Shown: piece by piece, positions 1-64,000 of the stretch | How the letters are laid out: each line of letters opens with the position of its first letter | Position numbering within the stretch: position 1 is the first letter of the stretch | NCBI GenBank assembly: GCA_964016885.1 | Contig: OZ024740.1 | Span: forward strand, 242,110,001 to 242,174,000 | Length of the DNA: 64,000 nt | Origin: Eledone cirrhosa | Lineage: Eukaryota | Reading direction: 5' to 3' | The notes under the pieces: generated by a model | Seen by the model: only the letters and a program-made list of their open reading frames with translations | Told to the model about the DNA's origin: nothing | The model's database searches: none | Position numbers and translations under genes: made by a program

Positions 1-254
1 ACATATAATCTTGGACAACCAAATACTGGCACGCCCACGTACATACACAGACACAAGTGTGTGTGAGAGAGAGAGAGAGAAAGAGAGAGAGAGAATATGT
101 TTAGCTAACTTCCTATAAAGTTACATCTGATAAGAGGTTTCTCGGGTGTTACAATGATAGAGGCTATGGTCCTAGTATGAAAAGCAATGAGTAATGAAGC
201 ACCTTAGTTAAGAACACAACCTGCTGCCCAATCCATAAATCAAAACCTATAAGT

Positions 255-257
<3 letters not shown>

Positions 258-348
<91 letters not shown>

Positions 349-380
349 CGTGTGTGTGTGTGTTTGTGGGTGTGTGTGTG
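258..380. repeat. (TA)n then (TG)n microsatellite; representative of dozens of TA/CA/GA tracts in the window
   Basis: Directly visible dinucleotide runs. Confidence 0.98.
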
Positions 381-630
381 TAAATAGGGAGACACAAAGC
401 AGGCTTTCTTTACAAACGGCTAGTGAATTTGAAAATTAGGTAGTAACATGTGCTTACGCCGTATTTGACTATGTAGAATCAGTCTGTTAGTTGGGATTTT
501 AAAAAATCCACTGAATGGAAAATAGGATGATTATAGACGTACATGGGATACGAACCCACATCTTTAGTTTGACGGACCAATGTGTTATCATATATATATA
601 TATATATACATTATATATTATATATATATA

Positions 631-715
<85 letters not shown>

Positions 716-732
716 ATATATATATATATATA

Positions 733-1260
733 TGGTGGCTGCCAACTCGTTTTCGAGTACGGCCACTACTTTATATCCATGTAGGAGAACCCCTACCGAT
801 GCGCTGAACGTGTGTGACTTTTTAGTCCAGCCAGCGACTTGAAAACTCTGGTACAAACACTACACTTGTGACAATTACTGACACATAGTGCTGGGCCCAT
901 TGTACCCTGTGATGACAAGTGGAGAGAGATCTCCAGAAATAAAGCAATGCCTGTGCCGTGAAGCTTTTATAGTGAGCAAAGGCACTGCACAAAGCCAGTC
1001 CAACTCTCTTAACCAAGATGATATTTACCAAAAAGAAGAACAAGTTAACATCATTGGATACCATCAGAGTTGCAGGTGTTATATCAGAGTTTTCTTTCTC
1101 CTAGAATTCTGTCTTGACAAAGGCTAAGGGGTCATCTCTCCCGGTGATTTTGGATCGACATTGACTCTTAAGAGCTCCTTTGCCCTTTGACAGGTTTTGT
1201 TTTTAGTCCTGCAGGATGTCCAAAGTCACCCTCCTCACCAAGAAACCTTGGTGGGGTTGC
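733..1260 (-). mobile_element. Non-autonomous RTE-related element, copy 1 (5'-shortened)
   Basis: Direct repeat of 1400-1928; minus strand carries a CTAGGAGAA(A/G)GAAACTCTGAT motif typical of RTE 5' regions; its 3' end abuts (TA)n. Confidence 0.55.
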
Positions 1261-1399
1261 ACATACATACACACCTACATATATACATATATACCTACAT
1301 GCCTACATATACACATACATACCTACATATATACATACTTACCTACATATATACATACATACACACATACATACCTACATATATACATACATACACACA

Positions 1400-2006
1400 T
1401 GGTGGCTGCCAACTCGTTTTCGAGTACGGCCACTACTTTATATCCATGTAGGAGAACTCCTACCGATGCGCTGAACGAGTGTGACTTTTTAGTCCAACCA
1501 GCGACTTGAAAACTTTGGTACAAACACTCCAATTGTGACAATTATTGACACATAGTGCTGGGCCCATGGTACCATGTGACGACAAGTGCAGAGAGATCTC
1601 CAGATATAAAGCAATGCCTGTGCCGTGAAGCTTTTATAGTGAGCAAAGGCACTGCACAAAGCCAGTCCCATTCTCTTAACCAAGATGATATTTACCAAAA
1701 AGAAGAACAAGTCAACATCATTGGATACCATCAGGGTTGCAGGTGTTATATCAGAGTTTTCCTTCTCCTAGAATTCTGCCTTGACAAAAGCTAAGGGGTC
1801 TTCTCTCCCGGTGATTTTGGTTGGCCATTGACTCTTAAGAGCTCCTTTGGCCTTTGACAGGTTTTGTTTTTAGTCCTGCAGGATGTCCAAAGTCACCCTC
1901 CTCACCGAGAAACCTTGGTGGGGTTGCCAGTTTAGTCACCAACGACGCGACCATGAGACAGGTTGTACTGGGATACAGGTTACCAGTAGCACCAACGGGT
2001 GACCTG
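1400..2006 (-). mobile_element. Non-autonomous RTE-related element, copy 2
   Basis: Tandem copy of 733-1260 plus ~80 bp; 3' end abuts a (TACA)-rich tract; homologous to 36200-36920. Confidence 0.55.
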
Positions 2007-2258
2007 ATATATATATATATATATATATATACAGGTAATTAATCGTTAACCTGTTTAGCTTGGTTCGTTTTTTCGGCAACAGTGGCTATTGACTTCACAA
2101 CCACTGTTTTCATTTTGTGTGGCCTTTATAACACATGTTAATTGCTCTGGTTTCTTCTTAGTCCATTAAGCGCTTGCCGGCGTATATCGAAGATTGCGTT
2201 TCGTTTTGTTTTGGCCACCGCCGAAATACGATCTCGCTGAAATTATATTTGTATATGT

Positions 2259-2387
<129 letters not shown>

Positions 2388-2675
2388 GAGAGAGGGAGAG
2401 AGAGAGAGAGAGAGGGGGACGGAGATATAGATATAGATATGGTGAAAACAAACTGTGGACGTTAGAAAGAATATTTATACAGATCATGTTATATAAGGAA
2501 AGTGATAAAAAAAAGGGTTTGAAAAGGGCACCTGATATATATATATATTAAGGATACTATTTATAGTTATGTATATTTTAAACTATAAGCAGGGAAGGTC
2601 AGTAATTTATTACTACCTTATTACCAGTAAGATAAATAGCTCAATGTAAAAGCATCAGTTGTTCTACAGAGCAGT

Positions 2676-3020
2676 TATATAGAATTCACAAGAATCAAAA
2701 CTATATTCTAAACATTTATTGACTTACAATTGTTTCATCCAAACATAGGCTTGGTGTCTTCGGAGCATTATTTAATGCTTGTACATATAATTGACCTCCT
2801 ATCCAACGCAAGAGACATACAGATACATATATATAGTGGAGCGACATATATTATACTATACTATATTTGTATAGTAATCAAATTTAAAATCTAAATAAAA
2901 ATACATGCATGTACAAGCATTAAAAAATGCTTCGTAGACTCCTAGCCTAGGTTTGGCTGAAACAATTGTAAGTGAATAAATGTTTTGAATATAGCTTTGA
3001 TTCTTGTGAATTCTATATAT
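2676..3020. mobile_element. Fold-back Penelope-type pseudo-LTR pair with degenerate minimal hammerheads (2722-2766 -, 2929-2973 +)
   Basis: ~110-bp inverted arms 2676-2787/2909-3020; minus arm reads GCT-CCGAAGA-CACCAAGC..GTTTGGAT-GAAAC-AATT-GTA-AGT. Confidence 0.6.
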
Positions 3021-3039
3021 ACATATATATATATATATA

Positions 3040-3690
3040 AAGTATTAGTATATCTAGTAACATATTTATACACAGATGCATACTTATGCTAGCAAATATA
3101 TAGGTTTTGTCTTCGTAACTTTGTGGTTCAATGCATGGGGTTGCAGAACAATAGTTTGAGAGACGTAAAATAAGAAAATTATAAAATTAACTTACTAAAA
3201 TTTCCTATATATTTGCTATATATTTCCTATATATTTGCTAGCATAAGTATGCATCTGTGTATAAATATGTTACTAGATATACTAATTCTTTATAATTATC
3301 TCCAAATTATTTGTCGAGCAAAAAATTGGCCAAAACTGCTGCTATAGTAACAGCCCGGCTGCTGTCTTCTTAACAAACTACTCTCCACTGATTAACCTCG
3401 ATGTCACGTGATTAATTCTTTTGAATTTGCCACCGACGCAGTAGGCAGTGATTTTCTCAATGGCTTGGAATTTAGTCCACGATTTGCTTTTTCCATCCAC
3501 TGAATTATTTTTGTATAAGTTCCCTGTGTCCACGTATTGCCTGGAAACTTAGCTGAGAATATACTTCCCTGATGACGAAAGGCTTCTCCGTACAATTCTT
3601 CGGAAAGTATATTTATTCCCTTTCAGAAACTAATTAGTTGGGAGTGAAATTTTAGTAAGTAAGTTAATTTTATAATTTTCTTATTTTACG

Positions 3691-3697
<7 letters not shown>
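3040..3697 (+). mobile_element. Penelope-type pseudo-LTR family A with short inverted 5' copy, flanked by (TA)n
   Basis: Homologous to 7757-8893; inverted segment at 3040-3210; contains a hammerhead. Confidence 0.7.
3563..3645 (+). ncRNA. Type I minimal hammerhead ribozyme
   Basis: ACTTCC-CTGATGA-CGAAAGG...CCTTTCA-GAAAC-TAATTA-GTT-GGGAGT; stem I ACUUCC/GGGAGU; stem III palindrome ACTAATTAGT. Confidence 0.75.
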
Positions 3698-3754
<57 letters not shown>

Positions 3755-4118
3755 AGGATCTTTAGAACATGTATAAAAAAATTGTATATTCGATTGTGGC
3801 GTAATTAATTATATAATAAATATTTCTGCACAACACAGCATATTGATATGTGTGTGCGTGTGTGGGTGGGTGCGAGTGAGTGTGTGCCTTTGGGTGCATA
3901 TATTTGTGTGTGTGTGTGTGTGTCTGTGTGGGTGGTTGTTTGTATGTGCTTACTTGAATAATGATGGTATATAATTTCTCGGAATAACGAAATATTTCAT
4001 GTGTAAAGGATTTAGAAAGAATACGATTAAAAAGGCAAAATGTGATATCTAGTTCGAGGTATTGAGTTATTAAATATCTCATACTTAAATCTAATTAACC
4101 ATTAAAGTATTTACGTAG

Positions 4119-4149
<31 letters not shown>

Positions 4150-4152
<3 letters not shown>

Positions 4153-4480
4153 TTCGTTTTTGAATTTGTTTGCAAGATTTCTTATCTGAAAACGTGTGTT
4201 GAAACAGATATTGTTATATTTTGGGAGGGTCATGCTGCCAATAAAACATACGCGCTGCTCGTTTTCACTTCAATTTATCATACATTTCCGGTTGGTTGGT
4301 TCAATAACCGGGTGGTTGTTCATATATGGTCAAAGCGCTTTCGTCACACATTCCGTGACCTCCTCAGTGACTGATTTCTTATTTTGTGTCTCTCATTTAT
4401 TCTGTCCTACACTATATAATATAATAAATATTCTGTCCTACGCTGTATAATATAATAAAGAGAGACAAACATATATATAC
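4150..4480 (-). mobile_element. Penelope-type pseudo-LTR fragment (related to 7310-7450)
   Basis: Shares its terminus with 7311-7380; contains a hammerhead; flanked by (TA)n. Confidence 0.55.
4329..4371 (-). ncRNA. Type I minimal hammerhead ribozyme
   Basis: Minus strand GTCA-CTGAGGA-GGTCAC-GGAATGT-GTGAC-GAAAG-CG-CTT-TGAC; stem III palindrome AGCGCT. Confidence 0.75.
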
Positions 4481-4483
4481 ATA

Positions 4484-4675
4484 TATGCGTTCAAATCACA
4501 AGGGACGTAAACCGCTAGTGTGAAGAAAATGCTAACTAAGGATAGTACGGCTTGCTAGATTCAATTAAAAGGATAAATTAAGATTTACAACCCGATTATG
4601 GTAACTATCAACACCCAGACAGCTTTGGGTAGAACTCTTTCGCAATCAAGTGGTTTACGTCCCTTGTGATTAGAA

Positions 4676-4682
<7 letters not shown>
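4484..4682. repeat. Small inverted-repeat element in (TA)n
   Basis: ATGCGTTC(A)AATCACAAGGGACGTAAACC ... GGTTTACGTCCCTTGTGATT(A)GAACGCAT, ~40-bp arms. Confidence 0.7.
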
Positions 4683-4756
<74 letters not shown>

Positions 4757-4792
4757 GTGTGTGTTTGTCTCTCTTTATTACATTATTTTATA

Positions 4793-4896
<104 letters not shown>

Positions 4897-5002
4897 GTGT
4901 GTGTGTGTTTGTCTCTCTTTATTATATTATTTTATAAGACTCGGAAAATGTTTTCCTTGGGCTATTTTAATTATTGTGAGTTTTTAACTCAATATATACT
5001 TT

Positions 5003-5099
<97 letters not shown>

Positions 5100-5835
5100 T
5101 AAACAAAATAATTAAAGTATCATGTGTATACCTAGCAGGAACATACTGGTCAGAAATATGCTACCACCTTTATGAGGTTCTAAGTAAAGACGAGTGGTTT
5201 GAGTGGAAATGGTTAAATACAGAGAAAGTAACAAAATGTATTGAAAAGTCATATTCAATAATAATCATTCCGCGTTGCAAATAGCTTTACAGAAATGAAG
5301 CTCTAGTTGCACTATTTAGCAATAACCTTTTGATTAAATCCGTATTTGTGTTTGATTGAAATAGCATTTAACGATAACTCATTTGGGGAACGGAAAACTA
5401 AACGAACGGCCAATTAGACAGGAAACATGTGCAGGCGATTTCTTGTGTATTTCTGTGTACAAAGAGGATAACAATGTTTGTACAATTGGTTAGATTTTGT
5501 ACACTATTGCATATAAATTCTGTAGTTATAGTTACACTTATCTCATATACTTACACATCGCTGTGTAAAAATACTTATTGTTTAATCATACCAACGATGA
5601 ATACACACTATGCTCATTAGACTAGCCATTCAGTTATATCAAAGCTTGTATTTGATATATATCTCTTTGTGTAAAGAAGGATAAGAGCTTAAAGTAATTT
5701 GGTATATTTTTCTTTGTAAAAGAGGGAATAACAATGATTTTCTTCTTTGCTTAAATGTCCATAGCCTACCTAGAATTGTACGTGCATAAAGCGTATTTTC
5801 TTATATACCGTGTGTATATTCATTATATTATTATA

Positions 5836-5886
5836 TAGCCAGCCTGCCACCATGCATATATAATATGCATAGTGGCAGGCTGGCTA
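5836..5886. repeat. 24-bp-arm hairpin palindrome
   Basis: TAGCCAGCCTGCCACCATGCATAT / ATATGCATAGTGGCAGGCTGGCTA, one mismatch. Confidence 0.85.
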
Positions 5887-6139
5887 GGTCGTCAGCTTAA
5901 CTGATGGCAAGTGGGCACCTCTGGGGCCCACGGTATTATTTTAGGGGCCAATGCAACAACTTTGCTTTCAAAGAAAATATCGGACGTCCTAGAGAAAGAA
6001 TAAATAAATAATGAAGCAAAGCAATTGGTCAAATAATTCCCTAGGGAATAAATAGAAATCAGGACATATTATATTTCAGGCAGCCAGAAGCAAAATAATA
6101 CTTGATCTGACACGCATGCAAAATAATACTTAATTTGAC

Positions 6140-6620
6140 ACACACAACGATATTTTTAGTTAGACAATTGCCTTTAAAGGGGCAGGTTGAAGGGTTTTTA
6201 CAGTTACAGTTTATGTTAATTATTCTGGTATTATTAGGGTTAGAACATTGATGATGGATCATTGTTTGGAAGTTACGATTATTGCGGTTGTGATGACCGG
6301 TTACATCTACATTGTCTTGATTAGTACTATCTATGGACTTAATATTATCTTCCCTTAGTTTCATATTATTACTATTATTTCTATATTAAATAGCTAGTTA
6401 GATTAGGAGTAGTAGAGTAAGATATTTTTACAGTATTTTTTAGTAAGTATTGTATAATAACGATGGGTTGGATGAAGATTTTTCGCTTGGATATTACAAA
6501 CTAGTTTTCGTATATTAGAGGCGATGTGTTTACTAAATGGTGGGTTATATCATGTAGTGGGTTTCCTGTGAGTATATTTTAATATTTCCCGGCAGTGGGT
6601 TACCTGGGTTACGTCTAGGT
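6140..6620 (-). pseudogene. Penelope-like element fragment (linker / Zn region before GIY-YIG)
   Basis: Minus-strand peptides ISYSTTPNL and CNCKNPSTCPFKGNCLTKNIV, matching the other PLE copies in the window. Confidence 0.75.
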
Positions 6621-6767
6621 CCTCTGTATACATGTATACATGAATATATGTATAGTATATTTGGCAATATACTGTATGCTTAATTAAAAATATTTTGAAG
6701 AACTTGCGCTATTATTTTAAAGTAGTGTCTATGTCACTTACTTCTTTTTACAACAAACGAAAGGAGA

Positions 6768-6813
6768 TAAGCTGACAGATCGGTTTCACACTGTTGGTGA
6801 TCATCAGAGCTTA
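6768..6813 (-). ncRNA. Type I minimal hammerhead ribozyme
   Basis: TAAGCT-CTGATGA-TCAC-CAACA-GTGT-GAAAC-CGATCT-GTC-AGCTTA. Confidence 0.85.
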
Positions 6814-7151
6814 GCACTCGCCGACCTTTGTTGAAAATTATAGACGCTGGATTCTTATAGAATTCCAGTAATAATCAGGAACGGATTATACAGAGCGATT
6901 GCCGATCCAGCAAAAATTTAAAGACATAGTCACTACTTTAATAATAGCGCAAGGTCTTCAAAATGTTTTTAATTAAGCATACAGTATATTGCCAAATATA
7001 CTATACATACATTCATGTATACATCGCTATTTCAGTGCACCATTCCTAATTTTCAACTTTTGCTGGACCGGCAATCGCTATGTATAATCATTATTACCGG
7101 AATTCTATAAGAATCCAGCCTCTATAATTTTCAACAGAGGTCGGCGAATGC

Positions 7152-7197
7152 TAAGCTCTGATGATCACCAACAGTGTGAAACAGATCTGTCAGCTTA
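7152..7197 (+). ncRNA. Type I minimal hammerhead ribozyme, canonical core; predicted cleavage after C7191
   Basis: TAAGCT-CTGATGA-TCAC-CAACA-GTGT-GAAAC-AGATCT-GTC-AGCTTA; perfect 6-bp stem I; palindrome ACAGATCTGT. Confidence 0.9.
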
Positions 7198-7605
7198 TCG
7201 CCCTTCGTTTGTTGAAAAAAGAAGTAAGGTTTTCAAAATGTTTTTAATTAAGCATACAGTATATTGCCAAATATACTATACATATATTCATATATATATA
7301 TATATATATATTTCGTTTCTGAATTTGTTTAGCAAGATTCTTTATCTGAAAACGTGTGTTGAAACCGATATTGTTATACTCTTGAAGTGAAAGCTACTGG
7401 TGCGTGTGTTTCTTATTGGCAACATGACCCTTCCAAAGTATAACAATATATATATATATATAGTTGTTATATAGTAAGGTGCAATATTGGTTGTGTAAAA
7501 TGGTCCAATAACTTTATGTTAGCAATATTAAGTTCTCCACGCTTTTGTATATCTCCAATTCCATTCGAGGGAACAGTTAGATGATGTAAAACGGAGTATT
7601 CATTT

Positions 7606-7679
7606 TCACCTGATGAGATCAGTGATAATCGATCATGGCTTCACAATCGATCTATCTCTTATTGAAACATGTGTCGTGA
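7606..7679 (+). ncRNA. Type I minimal hammerhead ribozyme (degenerate stem II) in a pseudo-LTR fragment ~7465-7723
   Basis: TCAC-CTGATGA-...-GAAAC-ATGT-GTC-GTGA. Confidence 0.7.
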
Positions 7680-7718
7680 TTAAATGATTGGAATTGTACC
7701 TTGCCTTCGGATTTTCAT

Positions 7719-7756
<38 letters not shown>

Positions 7757-7760
<4 letters not shown>

Positions 7761-8893
7761 AATTAGTATATATACCAACATATATATATAGATGCATACC
7801 TATGCTAGCAAATATATAGGTTTTGTCTTAGTAACTTTGTGGTTCAATGCAAGAGGATGCAGAACAATTATATGAAAGACGTAAAATAAGAAAATTATAA
7901 AAATTAACTTACTTACTAAAATTTCACTCCAACTAATTAGTTTCTGAAAGGGAATAAACATGGTTTCCGAATGGAACAACATGGAGGATGCCTTTCGTCA
8001 TTAGGAAGTCAATTCTCAGCTAAGTTACCAGGCGATGCGTGGACACAGGGAACTTATACAAAAATAATTCAGTGGATGGAAAAAAGCAAGCGAGGACTAA
8101 ATTCCAAGACATTGAGAAAATCACTGCCTACTTGGTCGGTGGCAAATTCAAAAGAATCAATCACGTGACATCGAGATTAATCAGTGAGGAGTGGGGTGTT
8201 AAGAAGACAGTAGCCGAACTATTACTATGAACTATAGTAGCAGTTTTGGCAAATTTTTGCTCAACAAAATAATTTGGAGATAATTATAAAGAATTAGTAT
8301 ATCTACCAACATATATATACAGATGCATACCTATGCTTGCAAATATATAGGTTTTGTCTTAGTAACTTTGTGGTTCAATGCAAGGGGATGCAGAACAATT
8401 ATATGAATGACAAAGTTATTAAGACAAAACCTATATATTTGTTAGCATAGGTATGCATCTGTATATATATGTTGGTAGATATACTAATTCTTTATAATTA
8501 TCTCCAAATTATTTTGTTGAGCAAAAAATTTGCTATAGTTCATAGTAATAGTTCGGCTACTGTCTTCTTAACACCCCACCCCTCACTGATTAACCTCGAT
8601 GTCACGTGATTTATTCTTTTGAATTTGCCACCGACCAAGTAGGCAGTGATTTTTTCAATGTCTTGGAATTTAGTCCTCGCTTGCTTTTTTCCATCCACTG
8701 AATTATTTTTGTATACGTTCCCTGTGTCCACGCATCGCCTGGGAACTTAGCTGAGAATTGACTTCCTGATGACGAAAGGAATTCTCCATGTTGTTCCATT
8801 CAGAAACCATGTTTATTCCCTTTCAGAAACTAATTAGTTGGAGTGAAATTTTAGTAAGTTAATTTTTATAATTTTCTTATTTTACGTCTTTCA
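7757..8893. mobile_element. Penelope-type pseudo-LTR family A, head-to-head inverted pair with partial tandem repeat
   Basis: 7757-8410 (-) and 8415-8893 (+) are inverted copies; 7757-7875 is repeated at ~8288-8407; hammerheads at 7926-8009 (-, CTAATGA mutant) and 8761-8844 (+). Confidence 0.8.
8761..8844 (+). ncRNA. Type I minimal hammerhead ribozyme
   Basis: ACTTC-CTGATGA-CGAAAGGAAT...ATTCCCTTTCA-GAAAC-TAATTA-GTT-GGAGT. Confidence 0.75.
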
Positions 8894-8944
8894 TATATAT
8901 ATATATATAATTGTAGTTTAAATATAGAAAGGTAAATAACACTC

Positions 8945-9545
8945 CATGCCATGCTGCCCTCAACGAGGTCATTAAGAATAGCTTGGACGGTGTAGGCTTC
9001 CCCTCCCAGCTCGAGTCTGTGGGGCTGAACCGAGTGGATGGCAAAAGGCCAGACGGTATGACCATCTTCCCGTTCCGCGGTGGCAAACCCCTCGGCTGGG
9101 ATGCCAGTTGCAGCGACACTTTCTCCAGCCGCAACCTGATGTAGTCTGCGACTAACCCAGGTACTGCTGCACGTCGGGTTGAGGAGGCCAAACTCTCCAA
9201 GTACCGGTCACTCTCCGACAGGTTCGCGGTCGTGCCCTTGGCAGTGGAGACTTCTGGTGTCCTTGGCCCTAGGGCTACCTCCTTATTCACCACCATCGGC
9301 GCTGAGTTAGCCAGCAGCAGGTGTGAGCTTCGCGAATTGGAATTGCTCTTCCAGCGCATCTCCCTTACCATACTCCGGGGAAACGCCTTCTCCATCCTGT
9401 CCGCCGGGGCTGTGGGGAGGCCAGTACGTGCGACCCCATTTGCTCAAGATACGGATCAATAGGCAAAGTTATAAACTATTGTAAATAAATGTCAAAAGAC
9501 TAAAATAAAAAAAAATTAAAATTAAAAGAAGGAAAATAAAAAAGG
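8945..9545 (+). mobile_element. CRE-like RLE non-LTR retrotransposon 3' fragment with A-rich tail
   Basis: HAALNEVI..GLNRVDGKRPDGMTIFPFRGGKPLGWD..EEAKLSKY..PLAVETSGVLG..FQRISLTILRGNA (PD-(D/E)xK endonuclease), one internal stop. Confidence 0.8.
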
Positions 9546-10129
9546 GGAAATTTATCTAGAACTTTGTCTGGTGTATAGGAAAAAGGTGGGAAAATGGCCT
9601 GACACTAATTTAGTACGCATGTACATATAGCAATAGATAGGAAGTTTTAAGATGTATTTTTCTGTTTGCATATAGATTCATTTGAGTGTCTGTATGGTGT
9701 GCGGTGCGTGTGTGTGCGTGCGTTTGTGTGTGTGGGGGGGTGTATGTGTGTGTGTGCATATGTGTGTGTATTATTATTTCGTCAAAATTATTTCGATTTA
9801 TACTCCAGTTCATCATATCCTTTCCCTCGTGATGTTAACTAAAGTCAGATTTTTCATTTTTTTTCTTGTACCTCTGAATAGTAAAATACAGAATACTCGT
9901 TAGAAAGCCATTTTACATGCGGAATTATAAAGCTAGCAATATAACCTTGAACCAATTCCACTTTTACTCTGGAAAAAAACAAAAAAACAGTGGGCAAAGA
10001 ATAATAACAGTATAATTGCGTACAGAAATAATCTCAAAGTTGACATTTCCACTCAATGTTAGACATCTTAGAATCTTATCAGTGAATTTGTCACTTCTTA
10101 CAGCAGCCGACCTGATTCTGGTAAAGTCG

Positions 10130-10177
<48 letters not shown>

Positions 10178-10226
10178 GTTGTTGTTGTTGTTGTTGTTGT
10201 TGTTATTGTTGTTGTTGTTGTTGTTC
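10130..10226. repeat. (ATT)n-(GTT)n compound microsatellite
   Basis: Direct. Confidence 0.95.
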
Positions 10227-10619
10227 GTGATGCTGTTCTTGTAATTTATTTCATTTTAGTTTATCAGAGCTACATTATATTTATCAGGTCGGGGATAGCT
10301 ATCCAATTGAACAAGTCAAACCCACTTGTATTTAATATTTTGAAATTATTTATTTGCTTATTTACTGACTTTTCTTCGTTACATGATGGTGGTTGTGGAG
10401 GTCCTGTTTAAAAAGAACTTTCTCAGTTAGTATTCTAGCATACATCCTGAGTAAAATAAATTATATTATTGTTGTTGTTAGAGTCGTGAAGTGGTAGAAG
10501 TGTTAAGAGTACAAGTTAGATACTAAACAGAATAGAACTTACTTTCATCAGTTTATGTTCAGAGATGAAATCGTGCAGAGATGATCATCTTTTCTCTGGG
10601 TCGAATTAGTCGTGTTTTT

Positions 10620-10721
10620 AAAGGGCAAGACAAAATGCCCTGCACTATTTATTCTGGCTATCTGCAGTCTGAGTTCAGATCCCGACTAAATTAATATATG
10701 ACTTTCATTCTTTCAGAGTCA
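10620..10721 (+). mobile_element. Old tRNA-derived SINE, 5' half (continues at 29102-29130)
   Basis: B-box-like GAGTTCAGATCCC then GACTTTCATTCTTTCAGAGTCA, matching SINE core GCCTTTCATCCT..GGGGTCG. Confidence 0.6.
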
Positions 10722-10741
10722 TCGTCGTTATTATTATTATT

Positions 10742-10906
10742 TCGGAAGTCTCCCCACTATTGGGGAATTTTTCCTTGTTTTCTGTTATGTTACATCCTCT
10801 GTTTTTGTTTCTTACACGCAGAAATACCCATTTGTACCGTCCTGTATTGTCCTGTGTTGTCCTTAATGTTATACATTGTGTCAACCCTTGTGGCTAATAA
10901 AGAAAG

Positions 10907-10908
<2 letters not shown>
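10742..10908 (+). mobile_element. Tx1-like LINE family B, 3'-end fragment between ATT tracts
   Basis: Matches the 3' UTR at 27214-27357; ends CCCTTGTGGCTAATAAAGAAAGC-(ATT)n. Confidence 0.85.
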
Positions 10909-10937
<29 letters not shown>

Positions 10938-10938
<1 letters not shown>

Positions 10939-13209
10939 GAAGCACTATACTGCAACTGGCAGCAGAATGGGAGTATTCCCAGTTCTGTGAGCAGGAGAGT
11001 GGTGACGCTGATAAGGAAAGACGAGAACAAGAGGGATACATTAGACAACTTCAGGCCCATAACTCTGCTCAACACAGAGTTTAAGATTTTAGCCAAGGTG
11101 TTAACAAAGAGATTGGCGCTTGTCGTCGAGGATTTGGTTGAGGAGGCGCAAACTTGCGCCATCCCAGCCAGGTCCATACACGACAATCTCCACCTCATGC
11201 GATACATCATAGAGAGGGTGGGGTGTAAACCGGGCTTCGGTGGGGCACTGATCAATTTAGATCAATCGAAAGCATTCGATAGGGTCGACCATCGGTATCT
11301 GGAGTTTGTCCTCAAAGCGGCTGGCTTCGGCCCTGTTTTCAGAAGCTGGATCGCTGCAATGCGCAGCGGCATACGCTCGGTGGTCAAGGTTAATGGCCAC
11401 CTCTCGGAACCATTCCGGCTCTCCCGATCGGTCCGTCAAGGGTTCCCTCTCTCTTCCCTTCTGTACTTATTGACTCTCGAGCCTTTACTACGGAAGCTGG
11501 AGCTGTTGCATGGCATCCCGCTCGAACCGGGACGTGGAAAGGCGGTGTCGGCTTATGCGGACGACATCACCGTGATGGTGTCGAACACCTCAGAAATCGA
11601 GGTGGTCGGCAACTTATTGAAGGAAAATGAAAGGTTGACAGGAGCCAAACTTAACCCGGAAAAGTCGGTGGGCTTGCAGCTCGGAACCTGGAGAGGCAAG
11701 CCAATGTCGTCCAACAGCTTCGTGGGGCGCTGGACGGACGGACCGATAAAGTTGCTCGGGGTTTGGTTCGGACCAGACCTCCAGGTGGAAAAGAATTGGG
11801 ACGAGGTAACGAGCAGATTAACCAGTCTCATCCAAAAATGGGCTGGGAGGAAGCTATCACTGAAATGTCGCGCGGAGGTGGCGAATGTGTACATCGCGTC
11901 CGTCATCTACTACCGCCTGACCGTCGTGCCTTGCCCCCATCCGCGCCTCGTCAAGTTGGAACGGCTACTCTTCAAATTCTTGTGGAAAAGACAAGTTCCG
12001 TTGGTGAGGCGGTCCATCTGCTGCCAGCACCCTCTACGCGGAGGGCTGGGTATGCCGTGGCTAGTGATGCGCAGACATGCGTTGAGGCTGCGACATCTCC
12101 AGATATTCTGCCTAAACGGTGAACAGGTGTGGTCGCCGTTTATCAGACGGGCCTTTCCGCAGCTCATTTCTTTGACTGAGCTGCCGTCCTGGGTCAAGAA
12201 GAGACCGAGACGGGGTGACTGGAACCTGGAATGTTGCCAGGCACTCGCTGCCCTCTACCAAGCGGGCAATGCGATCAGTGGAACTTCCACTCTCGAGTTC
12301 TATATAGAGGATTAGTGGTGGGAAAGTGCGATGGCGCACTCGGAGAAGCTTTGGGCCTCGACGAAGTTGAACTGACCAGTCTGTACCGGAGGATTTCGAG
12401 CCGGAGACAATGGACAATTTCCAGAAATCCCTCGCTTGGCAGTGCTACCGGAGGGGGGGGGGGCACTGCTGGTTCGGGATAAACTCTACAGGCACGGAAG
12501 TGCTGTCAGACGGACCTGCGCCAGATGCGCACAGAACGACGAAACCGTTCTACACGCACTTGTCCAATGTCCGTGCATTACTGACTTTTGGAGTTATGTC
12601 GAACAGCTACTGTCGCGTGTGGAACGAATCCGGCTATCAGCTGAGTCCATAGTGAAGATCGACCCGCCGCCTTCTTTAGGTCAGGAAGAGCAGGAAATTT
12701 TCTTCTGTCTGGTGGCAGTTGCAAAAGAGGTTATATGGTGGACGTGATTAAAGGACTGAATACAGACACTTTTCTCTTCGGCCAATCCCTCATCAACTTC
12801 TTCAAGTTTCACCTGCAAAGGAAGGTGTGGGTGGAGAGAGAAGTGCCCCCCCCCCAGTACATTTGCTAAAAGGTGGATGAATGTGGCGAGAATGGCCCGT
12901 GTGAATGGGCCTACTCTGACCATGCGGCTATAGGCTAGCTAACGTGAGGAGAGGGGTTCTCTCCTGGGTGCCCTAGAAGCGCAGGGTGGTTCAGGATTGG
13001 TGGGGCACCTGAGTCACCCCAGGGTCGTCCACCCCTATCGGGGAATTTATTTTGTTATATTTATGCATAGTTTATTTTATATTTTTTATATTTACATTGT
13101 TAAATTAGTCTTGCCATTGTGCACTTTTACTCGACCTTATTGTAAACCCTCACTGTCCCTGTCTTTGTATTGTCCCCTACATATCGGTCCTTGTGGCTAA
13201 TAAATGAAA

Positions 13210-13211
<2 letters not shown>
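10938..13211 (+). mobile_element. Tx1/L1-clade LINE family A, 5'-truncated (RT + C-terminal CCHC), frameshifted near its 3' end
   Basis: NFRPITLLNTEFKILAK, LDQSKAFDRVDH, RQGFPLS, SAYADD, GGLGMP, CARCAQNDETVLHALVQC; ends CCTTGTGGCTAATAAATGAAATC-(ATT)n. Confidence 0.9.
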
Positions 13212-13253
<42 letters not shown>

Positions 13254-13255
<2 letters not shown>

Positions 13256-15076
13256 AGTTGCATTTATCTTGCTTTATGTTCATACGAGTTATCACCAAGT
13301 CACAACCAGTGACCTCAAGAGACAACAAGGTCCGCCATATTCAAGAAAGAACATACATATTCACACATGCATCCTTAGTGTTTAGACTTGTGATGTACTT
13401 ATATTGACAGAATCTTCCTTAGTATATGGGCAGTTCCCATTAGTACTATCTTTTGTATTTCTCCTATACGCGGGTTTCCTGGGATTTGCGATAAGTAGTC
13501 ATTAGACCCCTTAGGTATCATTCCCAGAGCGCCTACAACCACTGGTATTGTTTTAGTTCTCAATTTCCACATTTTTCCAATTTCTATCTCCAGGTCCTTA
13601 TACTTGCTCAATTTTTCAAATGTTTTTATAGATACATTCTTGTCTATTGGAACGGACATATCAATTAGCAGGCATACCCTCTTTTTAAAGTCCTTCAGTA
13701 TTATATCAGCTCTATTTGCATCTATTTTTCGGTCTGTTTGGATGCTAAAGTTCCACAAGATTGAGATGTGATCTTTTTCAAGTATGGGAGGTGGTTGATG
13801 CTCCCACCAATTCTTTTGATGGGGCAGGTCAAAATGCTTACACATTATCCAATGTATGTATTGTGCAGCTCTGTCATGCCTGTTTAGGTATTCGGTTGGA
13901 GCTATAGGACTGCACATTGAAATTATATGGTCAATGGTCTCTGGTTGTTTTTTACATACACGGCATAATGGGCTGCACCCATTTTTTATTATGTTGGCTT
14001 GGTAATTTTTTGTTGGCAGACACTGATCTTGTGCCGATATAATCAGTCCTTCAGTCTCCGATTTCAGTCCAGAGGATGCCAACCACTGATGGGTTAAAGT
14101 TTTGTCAACATCAGGATTGTTAGCTCTTTCTGGGTATTTTCCATACAGAGGCTTTTCTTGACATTTCTTAGCCAGTTTCTGTAGCAGTTTTTTCGTTGCA
14201 GTTACTTTTACCTGCTTTGCTTTTTCTGTGTTTTCCATTTCAGCAGTAAATGGGACTTCTGAAATATGTAGTCCATTACTGTATCTTTGTGCATCTTTTG
14301 TAATGGAATATGATCTTTTGATGCTTTCGTGTTTCAAAACGAGTTTGATTATCTAATCATATGATTCGCTTAGATATGTAGATAATGCAATTGTTGCAGT
14401 TTTCAACGCAATATCTAACTGGATTAACCCACGTCCTCCTTTCATTCCTAGGGAGATATATTCTATCTGTATCTGCCTTAGGGTGATGCATTCTGTGCAT
14501 GGTTAAGAATTTTCGGATTTTTGTATAGCGCCTACGGATCTCTGTGCTTGACCAGTTGATGACATTGTAACTGTAGGTTACTACTGGTATGGCAAGCGTG
14601 TATGGCATCGATTCTATTCCTTGTATTCAATTCCGTTCTTAAGATTGCTCTTACTCTGCGGTAACATTCCTTCCTTATCCTTTCCCTCATTGTCGAGTGC
14701 TTGATTCCGTCTCCTTCACAAACACCTAGATATTTGTAAGTTTTTTCTTGATCAAGTTCTCTTATCACGTACCCCCGATCAAGATTAATGTCTGAACTCT
14801 TCAGCAGCTTTCCTCTGGTGAACATTGCTTTGGCGCGTTTATCTAGTCCAAACTCCATTTTAATGTCATCACTGAACTGCTCCACAGTGGATAATAGCCC
14901 TTGCAATTGTTCATCCTTTTCTGCAAATAGTTTCAGGTCATCCATGTAGAACAGGTGATTAATGGTTTTGTCATAGACTTTATATCCATGTTTTGTTTCA
15001 TTGAGTATTTTACATAATGGTATAAGTGCGATGCAGAATAAAAGCGGTGATAAAGAGTCACCCTGAAAAATTCCAC
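13254..15076 (-). mobile_element. Dong/R4-clade RLE retrotransposon family B, 5'-truncated, frameshifted
   Basis: GIFQGDSLSPLLF, HLFYMDDLKL, CRVCKKQPETIDHIISMC, RHD, NRADII..LIDMSVP..KLSKY, PVVVGALG; (TAA)n tail. Confidence 0.9.
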
Positions 15077-15259
15077 GGTGAATCCATTTCGATGTCACGA
15101 GATAATTTTTTTTTGTTTGTTTCTGTTGTCGCTGTGGTGGTGGTGGGGGTGGCGGCTTCAACACCTGCAGTCATTGGTAATGGCGGGAAATGAATGTCTG
15201 CATGAGTCAAATTTAAATTAATGCTACTGCTTATATTTGTAGTGTTGGCAAACGTAGTA
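15077..15259 (-). mobile_element. Tx1-B ORF1 segment fused to the 5' end of Dong-B
   Basis: Reverse complement of ~21823-22013 (TTFANT..HADIHFPPLPMTAGVEAATPTTTT). Confidence 0.85.
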
Positions 15260-15282
15260 TTATTATTATTATTATTATTATT

Positions 15283-15597
15283 TGTTGAAAGATGGGTGAG
15301 AGAAGCAAGAATGGCCCGAGTGAATTGGCCTACTCTGAGTATGTGTCTGTAAATTAAAGGTGGAAAACTGCGAGAGGGCACTTGCCCTGGTGGTCAGAGT
15401 CACTGTGGCCTTTTAATGGGCTTTCTCCACAAATGTCCCTCCGAAGTCTCCCCCCTATTGGGGAATTTTTCATTGTTATTTTTATTACAACCTCTGTTTT
15501 TGTTTTTTACACGCAGAGATGCCCATTTGTACCGTCCTGTATTGTCCTGTACTATCCTCAATGTCTACTTTATGTAAACCCTTGTGGTTAATAAAGA

Positions 15598-15600
<3 letters not shown>
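15283..15600 (+). mobile_element. Tx1-like LINE family B, 3'-end fragment
   Basis: Matches 27056-27357; ends CCCTTGTGGTTAATAAAGAAAG-(TAT)n. Confidence 0.88.
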
Positions 15601-15625
<25 letters not shown>

Positions 15626-15628
<3 letters not shown>

Positions 15629-15736
15629 CAAATCCCGCCGAGGTTGACTTTGCCTTTCATCCTTACGGGGTCGATAAAATAAAGTACCAGTAATGCACTG
15701 GGTAATTGCTGGCCTTGTGCCTAAAGTAGAAACAAT
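15626..15736 (+). mobile_element. tRNA-derived SINE, 5'-truncated, in (ATT)n
   Basis: TTCAAATCCCGCCGAGGTTGACTTTGCCTTTCATCC...GCTGGCCTTGTGCCTAAAGTAGAAAC; matches 27431-27617. Confidence 0.88.
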
Positions 15737-15773
15737 TATTATTATTATTATTATTATTATTGTTATTGTTATT

Positions 15774-18533
15774 CCTTGAATCTCAGTCATTGATGTTGGT
15801 TAACTGGAAAGTCCGTTGGATTGAATATCAAGCCACTACCTGCAGCCTCAGATATTCAGGACGTATCGGAGGGTTCTTGCCGTTCCAAGCAAGCATGCCT
15901 TTTGAAGCGTTCCAAAAAGCGTGAAGGGGCCGATTTTCTTTAACCATCCCTGGAAACCTTTGGAGATAGTCCCCAGTGCGCCTATGACAATCGGGATCAC
16001 TTTGACTTCATGGCAGTTCCAAATCCTTTTCACCTCCCACTTTAGGTCCTGGTATCGGTTAATTTTCTCCCTCTCCTTCTCTTGCACTCTCGTGTCGAAC
16101 GGGCAGGCCACATCCACAATCAGGCACGATCTTTTTTCTTTGTCCACAACCACCAGGTCAGGTCTATTGTGTTCCAGTTTTTTGTCCGTCTGTATCCTAA
16201 AATCCCACAGCACCTTCACCTGACTGTTCTCCATCACCGCCTCTGGCCTATGCTCATACCATTTCTCAGAATGTGGTAGATTGTTTACTTTGCACAGGTG
16301 GCAGTGGATCACCCTGCCCATCACATCGTGTCTCCAGCCCTTATAGTGGGTCTGGGCTAGGTGTTTACACTCGGACACAATGTGAGCCACAGTCTCCTCT
16401 CTCTCTCCACAGATCCTGCACAGTGGGCTAGCCTCCTCCTTGTAGATATGGTGCTTCAACCACTTCGTTTTGAGGGCCTGCTCCTGCGCAGCCATTAGCA
16501 TTCCTTCTGTAGCCTTTTTGAGGTCTCCTCTTCTCAACCAGTTCCATGTCTGTGGATCTCTAAATTCAGTTTTCTCAAAGAAGGTACTATGAAGGGATTT
16601 TCCCTTAAGGCTGCTCTTCCTCCTTGATGTTATTTCCTCCTTGGGTATCCCCTGGCCTACTGTCCCCTCCTTCAGTACAGCTCTGAGCATTGGCTCCTTA
16701 CTATAGGTCACGTATTTGTATAGGTTGTTTTTCTCCATCTGAACACAGTCCTCTATGCTGATAAGACCTCTTCCACCCTCAGATCTCCTTAGGTAGAGTC
16801 TATCGACATCACTCCTCTTGTGGAACATGTTGTAGATAGTCAATAGCTTCCTAGTCTTCCTATCCATTTCTTTTTGTTCAGCAACATTCCATCTCAGAAT
16901 TCCCGCACTGTACCTAATAATAGACACAGCTCGGGAATTTACTGCGCTTATGGCATTTCTGCTGTTCAGATGTGACTTCAATACGCTCCTTACTCTCCGA
17001 ATGTATTCAGTTCTTAACAATTCCTTCATTTTTTTGTTCTTTATGCCATCAGCCTCCAGAACGCCCAAATACTTGTATCCTTCCTCAGAGTCAATTTCCT
17101 TTATCATCTCACCTGTTGGTATCTGGATCCCGTTACTTCTGCTCAACCTACCCCTCCTCATCACAATGACTCCACATTTACCAATACCAAACTGCATACA
17201 TATATCACTGCTGAAAATACGGACAGTGTCAACAAGCACATCCAACTCCTTCTCACTTTTCCCGAAGAGCTTAAGATCGTCCATGAAGAGGAGGTGATTG
17301 ATGGTAAGCTCTCCCCTTCCCAACTTGTATCCTGCTCTCACTTTTCGCAGCATAATGGTCAAGGGCATCAGGGCAAGGACAAACAACAGAGGGGACAGGC
17401 TATCTCCCTGGAAGATACCTCTCTTGATCTTCACGCTTCCCAAGGATACTCCAGTTGATGTCAACTCTGTCTCCCAGGACCCCATACTCCTGCCCAGCAA
17501 CTGTCTGATGTTATCTGCCACCCTGAAGATCTCCAGGCTTTTGGTGATCCAGGAATGAGGCACCATGTCAAATGCCTTTCTGTAGTCTATCCATCCCATG
17601 GCAAGATCAGTGTGTCTCCTCCTGCAATTCCCCATTACCATCTTATCAATAAGCAACTGGTCCTTTGTACCACGTGACTTCTTTCGGCATCCTTTCTGTT
17701 CGTCCGGCAACAAGTTGTTTGTGTGGAGGTGATGGTAGATTTCCTCAGACACAATGCTCGTCAACAGTTTCCACATTACGGGCAGACATGTGATAGGTCT
17801 ATAGTTGGTAACATCATTACCCTTGATTCGGTCTTTCATTATCAGAACTGTGGTACCTTTTGTCAACCACTCTGGCACCTCACCCGACACCAAGCAGTCA
17901 TTGAACATGGCCGTCAGCTTCGGGTGGAGGGATGTTAAATGTTTAATCCAATACCCCTGCACACCATCTGGGCCTGGTGATTTCCAGTTGGTTAGTTTTT
18001 TGGCTTGCCCCTTAAGAGTTTCAACTGTGATACTCAAATCAGTCTGTTGCTGTGCCTGCTCACCGATCTCCCTCTGTACTGTCTCAATCCACCCTGCCTG
18101 GGCATTGTGTCTAACATCCTGCTCCCATATTCCTCTCCAGAATGTTTTAGCTTGTTCCGCCCCAGGGATCAAGTCGTTGCCTCTTTCTTTCCCCTCAAGC
18201 TGTCCAAACAGCATCTTCTGGTTGTTGTCGAACATGCGGTTCTGTTTATACTGACTGACTCTGTTCTCGTATCGCCTGATTTTGGCACTCTTTGCTACAA
18301 TGCGTTGCTTCAATTCCTCTATGATAATATTTAGCTTTTTACTCCTAGTTTTGTATTTTATTTCCAGTCTATTTTTAGTGCCTATGTTTTTTAGTGTCCC
18401 ATTCAGTAGTGACTCAAGCTTTCCTATGTCATTTCTCATTTCCCCGATTTGCCCACTCAGTCGCTTCTTCCACCACGGCTCTGCTCTTTCTTGTCTGTTG
18501 TTTCCTCTCGCTTTTATACCAAAGCGAGAGGTA
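15774..18533 (-). mobile_element. Dong/R4-clade RLE retrotransposon family A, copy 1 (5'-truncated, ORF uninterrupted)
   Basis: Bounded by ATT tracts; ~75-nt 3' UTR ending AATAACAATAAC(AAT)n. Confidence 0.93.
15848..18439 (-). CDS. RT + CCHC zinc knuckle + restriction-like endonuclease polyprotein (N-terminally truncated; frame stays open to ~18530)
   Basis: SPGPDG, NYRPITCL, WIDYRKAFDMVPH, GIFQGDSLSPLLF, FMDDLK, GGRGL, CRICGEREETVAHIVSEC, RHD, RPDLVVVD..IVDVACP..KINRY. Confidence 0.9.
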   Translation of the reverse strand: MRNDIGKLESLLNGTLKNIGTKNRLEIKYKTRSKKLNIIIEELKQRIVAKSAKIRRYENRVSQYKQNRMFDNNQKMLFGQLEGKERGNDLIPGAEQAKTFWRGIWEQDVRHNAQAGWIETVQREIGEQAQQQTDLSITVETLKGQAKKLTNWKSPGPDGVQGYWIKHLTSLHPKLTAMFNDCLVSGEVPEWLTKGTTVLIMKDRIKGNDVTNYRPITCLPVMWKLLTSIVSEEIYHHLHTNNLLPDEQKGCRKKSRGTKDQLLIDKMVMGNCRRRHTDLAMGWIDYRKAFDMVPHSWITKSLEIFRVADNIRQLLGRSMGSWETELTSTGVSLGSVKIKRGIFQGDSLSPLLFVLALMPLTIMLRKVRAGYKLGRGELTINHLLFMDDLKLFGKSEKELDVLVDTVRIFSSDICMQFGIGKCGVIVMRRGRLSRSNGIQIPTGEMIKEIDSEEGYKYLGVLEADGIKNKKMKELLRTEYIRRVRSVLKSHLNSRNAISAVNSRAVSIIRYSAGILRWNVAEQKEMDRKTRKLLTIYNMFHKRSDVDRLYLRRSEGGRGLISIEDCVQMEKNNLYKYVTYSKEPMLRAVLKEGTVGQGIPKEEITSRRKSSLKGKSLHSTFFEKTEFRDPQTWNWLRRGDLKKATEGMLMAAQEQALKTKWLKHHIYKEEASPLCRICGEREETVAHIVSECKHLAQTHYKGWRHDVMGRVIHCHLCKVNNLPHSEKWYEHRPEAVMENSQVKVLWDFRIQTDKKLEHNRPDLVVVDKEKRSCLIVDVACPFDTRVQEKEREKINRYQDLKWEVKRIWNCHEVKVIPIVIGALGTISKGFQGWLKKIGPFTLFGTLQKACLLGTARTLRYVLNI

Positions 18534-18563
18534 TATTATTATTATTATTATTGTTATTGTTAT

Positions 18564-21037
18564 TCCTTGAATCTCAGTCATTGATGTTGGTTAACTGGAA
18601 AGTCCGTTGGATTGAATATGAAGCCACTACCTGCAGCCTCAGATATTCAGGACGTATCGGAGGGTTCTTGCCGTTCCAAGCAAGCATGCCTTTTGAAGCG
18701 TTCCAAAAAGCGTGAAGGGGCCGATTTTCTTTAACCATCCCTGGAAACCTTTGGAGATAGTCCCCAGTGCGCCTATGACAATCGGGATCACTTTGACTTC
18801 ATGGCAGTTCCAAATCCTTTTCACCTCCCACTTTAGGTCCTGGTATCGGTTAATTTTCTCCCTCTCCTTCTCTTGCACTCTCGTGTCGAACGGGCAGGCC
18901 ACATCCACAATCAGGCACGATCTTTTTTCTTTGTCCACAACCACCAGGTCAGGTCTATTGTGTTCCAGTTTTTTGTCCGTCTGTATCCTAAAATCCCACA
19001 GCACCTTCACCTGACTGTTCTCCATCACCGCTTCTGGCCTATGCTCATACCATTTCTCAGAATGTGGTAGATTGTTTACTTTGCACAGGTGCCAGTGGAT
19101 CACCCTGCCCATCACATCGTGTCTCCAGCCCTTATAGTGGGTCTGGGCTAGGTGTTTACACTCGGACACAATGTGAGCCACAGTCTCCTCTCTCTCTCTC
19201 CACAGATCCTGCACAGTGGGCTAGCCTCCTCCTTGTAGATATGGTGCTTCAACCACTTCGTTTTGAGGGCCTGCTCCTGCGCAGCCATTAGCATTCCTTC
19301 TGTAGCCTTTTTGAGGTCTCCTCTTCTCAACCAGTTCCATGTCTGTGGATCTCTAAATTCAGTTTTCTCAAAGAAGGTACTATGAAGGGATTTTCCCTTA
19401 AGGCTGCTCTTCCTCCTTGATGTTATTTCCTCCTTGGGTATCCCCTGGCCTACTGTCCCCTCCTTCAGTACAGCTCTGAGCATTGGCTCCTTACTATAGG
19501 TCACGTATTTGTATAGGTTGTTTTTCTCCATCTGAACACAGTCCTCTATGCTGATAAGACCTCTTCCACCCTCAGATCTCCTTAGGTAGAGTCTATCGAC
19601 ATCACTCCTCTTGTGGAACATGTTGTAGATAGTCAATAGCTTCCTAGTCTTCCTATCCATTTCTTTTTGTTCAGCAACATTCCATCTCAGAATTCCCGCA
19701 CTGTACCTAATAATAGACACAGCTCGGGAATTTACTGCGCTTATGGCATTTCTGCTGTTCAGATGTGACTTCAATACGCTCCTTACTCTCCGAATGTATT
19801 CAGTTCTTAACAATTCCTTCATTTTTTTGTTCTTTATGCCATCAGCCTCCAGAACGCCCAAATACTTGTATCCTTCCTCAGAGTCAATTTCCTTTATCAT
19901 CTCACCTGTTGGTATCTGGATCCCGTTACTTCTGCTCAACCTACCCCTCCTCATCACAATGACTCCACATTTACCAATACCAAACTGCATACATATATCA
20001 CTGCTGAAAATACGGACAGTGTCAACAAGCACATCCAACTCCTTCTCACTTTTCCCGAAGAGCTTAAGATCGTCCATGAAGAGGAGGTGATTGATGGTAA
20101 GCTCTCCCCTTCCCAACTTGTATCCTGCTCTCACTTTTCGCAGCATAATGGTCAAGGGCATCAGGGCAAGGACAAACAACAGAGGGGACAGGCTATCTCC
20201 CTGGAAGATACCTCTCTTGATCTTCACGCTTCCCAAGGATACTCCAGTTGATGTCAACTCTGTCTCCCAGGACCCCATACTCCTGCCCAGCAACTGTCTG
20301 ATGTTATCTGCCACCCTGAAGATCTCCAGGCTTTTGGTGATCCAGGAATGAGGCACCATGTCAAATGCCTTTCTGTAGTCTATCCATCCCATGGCAAGAT
20401 CAGTGTGTCTCCTCCTGCAATTCCCCATTACCATCTTATCAATAAGCAACTGGTCCTTTGTACCACGTGACTTCTTTCGGCATCCTTTCTGTTCGTCCGG
20501 CAACAAGTTGTTTGTGTGGAGGTGATGGTAGATTTCCTCAGACACAATGCTCGTCAACAGTTTCCACATTACGGGCAGACATGTGATAGGTCTATAGTTG
20601 GTAACATCATTACCCTTGATTCGGTCTTTCATTATCAGAACTGTGGTACCTTTTGTCAACCACTCTGGCACCTCACCCGACACCAAGCAGTCATTGAACA
20701 TGGCCGTCAGCTTCGGGTGGAGGGATGTTAAATGTTTAATCCAATACCCCTGCACACCATCTGGGCCTGGTGATTTCCAGTTGGTTAGTTTTTTGGCTTG
20801 CCCCTTAAGAGTTTCAACTGTGATACTCAAATCAGTCTGTTGCTGTGCCTGCTCACCGATCTCCCTCTGTACTGTCTCAATCCACCCTGCCTGGGCATTG
20901 TGTCTAACATCCTGCTCCCATATTCCTCTCCAGAATGTTTTAGCTTGTTCCGCCCCAGGGATCAAGTCGTTGCCTCTTTCTTTCCCCTCAAGCTGTCCAA
21001 ACAGCATCTTCTGGTTGTTGTCGAACATGCGGTTCTG
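18564..21037 (-). mobile_element. Dong-A copy 2 (5'-truncated; 2-bp CT insertion frameshift at ~19190)
   Basis: Near-identical to copy 1; ORFs 19148-21103 and 18639-19214. Confidence 0.93.
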
Positions 21038-21148
21038 GGTTGTTGTCGAACATGCGGTTCTGGGTTGTTGTCGAACATGCGGTTCTGGGTTGTTGTCGAA
21101 CATGCGGTTCTGGGTTGTTGTCGAACATGCGGTTCTGGGTTGTTGTCG

Positions 21149-21149
<1 letters not shown>
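21013..21149. repeat. 25-bp tandem repeat (5 full units + 12 bp) at the 5' junction of Dong-A copy 2
   Basis: GGTTGTTGTCGAACATGCGGTTCTG; present once in copy 1 (18220-18244). Confidence 0.95.
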
Positions 21150-21207
<58 letters not shown>

Positions 21208-21208
<1 letters not shown>

Positions 21209-21567
21209 TGAGTCTCAGTCACTGATGTTAGTTAACTGGAAAGTTTGTTGAAATGAATATCAAGCCACTACCTGCAGCCTCAGATATTTAGGACGTATCG
21301 GAGGGTTCTTGCTGTTCCCAGCAAGCATGCCTTTTGAAGCGTTCCAAAAAGCGTGAAGGGGCCAATTTTCTTTAACCATCCCTGGAAACTTTTTGAGATA
21401 GTACCTAGTGCGCCTATGACAATCGGGACCACTTTGACTTCTGGCAGTTCCAAATCCTTTTTACCTCCCACTTTAATTCCTGGTATCGGTTAATTTTCTC
21501 CCTCTCCTTCTCTTGCACTCTCGTGTCGAATGGGCAGGCTACATCCACAATCAGGCACGATCTTTTT
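21208..21567 (-). mobile_element. Dong-A copy 3, short and more diverged 3' fragment
   Basis: VVPIVIGALG..LQKACLLGTARTLRYVLNI plus 3' UTR; (TAA)n tail. Confidence 0.88.
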
Positions 21568-21742
21568 TAAATCGTATCATCGGGAGCTCCGCAAAGGTTT
21601 GTTGTTTTCAGTTGTTTCAAATTGCCATTTATGGAAAATGTTTGTTGTTAAGTGTTTATAAGGTCACATAATTTGCTTTCGGGCCTTGAGCCCAAAATTT
21701 ATACTTTTATAATTATCAAACAAAAATTAGTTTGAAAAAAAC

Positions 21743-23725
21743 ATGGACGACTCACAGCTACACCAGGCTGACAGCCTGCTTCACAAACTAATACCTCACA
21801 CCAACACCACCATTGTAAATATTACTACGTTTGCCAACACTAAAAATATAAGCAGTAGCAATAATTTAAATTTGTCTCATGCAGACATTCATTTCCCGCC
21901 ATTACCAATGACTGCAGGTGTTGAAGCCGCCACCCCCACCACCACCACAGCGACAACAGAATCCCCCCCCACCAAAAAAAAAAATTATCTCGTGACATCG
22001 AAATGGATTCACCCAAAATCAACTCTTCCACACCGAACACCTCTGACGCCACGCCACGCCACCACCACCACAACTGAAACTAAAAATAAAAATAACAAAA
22101 ATACCAATAATAACAACAGCAACAACAACAATGAGAATAACAACACCTTGTTGTTTGCCAAAGCAGCCAAAAAATGCGAAACAATCTAGGTAACTCAGGA
22201 GGAATTAAATGAAACCAAGAGAATGGTAAAGAAAGATGGGTACAGGGTCGCCCCCCCCCCCCCCCCCCCGACCCCCACCCCCCACCTAATAAAATGGAGC
22301 ATCGGCGCCTATGCACCGTGTCTTATCGGACGATTAACATAAAATCGCGCCGAGTGGAACGGGCATCCGAATCCCAAATCCGAAAAGCTTTGGGACATGT
22401 GTGGGCAAAAAAATCCACATCAGACGTGGGCAGAAATATAGAACCGTGGACGTGTTCTTTGGAACACGACAGGAGGCCAGAGAGCACTCCATGGCCCCAT
22501 TAAGAAGCGACGACTTCACACTCGTCCCAAGCTATTGTGGCCAGATACTCGTAAAGATCAGGGTGACCCACAATCCACCGGCCATCGAAATTCCCTGGCG
22601 AATGGCTGCCGTCCTCGCCGGCATCGAGGCCAACACCAAAATAATAGAAATAGCAAAAGAAAAGCAGGAGAACTGGTCCGGATCTGGGATGGAGCTCTTG
22701 ATCCAAGCGGACCAAAAAAGCATTGAGGAGATCCCAGGGGTAATATACCTCACTGACGGCAGCCACCTCACCATAATCGTCGAGGGTAGAAGGCCTAGGT
22801 GTGTCGTTTGTGGTGAAGGAACCCACCAAAGGGCTTTCTGCCTTCAGGCTAAAAAGTTGAGGCCACCTCTCTTACCCACCCCAGTGACTCAACCATCAAC
22901 ACCACCAGCAGCAGAAATGGCAGCAACATATGTAGCAGCAACAACAGAAGCAACTGTGGCAGCAACAACCCCAGCAACAGTCGCAAAACCAACACCACCA
23001 CCACCAAACGCGCCAGAACTAACACCAGTGCCTACACAATCCACCACGCCACAACCAAAACCAACGCCTGTGGAGAATTTTCCACTCCCCGACCTATCGC
23101 AACTGGAGACAGATTGTGACGACGAGGAGTGGGTAACGGTATCAGGAAATAAGAAAAAAAAGAAAAAGAAGCCAAAAAAGAAAAAAATCCTCTTCCTTCC
23201 CCCTCCAAAAACAAAATATTGAGGGAAACAAATAAACTATCAAACAAAAAAGTTAGGACAGCTATGTCACCATCCACACCAGCATCACCAACCCCATCAC
23301 CACAAATACCAACACCATCACCATCATTAACCCCAACACCATCATCACCAACACCACAAAAGTCACCAAAAAGCGAAACAGAAACAAACCCACAACAAAC
23401 GCAGACAAAACAAAACAACCAAAACGATACACACTACACAACATTAAATTTGAACAACAACCAATTATTACACTACATCCAACACAACACCAGCATCACA
23501 GAAAAAGACTACAGAACACCCCAAAAGTTCACACCACCTCCACACATACAAATCATTCGCATCACACAGAAAACGTACACGACACTAAAACAAAAATTCC
23601 CCAAAGACATCGGAGACTTCCGACAAGCACTCTCCAGGAGGATTTATAAGGACATCCTTCCGGAGGAGGCCTCAAGCAGTGAAAAGGATGGAGAAACCAT
23701 CCTTCCTCTACAAGAAGTAAGGTAA
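21743..23725 (+). pseudogene. Tx1-B ORF1 (gag-like; RRM-like region, CCHC knuckle, long Pro/Thr-rich tail), frameshifted
   Basis: IIVEGRRPRCVVCGEGTHQRAFC (C-X2-C-X4-H-X4-C); lies directly upstream of APE. Confidence 0.75.
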
Positions 23726-23759
23726 GTGGTCTTTCCCATCTTTTCCATTCCATTTCAAC

Positions 23760-26700
23760 ATGACCTCACTCAGAATAGGCAGCATAAATGCGTGTGGCTT
23801 GGGGTCACCATGGAAGCAGGGCTGACTACTCATCGACCTCAGGTCACTAAACATAGATGTAGTGGCCATCAGCGAGATCAGAATCTCCGAAGCACAGGCC
23901 TTCGCACCGATCTTCGGCGGCTACGATGTGTGCGCATCTCCCAGCCGTCCTGGATCGGGGGGGGGGGGGAGTTGCTGTGCTTTTTCGAAGAGGTTTGGAT
24001 CTCGCTATACGGGCCATCTTCCTGGATCCAGAACCCAGCAGGTAAGTTGGTGGTGCTGGACGTGACCAGCAGAGACGGGCAAGCTTTCAGGCTAGTGGCG
24101 GTCTATGCGCCGACAGGAGCAGGGCGGCCTGATTTCTTCCGGCGTCTGGAGACCTTTCTTGGAACATCCCGCTCTTTAGTGTTAGTGGGCGACTGGAACG
24201 GGATCTTAGATGCACGCTGGGACTGTTTGGGATTAGCGGATAGGGGAGGAGGGTGCAAGAGCCTCACCAACCTGCGTTTTGAACCGTCTGATAGGTACCG
24301 ATTGGATTTCCCGAATGTGCCAATGTGGACTTGGACAAACCGCGTCGGGTCATCCAGATCATATCTAGATAGAGTATTTTGTAGGGAAATAGATAGGTCT
24401 AGCATAGGCTGTCCACAATTCAAGATAGTCAGCTACACGGGCCACAAATTCGTGATCTGTGTCCTTGACTTAGATAGGCTTCATAGACGAGGACCCGGCT
24501 ACTGGAAGCTAAACGCGTCCTCAAGAAGCGCGCAAAGCCAACAGAGACCGGGTTAGCGAACTAGTTAAGCGGGCGTTGACGGGGGCCATCGTCAACAACA
24601 AGTGGCGGTGTGCTCTGAAAAGAGCGATTAGAATAGAGTTCATTAGGTTTAGTAAGGCTTTAGCTATAGAGAAAAATAGAGCAGAGGGTGAACTAGTTAG
24701 AAAATTAGACGAGGCGCTTAGCAAAGGCATCGTGACCGACGTACTTCCGGCGAAATTGGCCCTTGACCAATTCTTCAATGCAAAGCACGAAGGCTGCGTT
24801 GTCAGAGCTAGGGTGCGTGCTCTCAGACACGAGGGGACGAAAGCCGTTAATAGGCCCAAGTGGCGGAGGCGCGTCCTAGCAACAAAGCCACGATCCGGTC
24901 TTTGGTGGACCACGAAGGGCGCATGCTACTCGATCCCGGACAAATGTGTGAAGCTTTTCGCTCAACTGTTCTGGGGCAACGGGGGGACGGATCGAGGGAT
25001 GGACTTTAGTGTCTACCTCGACGGATTGCTGCGGCTCTCGGCCACTGAGGCAGAGTGTTGCGAAAAGCCGATAACAGCTGCTGAAGCACGGGAGGCAATG
25101 ACTGGCTGCACAAGGGTTAAATCACCTGGTTTGGATGGTCTGCCCTATGAATTTTACGTACAGATGCCAGACTTGTTCGGAGGCCTCTTGGCGGACGTCT
25201 ACTGCAACTGGCAACAGAACGGGAGAATTCCCAGCTCTGTGAGCCGAGGAGCTGTGGCGTTGCTGAGAAAGGATCCGAACAAGGGGTATAACGTAGATAA
25301 TTTCAGGCCCATAACATTGCTAAACACAGAGTTCAGATTTTGGCCAAGGTGCTTGCAAAGAGGTTGGCGCTTGTCGTTGGTGGTCTGGTGAGAGAGGCGC
25401 AGATATGCGCCATTCCCGACAGATCCATCCACGACAACCTCCACTTCATGCGATACATCGTAGAGAGGGTAGCTAGGGAACCTGGCAGGGGTGGGTCCTT
25501 GATCAATTTAGATCAGTCGAAAGCTTTCGATAGGGTCGACCAACGTTACCTAGCGGCAGTCGTGAGAGCAGCCTGCTTTGGGCCCGTCTTCAGAGGCTGG
25601 ATCGCTGCCATGCACAGCGACATCTGCTCTGTAGTGAGGGTGACCGGTCACCTTTCGGAACCGCTCAACATCATGCGCTTGGTCCGCCAAGGATGTCCCC
25701 TCTCGTCCCTCTTGTATATATTTACTCTCGAGTCATTACTGCACAAACTGGAGACGTTGAGGGGGTCCCGTGCGAACTAGGATGCGGAAGATCGGTGTCA
25801 GCATATGCGGACGATGTCACCGTAGTGGTATCGAACGCCAAACACATCGAGGCGATCGGCACTACACTAAGAGAATACGAAGCGGTGACAGGAGCAATGA
25901 TCAACCAGGAAAAGTCAGTGGGCCTGCAGCTCGGCACCTGGAGAAGCAGGTCCATGCCGTCCAACAGCGTCGTTGGGCGCTGGACGGACGGACCGGTTAA
26001 ATTGCTAGGAGTCTGGTTCGCTCCGGACCTCCAGACGGACAAAAACTGGGACGAGGGCAGAGAGGAAGCTATCCCTGAAAGGTCGAGCGAGGGTGTCTAA
26101 CGCGTACATCGCCTCCGTCATCTTCTACCGCCTGATCGTCGTACTTTGTCCTAAGCCTCGCCTGACTCCGCTGGAGCGTTTGCTCTTTCGCTTTTTGTGG
26201 AAGGGACGCGCTCCGATGGTCAAGCGGTCCATCTTCTGTCAACACCCGCTACGTGGAGATCTGAGCATGCCGTGGCTGATGATGCGCAGACACGCGCTCA
26301 GGCTACGACATCTCTGCCTCTTCCTCGACGGTGATCAAGTGTGGTCGCCGTTTGCTAGACGCGTCTTTCCCCAGCTCGTCTCCTTGACGGAGCGGCAGTC
26401 CTGGGTCAAGCGAAGACCGAGAGGGAGCGCTTGGAGACTGGAATGTCTTCAGACGCTCACAACCCTCGACCAATCGGGCAATGTGATCGGTGGAAACTCC
26501 ACCTTGGCGTTCTATATAGGATGAGTGGATAGGAAGAGCGACGACGTAATTGGGGAAACTCTAGGCGTCGACGAAAATCAACTAGCCAATCTCTTCGGAA
26601 GAACTTTCGGGCCCGGGCCTATGGATAACTTCCAGACATCCCTGGCAGTGCTACCGAGGAGCTTTGCCTTTTCGGGATAAACTCGACAGGCATGGAGGTG

Positions 26701-27127
26701 CCGTCAGCCGGGCATGTCCGAGATGCGCGCAGGGCGACGAAACCGTCCTGCACGCACTCGTCCAGTGTCCGAGCATTGCTGACTTGTGGGTTTATGTCGA
26801 ACACCTGCTGTCGCGTGTAGGACGGATCCAGCTATCAGCTGAGTCCATCGTGAGGATTCCCCCGCCCTCTTCCTTTAGCCGGGAAGGGTAGGCAGTTTTT
26901 ATCTGTCTGGTGGTCATGGCGAAATAGTATGGTGGACACGTTTGAAAGGGCTGAAGACGAGCACTTACCTCTTCGGTGATGCCCTGATTAACTTTTTCAA
27001 ATTTCATTTGAAAAGGAAAATCAGAGTAGAGAGGGAAGTGCTCTCTACCCAGCATTTTGTTGAAAGATGGGTAAGAGAGGCAAGAATGGCCCGTGTCTAT
27101 GGGCCTACTCTGAGTATGTGTCTGTAA
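23760..27127 (+). pseudogene. Tx1-B ORF2 (APE endonuclease, RT, CCHC), multiple frameshifts
   Basis: MTSLRIGSINACGL, VAISE, AVYAP, LVGDWN, SYLDRV, GPGYWKLN, KSPGLDGLP, SAYADD, CPRCAQGDETVLHALVQC. Confidence 0.9.
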
Positions 27128-27357
27128 ATTAAAGGTGGAAAACTGGGAGAGGGCACTTGTCCTGGTAGTCAGGGTCACTGTGGCTTTTTAATGGGCTTTC
27201 TCCACGACGTCCCTCGGAAGTCTCCCCCTATTGGGGAATTTTTCATTGTTCTTTTTTTGTTACATCCTCTGTTTTTGTTTTTTACACGCAGAAATGCCCG
27301 TTTGTACCGTCCTGTATTGTCCTGTACTGTCCATAATGTCTACTTTATGTAAACCCT

Positions 27358-27406
27358 TCAGTAATGCCCTGGGTAATTGCTGGCCTTGTGCCTAAAGTAG
27401 AAACAA
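27358..27406 (+). mobile_element. SINE 3' tail fused directly to the clipped Tx1-B 3' UTR
   Basis: ..TAAACCCTT|CAGTAATGCCCTGGGTAATTGCTGGCCTTGTGCCTAAAGTAGAAAC. Confidence 0.8.
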
Positions 27407-27430
27407 TTATTATTATTATTATTATTATTG

Positions 27431-27616
27431 TCAGTGGATTGGCAGTATCGTTAGAGGGTCGGACGCCATGCTTTGACACAAAGAGTTACGGCCCTTTCCA
27501 TTCTGAGTTCAAATCCCGCCGAGGTTAACTTTGCCTTTCATCCTAACGGGGTCGATAAAATAAAGTACCAGTAATGCACTGGGATAGTTGCTGGCCTCGT
27601 GCCAAAAGTAGAAACA

Positions 27617-27617
<1 letters not shown>
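27431..27617 (+). mobile_element. Full-length tRNA-derived SINE in (ATT)n
   Basis: A-box-like TGGCAGTATCG, B-box GAGTTCAAATCC, core GCCTTTCATCC..GGGGTCGATAAAATAAAGTACCAG, tail, ATT. Confidence 0.9.
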
Positions 27618-27652
<35 letters not shown>

Positions 27653-27663
27653 GTTATTGTTAT

Positions 27664-28926
27664 TCCTTGAATCTCAGTCATTGATGTTGGTTAACTGGAA
27701 AGTCCGTTGGATTGAATATCAAGCCACTACCTGCAGCCTCAGATATTCAGGACGTATCGGAGGGTTCTTGCTGTTCCAAGCAAGCATGCCTTTTGAAGCG
27801 TTCCAAAAAGCGTGAAGGGGCCGATTTTCTTTAACCATCCCTGGAAACTTTTGGAGATAGTCCCCAGTGCGCCTATGACAATCGGGATCACTTTGACTTC
27901 ATGGCAGTTCCAAATCCTTTTCACCTCCCACTTTAGGTCCTGGTATCGGTTAATTTTCTCCCTCTCCTTCTCTTGCACTCTCGTGTCGAACGGGCAGGCC
28001 ACATCCACAATCATGCACGATCTTTTTTCTTTGTCCACAACCACCAGGTCAGCTCTATTGTGTTCCAGTTTTTTGTCCGTCTGTATCCTAAAATCCCACA
28101 GCACCTTCACCTGATTGTTCTCCATCACCGCCTCTGGCCTATGCTCATACCATTTCTCAGAATGTGGTAGATTGTTTACTTTGCACAGGTGCCAGTGGAT
28201 CACCCTGCCCATCACATCGTGTCTCCAGCCCTTATAGTGGGTCTGGGCTAGGTGTTTACACTCGGACACAATGTGAGCCACAGTCTCCTCTCTCTCTCCA
28301 CAGATCCTGCACAGTGGGCTAGCCTCCTCCTTGTAGATATGGTGCTTCAACCACTTCGTTTTGAGGGCCTGCTCCTGCGCAGCCATTAGCATTCCTTCTG
28401 TAGCCTATTTGAGGTCTCCTCTTCTCAACCAGTTCCATGTCTGTGGATCTCTAAATTCAGTTTTCTCAAAGAAGGTACTATGAAGGGATTTTCCCTTAAG
28501 GCTGCTCTTCCTCCTTGATGTTATTTCCTCCTTGGACATCCCCTGGCCTACTGTCCCCTCCTTCAGTACAGTTCTGAGCATTGGCTCCTTACTATAGGTC
28601 ACGTATTTGTATAGGTTGTTTTTCTCCATCTGAACACAGTGCTCTATGCTGATAAGACCTCTTCCACCCTCAGATCTCCTTAGGTAGAGTCTATCGACAT
28701 CACTCCTCTTGTGGAACATGTTGTAGATAGTCAATAGCTTCCTAGTCTTCCTATCCATTTCTTTTTGTTCAGCAACATTCCATCTCAGAATTCCCGCACT
28801 GTACCTAATAATAGACACAGCTCGGGAATTTACTGCGCTTATGGCATTTCTGCTGTTCAGATGTGACTTCAATACGCTCCTTACTCTCCGAATGTATTCA
28901 GTTCTTAACAATTCCTTCATTTTTTT

Positions 28927-28928
<2 letters not shown>
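27664..28928 (-). mobile_element. Dong-A copy 4 (5'-truncated, one nonsense mutation at ~28405)
   Basis: ORFs 27739-28392 and 28405-28920 nearly identical to copy 1; ATT tracts on both sides. Confidence 0.93.
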
Positions 28929-28990
<62 letters not shown>

Positions 28991-29101
28991 CGGTGGGGTC
29001 GTGGGAGCAGAGATTTCAGACACGCCTCCAGAGCTCATAGATATTATCAAACCATCTTGCTCGTGGTCTACCCCTGGTTGGTTTTGTCCGGAAAATCTGT
29101 C
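28991..29101 (-). mobile_element. RTE (Expander/Rex3-like) 3'-end fragment with (TAA)n tail
   Basis: Minus strand encodes QIFRTKPTRGRPRARWFDNI and LKSLLPRP; DNA matches the RTE end at 53713-53757. Confidence 0.7.
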
Positions 29102-29879
29102 CAGAGTCAATAAAATAAAAGTACCAGCTGAAGTTGTGGAAACGGTAAAAATGTTAGAACGTATTTGTTTCGGCTTTTTGCGTTCTTAGTTCTTGGATGA
29201 AAGATTTAAATCGCTCACCCGGTTTGACAATTCTTCCTGTTCCTTGTGTACCTATAAAAAAACTCACTCCATAGCATGCTTTCGGGTTATGTCCTTTGTA
29301 TGAGGGCAACGTCTATCCAACTGAAACCAGTCTTTTGCTAGTATTTTATATATTTCATACTAAAAAGTTAACCCAAACAAACGAAACATTAATAGTGTTT
29401 TTTAAGTTCATTGATGAGAACAATAGCAATAACGAAAAAAAAACAAAAAAAAAAAACAATGCCAGACTGGTTGGAATAGCGTTGTTAAATTTTCGAAATT
29501 CGTTTCGCTAGAAAAGTAGTCTAAATTATTTCGTTGTGTATATAAGAAAAAGAAAACAGTTAGAACAAAAAACAAAATATGTTTGTGTTTTCCAAACCTT
29601 TCAATCCATTTTAAAATATCTTACCAATTACGCCAAGAACATATGCCGGAAACATTTTAGTTGAAGGATTTACTGGTGGAGAGGCATATTCTCAGTAAAA
29701 TACAACAAACAGAACAAGTATACACATGTATGCAAGCTTGTTGCCAATTGGATTTGCTAAGTCCAAGACACGGACACTGGCAATAACAGTGCCATCAAAA
29801 CACTGCCACAACACACACTGCAACCATATCTGTTTCGGTCGATTAATGCTCCAACAAAGAGTCTCTTCCGAGCCGACTT

Positions 29880-30540
29880 CGCCTGTCCTGACCGCGATCT
29901 TTCCTTCTCAGCCTACTTGACAGTGTTGACAAAGAATGATGAACGCATTAGGTCCCTCTCAGTGGGAAACGGAAAACGTTTTTCGGCAACATATCCCCGT
30001 AGATCAGTTGTGGAAGAATTCAACAGAGAAGTTTAACTTGTCGAGCTTGGAGTATGCGTTAAAAGTGGTGGTGATGGAGGCAACTGCTCAACTAGTCAGA
30101 TATTTTACTGAATATGCACCCTCATCATCACCTCTTCTCCTGGCAAAGTGTTGCAAAAGGCCTTTAATAGTGTTAAAAGTGACCATATTCTAGAGACATG
30201 TCCTCCCTCTGGTGCATCTTTTTTCGAAGCAACCAGATTGGTCATAGCTGCTAGCAACATTATCACAACCATTGCAGGAATGCAGCAAGGTGACCCACAC
30301 GATCACTCTACTTTGCGTTAGCTGCCGACGACATTACCAACTTTATCAACTCACCGTTCAATCTCGATCCGTACAACCAGTGTTCTCTATCACTGTCATT
30401 TTTCTCCACAAAATCGGGAAAATTGCATCCTACATGGAGAAGGATCTCTGTGAAGTGGAATGGTTGATTCATTGGATTTTACGGGCTGTTCTCAATGGCA
30501 AGGATTTCATCCTTTTGTCCGTTGGTGGCAGCTGAGATAT
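29880..30540 (+). pseudogene. CRE-like non-LTR retrotransposon remnant (RT joined to C-terminus, internally deleted)
   Basis: Frameshifted motifs RIRSLSVG, LGVCVKSG, EATAQLVR, KAFNSVKSDHIL, AGMQQGDP, EWLIHWILRAVLNG. Confidence 0.65.
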
Positions 30541-31315
30541 ATTACCAATACAGCGGTGTAGAGTCTGCCAGACTCTTTCCATCCCTCCATTTTTTTAATT
30601 TAGTTTTGTCACCCTTCCTGTTTATTATGCGAAATATTTATATAAATATCATTTGTTTATTTTAACATAGGAGAACTTATGAATGGAAAGCGAATGTTTA
30701 TAATGTTTTAACGTTTTCTATTCACTATTCTTTCTTTTTGACGAATAGAACGTACATAAAGGACAATTATAACTGTCTTTTTTTTATATTTATTTTTCAT
30801 ATATTTACCTAGGTTTTTACTATAGTTTTCAAGTTTATGAGTTCATATATATATATATTTCTTTCGTCCTTCTTTTGTGCCGTTTGTTTTATCACACACA
30901 CATCATACCAGCAGAAAGATTTAGTTTTCTGTTGCACGATCCACCATTTTAAAATCCAGCAATTAAGTCGTGCGAAACTATTTTGTTGGTTTGAGAGCTG
31001 ATGTGTGTGTGAACTTGTCTTGTACATTGCTTTCATTTATTTCCTCTTCCTGTCACTTCTCTGCTCCAGCGCACTTCTCCTTCTCCCCCTCCTATTTCAA
31101 TATTTTCTATATTGCATCTGCATATCACCCACATAGTGGATTATCTCTTAGTTGACCACGGGCCTCTGGTCTCAGTCCACTGAGTCATTTTTGCCCATCG
31201 ATATCTTTGACAGCATTTAACTGTTTTATGGGCTTTTCTACCGATGATTTTTCTTATTTCTATATGTATTTAAATACACCCACGCTTCGTCTCGATCAGA
31301 GATAATGATTTTTTC

Positions 31316-31382
<67 letters not shown>

Positions 31383-31447
31383 TATATATATATATAGGTG
31401 TTCATATATATATATATATGTGTGTTAATATATATATATATATTAAG

Positions 31448-31956
31448 GTGTTCATAGCCTTCAGCTATGAATTTGGAAACTGATGACGTAGCGCCATCTA
31501 GCAGATTCCAGCAAATGCAAAGGGTGGGTAACTGACGACAACATCGTTTCTGACTCTGGGGTCATTATCAAGAGAGTGCTTCCTTACCCTGATCTCTGCT
31601 GAAACTCAACATAGGCGAAACCGTATAGATTTGACACCTATGTCCATGGGTTGAATAGCGTTATTTTCATATAGATCTATCGGCTGGCTCGGCAGGAAAA
31701 TAGAATTAAGGCGTTCGCTCTAATATAGCTGGTCGTTATAATATATAATCCTATTTTCCGGCTGAGCCAGCCAATAACTCCATATGCAAATGAGGCTAAT
31801 CAACCCGTACATAGGTGTCAAAACTATATGTTTTCGCCTATATAGAGTTACAGCAGAGATCTGGTTAAGGGAGCACTGTCATAATAAGGACTAGAGTCAG
31901 AAACGACGTCGTCGACGGTTACCCGCCCTTTGTGGACATATCCTGTCTATGAACAC
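31448..31956. mobile_element. Fold-back MITE
   Basis: Termini GTGTTCATAG/CTATGAACAC with TA nearby; ~190-bp imperfect inverted arms 31519-31708/31746-31932. Confidence 0.75.
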
Positions 31957-31959
31957 GTA

Positions 31960-32930
31960 GCTTCACTGCCTAAAAGAACCCATCTATCCTGAAAGAGAAG
32001 GAATGCGTTGGCTTTGCGCAGTGTGTAAGCCTATCCAGCAGCCTTCGGCAAACTAGAAAGTAAGACATTCCGAAGGTGCTTAGCCTCGGGATTTAGTTTA
32101 TCTCCATCTCTAGCTACGGAGAACAAATCTTGGAAGTTACTGGTTTAAGTATGGCAGTGATTGGGTTCAAGCACAGATAGAACAGGATCTGTTATTCAGA
32201 AAACCGCATAGTAGAGGCCCATGGTATTTAGTTGCTATCAACTGAAACTGAGTGGCAGTTATTTTTCGGCAGAGATCTGTGTGATTGAGCAGTCCTACTT
32301 TGCTCACTCCAAGGAAGGTCTTCGAAAAGGTAACCTAACAATTACTCACTAATCCACTTACAATTATTACAGGATCATTCCGCTATTGCGTTCGAAACAC
32401 TGTACAATTCAGCCTAAAAAGGGATATCATAGAAGATAAGGACTCTCTTTAAATCGCATAGCAGCCGTGACAGACATCACAGGACAATAGTGTTGATCAA
32501 TGAAGAGTTGAAGCGCTATAACATTGAATCAGCCACCGTGAATGATCCTAGGCCACTTGACCAATGCTCTCTATCAGGAGAAGGAATGAGTTGCATTTGG
32601 CTCTGGAAGGTTTCCATGGACGACTGGCCTTCATAAACACTTTTCTATCAAGTCTCAAAGAAACACTAGTTTGAATTAGAGAAAAACTAATAACATTCCG
32701 TATTGCCCTATCAAAGAAACACAATGCCACACTTCTTTAATGCATTATTCATTAACTTTTTAACTGAAAATGTGGCCAAGGAATTCTTTTATCAGGTATT
32801 TGTTGAAGCTGTTTGCTAGATCCTTAATCACAATGTATTCTTACTTGGAGATTTCAACGCCATGGTACAACAAAACAGCAGGGTATGGAGTGGAGTATTA
32901 GACGAATATGGTATTGAAAAACTTGTGAAA
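31960..32930 (+). pseudogene. Degenerate RTE-like LINE 5' region / APE endonuclease
   Basis: LINEELKRYNIE, LLGDFNAMVQQNSRVWSGVLDEYGIE. Confidence 0.6.
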
Positions 32931-33959
32931 GATATTTAATATTTTATAATAATTAGAATTCATTTAAAAAGTGTTTATGCCATTTGCTTTTCATACGGAT
33001 TGCCGTCACATTACTGGTCACCTCCTGGGCCAAGCCGCTCTCAACAAGATTTAGGCGCCGCTGGCCTCTATTCACAACATCGTGACTCGAGCCGGTTGGG
33101 TTGGGCCGAAGGGACAGCAAAATGCCAGATTACATAACGATTTTCTTGTTTTCTGGTTGTAAACTCCTAACTCGGGATGCAACACATAGTGCCACTTTTT
33201 CTAGCGGCAACTTGGTGCATTCAGTGAGAGACTCCGGTTTTATTACCCGACAAACTAAACACTGAAAACTGTTGAAGTATCGGTCGCTTTCCTAGGTTTG
33301 TATTTGAACAGTGGAGATATTCTCTCGCTATCCACCGAGGTAACTCTTTCTCCATTTTGCTCGCTCGGACCATAAGGTAGTCGTACCATGGGCTCCCCAC
33401 ATCGTTCGAGTTCATATGATTGGAGTAGCGATGTTAAAACTACTAATCTTTTTCTCATATTTTCTCTTTTAGAAAGACATAAATCTAAAGTAGCGAGCCA
33501 CTAACTATAGATGGAACCATATGCTGAAACCAATAATGGCAAGAAGATTTGTGACTTCCATCACAAGCAATCTAACGTGATATTTGAATTTCTGATAAAT
33601 TGTTCCCCGTTTAGACAAAGAAATAATCTTTTGTTGATGTGCGCTCTTGTACAGTATTCTAGGTATATTCACACTGCCTTTATAAATTGCACACATACAA
33701 TTCTTTTGATTATAAGATTTCACTGCTTCAGAACGTAAGTGTAAACGAAGGTGCTTGTTTTGTGCAGTATATTAGTATTATTATATGCAAACATCTATGC
33801 CGACTGAGGATAAAGAAGATTTGTATGAACGATGCATGGTTTCCTTTAAATTCAAACACCGTTATATATTATATTATTTATATATATTTTTTATTTATTT
33901 AAAATATGCACAGAAAAAGAAACAGTTTTTCAAATACAAATTCTACACACTTAGTTGAA

Positions 33960-34120
33960 TAACCTGTGCCAGCTGCGTTCGGTGGACAAGCGTTGCTTCG
34001 AAGAATAGCCAGTGATATCCACTGCATCAGCCATCCGACCTCACGGATTTCCTTTCTCAGGCATAAGGCTCATCCCGATCTAGTGAAAAAGAGCAGCAGG
34101 CAGAAGGTATCAATAGCAAT
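33960..34120 (-). pseudogene. CRE-like element C-terminal fragment
   Basis: REVGWLMQWISLAILRSNA, similar to RELELLFQRISLTILRGNA at ~9330. Confidence 0.6.
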
Positions 34121-34625
34121 TAGAACAAAATAAAATGTTTGTCCATCTGCGTTATGAGTAAAATTCCTAGGTTTTTGGCCGAAGCGAAAAGGTTGGTACC
34201 GGAGAATGTGTAACAGTATATGTCCCAGATTAACGGCGTACTCAATTCGAACACGGAGTTGGAAACGCTTATGTCATCAAAAACTAGAATATTCCAAACT
34301 ACATAATGCAAGGATGAAAATTATCGATGAAGAAAAGTCCTACACACACATCTGCTCTTTAAACGAACGTTTTGAGAAGAAAAGCCAATGCTAACACACA
34401 TATAGACACGAAAGAGTATGTGTTTGTGTTTGTTTGATGGTTTTAGAATTGCTACTGAATATTAACCCCTGTTAGGACCCTTTTCTTCCCCACTGAAGCA
34501 TGTTGTACCTTTCTATCATCGTCCCTCAAGATGACGAAGACATACACCAATATAGCAAGACAAAAACTTCATCACTAGGTCTTCAACATAAGCCACTGTA
34601 AAATACAGGCACACACACACATAAT

Positions 34626-34656
<31 letters not shown>

Positions 34657-36199
34657 ATATATATGTATGTGTGTGTGCGCGCGCGTATGTGTGTTTTTCT
34701 GTGTGTGTATGCATATTTACTGTATATGCACGTGTATGTGTGGGTATGTGTGTGTGCATGTATGTATGATGAAAGGAATTATAATTCTACCCAGATGTCG
34801 AAAAAGTGTGCTAACCATTCATGTCATTGGTGTATAATATTGGAAATTGAGAAAGAAATCTAAAACAAACCCCCCAGTATGAAACCTCGTTTCATCTATA
34901 CATTAATAGTCACCAATGACTGGGATTTACCATTGTTCTTGGTACTAGAATCGGAAAGCTTCTGTCAAATTAATTTATATACAAACTAAAGAGAGAAAGA
35001 GAAAAAATTATACGCATAGAATTTTTTTTTATGAAATATATTTTCAAAAAATGAAATTCACAAAGGATTTATGATTTAATTTCAAACGAGATGTAAACAT
35101 ATTTTGAAAGTACAGAGTTTTGGCACTGTGTATAATGTATTCTAGTTCGTTCTTACTTTCCACATGCAATATATTTTATTAGTAATCTGGAGTAAATTAA
35201 AGAGACAGTTGAGAAATGGAAGTCACGGGGAATACAACATTTGAGCATATGTTAAACTATATTAACACAAGGTTATTTTGTACCACTGAAACATTCAACA
35301 ATACAGCCTGGGAATGGTAGATGGAGCCACGAGTAAATGTTATAGCTGGGAAGTGAACGACCTTAAAATCTGGAAAACAAGGTATCCTAGGATACTGGTG
35401 ATAATCTGCGTTAACAACGGTTGCTAGAAGAATTTGGTTGGTTAAATTGTCATAAGGATTTAAGGACCTAACATTTTGGAATTTAGTCTTTCGTTTGAAA
35501 GAGACAATGAGAGAGAAAATGTTGTTGTCGCTTTGGTTGTAGTCAAGTAAAGGAAGGAGAGATGTCGAGTGAGACGGAAAGGCTGAGGGTGTAATGAGGT
35601 GAGGTCAGAAGTCTGGAGTATGAACTGAACGAAGAAAGGAGAATCTAGAAGTGGGAAGGCAGAAGTAGAAATTACCCTTGTCTCAAGCCAGATAGTAGAG
35701 GTAAATGGTGATCAGGTAAGTAAAGAAAGGTGGAGTCAAGGACTAACCATATTGAAAAATGTATCTAAAAACATTTAAGCCCTCTAGGGAAATGACTCAG
35801 GGATTTAATAGAAGTGAGGATTTGATGAGCAATTTATGAGACGATTTTCTTTGCTATAAAGTCATGGAACAAGAAAGAGTATTGTAATAACCATCACAAC
35901 CGGATTTTTAAACTTCAGTTTTAATTTCCAACGTAAACTGAAATCTGATGGCATGAACATTAAGCACTCTAACAATATCGACACTCTTTCGGGTGATAAA
36001 AAGCCTGAAACAAACGACACAGACAGTCGCGCTAAGCTGTTAACGCAAAAATACTGTTTACACAAAAATACTGAATTTATACTAGTTGAAAAAGTACAGG
36101 TATTATCTAAACGTGAAGCATGCGTAAGATGTATGACCTCAAATTCAGAGTAATAAATCCTACTAAGAGTAAACTTTGGAAGTAAAGAAAACACACACT

Positions 36200-36920
<721 letters not shown>

Positions 36921-37157
36921 CATGTAATACAGTACATACATACATACATACATACATACATACATACATACATACATACATACATACATACATACATACA
37001 TACATACATACAGAGGAAATGTATTGGAACATGTATTGTAATATGTAAATAAACAATGACCATAGTTAGCTGTAAAAAAAACAAATTGTCTGCTAAAAAG
37101 GAAGCAATGCTTCATTGAATTCCTAGATGTCTATCTAACTACCGAGCTAGCTCTCTT

Positions 37158-37197
<40 letters not shown>

Positions 37198-37269
37198 GAA
37201 GTTTCCGTTAGAAAATTGAAAAAAATCATAGGAGTGAAGAGTGCTCTATGTAAGTACCAGAGCAAAATT

Positions 37270-38007
37270 CAATGTATGATAAACAATACAATATAATTAC
37301 CTCATTACCAGAGGTTTCCCGAATAAGACGAATACGAAAAACGTCCTCATTCGTTCGTCGGACAAGGCAATTTAAAACATAGTGAAATATTTGAAAAGTC
37401 TCCTCAAGAAAGGCAAGAGTTTAACGGGCAAAAATAAATAAATAAAAGTAATGCAAGAGATATATAAAAAAATAAGGAAATATAGTTAGGGTATGTTTAT
37501 ATGTATGTATATACACTCACAAATGTACATATGTGTGTATGTACAAATGCATGTGTATGGTGAAAATGTGTGCGTAAGTACATATATGAGGGCAAGTATA
37601 TTTGTGTATATGTGACCACAAATACGTATATAATATGAGTTGAAAAAGAAATTGTAAGATAATATAGATAACACGCATGCAGATACAGGTATTAAATACA
37701 CATACGAGTATGAATGCACGCGTATAAACACACACACACGCGCGGTCACTTATATGCGGAAGATAAAGAGGGAAGGGAGTGCAATAGTAAAAAGAAGTGT
37801 CATTCTCGATATATGTATAAAAATGAAACAATATATGAGAATGAAAAAAAATTTTAAATCAAAGAGAAAGTAATCAATTAACACTAGAGAAAAGAAAACA
37901 GACATAGGTACGCACGTACACACACATATATATATATAAAAATATTTATACATACAAATACGTACAGACAAAAGCTCATGCATGTGTACATACATACACA
38001 CGAGGCA

Positions 38008-38042
<35 letters not shown>

Positions 38043-39915
38043 CTACATGTATATCTAATCACACGTACGTACGCGACTATATATATATATACATATATAC
38101 ATACACACCCATACATACGTATACATATACACACATATACATACACATACACATACATTCACATGCATACACACACACGTATAAATAAGTATGTAAAAAA
38201 CATAGATATAAAAAAAACATAGATATAAAAATACTCATACACACACATATATATATACGTACGCACGCACACATACGGAGGCTTCGTATACATATACAGA
38301 ACGTATACACACATATGCACAGTCACACGCATTATAAACCAGCCGTATGAATAAATGAGGACAAATATAAAATCGGCTGCGAAACAACAGAATATATCTG
38401 GAGTGGAAAACGCAAGTGACAAGTGATATCAAGTAGTGAAAGAAAATGGGGAAGTAAAATGTGGAATGTGAAGATATAAGGTAAGTGAATCGAAAAGTAG
38501 GGGAAGGGGGTTACTGGTGGATGTGAAGTAAAAATAAAAATTAAATTAAAAATAAAGTTAAACATGAAAGTAAATCAAAAAGAGAAGTCTGTAAAGAGGA
38601 TAATTTAAGGAAAGTGAAGAATAAGAGTTTATGGAGGATAAGTATCTGTAAGTGAGTTAAGTTTATATGAGCTGGAAAGCAAGTGTGATTTCATGTGTGG
38701 GCAACTGGTGAAAATTTCGGTTGTTGTATTTAGGCAGGTTTTTGGTGATTTAAGGTTCTGTAAAATTCAATATTTTTTCACTTATGCAGAGTGTGCATCT
38801 TCTTGTTCCTCTTGCATATTCTTTAGATTGGTTCAAAATTGACCAATCCAATTTATATTGGATACCTTGGTCTTTCAAATCCCATATTCTGCTAGCTAGA
38901 GCTGTTGTGAATCTTTTTTCTGGATGTTGGAAATATGCGACATGTGAGTAATAACGCATTTTGAATTTGTCTTGTGTCATACCCACATATCGTTCGCTGG
39001 TGGCTGGTAGGTTGTTGCTGATGGTTGTCACTTTAGCCGCATATACAATGGCTTTGGTGTTGCATTTACCTTGTAATGGGCATTCACTTTTGACTCTACA
39101 GGAGCAATTTTGATGTTCTCTGGGTGATTTCTTATTGGTGATATAAGATTTAATAAGGGGACTGCAGAAGTAGCTAGTCTTGACACAGTTTCTATTGAAG
39201 ATCTTATAGTATCTATGTGTTCTAGGGAAATATTTATCTAAGAGCTCTAGGAATGTTTTGCCTATATGAGTTTTAACTGCTAGAGAGTAGGGGGGGGGGG
39301 GGGGCTAGATTATTTTTCTTTTCCTATTATTAAAAGAGTTAGTATTGTTGGGTATGTACTTAATCGGTTCGCTAAATCCGCTATTTTGAAGGGCTTTATT
39401 ATAGTAGGGGATGCCTTATTGAAAATAGCTTCTGAGGAAGAGAGGGTAGAGATCCTACGGCTAATATTAGGGATAAGGTTTTTTAAAAACTATAGGAGGA
39501 TGGCAAGAGCCTTTATTTATATATTTTAAATTTTCATTAGGTTTATGGTACGGTTTATGGTACGGTTTTTATGGTACGGTTTTTTATATATATGTGTGTG
39601 TGTGTACGTGCGTACCTACATTTTCACCATACACATGCATTTGTACATACACACATATGTACATTTGTGAGTGTATATACATACATATACACATACCCTA
39701 ACTATATTTCCTTATTTTATTCATATATCTCTTGCATTACTTTTATTTATATATTTTTTGCCCGTTAAACTCTTGCCTTTCCTGAGGAGACTTTTCAAAT
39801 ATTTTACTATGTTTTAAATTGCCTTGTCCGATGAACGAATGAGGACGTTTTTCGTATTCGTCTTATTCGGGAAACCTCTGGTAATGAGGTAATTATATTG
39901 TATTGTTTATTATAC

Positions 39916-39920
<5 letters not shown>
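37270..39920 (-). mobile_element. 5'-truncated Penelope-like element with inverted pseudo-LTR
   Basis: GIY-YIG region AIVYAAKV..RYVGMTQDKFKMRYYSH..CTLCISEK (38690-39110); 37270-37560 inverted at 39630-39920; hammerheads 37300-37367 (-) and 39822-39889 (+). Confidence 0.85.
39822..39889 (+). ncRNA. Type I hammerhead with CCGATGA (U4C) core; inverted twin at 37300-37367
   Basis: CCTTGT-CCGATGA-ACGAATGAGGACG..CGTCTTATTCGG-GAAAC-CTCTG-GTA-ATGAGG. Confidence 0.65.
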
Positions 39921-40009
<89 letters not shown>

Positions 40010-40010
<1 letters not shown>

Positions 40011-42245
40011 TCAGTAGTTAAGCAAATCAGGACCACAAGCTCACATAGAAGACATTAGTCGAAAAGTATCAACATTAAGTGCAGTTTAATATAAAATAGG
40101 GGGTAATAATGTCAGTTTACAATTGTTTCACTACTCCATATAATGTTTTTGGATCAATCAATGGTAATATCGTTATTGATTTGGTGCAGAGAAAGATAAT
40201 TAACATAGAATAATATTATGGAGCAGCTCCTTAGTACTTAAAGTTAAATAATGAAAATATTAATATGTATAAAGTATAAATATAATTGTTTCTACTTTTG
40301 GCACAAGGCCATCAAATCACCAGTACATTACTGGTACTTTATTTTATCGACCCCGTAAGGATGAAAGGCAAAGTTAACCTCGGCGGGATTTGAACTCAGA
40401 CCGCAAAGGGACGTAACTCTGCTGGAAAGCATGGCGTCCGATCCTCTACCGATACTGCCAATCCAGAAATATAATAAAATAAAATAATAGGGTTACGTTT
40501 CCGTAAATAATCGTCGGATTAGCAGGTCCCTAGATGGAGTCCCTTGGCACTGGAAGATTCAAGTGTATGTTATAAAGAACTACTAGATATCTGTCGAGGC
40601 TGAAAGTAAACAATGCCGCCAAACGCACAACAAGATGGCTTCTTGCAGGGAAACTACCTTATTGTACAGAGATAGTTTCGAGGGAGGCAACTCCTTGAAG
40701 ATCCAAATGCGACAATGAGATTTGTAACTAAGATAATGTCAAAGAGGTAGTTGATAGGTAAAGTTATAATGAGATATGTGACTAAGATAATGAAGGGAGG
40801 TAACTTATAGGTGTTTACGTAGTGGACTAAATATGTTTTAGTTTTTTAGTTATAGGTTAAGGTGGGTCAAATATTCTGTTAGCGAAGGAGCTCGCTCTGC
40901 GGTTGTGGCAGTTGATCACTAACTCATTCCTATCTTTTATGGGAGGTGGTGGCCTTGACAGAGTTATGTAATAGGCCTCGGTGAGACAGAGATTGCAACA
41001 ATTTATTCTCCCGTTAAACGCTGGAGATCTAGCCTAGATAGCCCAAGTTAGTGAGTGTTCAATGTTGGCCAGTTTAAGGTTTTTAACGAGTCTAGCTAGA
41101 GAAGTAGACCATCTATGGCCAGGGTCGCGGAAGGAAAATGAGTGCGCGTTATATCGAACCTTAAAAGGGTTAAATGTAGAGTCAATATATGAGCTAGTAG
41201 ATGAGGCCGTTCTAATGGTGCACCTATATACGATATTGGGTGTAAGGCACTGCCCGTTAAGCGGGCATGCAGTGGGGTTACGGCAGTTGCAATTGGGATT
41301 GCGATTAGTGGGAACAGGGTTGTTTAGGCTGTGCTGCTGGTGTGTACTAATGGGATTGGAGGGGGGTTTCTGCTACTATGATGAGTATTGATGTGGTTGC
41401 ATGGTGCACTTATATGGGGTGGTTGTGCCGCAAGGGGGGAGTTATATTTTTTTAGTTTTTGATTGTTGCTAAATGCGATGTGGCTAGCTAAGTTCGGTGT
41501 GGTGGAGAAGGATATTTTAATGTTGTTTTTATTAAAGAGTTTGTAATATCTATTATTGGGGGGGGGGGGGGGGTTAGACAGGATGGAGAAGAAGCGTTTA
41601 GGGATGTTAGTAGCTACATTGGATGAGAACGGGGGGTTAAGTCAGGTGATTTTTATAGGCCTGTTACTTCTGCGGGGTCTAGCAGAATCAGCAGCGGCAT
41701 TAGTAGGGCTATTATTGCCAATGTGCTTTCTAATGGTCAGCCTATTATTCTTTCCTATTCTAGGGTTGATTCTGAGTCTGCTACTAGGAGTAGGGAGTAG
41801 GCCTCTGCCACTGTTACGATTACTTGTATAGGTATTGGTAGCCCTAAATTTCCGGCAAATATGGCTAAATGCTAATGTGTTTCTAGTTCTATTATTAAAG
41901 TAATTGGAGTTGTGGTGAAGTTCTGTGTATGGCCTTTAGGTATGTAGTAGATAGATTGTTTATAACCAAACTCAGACAGTGCCTTATTATAATATGCTGC
42001 ATGGGCATTAAATATCTCCTTGTTGGCGGATAGCATTGAAATCCTATATGAGATAGAATTAATGACCGCTCTGATGATTGCCGGTGGGTGGTTAGAGTGC
42101 GGGCTAATATAAGTGAGTATCTCACCTGGTTTATGATAAGGGTAATATGACTTGTTAGTAAGATCAAGAGTGACATCTAGGAAATTCACTACGTTATGGT
42201 TAGGTTCGATGGTAATAGATAGACCGTTATTTTTAAAGAATCTAT
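40010..42245 (-). mobile_element. 5'-truncated Penelope-like element (RT thumb + GIY-YIG), decayed
   Basis: NFLDVTLDL..YHKPG..SNHPP; CNCRNPTACPLNGQCLTPNIVY; CNLCLTE; degenerate hammerhead at 40114-40238 (CTAAGGA..GAAAC-AATT-GTA). Confidence 0.85.
40287..40466 (-). mobile_element. tRNA-derived SINE with 9-bp TSD AAATATAAT
   Basis: Reverse complement of 27431-27617; TSD at 40278-40286 and 40467-40475. Confidence 0.88.
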
Positions 42246-42344
42246 GTAGTTGTTTTTTGAGCGGTTTTATTATATATTCTTATATATATATTATCCTTAT
42301 CGAGCCCTCTTCGGATTTTAGTCTTCACATTTATTAATATTACT

Positions 42345-42842
<498 letters not shown>

Positions 42843-43244
42843 GTGAGTGGAGAGAGAGGAAGAAAGAAAAAGGGAAGAAGCAAAAAAGTAAAGAAGAAAA
42901 AAAAGGGAAAATAGGAAAAACATACCGATGGAACGGGGAACACAGGACAATGGCACATTTATGTAAGTAACCGAAGTTATACCAAGCTGATGGGTATAAG
43001 CCCGGTGGCCGTAATAACAGGGGATGTAGGCTTTCCCGTGGCAATTCCCAGTAAAGTGAGTGTAGAGAGAGAGAAAAAGACGGAGAAACCGGAAGTGAGA
43101 GTGGGGTAGAGGTAAAAGGAGGTGGGTAAGAGGGATAGAGAGAGAGGGAGGAGAAGGTAAAGTGAGTTAATCCAAAAGAGGTTTACGATACACGTGCGAC
43201 CGAAAACAAGCAAAAAGGAGAGGGATGAAGAGAGAGAGAGATAG

Positions 43245-43298
<54 letters not shown>

Positions 43299-44289
43299 TG
43301 AGAGAGAGCCAGAGGGAGAGAGGAAGAGAGCGAGAAAAGGAGGGAGTCGATTCAAGAGTGTGGTGGTGGGACATAAGTCCGGCCAGCGACTATAAATCAA
43401 GCAACACAGGTAGAGAGGTCACAGCAGTAAATACAATAATACGGGTTAGGAGGCGAGGCCATGTGATTACTGAAATCGAAGCGTTGGAAGGTAATCAGGC
43501 CACAAACAAGAGGAGAAAAGTTTCCCTTCATCAGCTGTTTACTATGGATCTTGGATGTTTCGTTGCTTAAAACAGAACAGCGAACGGTAGCGCACCAATG
43601 GCCTTTTATCCATCAAAAGGCCATGGGGGAAAGAAGAGAGGAAGAAAGAAAAGGGGAAGTGGAGAGAGAGGAAGAAAGAAAAAGGGAAGAAGAAAAAAAG
43701 CGAAGAAGAAAATAAAAAGGAAAAAAACCGATGGAAGGGGGAATGGCATATGTATGTAAGTAACTGAAGAGAAAATAGATCATGTTATACCAAGCCGATG
43801 GGTATAAGCCCGGTGGCTGTAATAACAGAGGAGGTAGGTTTTTTCGGTGGCAATTCTCAGTAAAGTGAGTTTAGAGAGAGAGAAAGACGAAGAAACCGGA
43901 AGTGAGAGTGCGGTAGAGGACAAAGGGGGTGAGTAAGATGGATAGAGAGAGAGGGGAGGAGAAGGGAAAGGGAGTTAATCCAAACGGAGTTTACGACGCA
44001 CGTGCGACCGAAAACAAGAAAATGGATAGGGAGGAAGAGGGATCGAGTGAGAGAGAGAGAGGGGAAGAGAAAGAAAGGGAGAGAAAAGAAGGGAGTCGAT
44101 CCGCGAGCGTGGTGGGACACAAGTCGGGCTAGGGACGACAAATCGACAAATCGACAAATCGAGCAAGACAGCGCCGAAACATCTCAGATCTGTAGTAATC
44201 AGCTGATGAAGGGAAACTTTTCTCCTCTTGTTTGTGTCCAACACTTCGTTTTCAATAACCACATAGCCTCGCCTCCTAACCTGTATTTT

Positions 44290-44292
<3 letters not shown>
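42843..44292. mobile_element. GA-rich non-coding repeat with tandem and inverted segments, probably a PLE pseudo-LTR
   Basis: 42843-43385 repeated at ~43655-44130; 43435-43562 inverted at 44175-44290. Confidence 0.55.
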
Positions 44293-44329
<37 letters not shown>

Positions 44330-44409
44330 AAAGTTCTATTTAAAGTTGTTGGGATACAAGTAAATATTTTTATAACTGATATAAAGCACTCGACAAGTTT
44401 TTGGAGTAG

Positions 44410-44740
44410 ATATACGATATTAATAAATGGAAACTATATTTATAAAACCATATTTATTTCATTATACATATTTCAGGGATACCACATTAAATTATGGTAT
44501 GCCTTCATCAGACAAAATACAATATATAACAGTTTTACAAATAGCTTTGACGTACCGTTTTAAAATACAACCATTACTTTTGTATCTTAAAAGGGTACGT
44601 CAAAGCTATTTGTAAAACTGTTATATATTGTATTTTGTCTGATGAAGGCATACCATAATTTAATGTGGTATCCCTGAAATATGTATAATGAAATAAATAT
44701 GGTTTTATAAATATAGTTTCCATTTATTAATATCGTATAT
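44410..44740. mobile_element. Near-perfect ~330-bp palindrome carrying two outward-facing hammerheads
   Basis: Arms 44410-44562 / 44587-44740 with ~25-bp spacer. Confidence 0.9.
44633..44693 (+). ncRNA. Type I minimal hammerhead; identical twin at 44457-44517 (-)
   Basis: TTTTGT-CTGATGA-AGGCATACCATA..TGTGGTATCCCT-GAAAT-ATGT-ATA-ATGAAA. Confidence 0.75.
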
Positions 44741-45029
44741 ATATATACATACATACACGTATATACGCGAAAACGCACACGTTACATATACATACATACG
44801 TGCAAACACACATATATACACATACAACATATATACAAATAACCCATACATACATATATGTTTATATATATATATAATTATATACACACATATACACACA
44901 CACATATATATATATACATACATACGCATCTACACATGCACATACACAACATACACATACACACATACCCATACATACACACACACATATATATATATAT
45001 ACATATATACATATATATGTATATATGTA

Positions 45030-45129
<100 letters not shown>

Positions 45130-45135
45130 AGCATA

Positions 45136-45167
<32 letters not shown>

Positions 45168-45374
45168 CATATATATACGCATACATACATACACATATAT
45201 ACATACAAATAGAATATACACACATACAGCATATATACGTACGAGAAAGTATACGTACCTGCACGAAGATATAGACAAGGTATACTTACCTATACAAATA
45301 GGTAACGGTATAAACATAAAATATACTTAGCTAACACATCATGACGTAAATTATCCGCGTATTGTTCGTACTAT

Positions 45375-47465
45375 CCGTTAGGTTATAATGTGGGGCTGTA
45401 ATAAAGGATGGTTTTATGCAATTTGTGTTTACAAACCGAAATTGCCTCAGATTTTTTGTTTAAGAATTAATCATTGGTGTAGAGTATTTCCAGAGCTTCA
45501 GCAGCACAAAGATCGCATGGTCTTTTGTTTCCGTAATATGATCTATCTTAGCTAGGATCTCCCAGTGTAACCTATATTGGGTGTGGTTGTCTTTTAGACT
45601 CAAGATATAAGCCGAAAGTGACGTCATGTTCCTTCTTAAAGGGTTAAGAAAAGAATGGGTGTGCCTGTAAAGACGCTGCTTCAACCTATTGGCTCTTATG
45701 TAGGCCCTACTAGACGTGGGTGTGTCGACCTAACATTTGTATACAATATTACTAGATAGGCATTTCCCGGATAGAGGGCAGTCTTCCGATTCCTACAATT
45801 ACAGTTAGTACTAGCTACAGGGTTGTTATTGTTACGGCTAGGTAATTTGGCTGAATTTGATTAGTGATGTTATGTGCGAAGTTAGGAGTCGTATAGTAAG
45901 ATATTTTAACAGTATTGCTATTAAGAATGTTATTATATTTATGTGCTGAGGGGAAATGCTTCTTAATTAGAGAAAGAAAGATTTTAGCTAATGGCCACCT
46001 CCTTATTGTATGGTGGGTTGTACCATATAATGCATTGGGATCTTTTTGCTAGGTTTATGCTCGTAATTAGTATATTCTACTTTATCAACAAATCCATCCC
46101 GAGCTAGAGCTTCATTGTAATATGTGGAATGATCGGTGAATATATGCTCGTTTGTTGATAGGCGCGAAAGCCTCAATGAAATGTTTCTAACAAGATTCAT
46201 GGTTATGCTGTCTGGATGGTTAGAATGGTTACTTATGTAATTAAGCGTATCATTCGGCTTTCTATACGGGTAGTGCAAGCCACTCGACAAGTTTAGTGTA
46301 ACGTCGAGGTAGTTGACAGCAGAAAGTTTGGACTCAACTTGTATGGAGAGGTTGAAGCCTTTAAAGAAAGCTATGAGTTCTTTCCTAAACCTGTCGCAAG
46401 CGCGGGGACCGCACTTGGTCATGGTCAAAAGACCGTCATCACGGTACAGGCCTCCGCCTACATTAGGGAATTCTTCCTTGATAGAGAAGAGTAGGAAAAG
46501 GCCGATGAGATCTGTAACCTCCGCCGAATCGCTGGCGCCCATACTCATGTCGAATGGGGTACTATTAGCTCTTTTTATCCAAATAGAGTCGTCAAAATTA
46601 ATCACTGACTTACAGGCGTTTAAGGTGACGTCAATGTCGATATCCTTAACCACCGTGAGCGTTTTCACGAAATTGATAGCTCTAAGAAGAAGTGGTAAAG
46701 TGATGGAAGAGTAGTAGTTATTGATGTCAAATTGGATAAAATGGCAACGTTCCTGGTTGCTATTGAACCAATCGATCACTGCGAAAGAATTATTCCACAG
46801 GTCTAGAGGATCCAAGCTTCTAATTTCGGGTATTATCCTATCTAAAATTATTTTACTAAGTCTACCTAAATCAGAATTCGTAGCGTTAATGAGCTGAATA
46901 GATGGGTTGTTAGCGAAATTGGGTTTGTATCCTTCAGGGTAAAATGGGGAGAAATAGGGACCAGAGGTTCGGTCCGGTCCTGGATGTTGAGTTCTGAAGT
47001 GATTTAAAACCCAGCATCGTTGATGTCATTAATAACACTCCGATCGGTTTTCCGGTAATCCTTGGTTACAGCATTATGTAGCAGTTGATGGTACGTACTA
47101 CGCTCCACTTGGTATAGATTACTAGTTTTGTCCGAGTGGACGTGCATGGCATTAGAATCCTTTATAGAACGAATTCTATTCTTCAGGTCATGTTGGAAGA
47201 AATTGCTCCAGTTCCGAAATTTGATACTCTGTATGAGTTCCAAAACATCGTTTTCGAAAGGTAACAAAGCTGGGTTACTAGGAGGGTTATTATAAGTTGT
47301 TTTAAACCCAAATTTATCCTGTTTACTGTCCGCTTTATCCTGGTCGTCGAAATAAAAGGCGCGCCAACGCAACCTTTTAAGGAACGAATCCGTTTTTTTA
47401 ATAAGTAATTTTAAATACCTCTTCCTGCTAGGTACGGGTATGTTCTTCGTAGAAATATTCAGGTG
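45375..47465 (-). pseudogene. Near-complete Penelope-like ORF (RT + C-terminal GIY-YIG; possibly Nematis-like), frameshifted
   Basis: STKNIPVPS..FLKRLRWRA, SDKTSNLY, FIQFDINNYYSSI, FDMSMGASDSAEV, GLYRDDGL, NYLDVTL, SNHP, CPLSGKCL..IVYKC. Confidence 0.9.
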
Positions 47466-47519
47466 TTGTTTCTGAGTTTTGATTTAAAGGCTAAAGAGTG
47501 CTCAACCAGAGGAGCCAAA

Positions 47520-47821
47520 TAGTAATAATAATAAATGTGAAGACTAAAATCCGAAGAGAACTCGATAAGGATAATATATTTATAAGAATATATAAAAACC
47601 GTAGAGCAATTATTTATCAAAATAGCGGATTAAGCAAAGAATCGGTGCTTTCACCCTTAACGGGATCTTTTGAAACTAAAAAAGAAAATCAATCTATGGA
47701 CGCAGAAGTAAATATTTCGAAAAACGTTGCAGCTGAAGGAAAACAGGAAGACGATACTTTGGTTCGTGAAGACGTTCCCTGGCAATGAACGGGGATGAAA
47801 GCGAGGATAATTACGCCGTTG

Positions 47822-47908
<87 letters not shown>

Positions 47909-49695
47909 ATAATAATAAAATTGAAGACTAAAATCCAAAGAGGGCTCGATAAGGAAAATATATATCAAATATATAAGAACCGTAGAGCAAATATTTATTA
48001 AAATAACAGATTAAAGTTTAAGCAAAGAATCGCTGCTTTCACCCTTAACGGGATCTTCTGAAACTAACAAAGTCAATCTGTAAACGCAGAACTGCATATT
48101 TCAAAAAACGTTGCAACCGGAGGAAGACAGGAAGACGATACTTTGGTTCGTGGTAACGTTCGCTGGCAAAGAACGGGAAAAAACGAATAATACGTCATTA
48201 ATAGGAGCGGTGAAAAACAATTACGCGCAAAGACAAAACCACGTTTATGGTATAAAAGAGGTCGTAGACTAATGTTCTCTTAGGTGGTGCATAGAGACGT
48301 TCTCTGGCAATGAACGAAAAAACGAAGATAATAAGTCATATGTGGAGCGTGGAGAACAATAGCACGCAAATACAAAACCACGTAAATGGTATAGCAGAAA
48401 TCGTAGACTAAAATTCTAACTAGGAGACCAAAGAACAAAGTAAATAAATACAATACAGAAGTAATAGGAACAAATAAATACATACACCCAATATAAGTTA
48501 CACTGGAAGATCCTAGCTAGGGCTAGATCGGATAACGGAAATAAAAGACCATGTGACCTCTGCGCCGCTGAGGCCCTGGAAATACTCTACGCTACAGGCC
48601 ACATCTAAACAAAAAATCTGAGGCAATTTCGGCTTGTAAACATAAATTGCACAAAACTTTCCTGTATTACAGCCCCACGTTATACCCTAACGGATAGCAC
48701 GATCTATACGTGGATATTTTACGTCTTGATGTGGGAGCTAAGTATATGTTTTGTTTATTCCTTTACGTATTTGCATAGGTAAGTATATATTACCCGTATG
48801 TTTTGTGAAGGTATGTATACCTTCTCGTACGTATATTTGACTGTTATAGCGTATAATTTTTACATATTCTGGTATTTAGGGTTTGGCTATGTGTATACGG
48901 GAGTTTTGCGTCCGCGTGAGTGTGCAGGTTCGTACGTGTGGTGGGTGTGTGTATATGTGTACTTCTTGTTTTAGTTGACTTACGTCTCCGAACATTCGTG
49001 TATTTATATGTAGGTATGCGTGTGCGCTTGTTATATACGTATTTATTTACTTATATACGTTTATATAATTATTTATTTATTTGTACACAAGCATACACAC
49101 ACACACATATTTATATGTGCGTGGTTTTGTATACCCATGGTAAGGTTTTGCGTATGCTTGTGTATGTACGTATCTGTTTGCGTGTATGTATTTATTTGTT
49201 TCTATTACTTCTGTATTGTATTTATTTACTTTGTTCTTAACTCTGTAGCGGAGATTCATTTGGTCTCCTAGTTAGAATTTTAGTCTACGATTTCTGCTAT
49301 ACCATTTACGTGGTTTTGTATTTGCGTGCTATTGTTCTCCACGCTCCACATATGACTTATTATCTTCGTTTTTTCGTTCATTGCCAGAGAACGTCTCTAT
49401 GCACCACCTAAGAGAACATTTGTCTACGACCTCTTTTATACCATAAACGTGGTTTTGTCTTTGCGCGTAATTGTTTTTCACCGCTCCTATTAATGACGTA
49501 TTATTCGTTTTTTCCCGTTCTTTGCCAGCGAACGTTACCACGAACCAAAGTATCGTCTTCCTGTCTTCCTCGGGTTGCAACGTTTTTTGAAATATGCAGT
49601 TCTGCGTTTACAGATTGACTTTGTTAGTTTCAGAAGATCCCGTTAAGGGTGAAAACAGCGATTCTTTGCTTAAACTTTAATCTGTTATTTTAATA
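47520..49695. mobile_element. PLE family H pseudo-LTRs: 47520-47815 (-), then head-to-head pair 47905-48485 (-) / 48485-49695 (+, starts in GIY-YIG C-terminus)
   Basis: Long inverted arms; 48487-48700 matches 59845-60070. Confidence 0.85.
48015..48065 (-). ncRNA. Hammerhead-like fold with CAGAAGA core (family H); also 42596-42646 -, 47632-47677 -, 49626-49676 +, 61046-61096 +
   Basis: AGTTT-CAGAAGA-TCCC-GTTAA-GGGT-GAA-AGCA-GCGATTCTT-TGCT-T-AAACT. Confidence 0.65.
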
Positions 49696-49696
49696 A

Positions 49697-49867
<171 letters not shown>

Positions 49868-50180
49868 TGTGTAATATGAGTGTCAAAGTTTCGAGTTACC
49901 ATGTTCAAGGCGGCATCGCAAGAAAAGAAATGATTTTCTTTTATATTTTACAGTTGCCAGCTTCCAAGGAATTGGCGTGATTAAATCTCGACTTCACACT
50001 TAAGACTGCTGTAGGTCACGGAGCTGAAGGCAATCTAATGAAAAACAGCAGTTGGAGGAAAATTTACTCCGGATGTGATCGTTTTAGAAAATAATGTTAC
50101 TTAGCGCAGAACTATTAAAGGCTGGAGCAAAATTTATGTTATATATACGGCATTTGAATGATGATGATCTTTATAGTATA

Positions 50181-50683
50181 CTAGACCACCCGAAAATAAT
50201 TTGTAAATAATTTGTAAATAATTTGTAAATAATTTGTAAATAATTTGTAAAAAAATTTGAAAATGATTTGTAAAAAATTTGAAAATAATTTGTAAATAAT
50301 TAAAATATACACAGACATGTATATAACGTAATATGAAATTGGAAGGTCAATCTCTCCGTTTGTATTCCCATTTCAGGGCTATTTTACTTTCGGAGTATTT
50401 TCCCATTATGCACCGTTTTAGCTATTTATGAAGGTTTGCAGGGTTGTGTTACTTTCGGAGTATTTTTCCATTATGTACCGTTTTGGCTATTTATGAAGGT
50501 ACCCGGAAAAACCCATATTTCGGGAACGCGTGCTTCGATTTACGCGAAACTTGTTTTATTCCATGTGTATTCTCATTTCAGCGTCAACGTCCTTTCAAAG
50601 TATTTTCCCATTATGTGCCCTTTTGGCTGTATTACATTACAGACAAACAATCAAGCAATCACAGACTCTTAGTATTATATAGG
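50181..50683 (-). mobile_element. Possible non-autonomous Helitron with internal 11-bp (TAAATAATTTG) and ~60-bp repeats
   Basis: Minus strand starts A|CCTATATAATAC (TC-like start) and ends CTAG|T; 3' hairpin incomplete. Confidence 0.4.
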
Positions 50684-51589
50684 TAAATAGGCTGTATATT
50701 TGTATTAAAGTAAGGGAAGGGTTGTGTTTTCTGTGAAACATTTTACGAAGTTGAATATTGATATTGCTTTTCATTTATTTATTTGTCTTTCTTCTCAAAT
50801 TTACTTTCTTTCTGAGAGAAATATTATATTTCACACTTTTACACCTTCTTTAATGTATTTCTGAAGAAATTCTGGAAATTTCTCGGCAGAGTTCTTTTGC
50901 TAGATAATGGATCGCAGCTGGCGGATAGCGATGTGAGGGATTGTTGCGATATAAGCGTGCTCCTACCGGACGAATAAGCAACCCCGGTCAAACAGTGGTA
51001 AACTACAAGTGGGTGGGGTGGAGTAATGAGTAAAACAAATTCCAAAAGTAAAAAGCACTCACAACCCTCTGTCAAGGCCAGTAAAGAAAGCCTAGACCTC
51101 GCGAGTCTGCGAAATTTACCAAATTGATGACTGGAGCGAATAAGACTACCAAAAACTGTAATATTATTAGATGCAATAAAAGCATTCATATCGCAATGTC
51201 ATTCACGCGGGGTAACAAGGGACGTGTTCAGGCTTTAGGTAGAGTGGCCTGTTCGAAAAATATATTGCAGTCTCCATCCAACGATGTATGAAATGGCTAG
51301 GAGCCTGCGAGCTGCCTTGGGGTGGGGGTGGGGGAGATGGGATGTGTATCCCGAGAACCCCAAAACTGGTTCAAAAGGGAGCAAATCTTAACAATTGGCA
51401 ATTGAAACGTTTCAAGGTCTCTGTGAAAGGTATAAGTTTATGCGCCAAAGAAGGATTCCGAATTCAGATACTTTTTTTATGAAGTCACTGCAGGGTTAAA
51501 TGTAGTTAAGACTGAGTCATATATAGTAATGGGATATATGACTCAGGTTGTCAATGCACAACTTGGCACTGACCACGTGACATAAAGTG

Positions 51590-53822
51590 GAAAGCACTGG
51601 CTGATAATGAGGTCTGAACCAGGTGTGGGGATACTATTGCATCCAAAGTCAGAGAATTCCTTGAACAAAGTAAGGACGTTAGAACGGAGTGGAGACTGTT
51701 TAGTTTGGGACTTTTTGCTTCAGCTGGTAAATGTTTGGTACTGGTGCCGGGTGGCAGGAGGACCTCTTGCTTCAACCAAGAAGTTAAAGATGCCATCCGA
51801 GCAAAGAAGGAGAATTACAAAGCTTGATTTGGAAATAAATGCTCCTTTTTGAACTTGCAGTTCAAGCAGGCGCGATAAGTCACAGCAGAGATAGAAAAGG
51901 CATCTAAGCTAAGACATGCGAGTACGTTGGGGCTAAGGTGAAATCCAACTTTAGATCAGCATATAAAGTATTCTGATATACCATCCACCGACTTTGTCTT
52001 CCTTAGAAGTCCTCCTCCACACTTGCTATCAAAGACGTACATCCTCGTGTGGTGGAGAGAATACTTTGCTGATCTCCTAAACACGATTACAATAACATCT
52101 TTTCATGTATATAAGGTGTATCTAGGAGCGATGACTAACCTTTTGGAGGCTGAGGTCACCAGAGTAATAAAAGAGTTCAAATGTGGCAAGGTCTCTGGGA
52201 AGAATGAAATTCGTCCCAAGATGTTAAAAGCCTTAAATAGAGAAGGTAGTCTCTGGTTGACTCGTGTGTGCCAGGCGGCTGGTATCTCTGGAAAGGCCTC
52301 TGAGCAATGGCAATCGGGTGTGATAATCCCAATTTTCAAAAAGAGAGACAAGAGAGATTACTCTAATTATAGGAGGATCTCCTTGTTAAGCCCCGTCCTC
52401 GATAAAGTCTATGCTAAGTGACTGACCAAGAGATGCTGGTATATTGTCGAGGCCAAGTTAGCTGACCAATATCGCACAGCGGCAGGTCTTTGAGAAATCA
52501 TAGTATTGCCAAGAGGTGTATGCTTGTTTCGTAGACCACGAAAGTCATATGACTACGTTCCACAGAACATGTGGAAGGTTCTGCAGGAGTATGTATATAT
52601 CTTCTTGTTGCCCTGAAGTCCTTATACGAATGCCTAGTATTTGTTTTCGGATAAATTGTACTACGTCGAAACCATTCAATGTGGGTATCAGACTCCGCCA
52701 AGGGTGCGTACTGTATCCATGGGTGACTGGGTGACTGCTGGTTTTCCCCAAAATAATTTTGCCCGGTCTTGTGTCTCGGAATGTAACATTTTAGATGCAA
52801 ATTCTATGGTCATTCGCGACCAAAGTGGGTTTTTTAAATTTTATTAATAAACAAAAATGAATGTTACATTACTACAAGGCTAAAATCATTTCTGGTCATT
52901 TAAGTACCCCACGTATACATAACTGGTACTTTAGTTTATTGATCCCAGGATTTCAACTCAGAACATAATCGGACGTAAATGAATATTGACTTCTTCTTAC
53001 GTAGTTATAAGATCGGAATTTTGAAGTTTGAACGTAGTGGGGTTTGAATAGAAACCGCAAAGGGTCGAAATAAATATCAAATGGCATTTAATCAGGCGAT
53101 TTGACGAGTCTCATATAGGTGCAAGACTTCTATCCAAAAAGTTCATGAACATGATTGACATGCGCAGCCGGGTTGGTGTCAGGAGCGGCAGGTGTATGAT
53201 CAGTCGGCTGGAGTTTGCTGACGATATGGTACTACTTAACACGTGGGAAAGTGATCTCCGTCATGTACTTGATAGCTTTACTGTAGAGTGCTGCTCGACA
53301 TGAATAAAAATTATCAGTGCTACGAAGACTGAGACACATGTCCCCTTGGGAAGACTGCACAGTTCACTCTACGTGATGGGAACTGGTGCACTAATGCGCC
53401 AGATTTAGTATTCGGTCATCAGAAGAAGGGAAGTAGGTGTATAAGCGAAACTCCTTATTTTTATGCCGGTGTTCGTGTCTACCCTTACCTATAATCATGA
53501 CTATTGTGTAATGACCGAAAGAATGCGATTGCGATAACAACCGGCCTAAATGGGGTTTCTATGGAGGGTCTCTGGAGTAACGTTTCTCGATAGAGTGTGT
53601 AGCTCGATCAGGGAGTCATTCCAGGTAGAGCCGCTACTTCTCCGAGTTGAGAAATTACAGCTCCGATATCACAGATTTGTCTCCAAAATGTCTCAATAAA
53701 GAATAGTCGAATAGATTTTACGGGCAAAACCAACTGGCAGGAGACTAAGGGGTAGATCCAAAGAAGAAGAAGAAGAAGAAGAAGAAGAAGAAGAAGAAGA
53801 AGAAGAAGAAGAAGAAGAAGAA
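51590..53822 (+). pseudogene. Degenerate RTE (Expander/Rex3-like) LINE ending in (GAA)n
   Basis: GVGILLHP, EIRPKMLKAL, WQSGVIIPIFKK..SNYRRISLLS, LRQGCVL, LEFADDMVLL, VEPLLLRVE, KPTGRRLRGRS; (GAA)n at 53761-53822. Confidence 0.85.
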
Positions 53823-54163
53823 TTCTGGAAATCAGTTTAAAGCTCGAATATTATCTTTTATATTGTTTCTTAACCTTTTTACATTTTTATTGTTGTTTTC
53901 TGTTCTTCTTAGTTGTTTATAAGACATCATTTTCTATCTTGTTATTAAACATATCAATGACTTGTGAATGAATTGACTGTTAATATTTTCATCGTAAAAT
54001 GATAAACGTTATCAGCTCAAATTTGGGACATTGAAGTTTGTTGTCCTTTCCTGTTCCAAATAGTTATTTATAATAATCTAATATATTAACACATATAATG
54101 CAAATCTTTGAAAGATCTCTCAAATGTTTATGTTTCTCTCCTTCCCTCCCTCTCTATCTCTCT

Positions 54164-54203
<40 letters not shown>

Positions 54204-54225
54204 TTATCTATCTATCTATCTCTCA

Positions 54226-54319
<94 letters not shown>

Positions 54320-54325
54320 CACAAA

Positions 54326-56300
54326 TAGTGGCGTAACTAGAGTGTGTGCCGCCCGGGGCATCCCTTCAGTTTGCTGCCCCCGGGCCCCACAAAAATATAT
54401 TTTGCACAGTGACTATATATATATATATATATATATATAAGTTATATATATATATTAATTAGTCTGTGTACAATTATGATATTACTTTCACATATTCAAA
54501 TATAGTACATTTTAAATACACACCAAACAAACCCAAATTTTATAAATAACAGTTAAACAAAAAGCAAAAATGACATAAAGGGAAACAAGTAAAAAAGTGT
54601 AAATCTTTATTTCTGAAAAAAGTAAATAAGTGACCATCTTTATTTCTGAAAATAAAACTATAACTTACTACAAAGTAACTTTTCTTGCTATTTTGTTGGC
54701 AAATTCTTGAATATTGTCAAAAACCATTTCATCGGTCGATCGTCGCTCTATAGACAGTATGGCAAGATTTCTCATCCACAAGGTGCGCATAGTAGGTCTT
54801 AAGTAATTCTTGATCAGTTTTAGTTTCGAAAAACTCCTCTCATTGTTAGCAACACTAACAACAACTGCGAGGAAAATCCGCAGCATTATTACTATATTTG
54901 AAACCGAGTTCCCAAGGTTATATCTTTGAATAAACAGCAAAAGTTTAAGGGGGTCGTCTTCCACGTTTTACACTCTTTAACAGCAATAAAATGCTGAAGT
55001 CTTTTTCTCACAACTAGGAACTCCTCTTTATCAATGCAGACGTGATCTATTTGTCACTCATAAAGATTCAATGGGGTAAGGAAGACATATTTCTCAGCAA
55101 GTTCATGAAGTTGTTGAAATCTCAAAGTTATTTCTTGGATCACACTGTCCAGTGAAGAAAACATTTCTCTATTGAATTCAATGTCGTATGGCTATTCAAA
55201 ATGTTGTAATCCTTCACCAAATATTTGTTTTTTTTCTTTTTGGGGTCGGCGCTGACGCTTCATGACTATCCACAGATCATTGCAAATTGCTTTATCATAG
55301 TTAACTTGTTCTAAATAATAGAAGGCAGATATGAAATAGCAAACTTGTTTCCCAGCTGGATTTTTAGATGGTCACGTAGCACTGGATTATATTTCGCCAA
55401 CAAATGAACAAACTCTAAAAGATTTCCTCTATATTCCGTTGCTTCAGGTTCAACATCAGTCTCATTTCTCTCATAATTCATTCCTTCTCAGTGGCCTCGT
55501 AAAACCAATTTCTGTTTAGCTAAGAATCTAATAATTGTTTCTACTTTTGGCACAAGGCCAGCAATTACCCAGTGCATTACTGGTACTTTATTTTATCGAC
55601 CCTGTAAGGATGAAAGGCAAAGTTAACCTCGGCAGGATTTGAACTCAGATCAGAAAGGGGCGTAACTCTGTGCTACAAAGCATGTTGTCCGACCCTCTAC
55701 CGATACTGCCAAACCACCAAATCTAATAATATCAAGCAATCTTGAAAGGATTTCCTTCCACTTTTTCACTTGGATTTCAACAACGTCTTCTTTTTTTTAT
55801 CAGTTGTTGCTCCATGATCAATCCCAATTTCCAAATCCTTCCATTATGTGAAATTCCGCAATGGATTCATGCTTAGATATTCTAGGATTCAGTTTCCACC
55901 CTATGTTGAATCCATCCTCATAATTAAATTTTGAGTTACTTTTATCTGAAAACAGTTTGCAACAAAAACAATAAAGAGCTTAATTGGAAGGGGAGTACAC
56001 CATCCATGATCTCAACATTCATTCACCATTTGACAGAGTTTGAAAACACCACTTGCGTGTTAGATCTCTAGTTTGTCCTTTGCTTGACAGACCTTGACGA
56101 ATTACTTCACCCAAATCAGAATCTAGATCTTCAACCAGAGACGCCCCCTGACATACCAGAAAGATATGTATGTCATTGCTAATCTTGCTTGGCCATAATC
56201 CAACATCTTGACCCGGAATATTTTCTTCCCCGTGTTCTTCATCACTTGAAGGGAGTTGAAGCTGACGAATCTCTTGAAGTTGAACCCATTGACTTTGACA
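54326..56300 (-). mobile_element. Decayed, internally deleted hAT transposon (ZMYM1-like transposase)
   Basis: Terminus TAGTGGCGTAACTAG; dimerisation domain LRIFL..SVANNERSFSKLKLIKNYLR..LAILSIE; N-terminal RSWMVYSPS..ALYCFCCKLF and FLAKQKLVLRGH. Confidence 0.85.
55536..55719 (-). mobile_element. tRNA-derived SINE inserted in hAT with 11-bp TSD AATCTAATAAT
   Basis: TSD at 55525-55535 and 55720-55730. Confidence 0.9.
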
Positions 56301-57149
56301 ATGATTTAGATTCGTAAACTTCTCCAGCTTCAGTAGTAGTAGTTTCTATAGGCTGGTGAAATTGTTGCAGCTAAAACCGAACCTGGACATTTGCAATTTT
56401 AATAGAAAAGAATGAAATGCTCCTATCTTCAGAAGTAACTCGACAAAATATAACCCTAGTCCTATCAATCTAAATTCATTTATGTTAAAATCATTAACGG
56501 AATCTTCGGGAATTTCGGCTCCCTCTTTTATATTTATTTCTTTAAATTTCATATAACTTTTTAAAGATTATTTGAATTCTTCGTATATGTTCGTCTGTGT
56601 ATGTGCATGTATGTATGCGTGCGAATAAATGTGTGTATGTATGTATAGATATGTGTATATATGTGTGCGTATGTATGTGTGTAGTTATGTGTGTGTGTCT
56701 GTGTGTGTTTGCTAAGTAAAAGAACTGGTTATATGATTTTTAATCCTAGTATATAATAAATGTATCAACAAAATTGGATATATTAGATTCAATTAAAACC
56801 GTATGTTATTAGTAATTATTTGAAATGTAAAGAGACTGAATTAAATCCTGCAGGGTAGACTTCTCGTTCACTCACAGTATATACGTATTTATACAGCACT
56901 CAAATAAATTTCGGAGGGTGGAGAAACCAGTGGGGGTTTCTGTGGGGTCAAATACTTCAGTGAAGTTTGTATGACTTGAAGATTACAAATGTTTCAGAAT
57001 TCTTTAGAGGCGAAATATTGTTTATATATTTAGCGGTGTCAAATGAGTCCGCATTCGTTTCTCTCCGCAGCATTGCTGTTCATGATGATGACTGATGATG
57101 CTTAAAAAGGGCAGAAAATAAGATTTAATACATACATGCATATATACAT

Positions 57150-57481
57150 GCAAGAACTGGTACAACAGTTTGATCATTAGGCGTGAGAAAGAGCAAATTG
57201 AGACTGATATAATGCACTACCAGAAAGGCATCTTTCAGGGTGATAGCTTATCAGTGCTGCTCTTCGTCCTCTCCCTAAACCCACTATCATACCTGCTCTC
57301 AAAACAAAGTGGTCATAGAAGTGGGTCCAGAAGTATCTCCCATCCTTTCTTTGTCGATGACCTGAAGTTGTATGAGCTAAATACCAACTATATCAAAAAA
57401 CAATTGAACCTCATTACACAATTTTGTGCAAACATCAGATTGAAATTTGGTGAGTCCAAATGTGCATATTTTAACCTTTGA
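57150..57481 (+). pseudogene. Dong/R4-like RT fragment (third family)
   Basis: KGIFQGDSLSVLLFVLSLNPLS..FVDDLKLY..FGESKCA. Confidence 0.8.
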
Positions 57482-58670
57482 CTACATGCTCGTGAATGTT
57501 TTGATTTAAACTATATACATAGAATTATGTTTAATATCTCACAATCTTCATTATAGAAATAATAAAAAAAAGAAAGGGAAACAAAAGGAACGAAACAATA
57601 GGGAAATATAGAAAAAAAAAAAAAAAGGAGAGAAAGAAAAAAGAAAAAGGATCGGGAAGGGGGGTTTGCAAGAGCTCTGGTGTCGCAGGAGAGAGGGGAC
57701 GGGTGGAGGGGAGGGTGATTGGGCTTTGGGCCTAGGGCAAGAGAGCAGAGGTGCCGCTCCCTGCTGAAAGGACAGCAAAAGCATCCCCCCTGACGATGGC
57801 CAGTGACACCCGCTGCAACAGCCACCCAACCTCGCGGGGTATTATATCCACGATTGTTCTTATGCATCTGCATTACGTATTCTTCGATCAATTAGAGTCT
57901 TCATAAACACGCATTTTTTTCTTTGACCGTGTACTATTTTTTTTTTCTCCTACGAAAATTCTGTGGCCGAGTGTCTTTATTAAAACACGCTAAAATGCGT
58001 TCTTTTCCGTTAGAACCTCTTCATCTTTCTCTTTTTTACTTTTTTCCTCTGTACTTCTTTTGTTATACATTGTACTTTCCGTGTTTCTTTCCAATAGTCA
58101 TTCTTTATCCATCATATACCTTTATATGGAATCGAAAGTCTCGATATTTATAACAATGGTTAATTATATCAGTTAACTTTGCATTGTCAGTTAAAACACG
58201 TTTTCTTAATAGAAAAAAATAACACTCACCGGAAAGAAAAGTATGTTAAAACACACACGCACGCACGCACACACACACACACACACACGCACACACACAC
58301 ACACACCCACCCACACACCCACACATACACACACACACACACACACACGCACATATATATATATATATATATATATAAAGAAAAAGAGATGAAATCGAAA
58401 ATGCAACTGGAGTCTTATTTTTTTTTTAAATATATATATTTATTTGGTTCCTTTACCGGTTTCGCAGTTCTTCTGCTTTTCAAAAGGTGAGTTGAAATGG
58501 AGGGTCTGTGGTTTTTCTCACATCTGTTGCATTTTCGATTTCATCTCTTTTTCTTTATACTTTCACTCGTGTAGGACACCTCGGTTATTTTTCATTTTGT
58601 AAAAAAAACCTCACTTTCTAATATGTATATATATATATATATACACACACATATATATACACACACACAC

Positions 58671-58832
<162 letters not shown>

Positions 58833-58899
58833 ATAATAATAAAATTGAAGACTAAAATCCAGAGAGGGCTCGATAAGGAAAATATATATCAAATATATA

Positions 58900-58954
<55 letters not shown>

Positions 58955-58965
58955 TATATATATAT

Positions 58966-59038
<73 letters not shown>

Positions 59039-59049
59039 TATATATATAT

Positions 59050-59201
<152 letters not shown>

Positions 59202-59349
59202 GGTAAACAGAAATAACAACACAATCTGCTAAGAGTATTGCAATCGCTTGTCAGATTATAAAGTTTAGGTTACGGGCAGCCACACGAACCTATAACAGAT
59301 CCTGAACAAGGAATGCCTGTGCTTTGAAGGTTTTTTAAGTGGGGAAAGG

Positions 59350-61205
59350 CCTTACACTCAACCAATCCCATTCTCTGACGAATTATATGGTATAACCCAC
59401 CATATAATATGGAGGTGGCCACACCATTAGCTAAGATCTTTCTTTCCCTTATTACGAAGCATTTTCCCCCAACATATAAATATAGTAAAATTTTTAATAG
59501 AAATACCATTAAAATTTCTTACTCTACGACTCCTAACCTTGCACATAACATCACAGCTTCAAATTTAGCTAACTACCTAGCTGTAGGAACACGTGCAACC
59601 CTGTAGCTAGTACTAACTCTAATTGTAGGAATCGGGTTGACTGCCCCCTATCCGGGAAATGCCTCTCTAGTAACATTGTCTACAAATGTAAGGTTGAAAC
59701 ACCCACGTCCCGTAGGTCCGACATAGGGTTAACCGCCAATAGATTCAAGCAGGGTCTTTACATGCATACCCATTCTTTTCTTAACCCTTTAAGAAGGAAT
59801 ATGACGTCACTTTCACCTTATATCTGGAGTCTAAAAGACAACCACACCCAATATAAGTTACACTGGGAGATCCTAGCTAAAGCTAGATCGTATAACGGAA
59901 ACAAAAGACCATGTGACCTCTGCGCCGCTGAGGCCCTGGAAATACTCTACGCCACAGACCACATCTTAAACACAAAATCTGAGGCAATTTCGGCTTGTAA
60001 ACATAAATTTCACAAACATTTTCTGTATTACAGACCCACATTATACCCTAACAGATAGTACGAACTATACGCGGATTTTTTACATCTTGATGTGGTAGCT
60101 AAATATATGTTATGTTTATACCATTACTTATTTGTATAGGTCGGTATATATTACCTTTATGTTTTGTGAAGGTACGTATACTTTCTCGTACGTATATTTG
60201 ACTGTATATGTTATGGCGTATATATTATATATTCTGGTACATATGCATTTGGTTATGTGTATACGCGAGTTTTGCGTCTGTGTGAGTATGCGGGTTCGTA
60301 CGTATGTAGGGTGTGTGTAATGTGTAATTTGTGTTTTGGTTGACGTGCGTCTCCGAACATAGGTGTATTTGCATGTAGGTATGTGTCTGCGCGCGTTATA
60401 TACGTATTTATTTATTTATATACGTTTATTTATTTATATGTATACACGCGCACACACATATATATATATATTTTTTTTTTATATATATTTTTATATGTAT
60501 TTGGTGTTTACATTCGTATGTGTGCAGGTACAGGCGTTGCGTGGGTTCTGTATGTGCGTGCGGGTTCTTTTGTGTATGTGCTTGTATTTGTACACCATGG
60601 CGAGTGTTTTCGCTTATGCTTGTGTATGTACGTATATGGATGCGTGTATGTATTTATTTAATTTCAATTACCTCTGTATATTATTTACTTTATTCTTAAC
60701 TCTGAAGCCGAGCATTATTCTGTTTCCTAGTTACTATTTTAGTCTACGACTTCAGTTATACCATTTACGTGGTTTTGTCTTTGCGTGCAATTGTTCATTG
60801 CCAGAGAACGTCTCCATGAACCACCTAATAGAATATTAGTCTACGACTTCTTTTATACCATAAACGCGGTTCTGTCTTTACGTGTAATTGTTTTTCACCG
60901 TTCCAAATAATGACGTATTATCTTCGTTTTTTCCCATTCTTTGCCAGAGAACGTTTCCACGAACCAAAGTATCGTCTTCCGGTCTTCCTCCGGCTGCAAC
61001 GTTTTTTGAAATATTTACTTCTGCGTTCACAGATTGACTTTTTTTAGTTTCAGAAGATCCCGTTAAGGGCGAAGGCAGCAATTCTTTGCTTAAACTTTAA
61101 TCTGTTATTTTAATAAATATTTGCTCTACGGTTCTTATATATTTGATATATATTTATCCTTATCGAATCCTCTTTGAATTTTAGTCTTCAAATTTATCAT
61201 TATTA

Positions 61206-61210
<5 letters not shown>
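59350..61210 (+). mobile_element. 5'-truncated PLE family H (GIY-YIG + long 3' pseudo-LTR); short inverted terminus at 58829-58900
   Basis: IIWYNP, KIFNRNTIKISYSTTPNL, CPLSGKCLSSNIVYKC, CDLCAAE, SACKHK; ends in (TA)n. Confidence 0.88.
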
Positions 61211-61285
<75 letters not shown>

Positions 61286-61425
61286 TAAACTTCGTTGCGT
61301 AAATAAATTATTCTAGACTATGTCCCTGTTCGCTAGACCACTGATATAGTTGCTTTACATTAGAATAATCCCATCCCGTTACGGGAAAAAAAATCGTAGA
61401 ATAATAAACTTATATTTTGACCGAT

Positions 61426-61513
<88 letters not shown>

Positions 61514-61549
61514 ACACACACACACACACACTCACACACACACACACAC

Positions 61550-61580
<31 letters not shown>

Positions 61581-61780
61581 TACATACACATATATATACG
61601 CTCGCGCGCAAATACAGATATACCCATACACACACACACTTATATATATATGTATATATTTATATGTGTGTGTGTGTGTAGTGAGTTTATTGACAAGAAG
61701 AAAGAGTGCTCTGTTTATTATATAGAGCGCTCTTTCTTACTGTCGATGTTTTCGCTACACACACACATACACGCATGTAT

Positions 61781-61881
<101 letters not shown>

Positions 61882-62115
61882 GAGAAATATACACGGGTGT
61901 GTGTGATTGTGTATAGAAGATTATATTAATAAGAGGAATTCCAACTTTGTCTGATTTACTCGTTTTATTTACAATCCTTTAAAATGTATAATGGTATTAG
62001 AATGAAATAGTATGATAGAATATTAAATGTTAAGTGTTAATTGAACAAGTACTTTCATGCTTTCGCAATCTTCAGGTTCATAATGTGTGGTGACAGTCAA
62101 GTTTGCAATTTTCAA

Positions 62116-62202
<87 letters not shown>

Positions 62203-62372
62203 TATATATATATATATATTAATATATATATGTAATATGAGACATTATAAGCCAATAAAAATATGTTGATGTTGTAGACGCTCTTCTGTTCTTTATCATA
62301 TATATATATATATATAAATGTAAGTATGTATGTATACGTACATATATATATGTATACAGACGTACAGTAGCA

Positions 62373-62480
<108 letters not shown>

Positions 62481-62634
62481 CATACAGGTACACATATATA
62501 TATGTACGTATCAGTTTAGCGGACGTTTATTATAACGCCCGCTTTGTCCGTTTGTAAACAAACGGACAGCCTGATTTATGCCGTACGGTGTTAAGGCAAC
62601 CGCGTCACCTTTTTGCTCAACACTGACACAGGAA

Positions 62635-62675
62635 CGATGTACTAGTTTCAAGCTTCTTAGCTATCATCAGCACCG
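62635..62675 (-). ncRNA. Type I minimal hammerhead, canonical core
   Basis: CGGTG-CTGATGA-TAGC-TAAGAA-GCTT-GAAAC-TA-GTA-CATCG. Confidence 0.88.
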
Positions 62676-62867
62676 TATACCCTTCTGCCAGATGGTTGAA
62701 CTTTCGAAAGTATATACTTTCCTCATGAAAATTAACGGCTGAGCAGCCTAATTTGCATATCGAGTGAGTTCAGTCGGCCAGGCGTACCGAAAACGATAGG
62801 TTGTAATAGAATGAACGATAAGTTGTAATAGAATAAACTGATACGTACATATATATATGTGTACCTG

Positions 62868-62933
<66 letters not shown>

Positions 62934-63169
62934 TGTTACTGTACGTCTGTATACATATATGTATGTACGTATACATACATACTTACATTTAAGTAAGTGC
63001 CGTACTAAGAGTGAGAAATGAAATTTCGTTTCATTCTATTACAACTTATCGTTTTCGGTACGCCTGGCCGACTGAACTCACTCGATATGCAAATTAGGCT
63101 GCTCAGCCGTTAATTTTCATAAGGGAAGTATATACTTTCGAACGTTCAACCATCTGACAGAAGGGTATA

Positions 63170-63210
63170 CGGTGCTGATGATAGCTAAGAAGCTTGAAAC
63201 TAGTACATCG
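63170..63210 (+). ncRNA. Type I minimal hammerhead, canonical core; predicted cleavage after A63205
   Basis: CGGTG-CTGATGA-TAGC-TAAGAA-GCTT-GAAAC-TA-GTA-CATCG; stem III palindrome ACTAGT. Confidence 0.88.
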
Positions 63211-63528
63211 TTCCTGTGTCAGTGTTGAGCAAAAAGGTGACGTGGTTACCTTAACACCGTACGGCATAAATCAGGCTGTCCGTTTGTTTACGTGCTACTG
63301 TACGTCTGTATACATATATGTATGTACGTATACACACATACTTACATTTAAGTAAGTGCCGTACTAAGAGTGAGAAATGAAATTTCGTTTCATTCTATTA
63401 CAACTTATCGTTTTCGGTACGCCTGGCCGACTGAACTCACTCGATATGCAAATTAGGCTGCTCAGCCGTTAATTTTTATAAGGAAAGTATATACTTTCGA
63501 ACATTCAACCATCTGGCAGAAGGGTATA

Positions 63529-63569
63529 CGGTGCTGATGATAGCTAAGAAGCTTGCAACTAGTACATCG
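63529..63569 (+). ncRNA. Type I minimal hammerhead with GAAA>GCAA core mutation
   Basis: Same as 63170-63210 except GCAAC. Confidence 0.75.
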
Positions 63570-63719
63570 TTCCTGTGTCAGTGTTGAGCAAAAAGGTGAC
63601 GTGGTTGCATTAACACCGTACGGCATAAATCAGGCTGTCCGTTTGTTTACAAACGGACAAAGCGGGCGTTATAATAAACGTCCGCTAAACTGATACGTAC
63701 ATATATATATGTGTACCTG

Positions 63720-64000
<281 letters not shown>

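Follow-up and report, generated by a model that had tools for sequence, protein, structure and literature searches.

An ATT-spaced array of Tx1-like, Dong-like and SINE insertions at an RTE-like 3' end in Eledone cirrhosa

In the 64,000 nucleotides of Eledone cirrhosa DNA analysed here (contig OZ024740.1, positions 242,110,001 to 242,174,000; hereafter the window), an ATT/TAA tract at the 3' end of an RTE-like element probably took up 12 later Tx1-like, Dong-like and SINE insertions in opposite fixed orientations. The stacking likely comes about because every new insertion divides the tract, so that target remains on both sides. The array is no special locus; arrays of its class occur across the genome, driven by sequence-specific targeting, and this one is a large example of a genome-wide form of known microsatellite targeting. 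The Tx1-A, Tx1-B, SINE, Dong-A and Dong-B families are collectively referred to as the guild, of which the RTE is not a member. From left to right, the features in the window are:

10603..10721, + strand: 5' part of an old SINE (SINE positions 7-124, z ~8), ending in the left TSD copy
10714..10721, + strand: left TSD copy, CAGAGTCA, from sequence comparison
10722..10741, - strand: probable remnant of the RTE GAA tail (CGACGA on -), a putative reading, plus (ATT)4
10742..10907, + strand: Tx1-B 3' fragment, ~90% to closest copies, the oldest guild piece
10938..13211, + strand: Tx1-A, 5'-truncated, with RT and zf-RVT domains, 94% to closest copies
13254..15076, - strand: Dong-B, 5'-truncated within RT, 97.6% to closest copies
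15077..15258, - strand: 182-bp piece of the Tx1-B(beta) 5' region, joined to the Dong-B 5' junction
15283..15601, + strand: Tx1-B 3' fragment, 94% to closest copies
15629..15734, + strand: SINE, 5'-truncated
15762..18533, - strand: Dong-A copy 1, whose 895-aa frame is open and includes RT, CCHC and PD..D motif, 99.4%
18553..21148, - strand: Dong-A copy 2, its 5' junction bearing 5.7 repeats of a 25-bp unit (21009-21149)
21209..21568, - strand: Dong-A copy 3, older (95%), adjoining Tx1-B without a tract
21569..27358, + strand: Tx1-B, near-full-length, beta 5' type, frameshifted, lacking ~17 nt at 5' and 18 nt at 3'
27359..27405, + strand: SINE 3' fragment, 47 bp, adjoining Tx1-B without a tract
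27430..27616, + strand: SINE, full-length
27653..28927, - strand: Dong-A copy 4, 99%
28928..28990, + strand: (TAT)21 tract, with its start in the stop-codon region of the RTE
28991..29101, - strand: RTE-like 3' fragment with a ~60-bp internal deletion, ~86% to family copies
29102..29109, + strand: right TSD copy, CAGAGTCA
29110..29127, + strand: restart of the old SINE, positions 126-142

The first-pass annotation had described an old SINE split by an 8-bp TSD, and this was borne out, as the duplication (left copy 10714-10721, right copy 29102-29109) is the sole 8-mer common to both 55-bp junction regions. Upon joining of the SINE halves, the left half (10603-10720) corresponded to SINE positions 7-124 (z ~8; 0 of 300 shuffles) and the right half restarted at position 126, although the right match spans only 18 nt with one inserted base, a score equalled at 23 of 100,000 random positions; no match to any SINE tail was seen in the right flank beyond 29127. 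Enclosed by the duplication are the 111-bp RTE-like fragment, 11 ATT tracts and 12 insertions, and the recount by family (one Tx1-A, three Tx1-B, three SINE, four Dong-A and one Dong-B) agreed exactly with the earlier one. The description of nearly all insertions as ATT-separated also held, with tract-free junctions only at 21568/21569 and 27358/27359. ATT tracts of at least 4 units numbered 11 inside the array; 400 kb of genome, sampled at even spacing, contained 14. An (ATT)16 tract without insertion lies at 10130-10177, 500 bp from the array. Rfam returned nothing meaningful within the array, and no empty or partly filled allele was found in reads or contigs at both outer junctions, a check that covered one sample, probably the assembled one, as the RAD-seq runs do not reach the junctions.

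The proposal that an RTE-like insertion founded the array, with the tract arising within its boundaries, was supported. The tail, on the other hand, had been read as (TAA)n, and this did not apply to the family, which ends in (GAA)n (652 GAA versus 24 TAA forward-strand matches). Only a minority of copies carry the TAA/ATT tract, a variant at the inner tail edge, between the GAA tail and the RTE stop codon, which lies 6 nt upstream of (GAA)n. The fragment in the array is without the family's normal last ~15 nt, and the CGACGA at the array's left end is probably, judging from the letters, what remains of its tail. Of 17 closed arrays at other RTE ends, 11 terminate in (TAA)n(GAA)n, and GAA is found beyond the TAA tract in 13 of the 14 empty ends among 38 TAA-type ends. 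Guild elements were present at 24 of the 38 TAA-type ends and at 0 of 20 GAA-type ends (p 8e-7; p = 1.5e-5 when one SINE beyond the GAA tail is counted), a comparison that is partly circular, because ends were chosen by (TAA)4 and insertions lengthen tracts. Empty (TAA)n(GAA)n ends could also stem from insert loss or abortive Dong events instead of preceding insertion. An RTE duplication bracketed 1 of 9 other closed arrays, with 0.4 expected by chance. RTE-clade elements are characterised by one APE-RT frame, a very short 3' UTR that runs into a microsatellite, and a TSD of 7-15 bp. In agreement with this, the C-terminus of the fragment matches a 1049-aa EN+RT protein, and the 8-bp TSD of the fragment falls within the range cited in PMC6007223. 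The architecture of the 3' fragments, together with C-terminal motifs, suggests placement in the RTE clade, and the element is called RTE-like.

A somewhat unlikely alternative, in line with the first-pass annotation, is that the RTE already carried its (TAA)n tail on arrival, from a TAA-tailed variant master or by slippage in reverse transcription. This would be consistent with approximately 44 distinct RTE ends with (TAA)4 among the matches listed, most of which begin right at the stop codon, as here, and with the variability of RTE tails, which slip in retrotransposition (PMC2887409). However, both the GAA tail of the family and the GAA remaining past the TAA tract, in empty ends and closed arrays alike, argue against it, and no close TAA-tailed subfamily was found, the best relatives being 89% identical.

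An intact Tx1-B copy at locus L215 contains frames of 730 and 1195 aa, displaying the two-ORF organisation, and its ORF2 carries an APE endonuclease, an RT and a C-terminal zinc domain by Pfam, with L1 ORF2 as the best PDB match (E 2e-52). Close relatives (40-79%) are without family names. A Tx1-clade placement is suggested by domain layout, L1-group affinity and target preference with L1-type TSDs, and the elements are termed Tx1-like. Truncated copies had an ATT tract at the 5' junction in 12 of 15 cases for Tx1-B and 10 of 13 for Tx1-A (22/28 together), and ATT(CTT)n occasionally served as a Tx1-like target (loci L089 and L276). Duplications of 14 nt (locus L039), 13 nt (locus L055) and ~18 nt were found for Tx1-B, and an off-target copy at locus L059 had a duplication while lacking an ATT tail. 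Neither the SINE nor Tx1-B shows a tail of its own, and both duplicate ~11-20 nt starting at ATT, which would regenerate targets. For SINEs in unselected DNA, ATT followed in 26/28 and an 11-20-nt duplication was present in 15/28; only 8/28 were at three or more ATT units, so the target preference of the SINE is loose. The SINE 3' end aligns with Tx1 3' ends over 26 nt (z 3.7-4.8, or 2.1-3.6 when a variant copy is used), in contrast to Dong ends (z -0.5 and -2.1). This common 3' end and the target signature point to a Tx1-dependent SINE, for which mobilisation in trans by the Tx1 protein is predicted.

The first-pass annotation had advised looking for similar ATT-spaced arrays in the genome; of 30 neighbourhoods of other copies, 26 proved to be such arrays, with a maximum of 8 elements and 16.4 kb. 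In multi-element chains, 107 of 109 elements kept to a fixed polarity, the Tx1-like elements and SINE facing ATT and the Dong-like elements facing AAT. Identities within the window lie between 86% (RTE) and 99%, and young copies sit at four distinct places inside the array; this interleaving of old and young copies supports the earlier suggestion that later insertions re-used daughter tracts. The positive feedback proposed alongside is plausible among the arrays, although array sizes fit both models alike (log-likelihood -63.2 without and -62.6 with feedback, n=30). It is unlikely that the tract was instead a fixed sink filled at constant rate, long arrays merely reflecting age and the tolerance of neutral sites: the size distribution and the unoccupied (ATT)16 tract are compatible with this, but target-regenerating duplications and the scattered young copies count against it, and at least 12 elements have a probability of 1.5e-4 under the Poisson fit compared to 1.4e-2 under the geometric fit, for a window picked for its size.

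The frame of Dong-A copy 1 has an RVT_1 domain (E 4e-23), CCHC at 706, RPD..DV at 791 and KxxxY at 824, the last three assigned by motif pattern. The order is that of Dong / R4, with RT followed by a CCHC finger and a PD-(D/E)xK restriction-like endonuclease, and the nearest PDB matches of the protein are R2 proteins, ranking above L1. Motifs, PDB matches and TAA-repeat insertion are indicative of a Dong / R4 placement, hence the term Dong-like. AAT on the sense strand was found at the 3' end in 50/50 truncated Dong copies and at the 5' junction in 36/50, with 14 without (Dong-A 23/29, Dong-B 13/21; opposite polarity 0/29 and 1/21, respectively), the Dong-A counts being drawn from copies met in other loci. 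A first 5'-junction set gave AAT in 9/11 Dong-B copies and the opposite polarity in 0/39 over Tx1-B, Tx1-A and Dong-B; the two sets (39; 29 + 21 copies) partly cover the same loci.

It is doubtful that Dong made the first tract by entering the AATAA or the GAA tail of the RTE and contributing TAA units from its own RNA. The AAT found invariably at 3' ends but missing from 14 5' junctions would fit such an origin, as would the degenerate AATAAC end common to young Dong-A copies; however, Dong was present in 0 of 20 GAA tails, the tract at RTE ends lies on Dong's 5' side and is target-derived, and the oldest guild piece here is Tx1-B. It is highly improbable that the array arose through misassembly or by tandem duplication in place, for which the adjacent, 99.8% identical Dong-A copies 1 and 2 might speak, as these copies differ in their 5' truncation points and have copies elsewhere at 99.5-99.7% identity, both outer junctions are crossed by sequencing contigs, and many loci hold similar arrays.

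In the preferred sequence of events, with the RTE-like tract as landing site, a truncated RTE-like LINE first entered the old SINE with the 8-bp duplication, as the sequence shows. The stop codon TAA, in phase with (GAA)n, may then have slipped to (TAA)n at the inner tail edge, a step paralleled by empty (TAA)n on the inner edge at 13/38 other TAA-type ends. APE-type Tx1-like LINEs and the SINE, facing ATT, would nick the AAT strand, and RLE-type Dong-like LINEs, facing AAT, the other; the targeting is observed and the chemistry presumed. Duplication of ~11-20 nt from ATT onward, as recorded for the SINE and three Tx1-B copies, would follow, Dong probably adding some TAA from its own RNA, and the ages suggest that daughter tracts were re-used. 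The process is selfish, and no host function is indicated.

Dong (Bombyx mori), DongAg and DongBg of the R4 clade insert into TAA microsatellites (PMC3812793). The Dong-like elements resemble them in the TAA target and in having one RT frame that also encodes CCHC and PD..D motifs, whereas here two young, abundant families, Tx1-like LINEs and a SINE all use one target and together form mixed arrays as long as 18 kb. Kibi, Koshi and crocodilian Tx1 families are likewise APE-type and microsatellite-specific, but for (TC)n, (TTC)n, (TTCC)n or (TTTC)n (PMC4494074) instead of (ATT)n; a literature search, to which Repbase and subscription papers were out of reach, found no ATT-specific Tx1. Crocodilian SINEU, mobilised by Tx1-Mar, has the target preference of a Tx1 family and tandem copies around one TSD (PMC4494074), its target being Mariner and not a microsatellite; the SINE here has a 3' terminus common to the Tx1-like families. 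In Lepidoptera, microsatellites form by slippage from truncated RTE 3' ends (PMC2887409), whereas in the present case other elements come to use a minority TAA form of a GAA tail as their target. A recent octopus repeat annotation (PMC13282606) describes active Dong-R4 and L1-Tx1 families and hotspots, the words 'target' and 'nested' being absent from its main text.

As every ingredient has precedent, the gain lies in combination and scale: transposon hotspots acquire a concrete, testable cause in a common target sequence and its regeneration. From the near-identical intact Tx1-B and the 99%-identical Dong-A copies, APE and RLE enzymes are predicted to recognise one and the same trinucleotide, each on a different strand. 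A wider reading is put forward tentatively, as a possibility falling a little short of an even chance, namely that the guild is active and that its two endonuclease types, though unrelated, have come by convergence to target a single trinucleotide from opposite strands, that arrays produce ever more of their own targets, as in a branching process, that a non-member LINE keeps supplying landing pads as its stop codon slips into (TAA)n, and that these are the first ATT-specific Tx1 families and their SINE, making up a few percent of the genome.

Beyond the first-pass annotation, an inverted Tx1-B piece, the 25-bp repeat, the RTE internal deletion and the loss of the terminal ~15 nt of the RTE were observed. 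The inverted 182-bp Tx1-B piece on the Dong-B 5' junction likely reflects a template switch; a twin-priming inversion is less likely, because the piece derives from a region ~5 kb further upstream than the forward one, and the two are kept apart by an ATT tract. A scan of Dong copies for 5' tandem repeats yielded two real cases, along with many simple-repeat false matches.

The array at 10714–29109 is real and correctly inventoried. The 8-bp duplication CAGAGTCA was found at both ends proposed in the first-pass annotation (10714–10721 and 29102–29109), and the interrupted SINE, there suggested to be a single element, proved collinear: the left flank aligned to positions 7–124 of an intact SINE, which resumed at position 126 for 18 nt on the right. 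Since the SINE is continuous across both flanks, the ATT tract was absent from the site before the first insertion. The proposed inventory of 12 insertions was reproduced by self-comparison together with a library of natural copies, with 11 ATT tracts among the array content. Contigs of one sample crossed both outer junctions unbranched, while RAD-seq runs of other individuals lacked coverage there. The assembly containing the window comprises 3.0 Gb, and the repeats of the window presumably resemble octopus repeats. An unoccupied (ATT)16(GTT)17 tract lies at 10130–10225, 500 bp from the array.

The Tx1-B, Tx1-A and Dong families target the ATT/AAT repeat. For each of Tx1-B, Tx1-A and Dong-B, 5' junctions were surveyed at 29 further loci, counting copies with a visible 5' junction (41 ran off the flank and 7 internal deletions were set aside). 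A tract of the element's own polarity, ATT for Tx1-like and AAT for Dong-like elements, was present in 12/15, 10/13 and 9/11 copies, respectively, and one of opposite polarity in 0/39 of the three families together; a wider count gave own-polarity tracts for 23/29 Dong-A and 13/21 Dong-B copies. As an element's own tail cannot explain a tract at its 5' end, these families insert into the repeat. Some Tx1-like copies had inserted where ATT runs on into (CTT)n or (AGT)n (loci L089, L276 and L045 of the same genome), so pure ATT is not required.

The SINE ends in TAGAAACA. Of 28 unselected copies, 26 had ATT immediately after this end, and in 15 the following sequence repeated 11–20 nt of the 5' flank. 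Target duplications of Tx1-B measured 14 and 13 nt; an off-target copy lacked an ATT tail and displayed a duplication that a script scored as 9 nt exact and reading by eye as approximately 18 nt with one mismatch. Insertion into a tract therefore leaves tract on either side, the measured duplications being those of SINE and Tx1-B. The last 26 nt of the SINE align to Tx1 ends and not to Dong ends, so the SINE is likely mobilised by Tx1 proteins. A weak RT-like frame (E 0.006) was found at window positions 46003–47025, and two solitary SINE copies with short duplications starting at ATT at 40247–40489 and 55529–55731.

The array belongs to a genome-wide class. The scan for similar ATT-spaced arrays proposed in the first-pass annotation was positive in 26 of 30 neighbourhoods (stretches of 20 kb from ten early-listed matches per family), which held arrays of 2–8 elements, the longest spanning 16.4 kb; three were open-ended, and the sizes are lower bounds as the element library is incomplete. 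The polarity rule was obeyed by 107 of the 109 elements in multi-element chains. Across 400 kb of evenly spaced genome samples, LINE matches resembling the guild (the elements sharing the tract as target) amounted to 12.5 kb (3.1%), counting diverged relatives, and such an arrangement occurred in 1 of 40 stretches.

Seeding by an RTE-like element survives as an idea, though the tail assumed for it had to be corrected: the family ends in PSQE-stop, six bases and then (GAA)n rather than (TAA)n, with forward-strand pattern counts of 652 for GAA versus 24 for TAA. From 44 distinct listed loci of the TAA type, 40 were fetched (the window and three doubtful ones omitted) and 38 could be oriented. 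Manual reading found a guild element inserted straight into the tract at 24 of these 38. Another 13 were empty, the tract being followed by a GAA run in 12 and by a short GA remnant in the last; the remaining end was (TAA)n(TAG)n. Among 20 GAA-type ends, which all came from contig 1, no tail contained a guild element (Fisher p 8e-7, the TAA selection being partly circular). Arrays closing within the fetched stretch ended in (TAA)n(GAA)n in 11 of 17 cases, and one closed array (L265) was bracketed by a 9-bp duplication. The array in the window fits this class, its CGACGA being the probable remnant of the GAA tail. The TAA tract may have formed either during RTE insertion or later, both timings being compatible with the data.

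The order of insertion was approximated as follows.

Median identity of array members to their ten closest fetched copies (a rough age proxy, inflated for short abundant SINEs)
RTE fragment: 86.5%
Left Tx1-B: 89.8%
Long Tx1-B: 92.3%
Tx1-A: 93.9%
Full SINE: 94.0%
Tx1-B fragment: 94.4%
Dong-A 3: 95.4%
Dong-B: 97.6%
SINE fragments: about 98%
Dong-A 1, 2 and 4: 99.0–99.4%

Young copies occupy four separate internal positions, which is not expected from a single fixed site. The positive feedback suggested earlier is likely, but array sizes fit a 1+Poisson model, without rate feedback, as well as a size-biased geometric one. At both junctions that lack a tract, a younger insert meets the long Tx1-B with its 5' end, a pattern compatible with target deletions.

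Parts of this system have precedents in print, namely TAA targeting by Dong (PMC3812793), TC or TTC targeting by Kibi and Koshi and a Tx1-driven SINE (PMC4494074), microsatellites born from RTE (PMC2887409), RTE TSD lengths (PMC6007223) and expanded or active Dong-R4, L1-Tx1 and RTE in octopus genomes (PMC8967140, PMC13282606). Neither an ATT-specific Tx1 nor mixed Tx1/Dong/SINE arrays were found described in the literature searched; Repbase entries, subscription papers and supplements lay outside its scope and may contain a description.

The names Tx1, Dong and RTE follow architecture and target, not trees. In an intact Tx1-B copy, the second of two frames encodes APE, RT and zf-RVT domains, and its best solved relative is L1 ORF2. 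The Dong-A frame, open over 895 aa, contains RT, CCHC and PD..D motifs and is best related to R2 among solved structures. Three intact Tx1-B copies are mutually 99–100% identical, and the family is therefore recent. Two unrelated 5' halves (UTR and ORF1) are joined to one common Tx1-B ORF2 and 3' end (L215, L198, L200 and window 21569–23680); the intact copies are of the alpha type and the long copy in the window of the beta type. Additional guild members likely exist beyond those named. One more terminus, ending ...CACAATAATTTC, recurred in 8 copies ahead of ATT tracts, and a third kind of Tx1-like 3' end was present as well (L203, L213, L006). In full-length Dong-B, the 5' region includes a SINE-like 3' fragment and (AAG)n precedes the element; a 5' terminal motif, duplicated in some cases, is common to Dong-A and Dong-B (L237–L238, L241–L242).

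At 15077–15258, the Dong-B 5' junction is fused in the same sense to 182 bp from the Tx1-B(beta) 5' region, which match other copies at 94% and the local copy at 92%; template switching between these families is the likely cause. Some Dong 5' truncations end with tandem copies of their own last 25–26 bp, 5.7 copies at window 21009–21149 and 38 at L217–L218 (G000:C2, near 195437146–195438148), a possible source of minisatellites.

Follow-up and report, generated by a model that had tools for sequence, protein, structure and literature searches.

A Tx1-B ORF1 Segment at the 5′ Junction of a Dong-B Insertion in Eledone cirrhosa Is Probably an Inverted Copy of Flanking DNA

The window analyzed here is a 64,000-nt stretch of the Eledone cirrhosa genome (GenBank assembly GCA_964016885.1, contig OZ024740.1, forward-strand positions 242,110,001 to 242,174,000). 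From 10.7 to 29 kb it consists of stacked non-LTR elements with (ATT)n/(AAT)n runs between them; Dong-A and Dong-B lie on the minus strand, and Tx1-B, Tx1-C, and a SINE on the plus strand (Table 1). Judged by their sequences, Dong-A and Dong-B are RLE-type elements (R2/R4-like) without an APE. The best PDB matches of Dong-A were R2 proteins (1e-30, versus 1e-13 for L1), and Dong-B was 50% identical to Dong-A in the RT and 40% in the C-terminus, with CCHC and PD-(D/E)xK-type motifs present. Tx1-B, an APE-type element like Tx1-C, matched Exo_endo_phos (APE) and RVT_1, and the RT of the related Tx1-C was nearest to L1 ORF2p; a search of the ESM Atlas returned generic RT clusters only. The names Dong and Tx1 are those of a first-pass annotation of this DNA and were kept for resemblance to published clades rather than assigned from an RT tree. 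Dong of Bombyx (R4 lineage) is described as sitting in TAA repeats (PMC3774820), the Tx1 clade as APE-bearing and target-specific (PMC4640811), and both Dong-R4 and L1-Tx1 as recently active in Octopus vulgaris (PMC13282606). Like Bombyx Dong and the Octopus Dong-R4, Dong in the window is a single R2-like ORF in (AAT)n, and Tx1-B, like the L1-Tx1 clade, is an L1-like APE+RT element. Two Dong-A copies (15743-18244 and 18534-21037) are arranged in tandem, are 99.8% identical, and are very young, reflecting either a local duplication or two insertions from the same source. At one Dong-A 5′ end (21009-21149), a 25-bp unit is repeated 5.7 times; similar re-priming repeats occur at two other loci (L054 and L253).

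Table 1. Features of the array around the Dong-B/Tx1-B junction (window coordinates).
Position	Strand	Feature
13212..13254	.	(ATT)14 / (AAT)14, tail and target at the Dong-B 3′ side
13255..15077	-	5′-truncated Dong-B: R2-like RT, CCHC finger, PD-(D/E)xK-type motif; frameshifted; 26/1814 private substitutions
15077..15077	-	Inner junction, 1 nt common to both parents
15078..15257	-	Captured Tx1-B ORF1 segment, element nt ~272-459, Tx1 sense in Dong orientation
15258..15282	.	(AAT)8 upstream target, its end overlapping the Tx1 piece by 2 nt; likely priming site
15281..15600	+	Separate 5′-truncated Tx1-B 3′ end, usual polarity; 7/315 private substitutions
15627..15741	+	SINE fragment, Tx1 polarity; 1/104 private substitutions
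15743..21568	-	Three Dong-A insertions between the captured piece and the candidate donor
21569..27358	+	Near full-length Tx1-B (APE + RT), lacking the first 15 nt at the Dong-A junction; 82/2580 private substitutions
21823..22013	+	Candidate donor segment, compatible with the captured piece

Read along the minus strand, (AAT)8 gives way to Tx1-B ORF1 sense sequence that passes without a spacer into the Dong-B RT, and the junction described in the first-pass annotation is thus real in the assembly. The Tx1-B part matched window positions 21823-22013 with 92.4% identity over 197 columns (BLAST and alignment), segment 15077-15259 being the reverse complement of that interval. Breakpoints were placed by comparison with 23 other Dong-B and 5 other Tx1-B copies. 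The purely Tx1 part spans 15257-15078 (180 nt) and, together with the shared base at 15077 and the shared TA at 15259-15258, agrees with the length of ~183 bp given earlier. The inner breakpoint lies at 15077/15076, where the C at 15077 is attributable to either parent (C in 4 of 23 Dong-B copies and T in the remainder; C in 4 of 5 Tx1-B copies). The comparison with Dong-B copies that had been proposed for this base therefore yielded a microhomology of 1 nt, within an imperfect similarity of 5/7 (ATTCACC vs. ATTAATC). At the outer junction, the anticipated similarity to the target was found as 2 exact nt (TA) and an imperfect 6/7 match (AATATTA vs. AATAATA); the first kb of Tx1-B offers a match of this type at 23 of 993 positions, by a criterion chosen after seeing the junction. 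The foreign part is in RNA sense, 5′ of Dong-B, and inside one target site. As first reported, it is the sole Tx1 sequence in Dong orientation within the window, and it is internal rather than a 3′ end, covering nt ~270-460 of the 5.8-kb element; with its end at ~nt 460, it does not start at or near a transcript 3′ end.

The peptide SKWIH/RGIFQ, put forward earlier as the join between ORF1 and the RT, proved not to be in the ORF1 frame, which reads LSRDIEMDSP before the junction and, in 4 of the 5 Tx1-B copies compared, is also the frame of the ORF1 ATG. In the chimera, the ORF1 frame meets a stop 5 codons past the junction, while the Dong RT frame is closed by a stop ~31 codons upstream and lacks a Met ahead of the RT core. 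No Pfam domain was found in the parent Tx1-B ORF1 stretch, and the Dong-B ORF is broken further downstream as well. An in-frame ORF1-RT coding fusion was rejected because the parts are out of frame and lack a start codon and a domain. The locus encodes nothing, has not spread, and is biologically inert.

Both junctions were sought in the whole genome (3.0 Gb, 1,796 contigs). The inner junction gave one match with 2 mismatches allowed, the outer junction gave one (exact, with one IUPAC site), and among 40 scored genome matches the two halves of the chimera occurred together in the window only. As both junctions are single-copy, a multi-copy hybrid or mobile family was rejected. The genome contains at least 4,615 copies of Dong-B, and 5′ ends were visible in 99 of the first 100 listed. 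An automatic rule assigned 73 of these to repeat within 25 nt, 13 to same-sense Dong, 11 to other or unannotated sequence (some of them full-length copies on inspection), and 2 to a mixed class; Tx1 in sense orientation was seen at none of the 99. At 25 listed non-repeat Dong-B junctions, no inverted local copies were found except a TA repeat, and the downstream flanks of L077, L109, L092, and L118 held no donors. In the first set of loci, 68 of 69 Dong-Tx1 adjacencies were of opposite polarity, the exception being the window chimera, and 44 of the 69 were head-to-head pairs in this sample, which is enriched for Tx1 5′ ends. Genome-wide, the window was the sole match to a pattern placing (AAT)4 at most 320 nt ahead of a 20-mer at Tx1-B nt 340, compared with 1,025 reverse-strand matches at one row for each locus, or ~2,000 loci by estimate, for the normal-polarity (ATT)4 version. 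Wrong-polarity probes gave 0 matches at Tx1-B nt 1121 and 2 at nt 2847, neither of them a chimera. A wrong-polarity search with the Tx1-B 3′UTR produced 138 rows, from which 36 distinct loci were annotated, or about three-quarters of the candidates (19 of 24 reverse-strand rows fell among the 36). These were mostly chance neighbors, repeat-polarity switches, and Tx1 5′ inversions, with one chimera (L215/L237). Neither the 36 wrong-polarity loci nor the 99 Dong-B 5′ ends included a tailed Tx1-B 3′ end joined to Dong in sense orientation. In the open-access literature, we found no report of Dong/Tx1 chimeras.

The L215/L237 chimera consists of (AAT)11, 135 nt of Tx1-B sense sequence, a 4-nt filler, and a near full-length Dong-A, beyond which follow (AAT)7, a SINE piece, and a Tx1-B of normal polarity. 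The captured piece differed from this downstream neighbor at 1 of 135 sites and from each of 32 other copies at 6 or more, and the two had in common four alleles absent from all 32. The donor lies 199-333 bp past the Dong-A 3′ end, and the piece is the reverse complement of L237 positions 5280-5414. With 4/135 private substitutions against 2/2699 in its Dong-A, the piece looks far older than the insertion it adjoins (p=7e-5), as expected if an old neighbor was copied. By its sequence, the L237 chimera is most simply an inverted copy of the neighboring Tx1-B from a DNA template, and it is the one sister chimera with a traced donor (n=1). Its donor is on the downstream side, that of the window, if the local copy served, on the upstream side.

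Relative ages in the window were taken from private substitutions and compared by Fisher tests, and they depend on the subfamilies sampled. The captured piece (3/164) and Dong-B were indistinguishable in age (p=0.73). The Tx1-B at 21569-27358 was older than Dong-B (p=2e-4), and the two long Dong-A copies (5.4 kb; 11/5183) were younger (p=2e-8); the short Dong-A3 (3/360) gave p=0.46 against Dong-B. Given one (AAT)n site and indistinguishable ages, the piece and Dong-B most likely came from one insertion event. Of the earlier proposal, capture during Dong insertion thus stands as the most likely course, and the Tx1 RNA template assigned to it is not supported. The candidate donor is 6.5 kb away today, but 5.4 of the 6.3 kb of spacer is younger Dong-A. 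Because the donor is older and the spacer younger than Dong-B, the donor would have been ~0.3-1.4 kb upstream of the nick at that time, in head-to-head orientation; on these relative ages it was present and within resection range (<10 kb) when Dong-B arrived.

The local Tx1-B is compatible, by its alleles, with having been the donor. All three private substitutions of the captured piece fall within 164 non-tract sites, at which the local copy (21823-22013) has none, and 3 of 58 other Tx1-B copies were as close as the local copy (3 differences each). Lacking any private allele at these sites, the local copy is not singled out as the donor. The only rare alleles of the local segment are in a C-rich A tract, and the captured piece lacks them; this tract is highly variable among Tx1-B copies and uninformative for the choice of donor, and we regard the mismatch as neutral to mildly against a local donor. 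If the local donor is the true one, the tract would have changed later than the insertion or would reflect an assembly quirk. Dating the C tract through a subfamily link between the local Tx1-B and the L154 copy was uninformative, the two having only tract alleles and one other in common. Conversion of A or mixed tracts to long C runs was seen at 21962-21973 and 22251-22283 and also at L154 and L121, by slippage or as a base-calling quirk. No identical source of the captured piece was present among the 40 best genome matches (up to 96%).

On balance, we consider that the window piece is probably a repair-templated inverted duplication of flanking Tx1-B DNA at the Dong-B 5′ junction. Dong and Tx1 target (AAT)n in opposite polarity, and so the 5′ ends of the two commonly point at each other; with a Tx1 5′ flank facing Dong, any inverted copy of that flank lands in Dong orientation. 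The captured piece indeed comes from the part of Tx1-B that, in head-to-head pairs, lies toward the Dong 5′ end. In the sequence of events that we envisage, Dong-B would have nicked the repeat and made a truncated cDNA of 1.8 kb. The upstream end would then have been resected, and its (AAT)n 3′ overhang would have folded back on its own strand at AATATTA in the nearby Tx1-B. Extension of the folded-back end by 180 nt, away from the nick, would give Tx1 in sense orientation, to be joined to the cDNA through 1 nt. Alternatively, the cDNA end may have primed, giving the same product and a better fit for L237. Either the Dong RT or a host polymerase, for instance Pol theta, could have carried out the synthesis. 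A local copy is favored because the L237 piece was traced to the neighboring Tx1-B, and a DNA copy because both captured pieces are internal, as opposed to R2 jumps, which are described as landing on template 3′ ends.

The first-pass annotation held that the Dong-B RT jumped from its own RNA to a Tx1-B RNA fragment during target-primed reverse transcription, a course that we judge unlikely. It accounts for the sense orientation, which both the window and L237 pieces have and which RNA templating likewise predicts, and the 1-nt inner overlap fits low-homology jumping as described in PMC8857657. The captured piece is also near the family majority and of the same age as Dong-B, re-priming repeats are found at other Dong 5′ ends (in the window and at L054), and RNA chimeras made by LINEs are on record (PMC2104539; PMC2912911; the 'extra template' class of PMC11371274). 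Against this, an internal piece calls for a broken RNA, the testable sister chimera at L237 used a local copy, and a tailed Tx1-B 3′ end fused to Dong sense was absent from the 36 loci and the 99 5′ ends, with the probes at nt 1121 and 2847 empty of chimeras. Transcription of the local copy itself would also give local alleles. With L237 copied from its neighbor and the window piece derived from the Tx1 5′ region facing a Dong 5′ end, neither a Tx1 RNA template nor the co-expression of the two elements drawn from it is supported, and a junction that is out of frame, single-copy, and domain-free does not bear out a realized route for domain shuffling between RLE and APE elements. An improbable course of another kind is that Tx1-B twin priming with almost no first cDNA made the piece and that Dong-B inserted beside it later, deleting (ATT)n and a few bases. 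Tx1-B 5′ inversions do exist (L184, L223, L224, and L226), Dong insertions do take away the target repeat together with 1-18 nt from a Tx1 5′ end (window 21568, L012, and L019), and an AAT occurs 3-5 nt past the inner breakpoint in Tx1-B. However, two events are required; the four simple inversions keep a sense 3′ end, have gaps of 5-55 nt, and end at U-rich nt 5696-5697, unlike the window piece; none of the 36 loci showed a piece standing alone between two (AAT)n runs with neither Dong nor a Tx1 3′ end; and the L237 chimera, with its end at this U-rich position, turned out to be copied from its neighbor.

A later DNA rearrangement, or a repair-templated insert from a distant Tx1-B, independent of or remote from the local array, appears highly improbable. 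A repeat-free Dong/Tx1 deletion junction (L167) and an internal Tx1 inversion (L247) show that rearrangements occur, and 2-3% of Pol theta inserts are reported to come from distant sites (PMC5068794). A simple inversion, however, would place (AAT)n on the plus strand, where (ATT)n is read on both sides, and a simple deletion needs a same-sense Tx1, which only the window has among ~2,000 loci at the probe; the captured piece and Dong-B are, moreover, equal in age. Repeat orientation and polarity counts thus disfavor the DNA inversion or deletion between adjacent full elements that had been named as a possible refutation. An assembly or chimeric-read artifact is extremely improbable in our view. 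The region is dense in repeats, and none of the 24 listed of ~9,800 pieces from 4 runs bridged 15077, but these runs came from one or more other individuals (word share ≤0.46). Three private substitutions with no identical donor in the 40 best genome matches are unlike a mis-joined read, the bounds at the target repeat are clean, and a sister structure exists.

Among known systems, the chimera most likely belongs with the 5′-junction scars of non-LTR insertion rather than with template-jump chimeras, a family, or a coding fusion. For L1, inverted duplication or inversion of the reciprocal end is described with homology at the fold-back and none or little at the cDNA junction (bioRxiv 10.1101/2024.12.14.628481). 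Like the L1 inverted duplications of that account, the window case would have a flank copied inverted at the 5′ junction, with short fold-back homology, ~1 nt at the cDNA, and a candidate donor in resection range. It differs from those cases in that the element is of the RLE type, the genome is germline-inherited, and the flanking DNA belongs to a retrotransposon from a different clade, so the scar mimics an inter-clade chimera; small hairpins were used in the L1 duplications described there, whereas the window case would need a loop of hundreds of bases. In R2 PRINT insertions, 'snap-back' is described in which priming by the end of the cDNA, either on cDNA itself or on target DNA close by, gives an inverted product (PMC11371274). 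The enzyme there is R2-like, as is the Dong RT, and L237 fits such priming of a cDNA end on nearby DNA. The R2 'extra template' described in the same work is almost always U6 RNA, from or near its 3′ end, whereas the pieces here are internal parts of retrotransposons in natural insertions, and R2 template jumping is described as directed onto template 3′ ends (PMC8857657). Chimeric retrogenes made by LINEs include WEIRD, MGL, and Mg-SINE in Magnaporthe (PMC2104539) and U6-L1 (cited via PMC11371274). The window case is like these in carrying same-sense foreign sequence 5′ of a truncated LINE in one target site, but they are described as recurring often from abundant RNAs, whereas the window junction is single-copy and L237 was traced locally. 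Templated insertions of Pol theta are described as primed by single bases on flanks and as typically <25 bp long and <20 bp from the break (PMC5068794); single-base priming and a flank-derived template would be common to them and the pieces here, which differ in being 135-183 bp long and in having their donor, or candidate donor, at least 200 bp away.

The scar is most likely a one-off, non-coding structure and no new hybrid element. A chimera in the same sense at the 5′ end of a LINE is often interpreted as an RNA template switch, and in arrays of opposite polarity an inverted DNA copy looks alike; the donor alleles at L237 show how the two readings can be told apart. Diverged neighbors act as barcodes, by which the template of natural 5′-junction repair becomes readable for an RLE element. 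A wider reading, which we regard as quite unlikely, is that such arrays give rise time and again to hybrids of Dong and Tx1 in the same sense under a Dong 3′ end, and that transcription and remobilization could follow for some of them or for genuine RT jumps onto Tx1 RNA. As part of that reading, RLE and APE elements in one microsatellite with opposite polarity would place every inverted neighbor copy in the reading direction of the other clade. Were it true, there would be a working exchange route for promoters and domains between the two deepest LINE lineages.

Several other Dong and Tx1 junctions were recorded. At L118, L271, and L108 (G000:C1, ~65.45, 67.99, and 62.85 Mb), which make up 3 of the 99 Dong-B copies, a Dong-A 5′ part is fused to a Dong-B 3′ part in the same sense with no repeat between them, by a template switch between Dong RNAs or a deletion between tandem copies. 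The 5′ UTR is similar in the two families, and fusion of Dong-A with Dong-B is a likelier recombination route than fusion of Dong with Tx1. Twin-priming-type Tx1-B 5′ inversions were found at L184, L223, L224, and L226, and in all four of these simple cases the inverted part starts at one U-rich site, nt 5696-5697. At window 21568/21569, L012, and L019, a Dong-A 5′ end directly adjoins that of a Tx1-B, with loss of the repeat and of 15, 1, and 18 nt of Tx1, respectively; intact Tx1-B starts ~15 nt further upstream, straight after (ATT)n. At L092, a Dong-B 5′ end meets the start of a (CATA)n-associated repeat through a 3-nt join; compared with a copy lying 0.7-1.2 kb upstream, this repeat carries two internal deletions. 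At L058, L062, L249, L256, and L268, (AAG)n lies beside Dong-B 5′ ends, either replacing (AAT)n or grading from it. L167 is a repeat-free, tail-to-tail deletion junction between Dong-B and Tx1-B, and L247 carries an 84-bp internal inversion in a Tx1-B that faces Dong-B. Finally, short (AAT)n in the 5′ flank of Tx1-B 3′ fragments at L214, L219, L205, L210, L216, and L225 represents a local flip in repeat polarity, possibly by snap-back onto the element's own tail.
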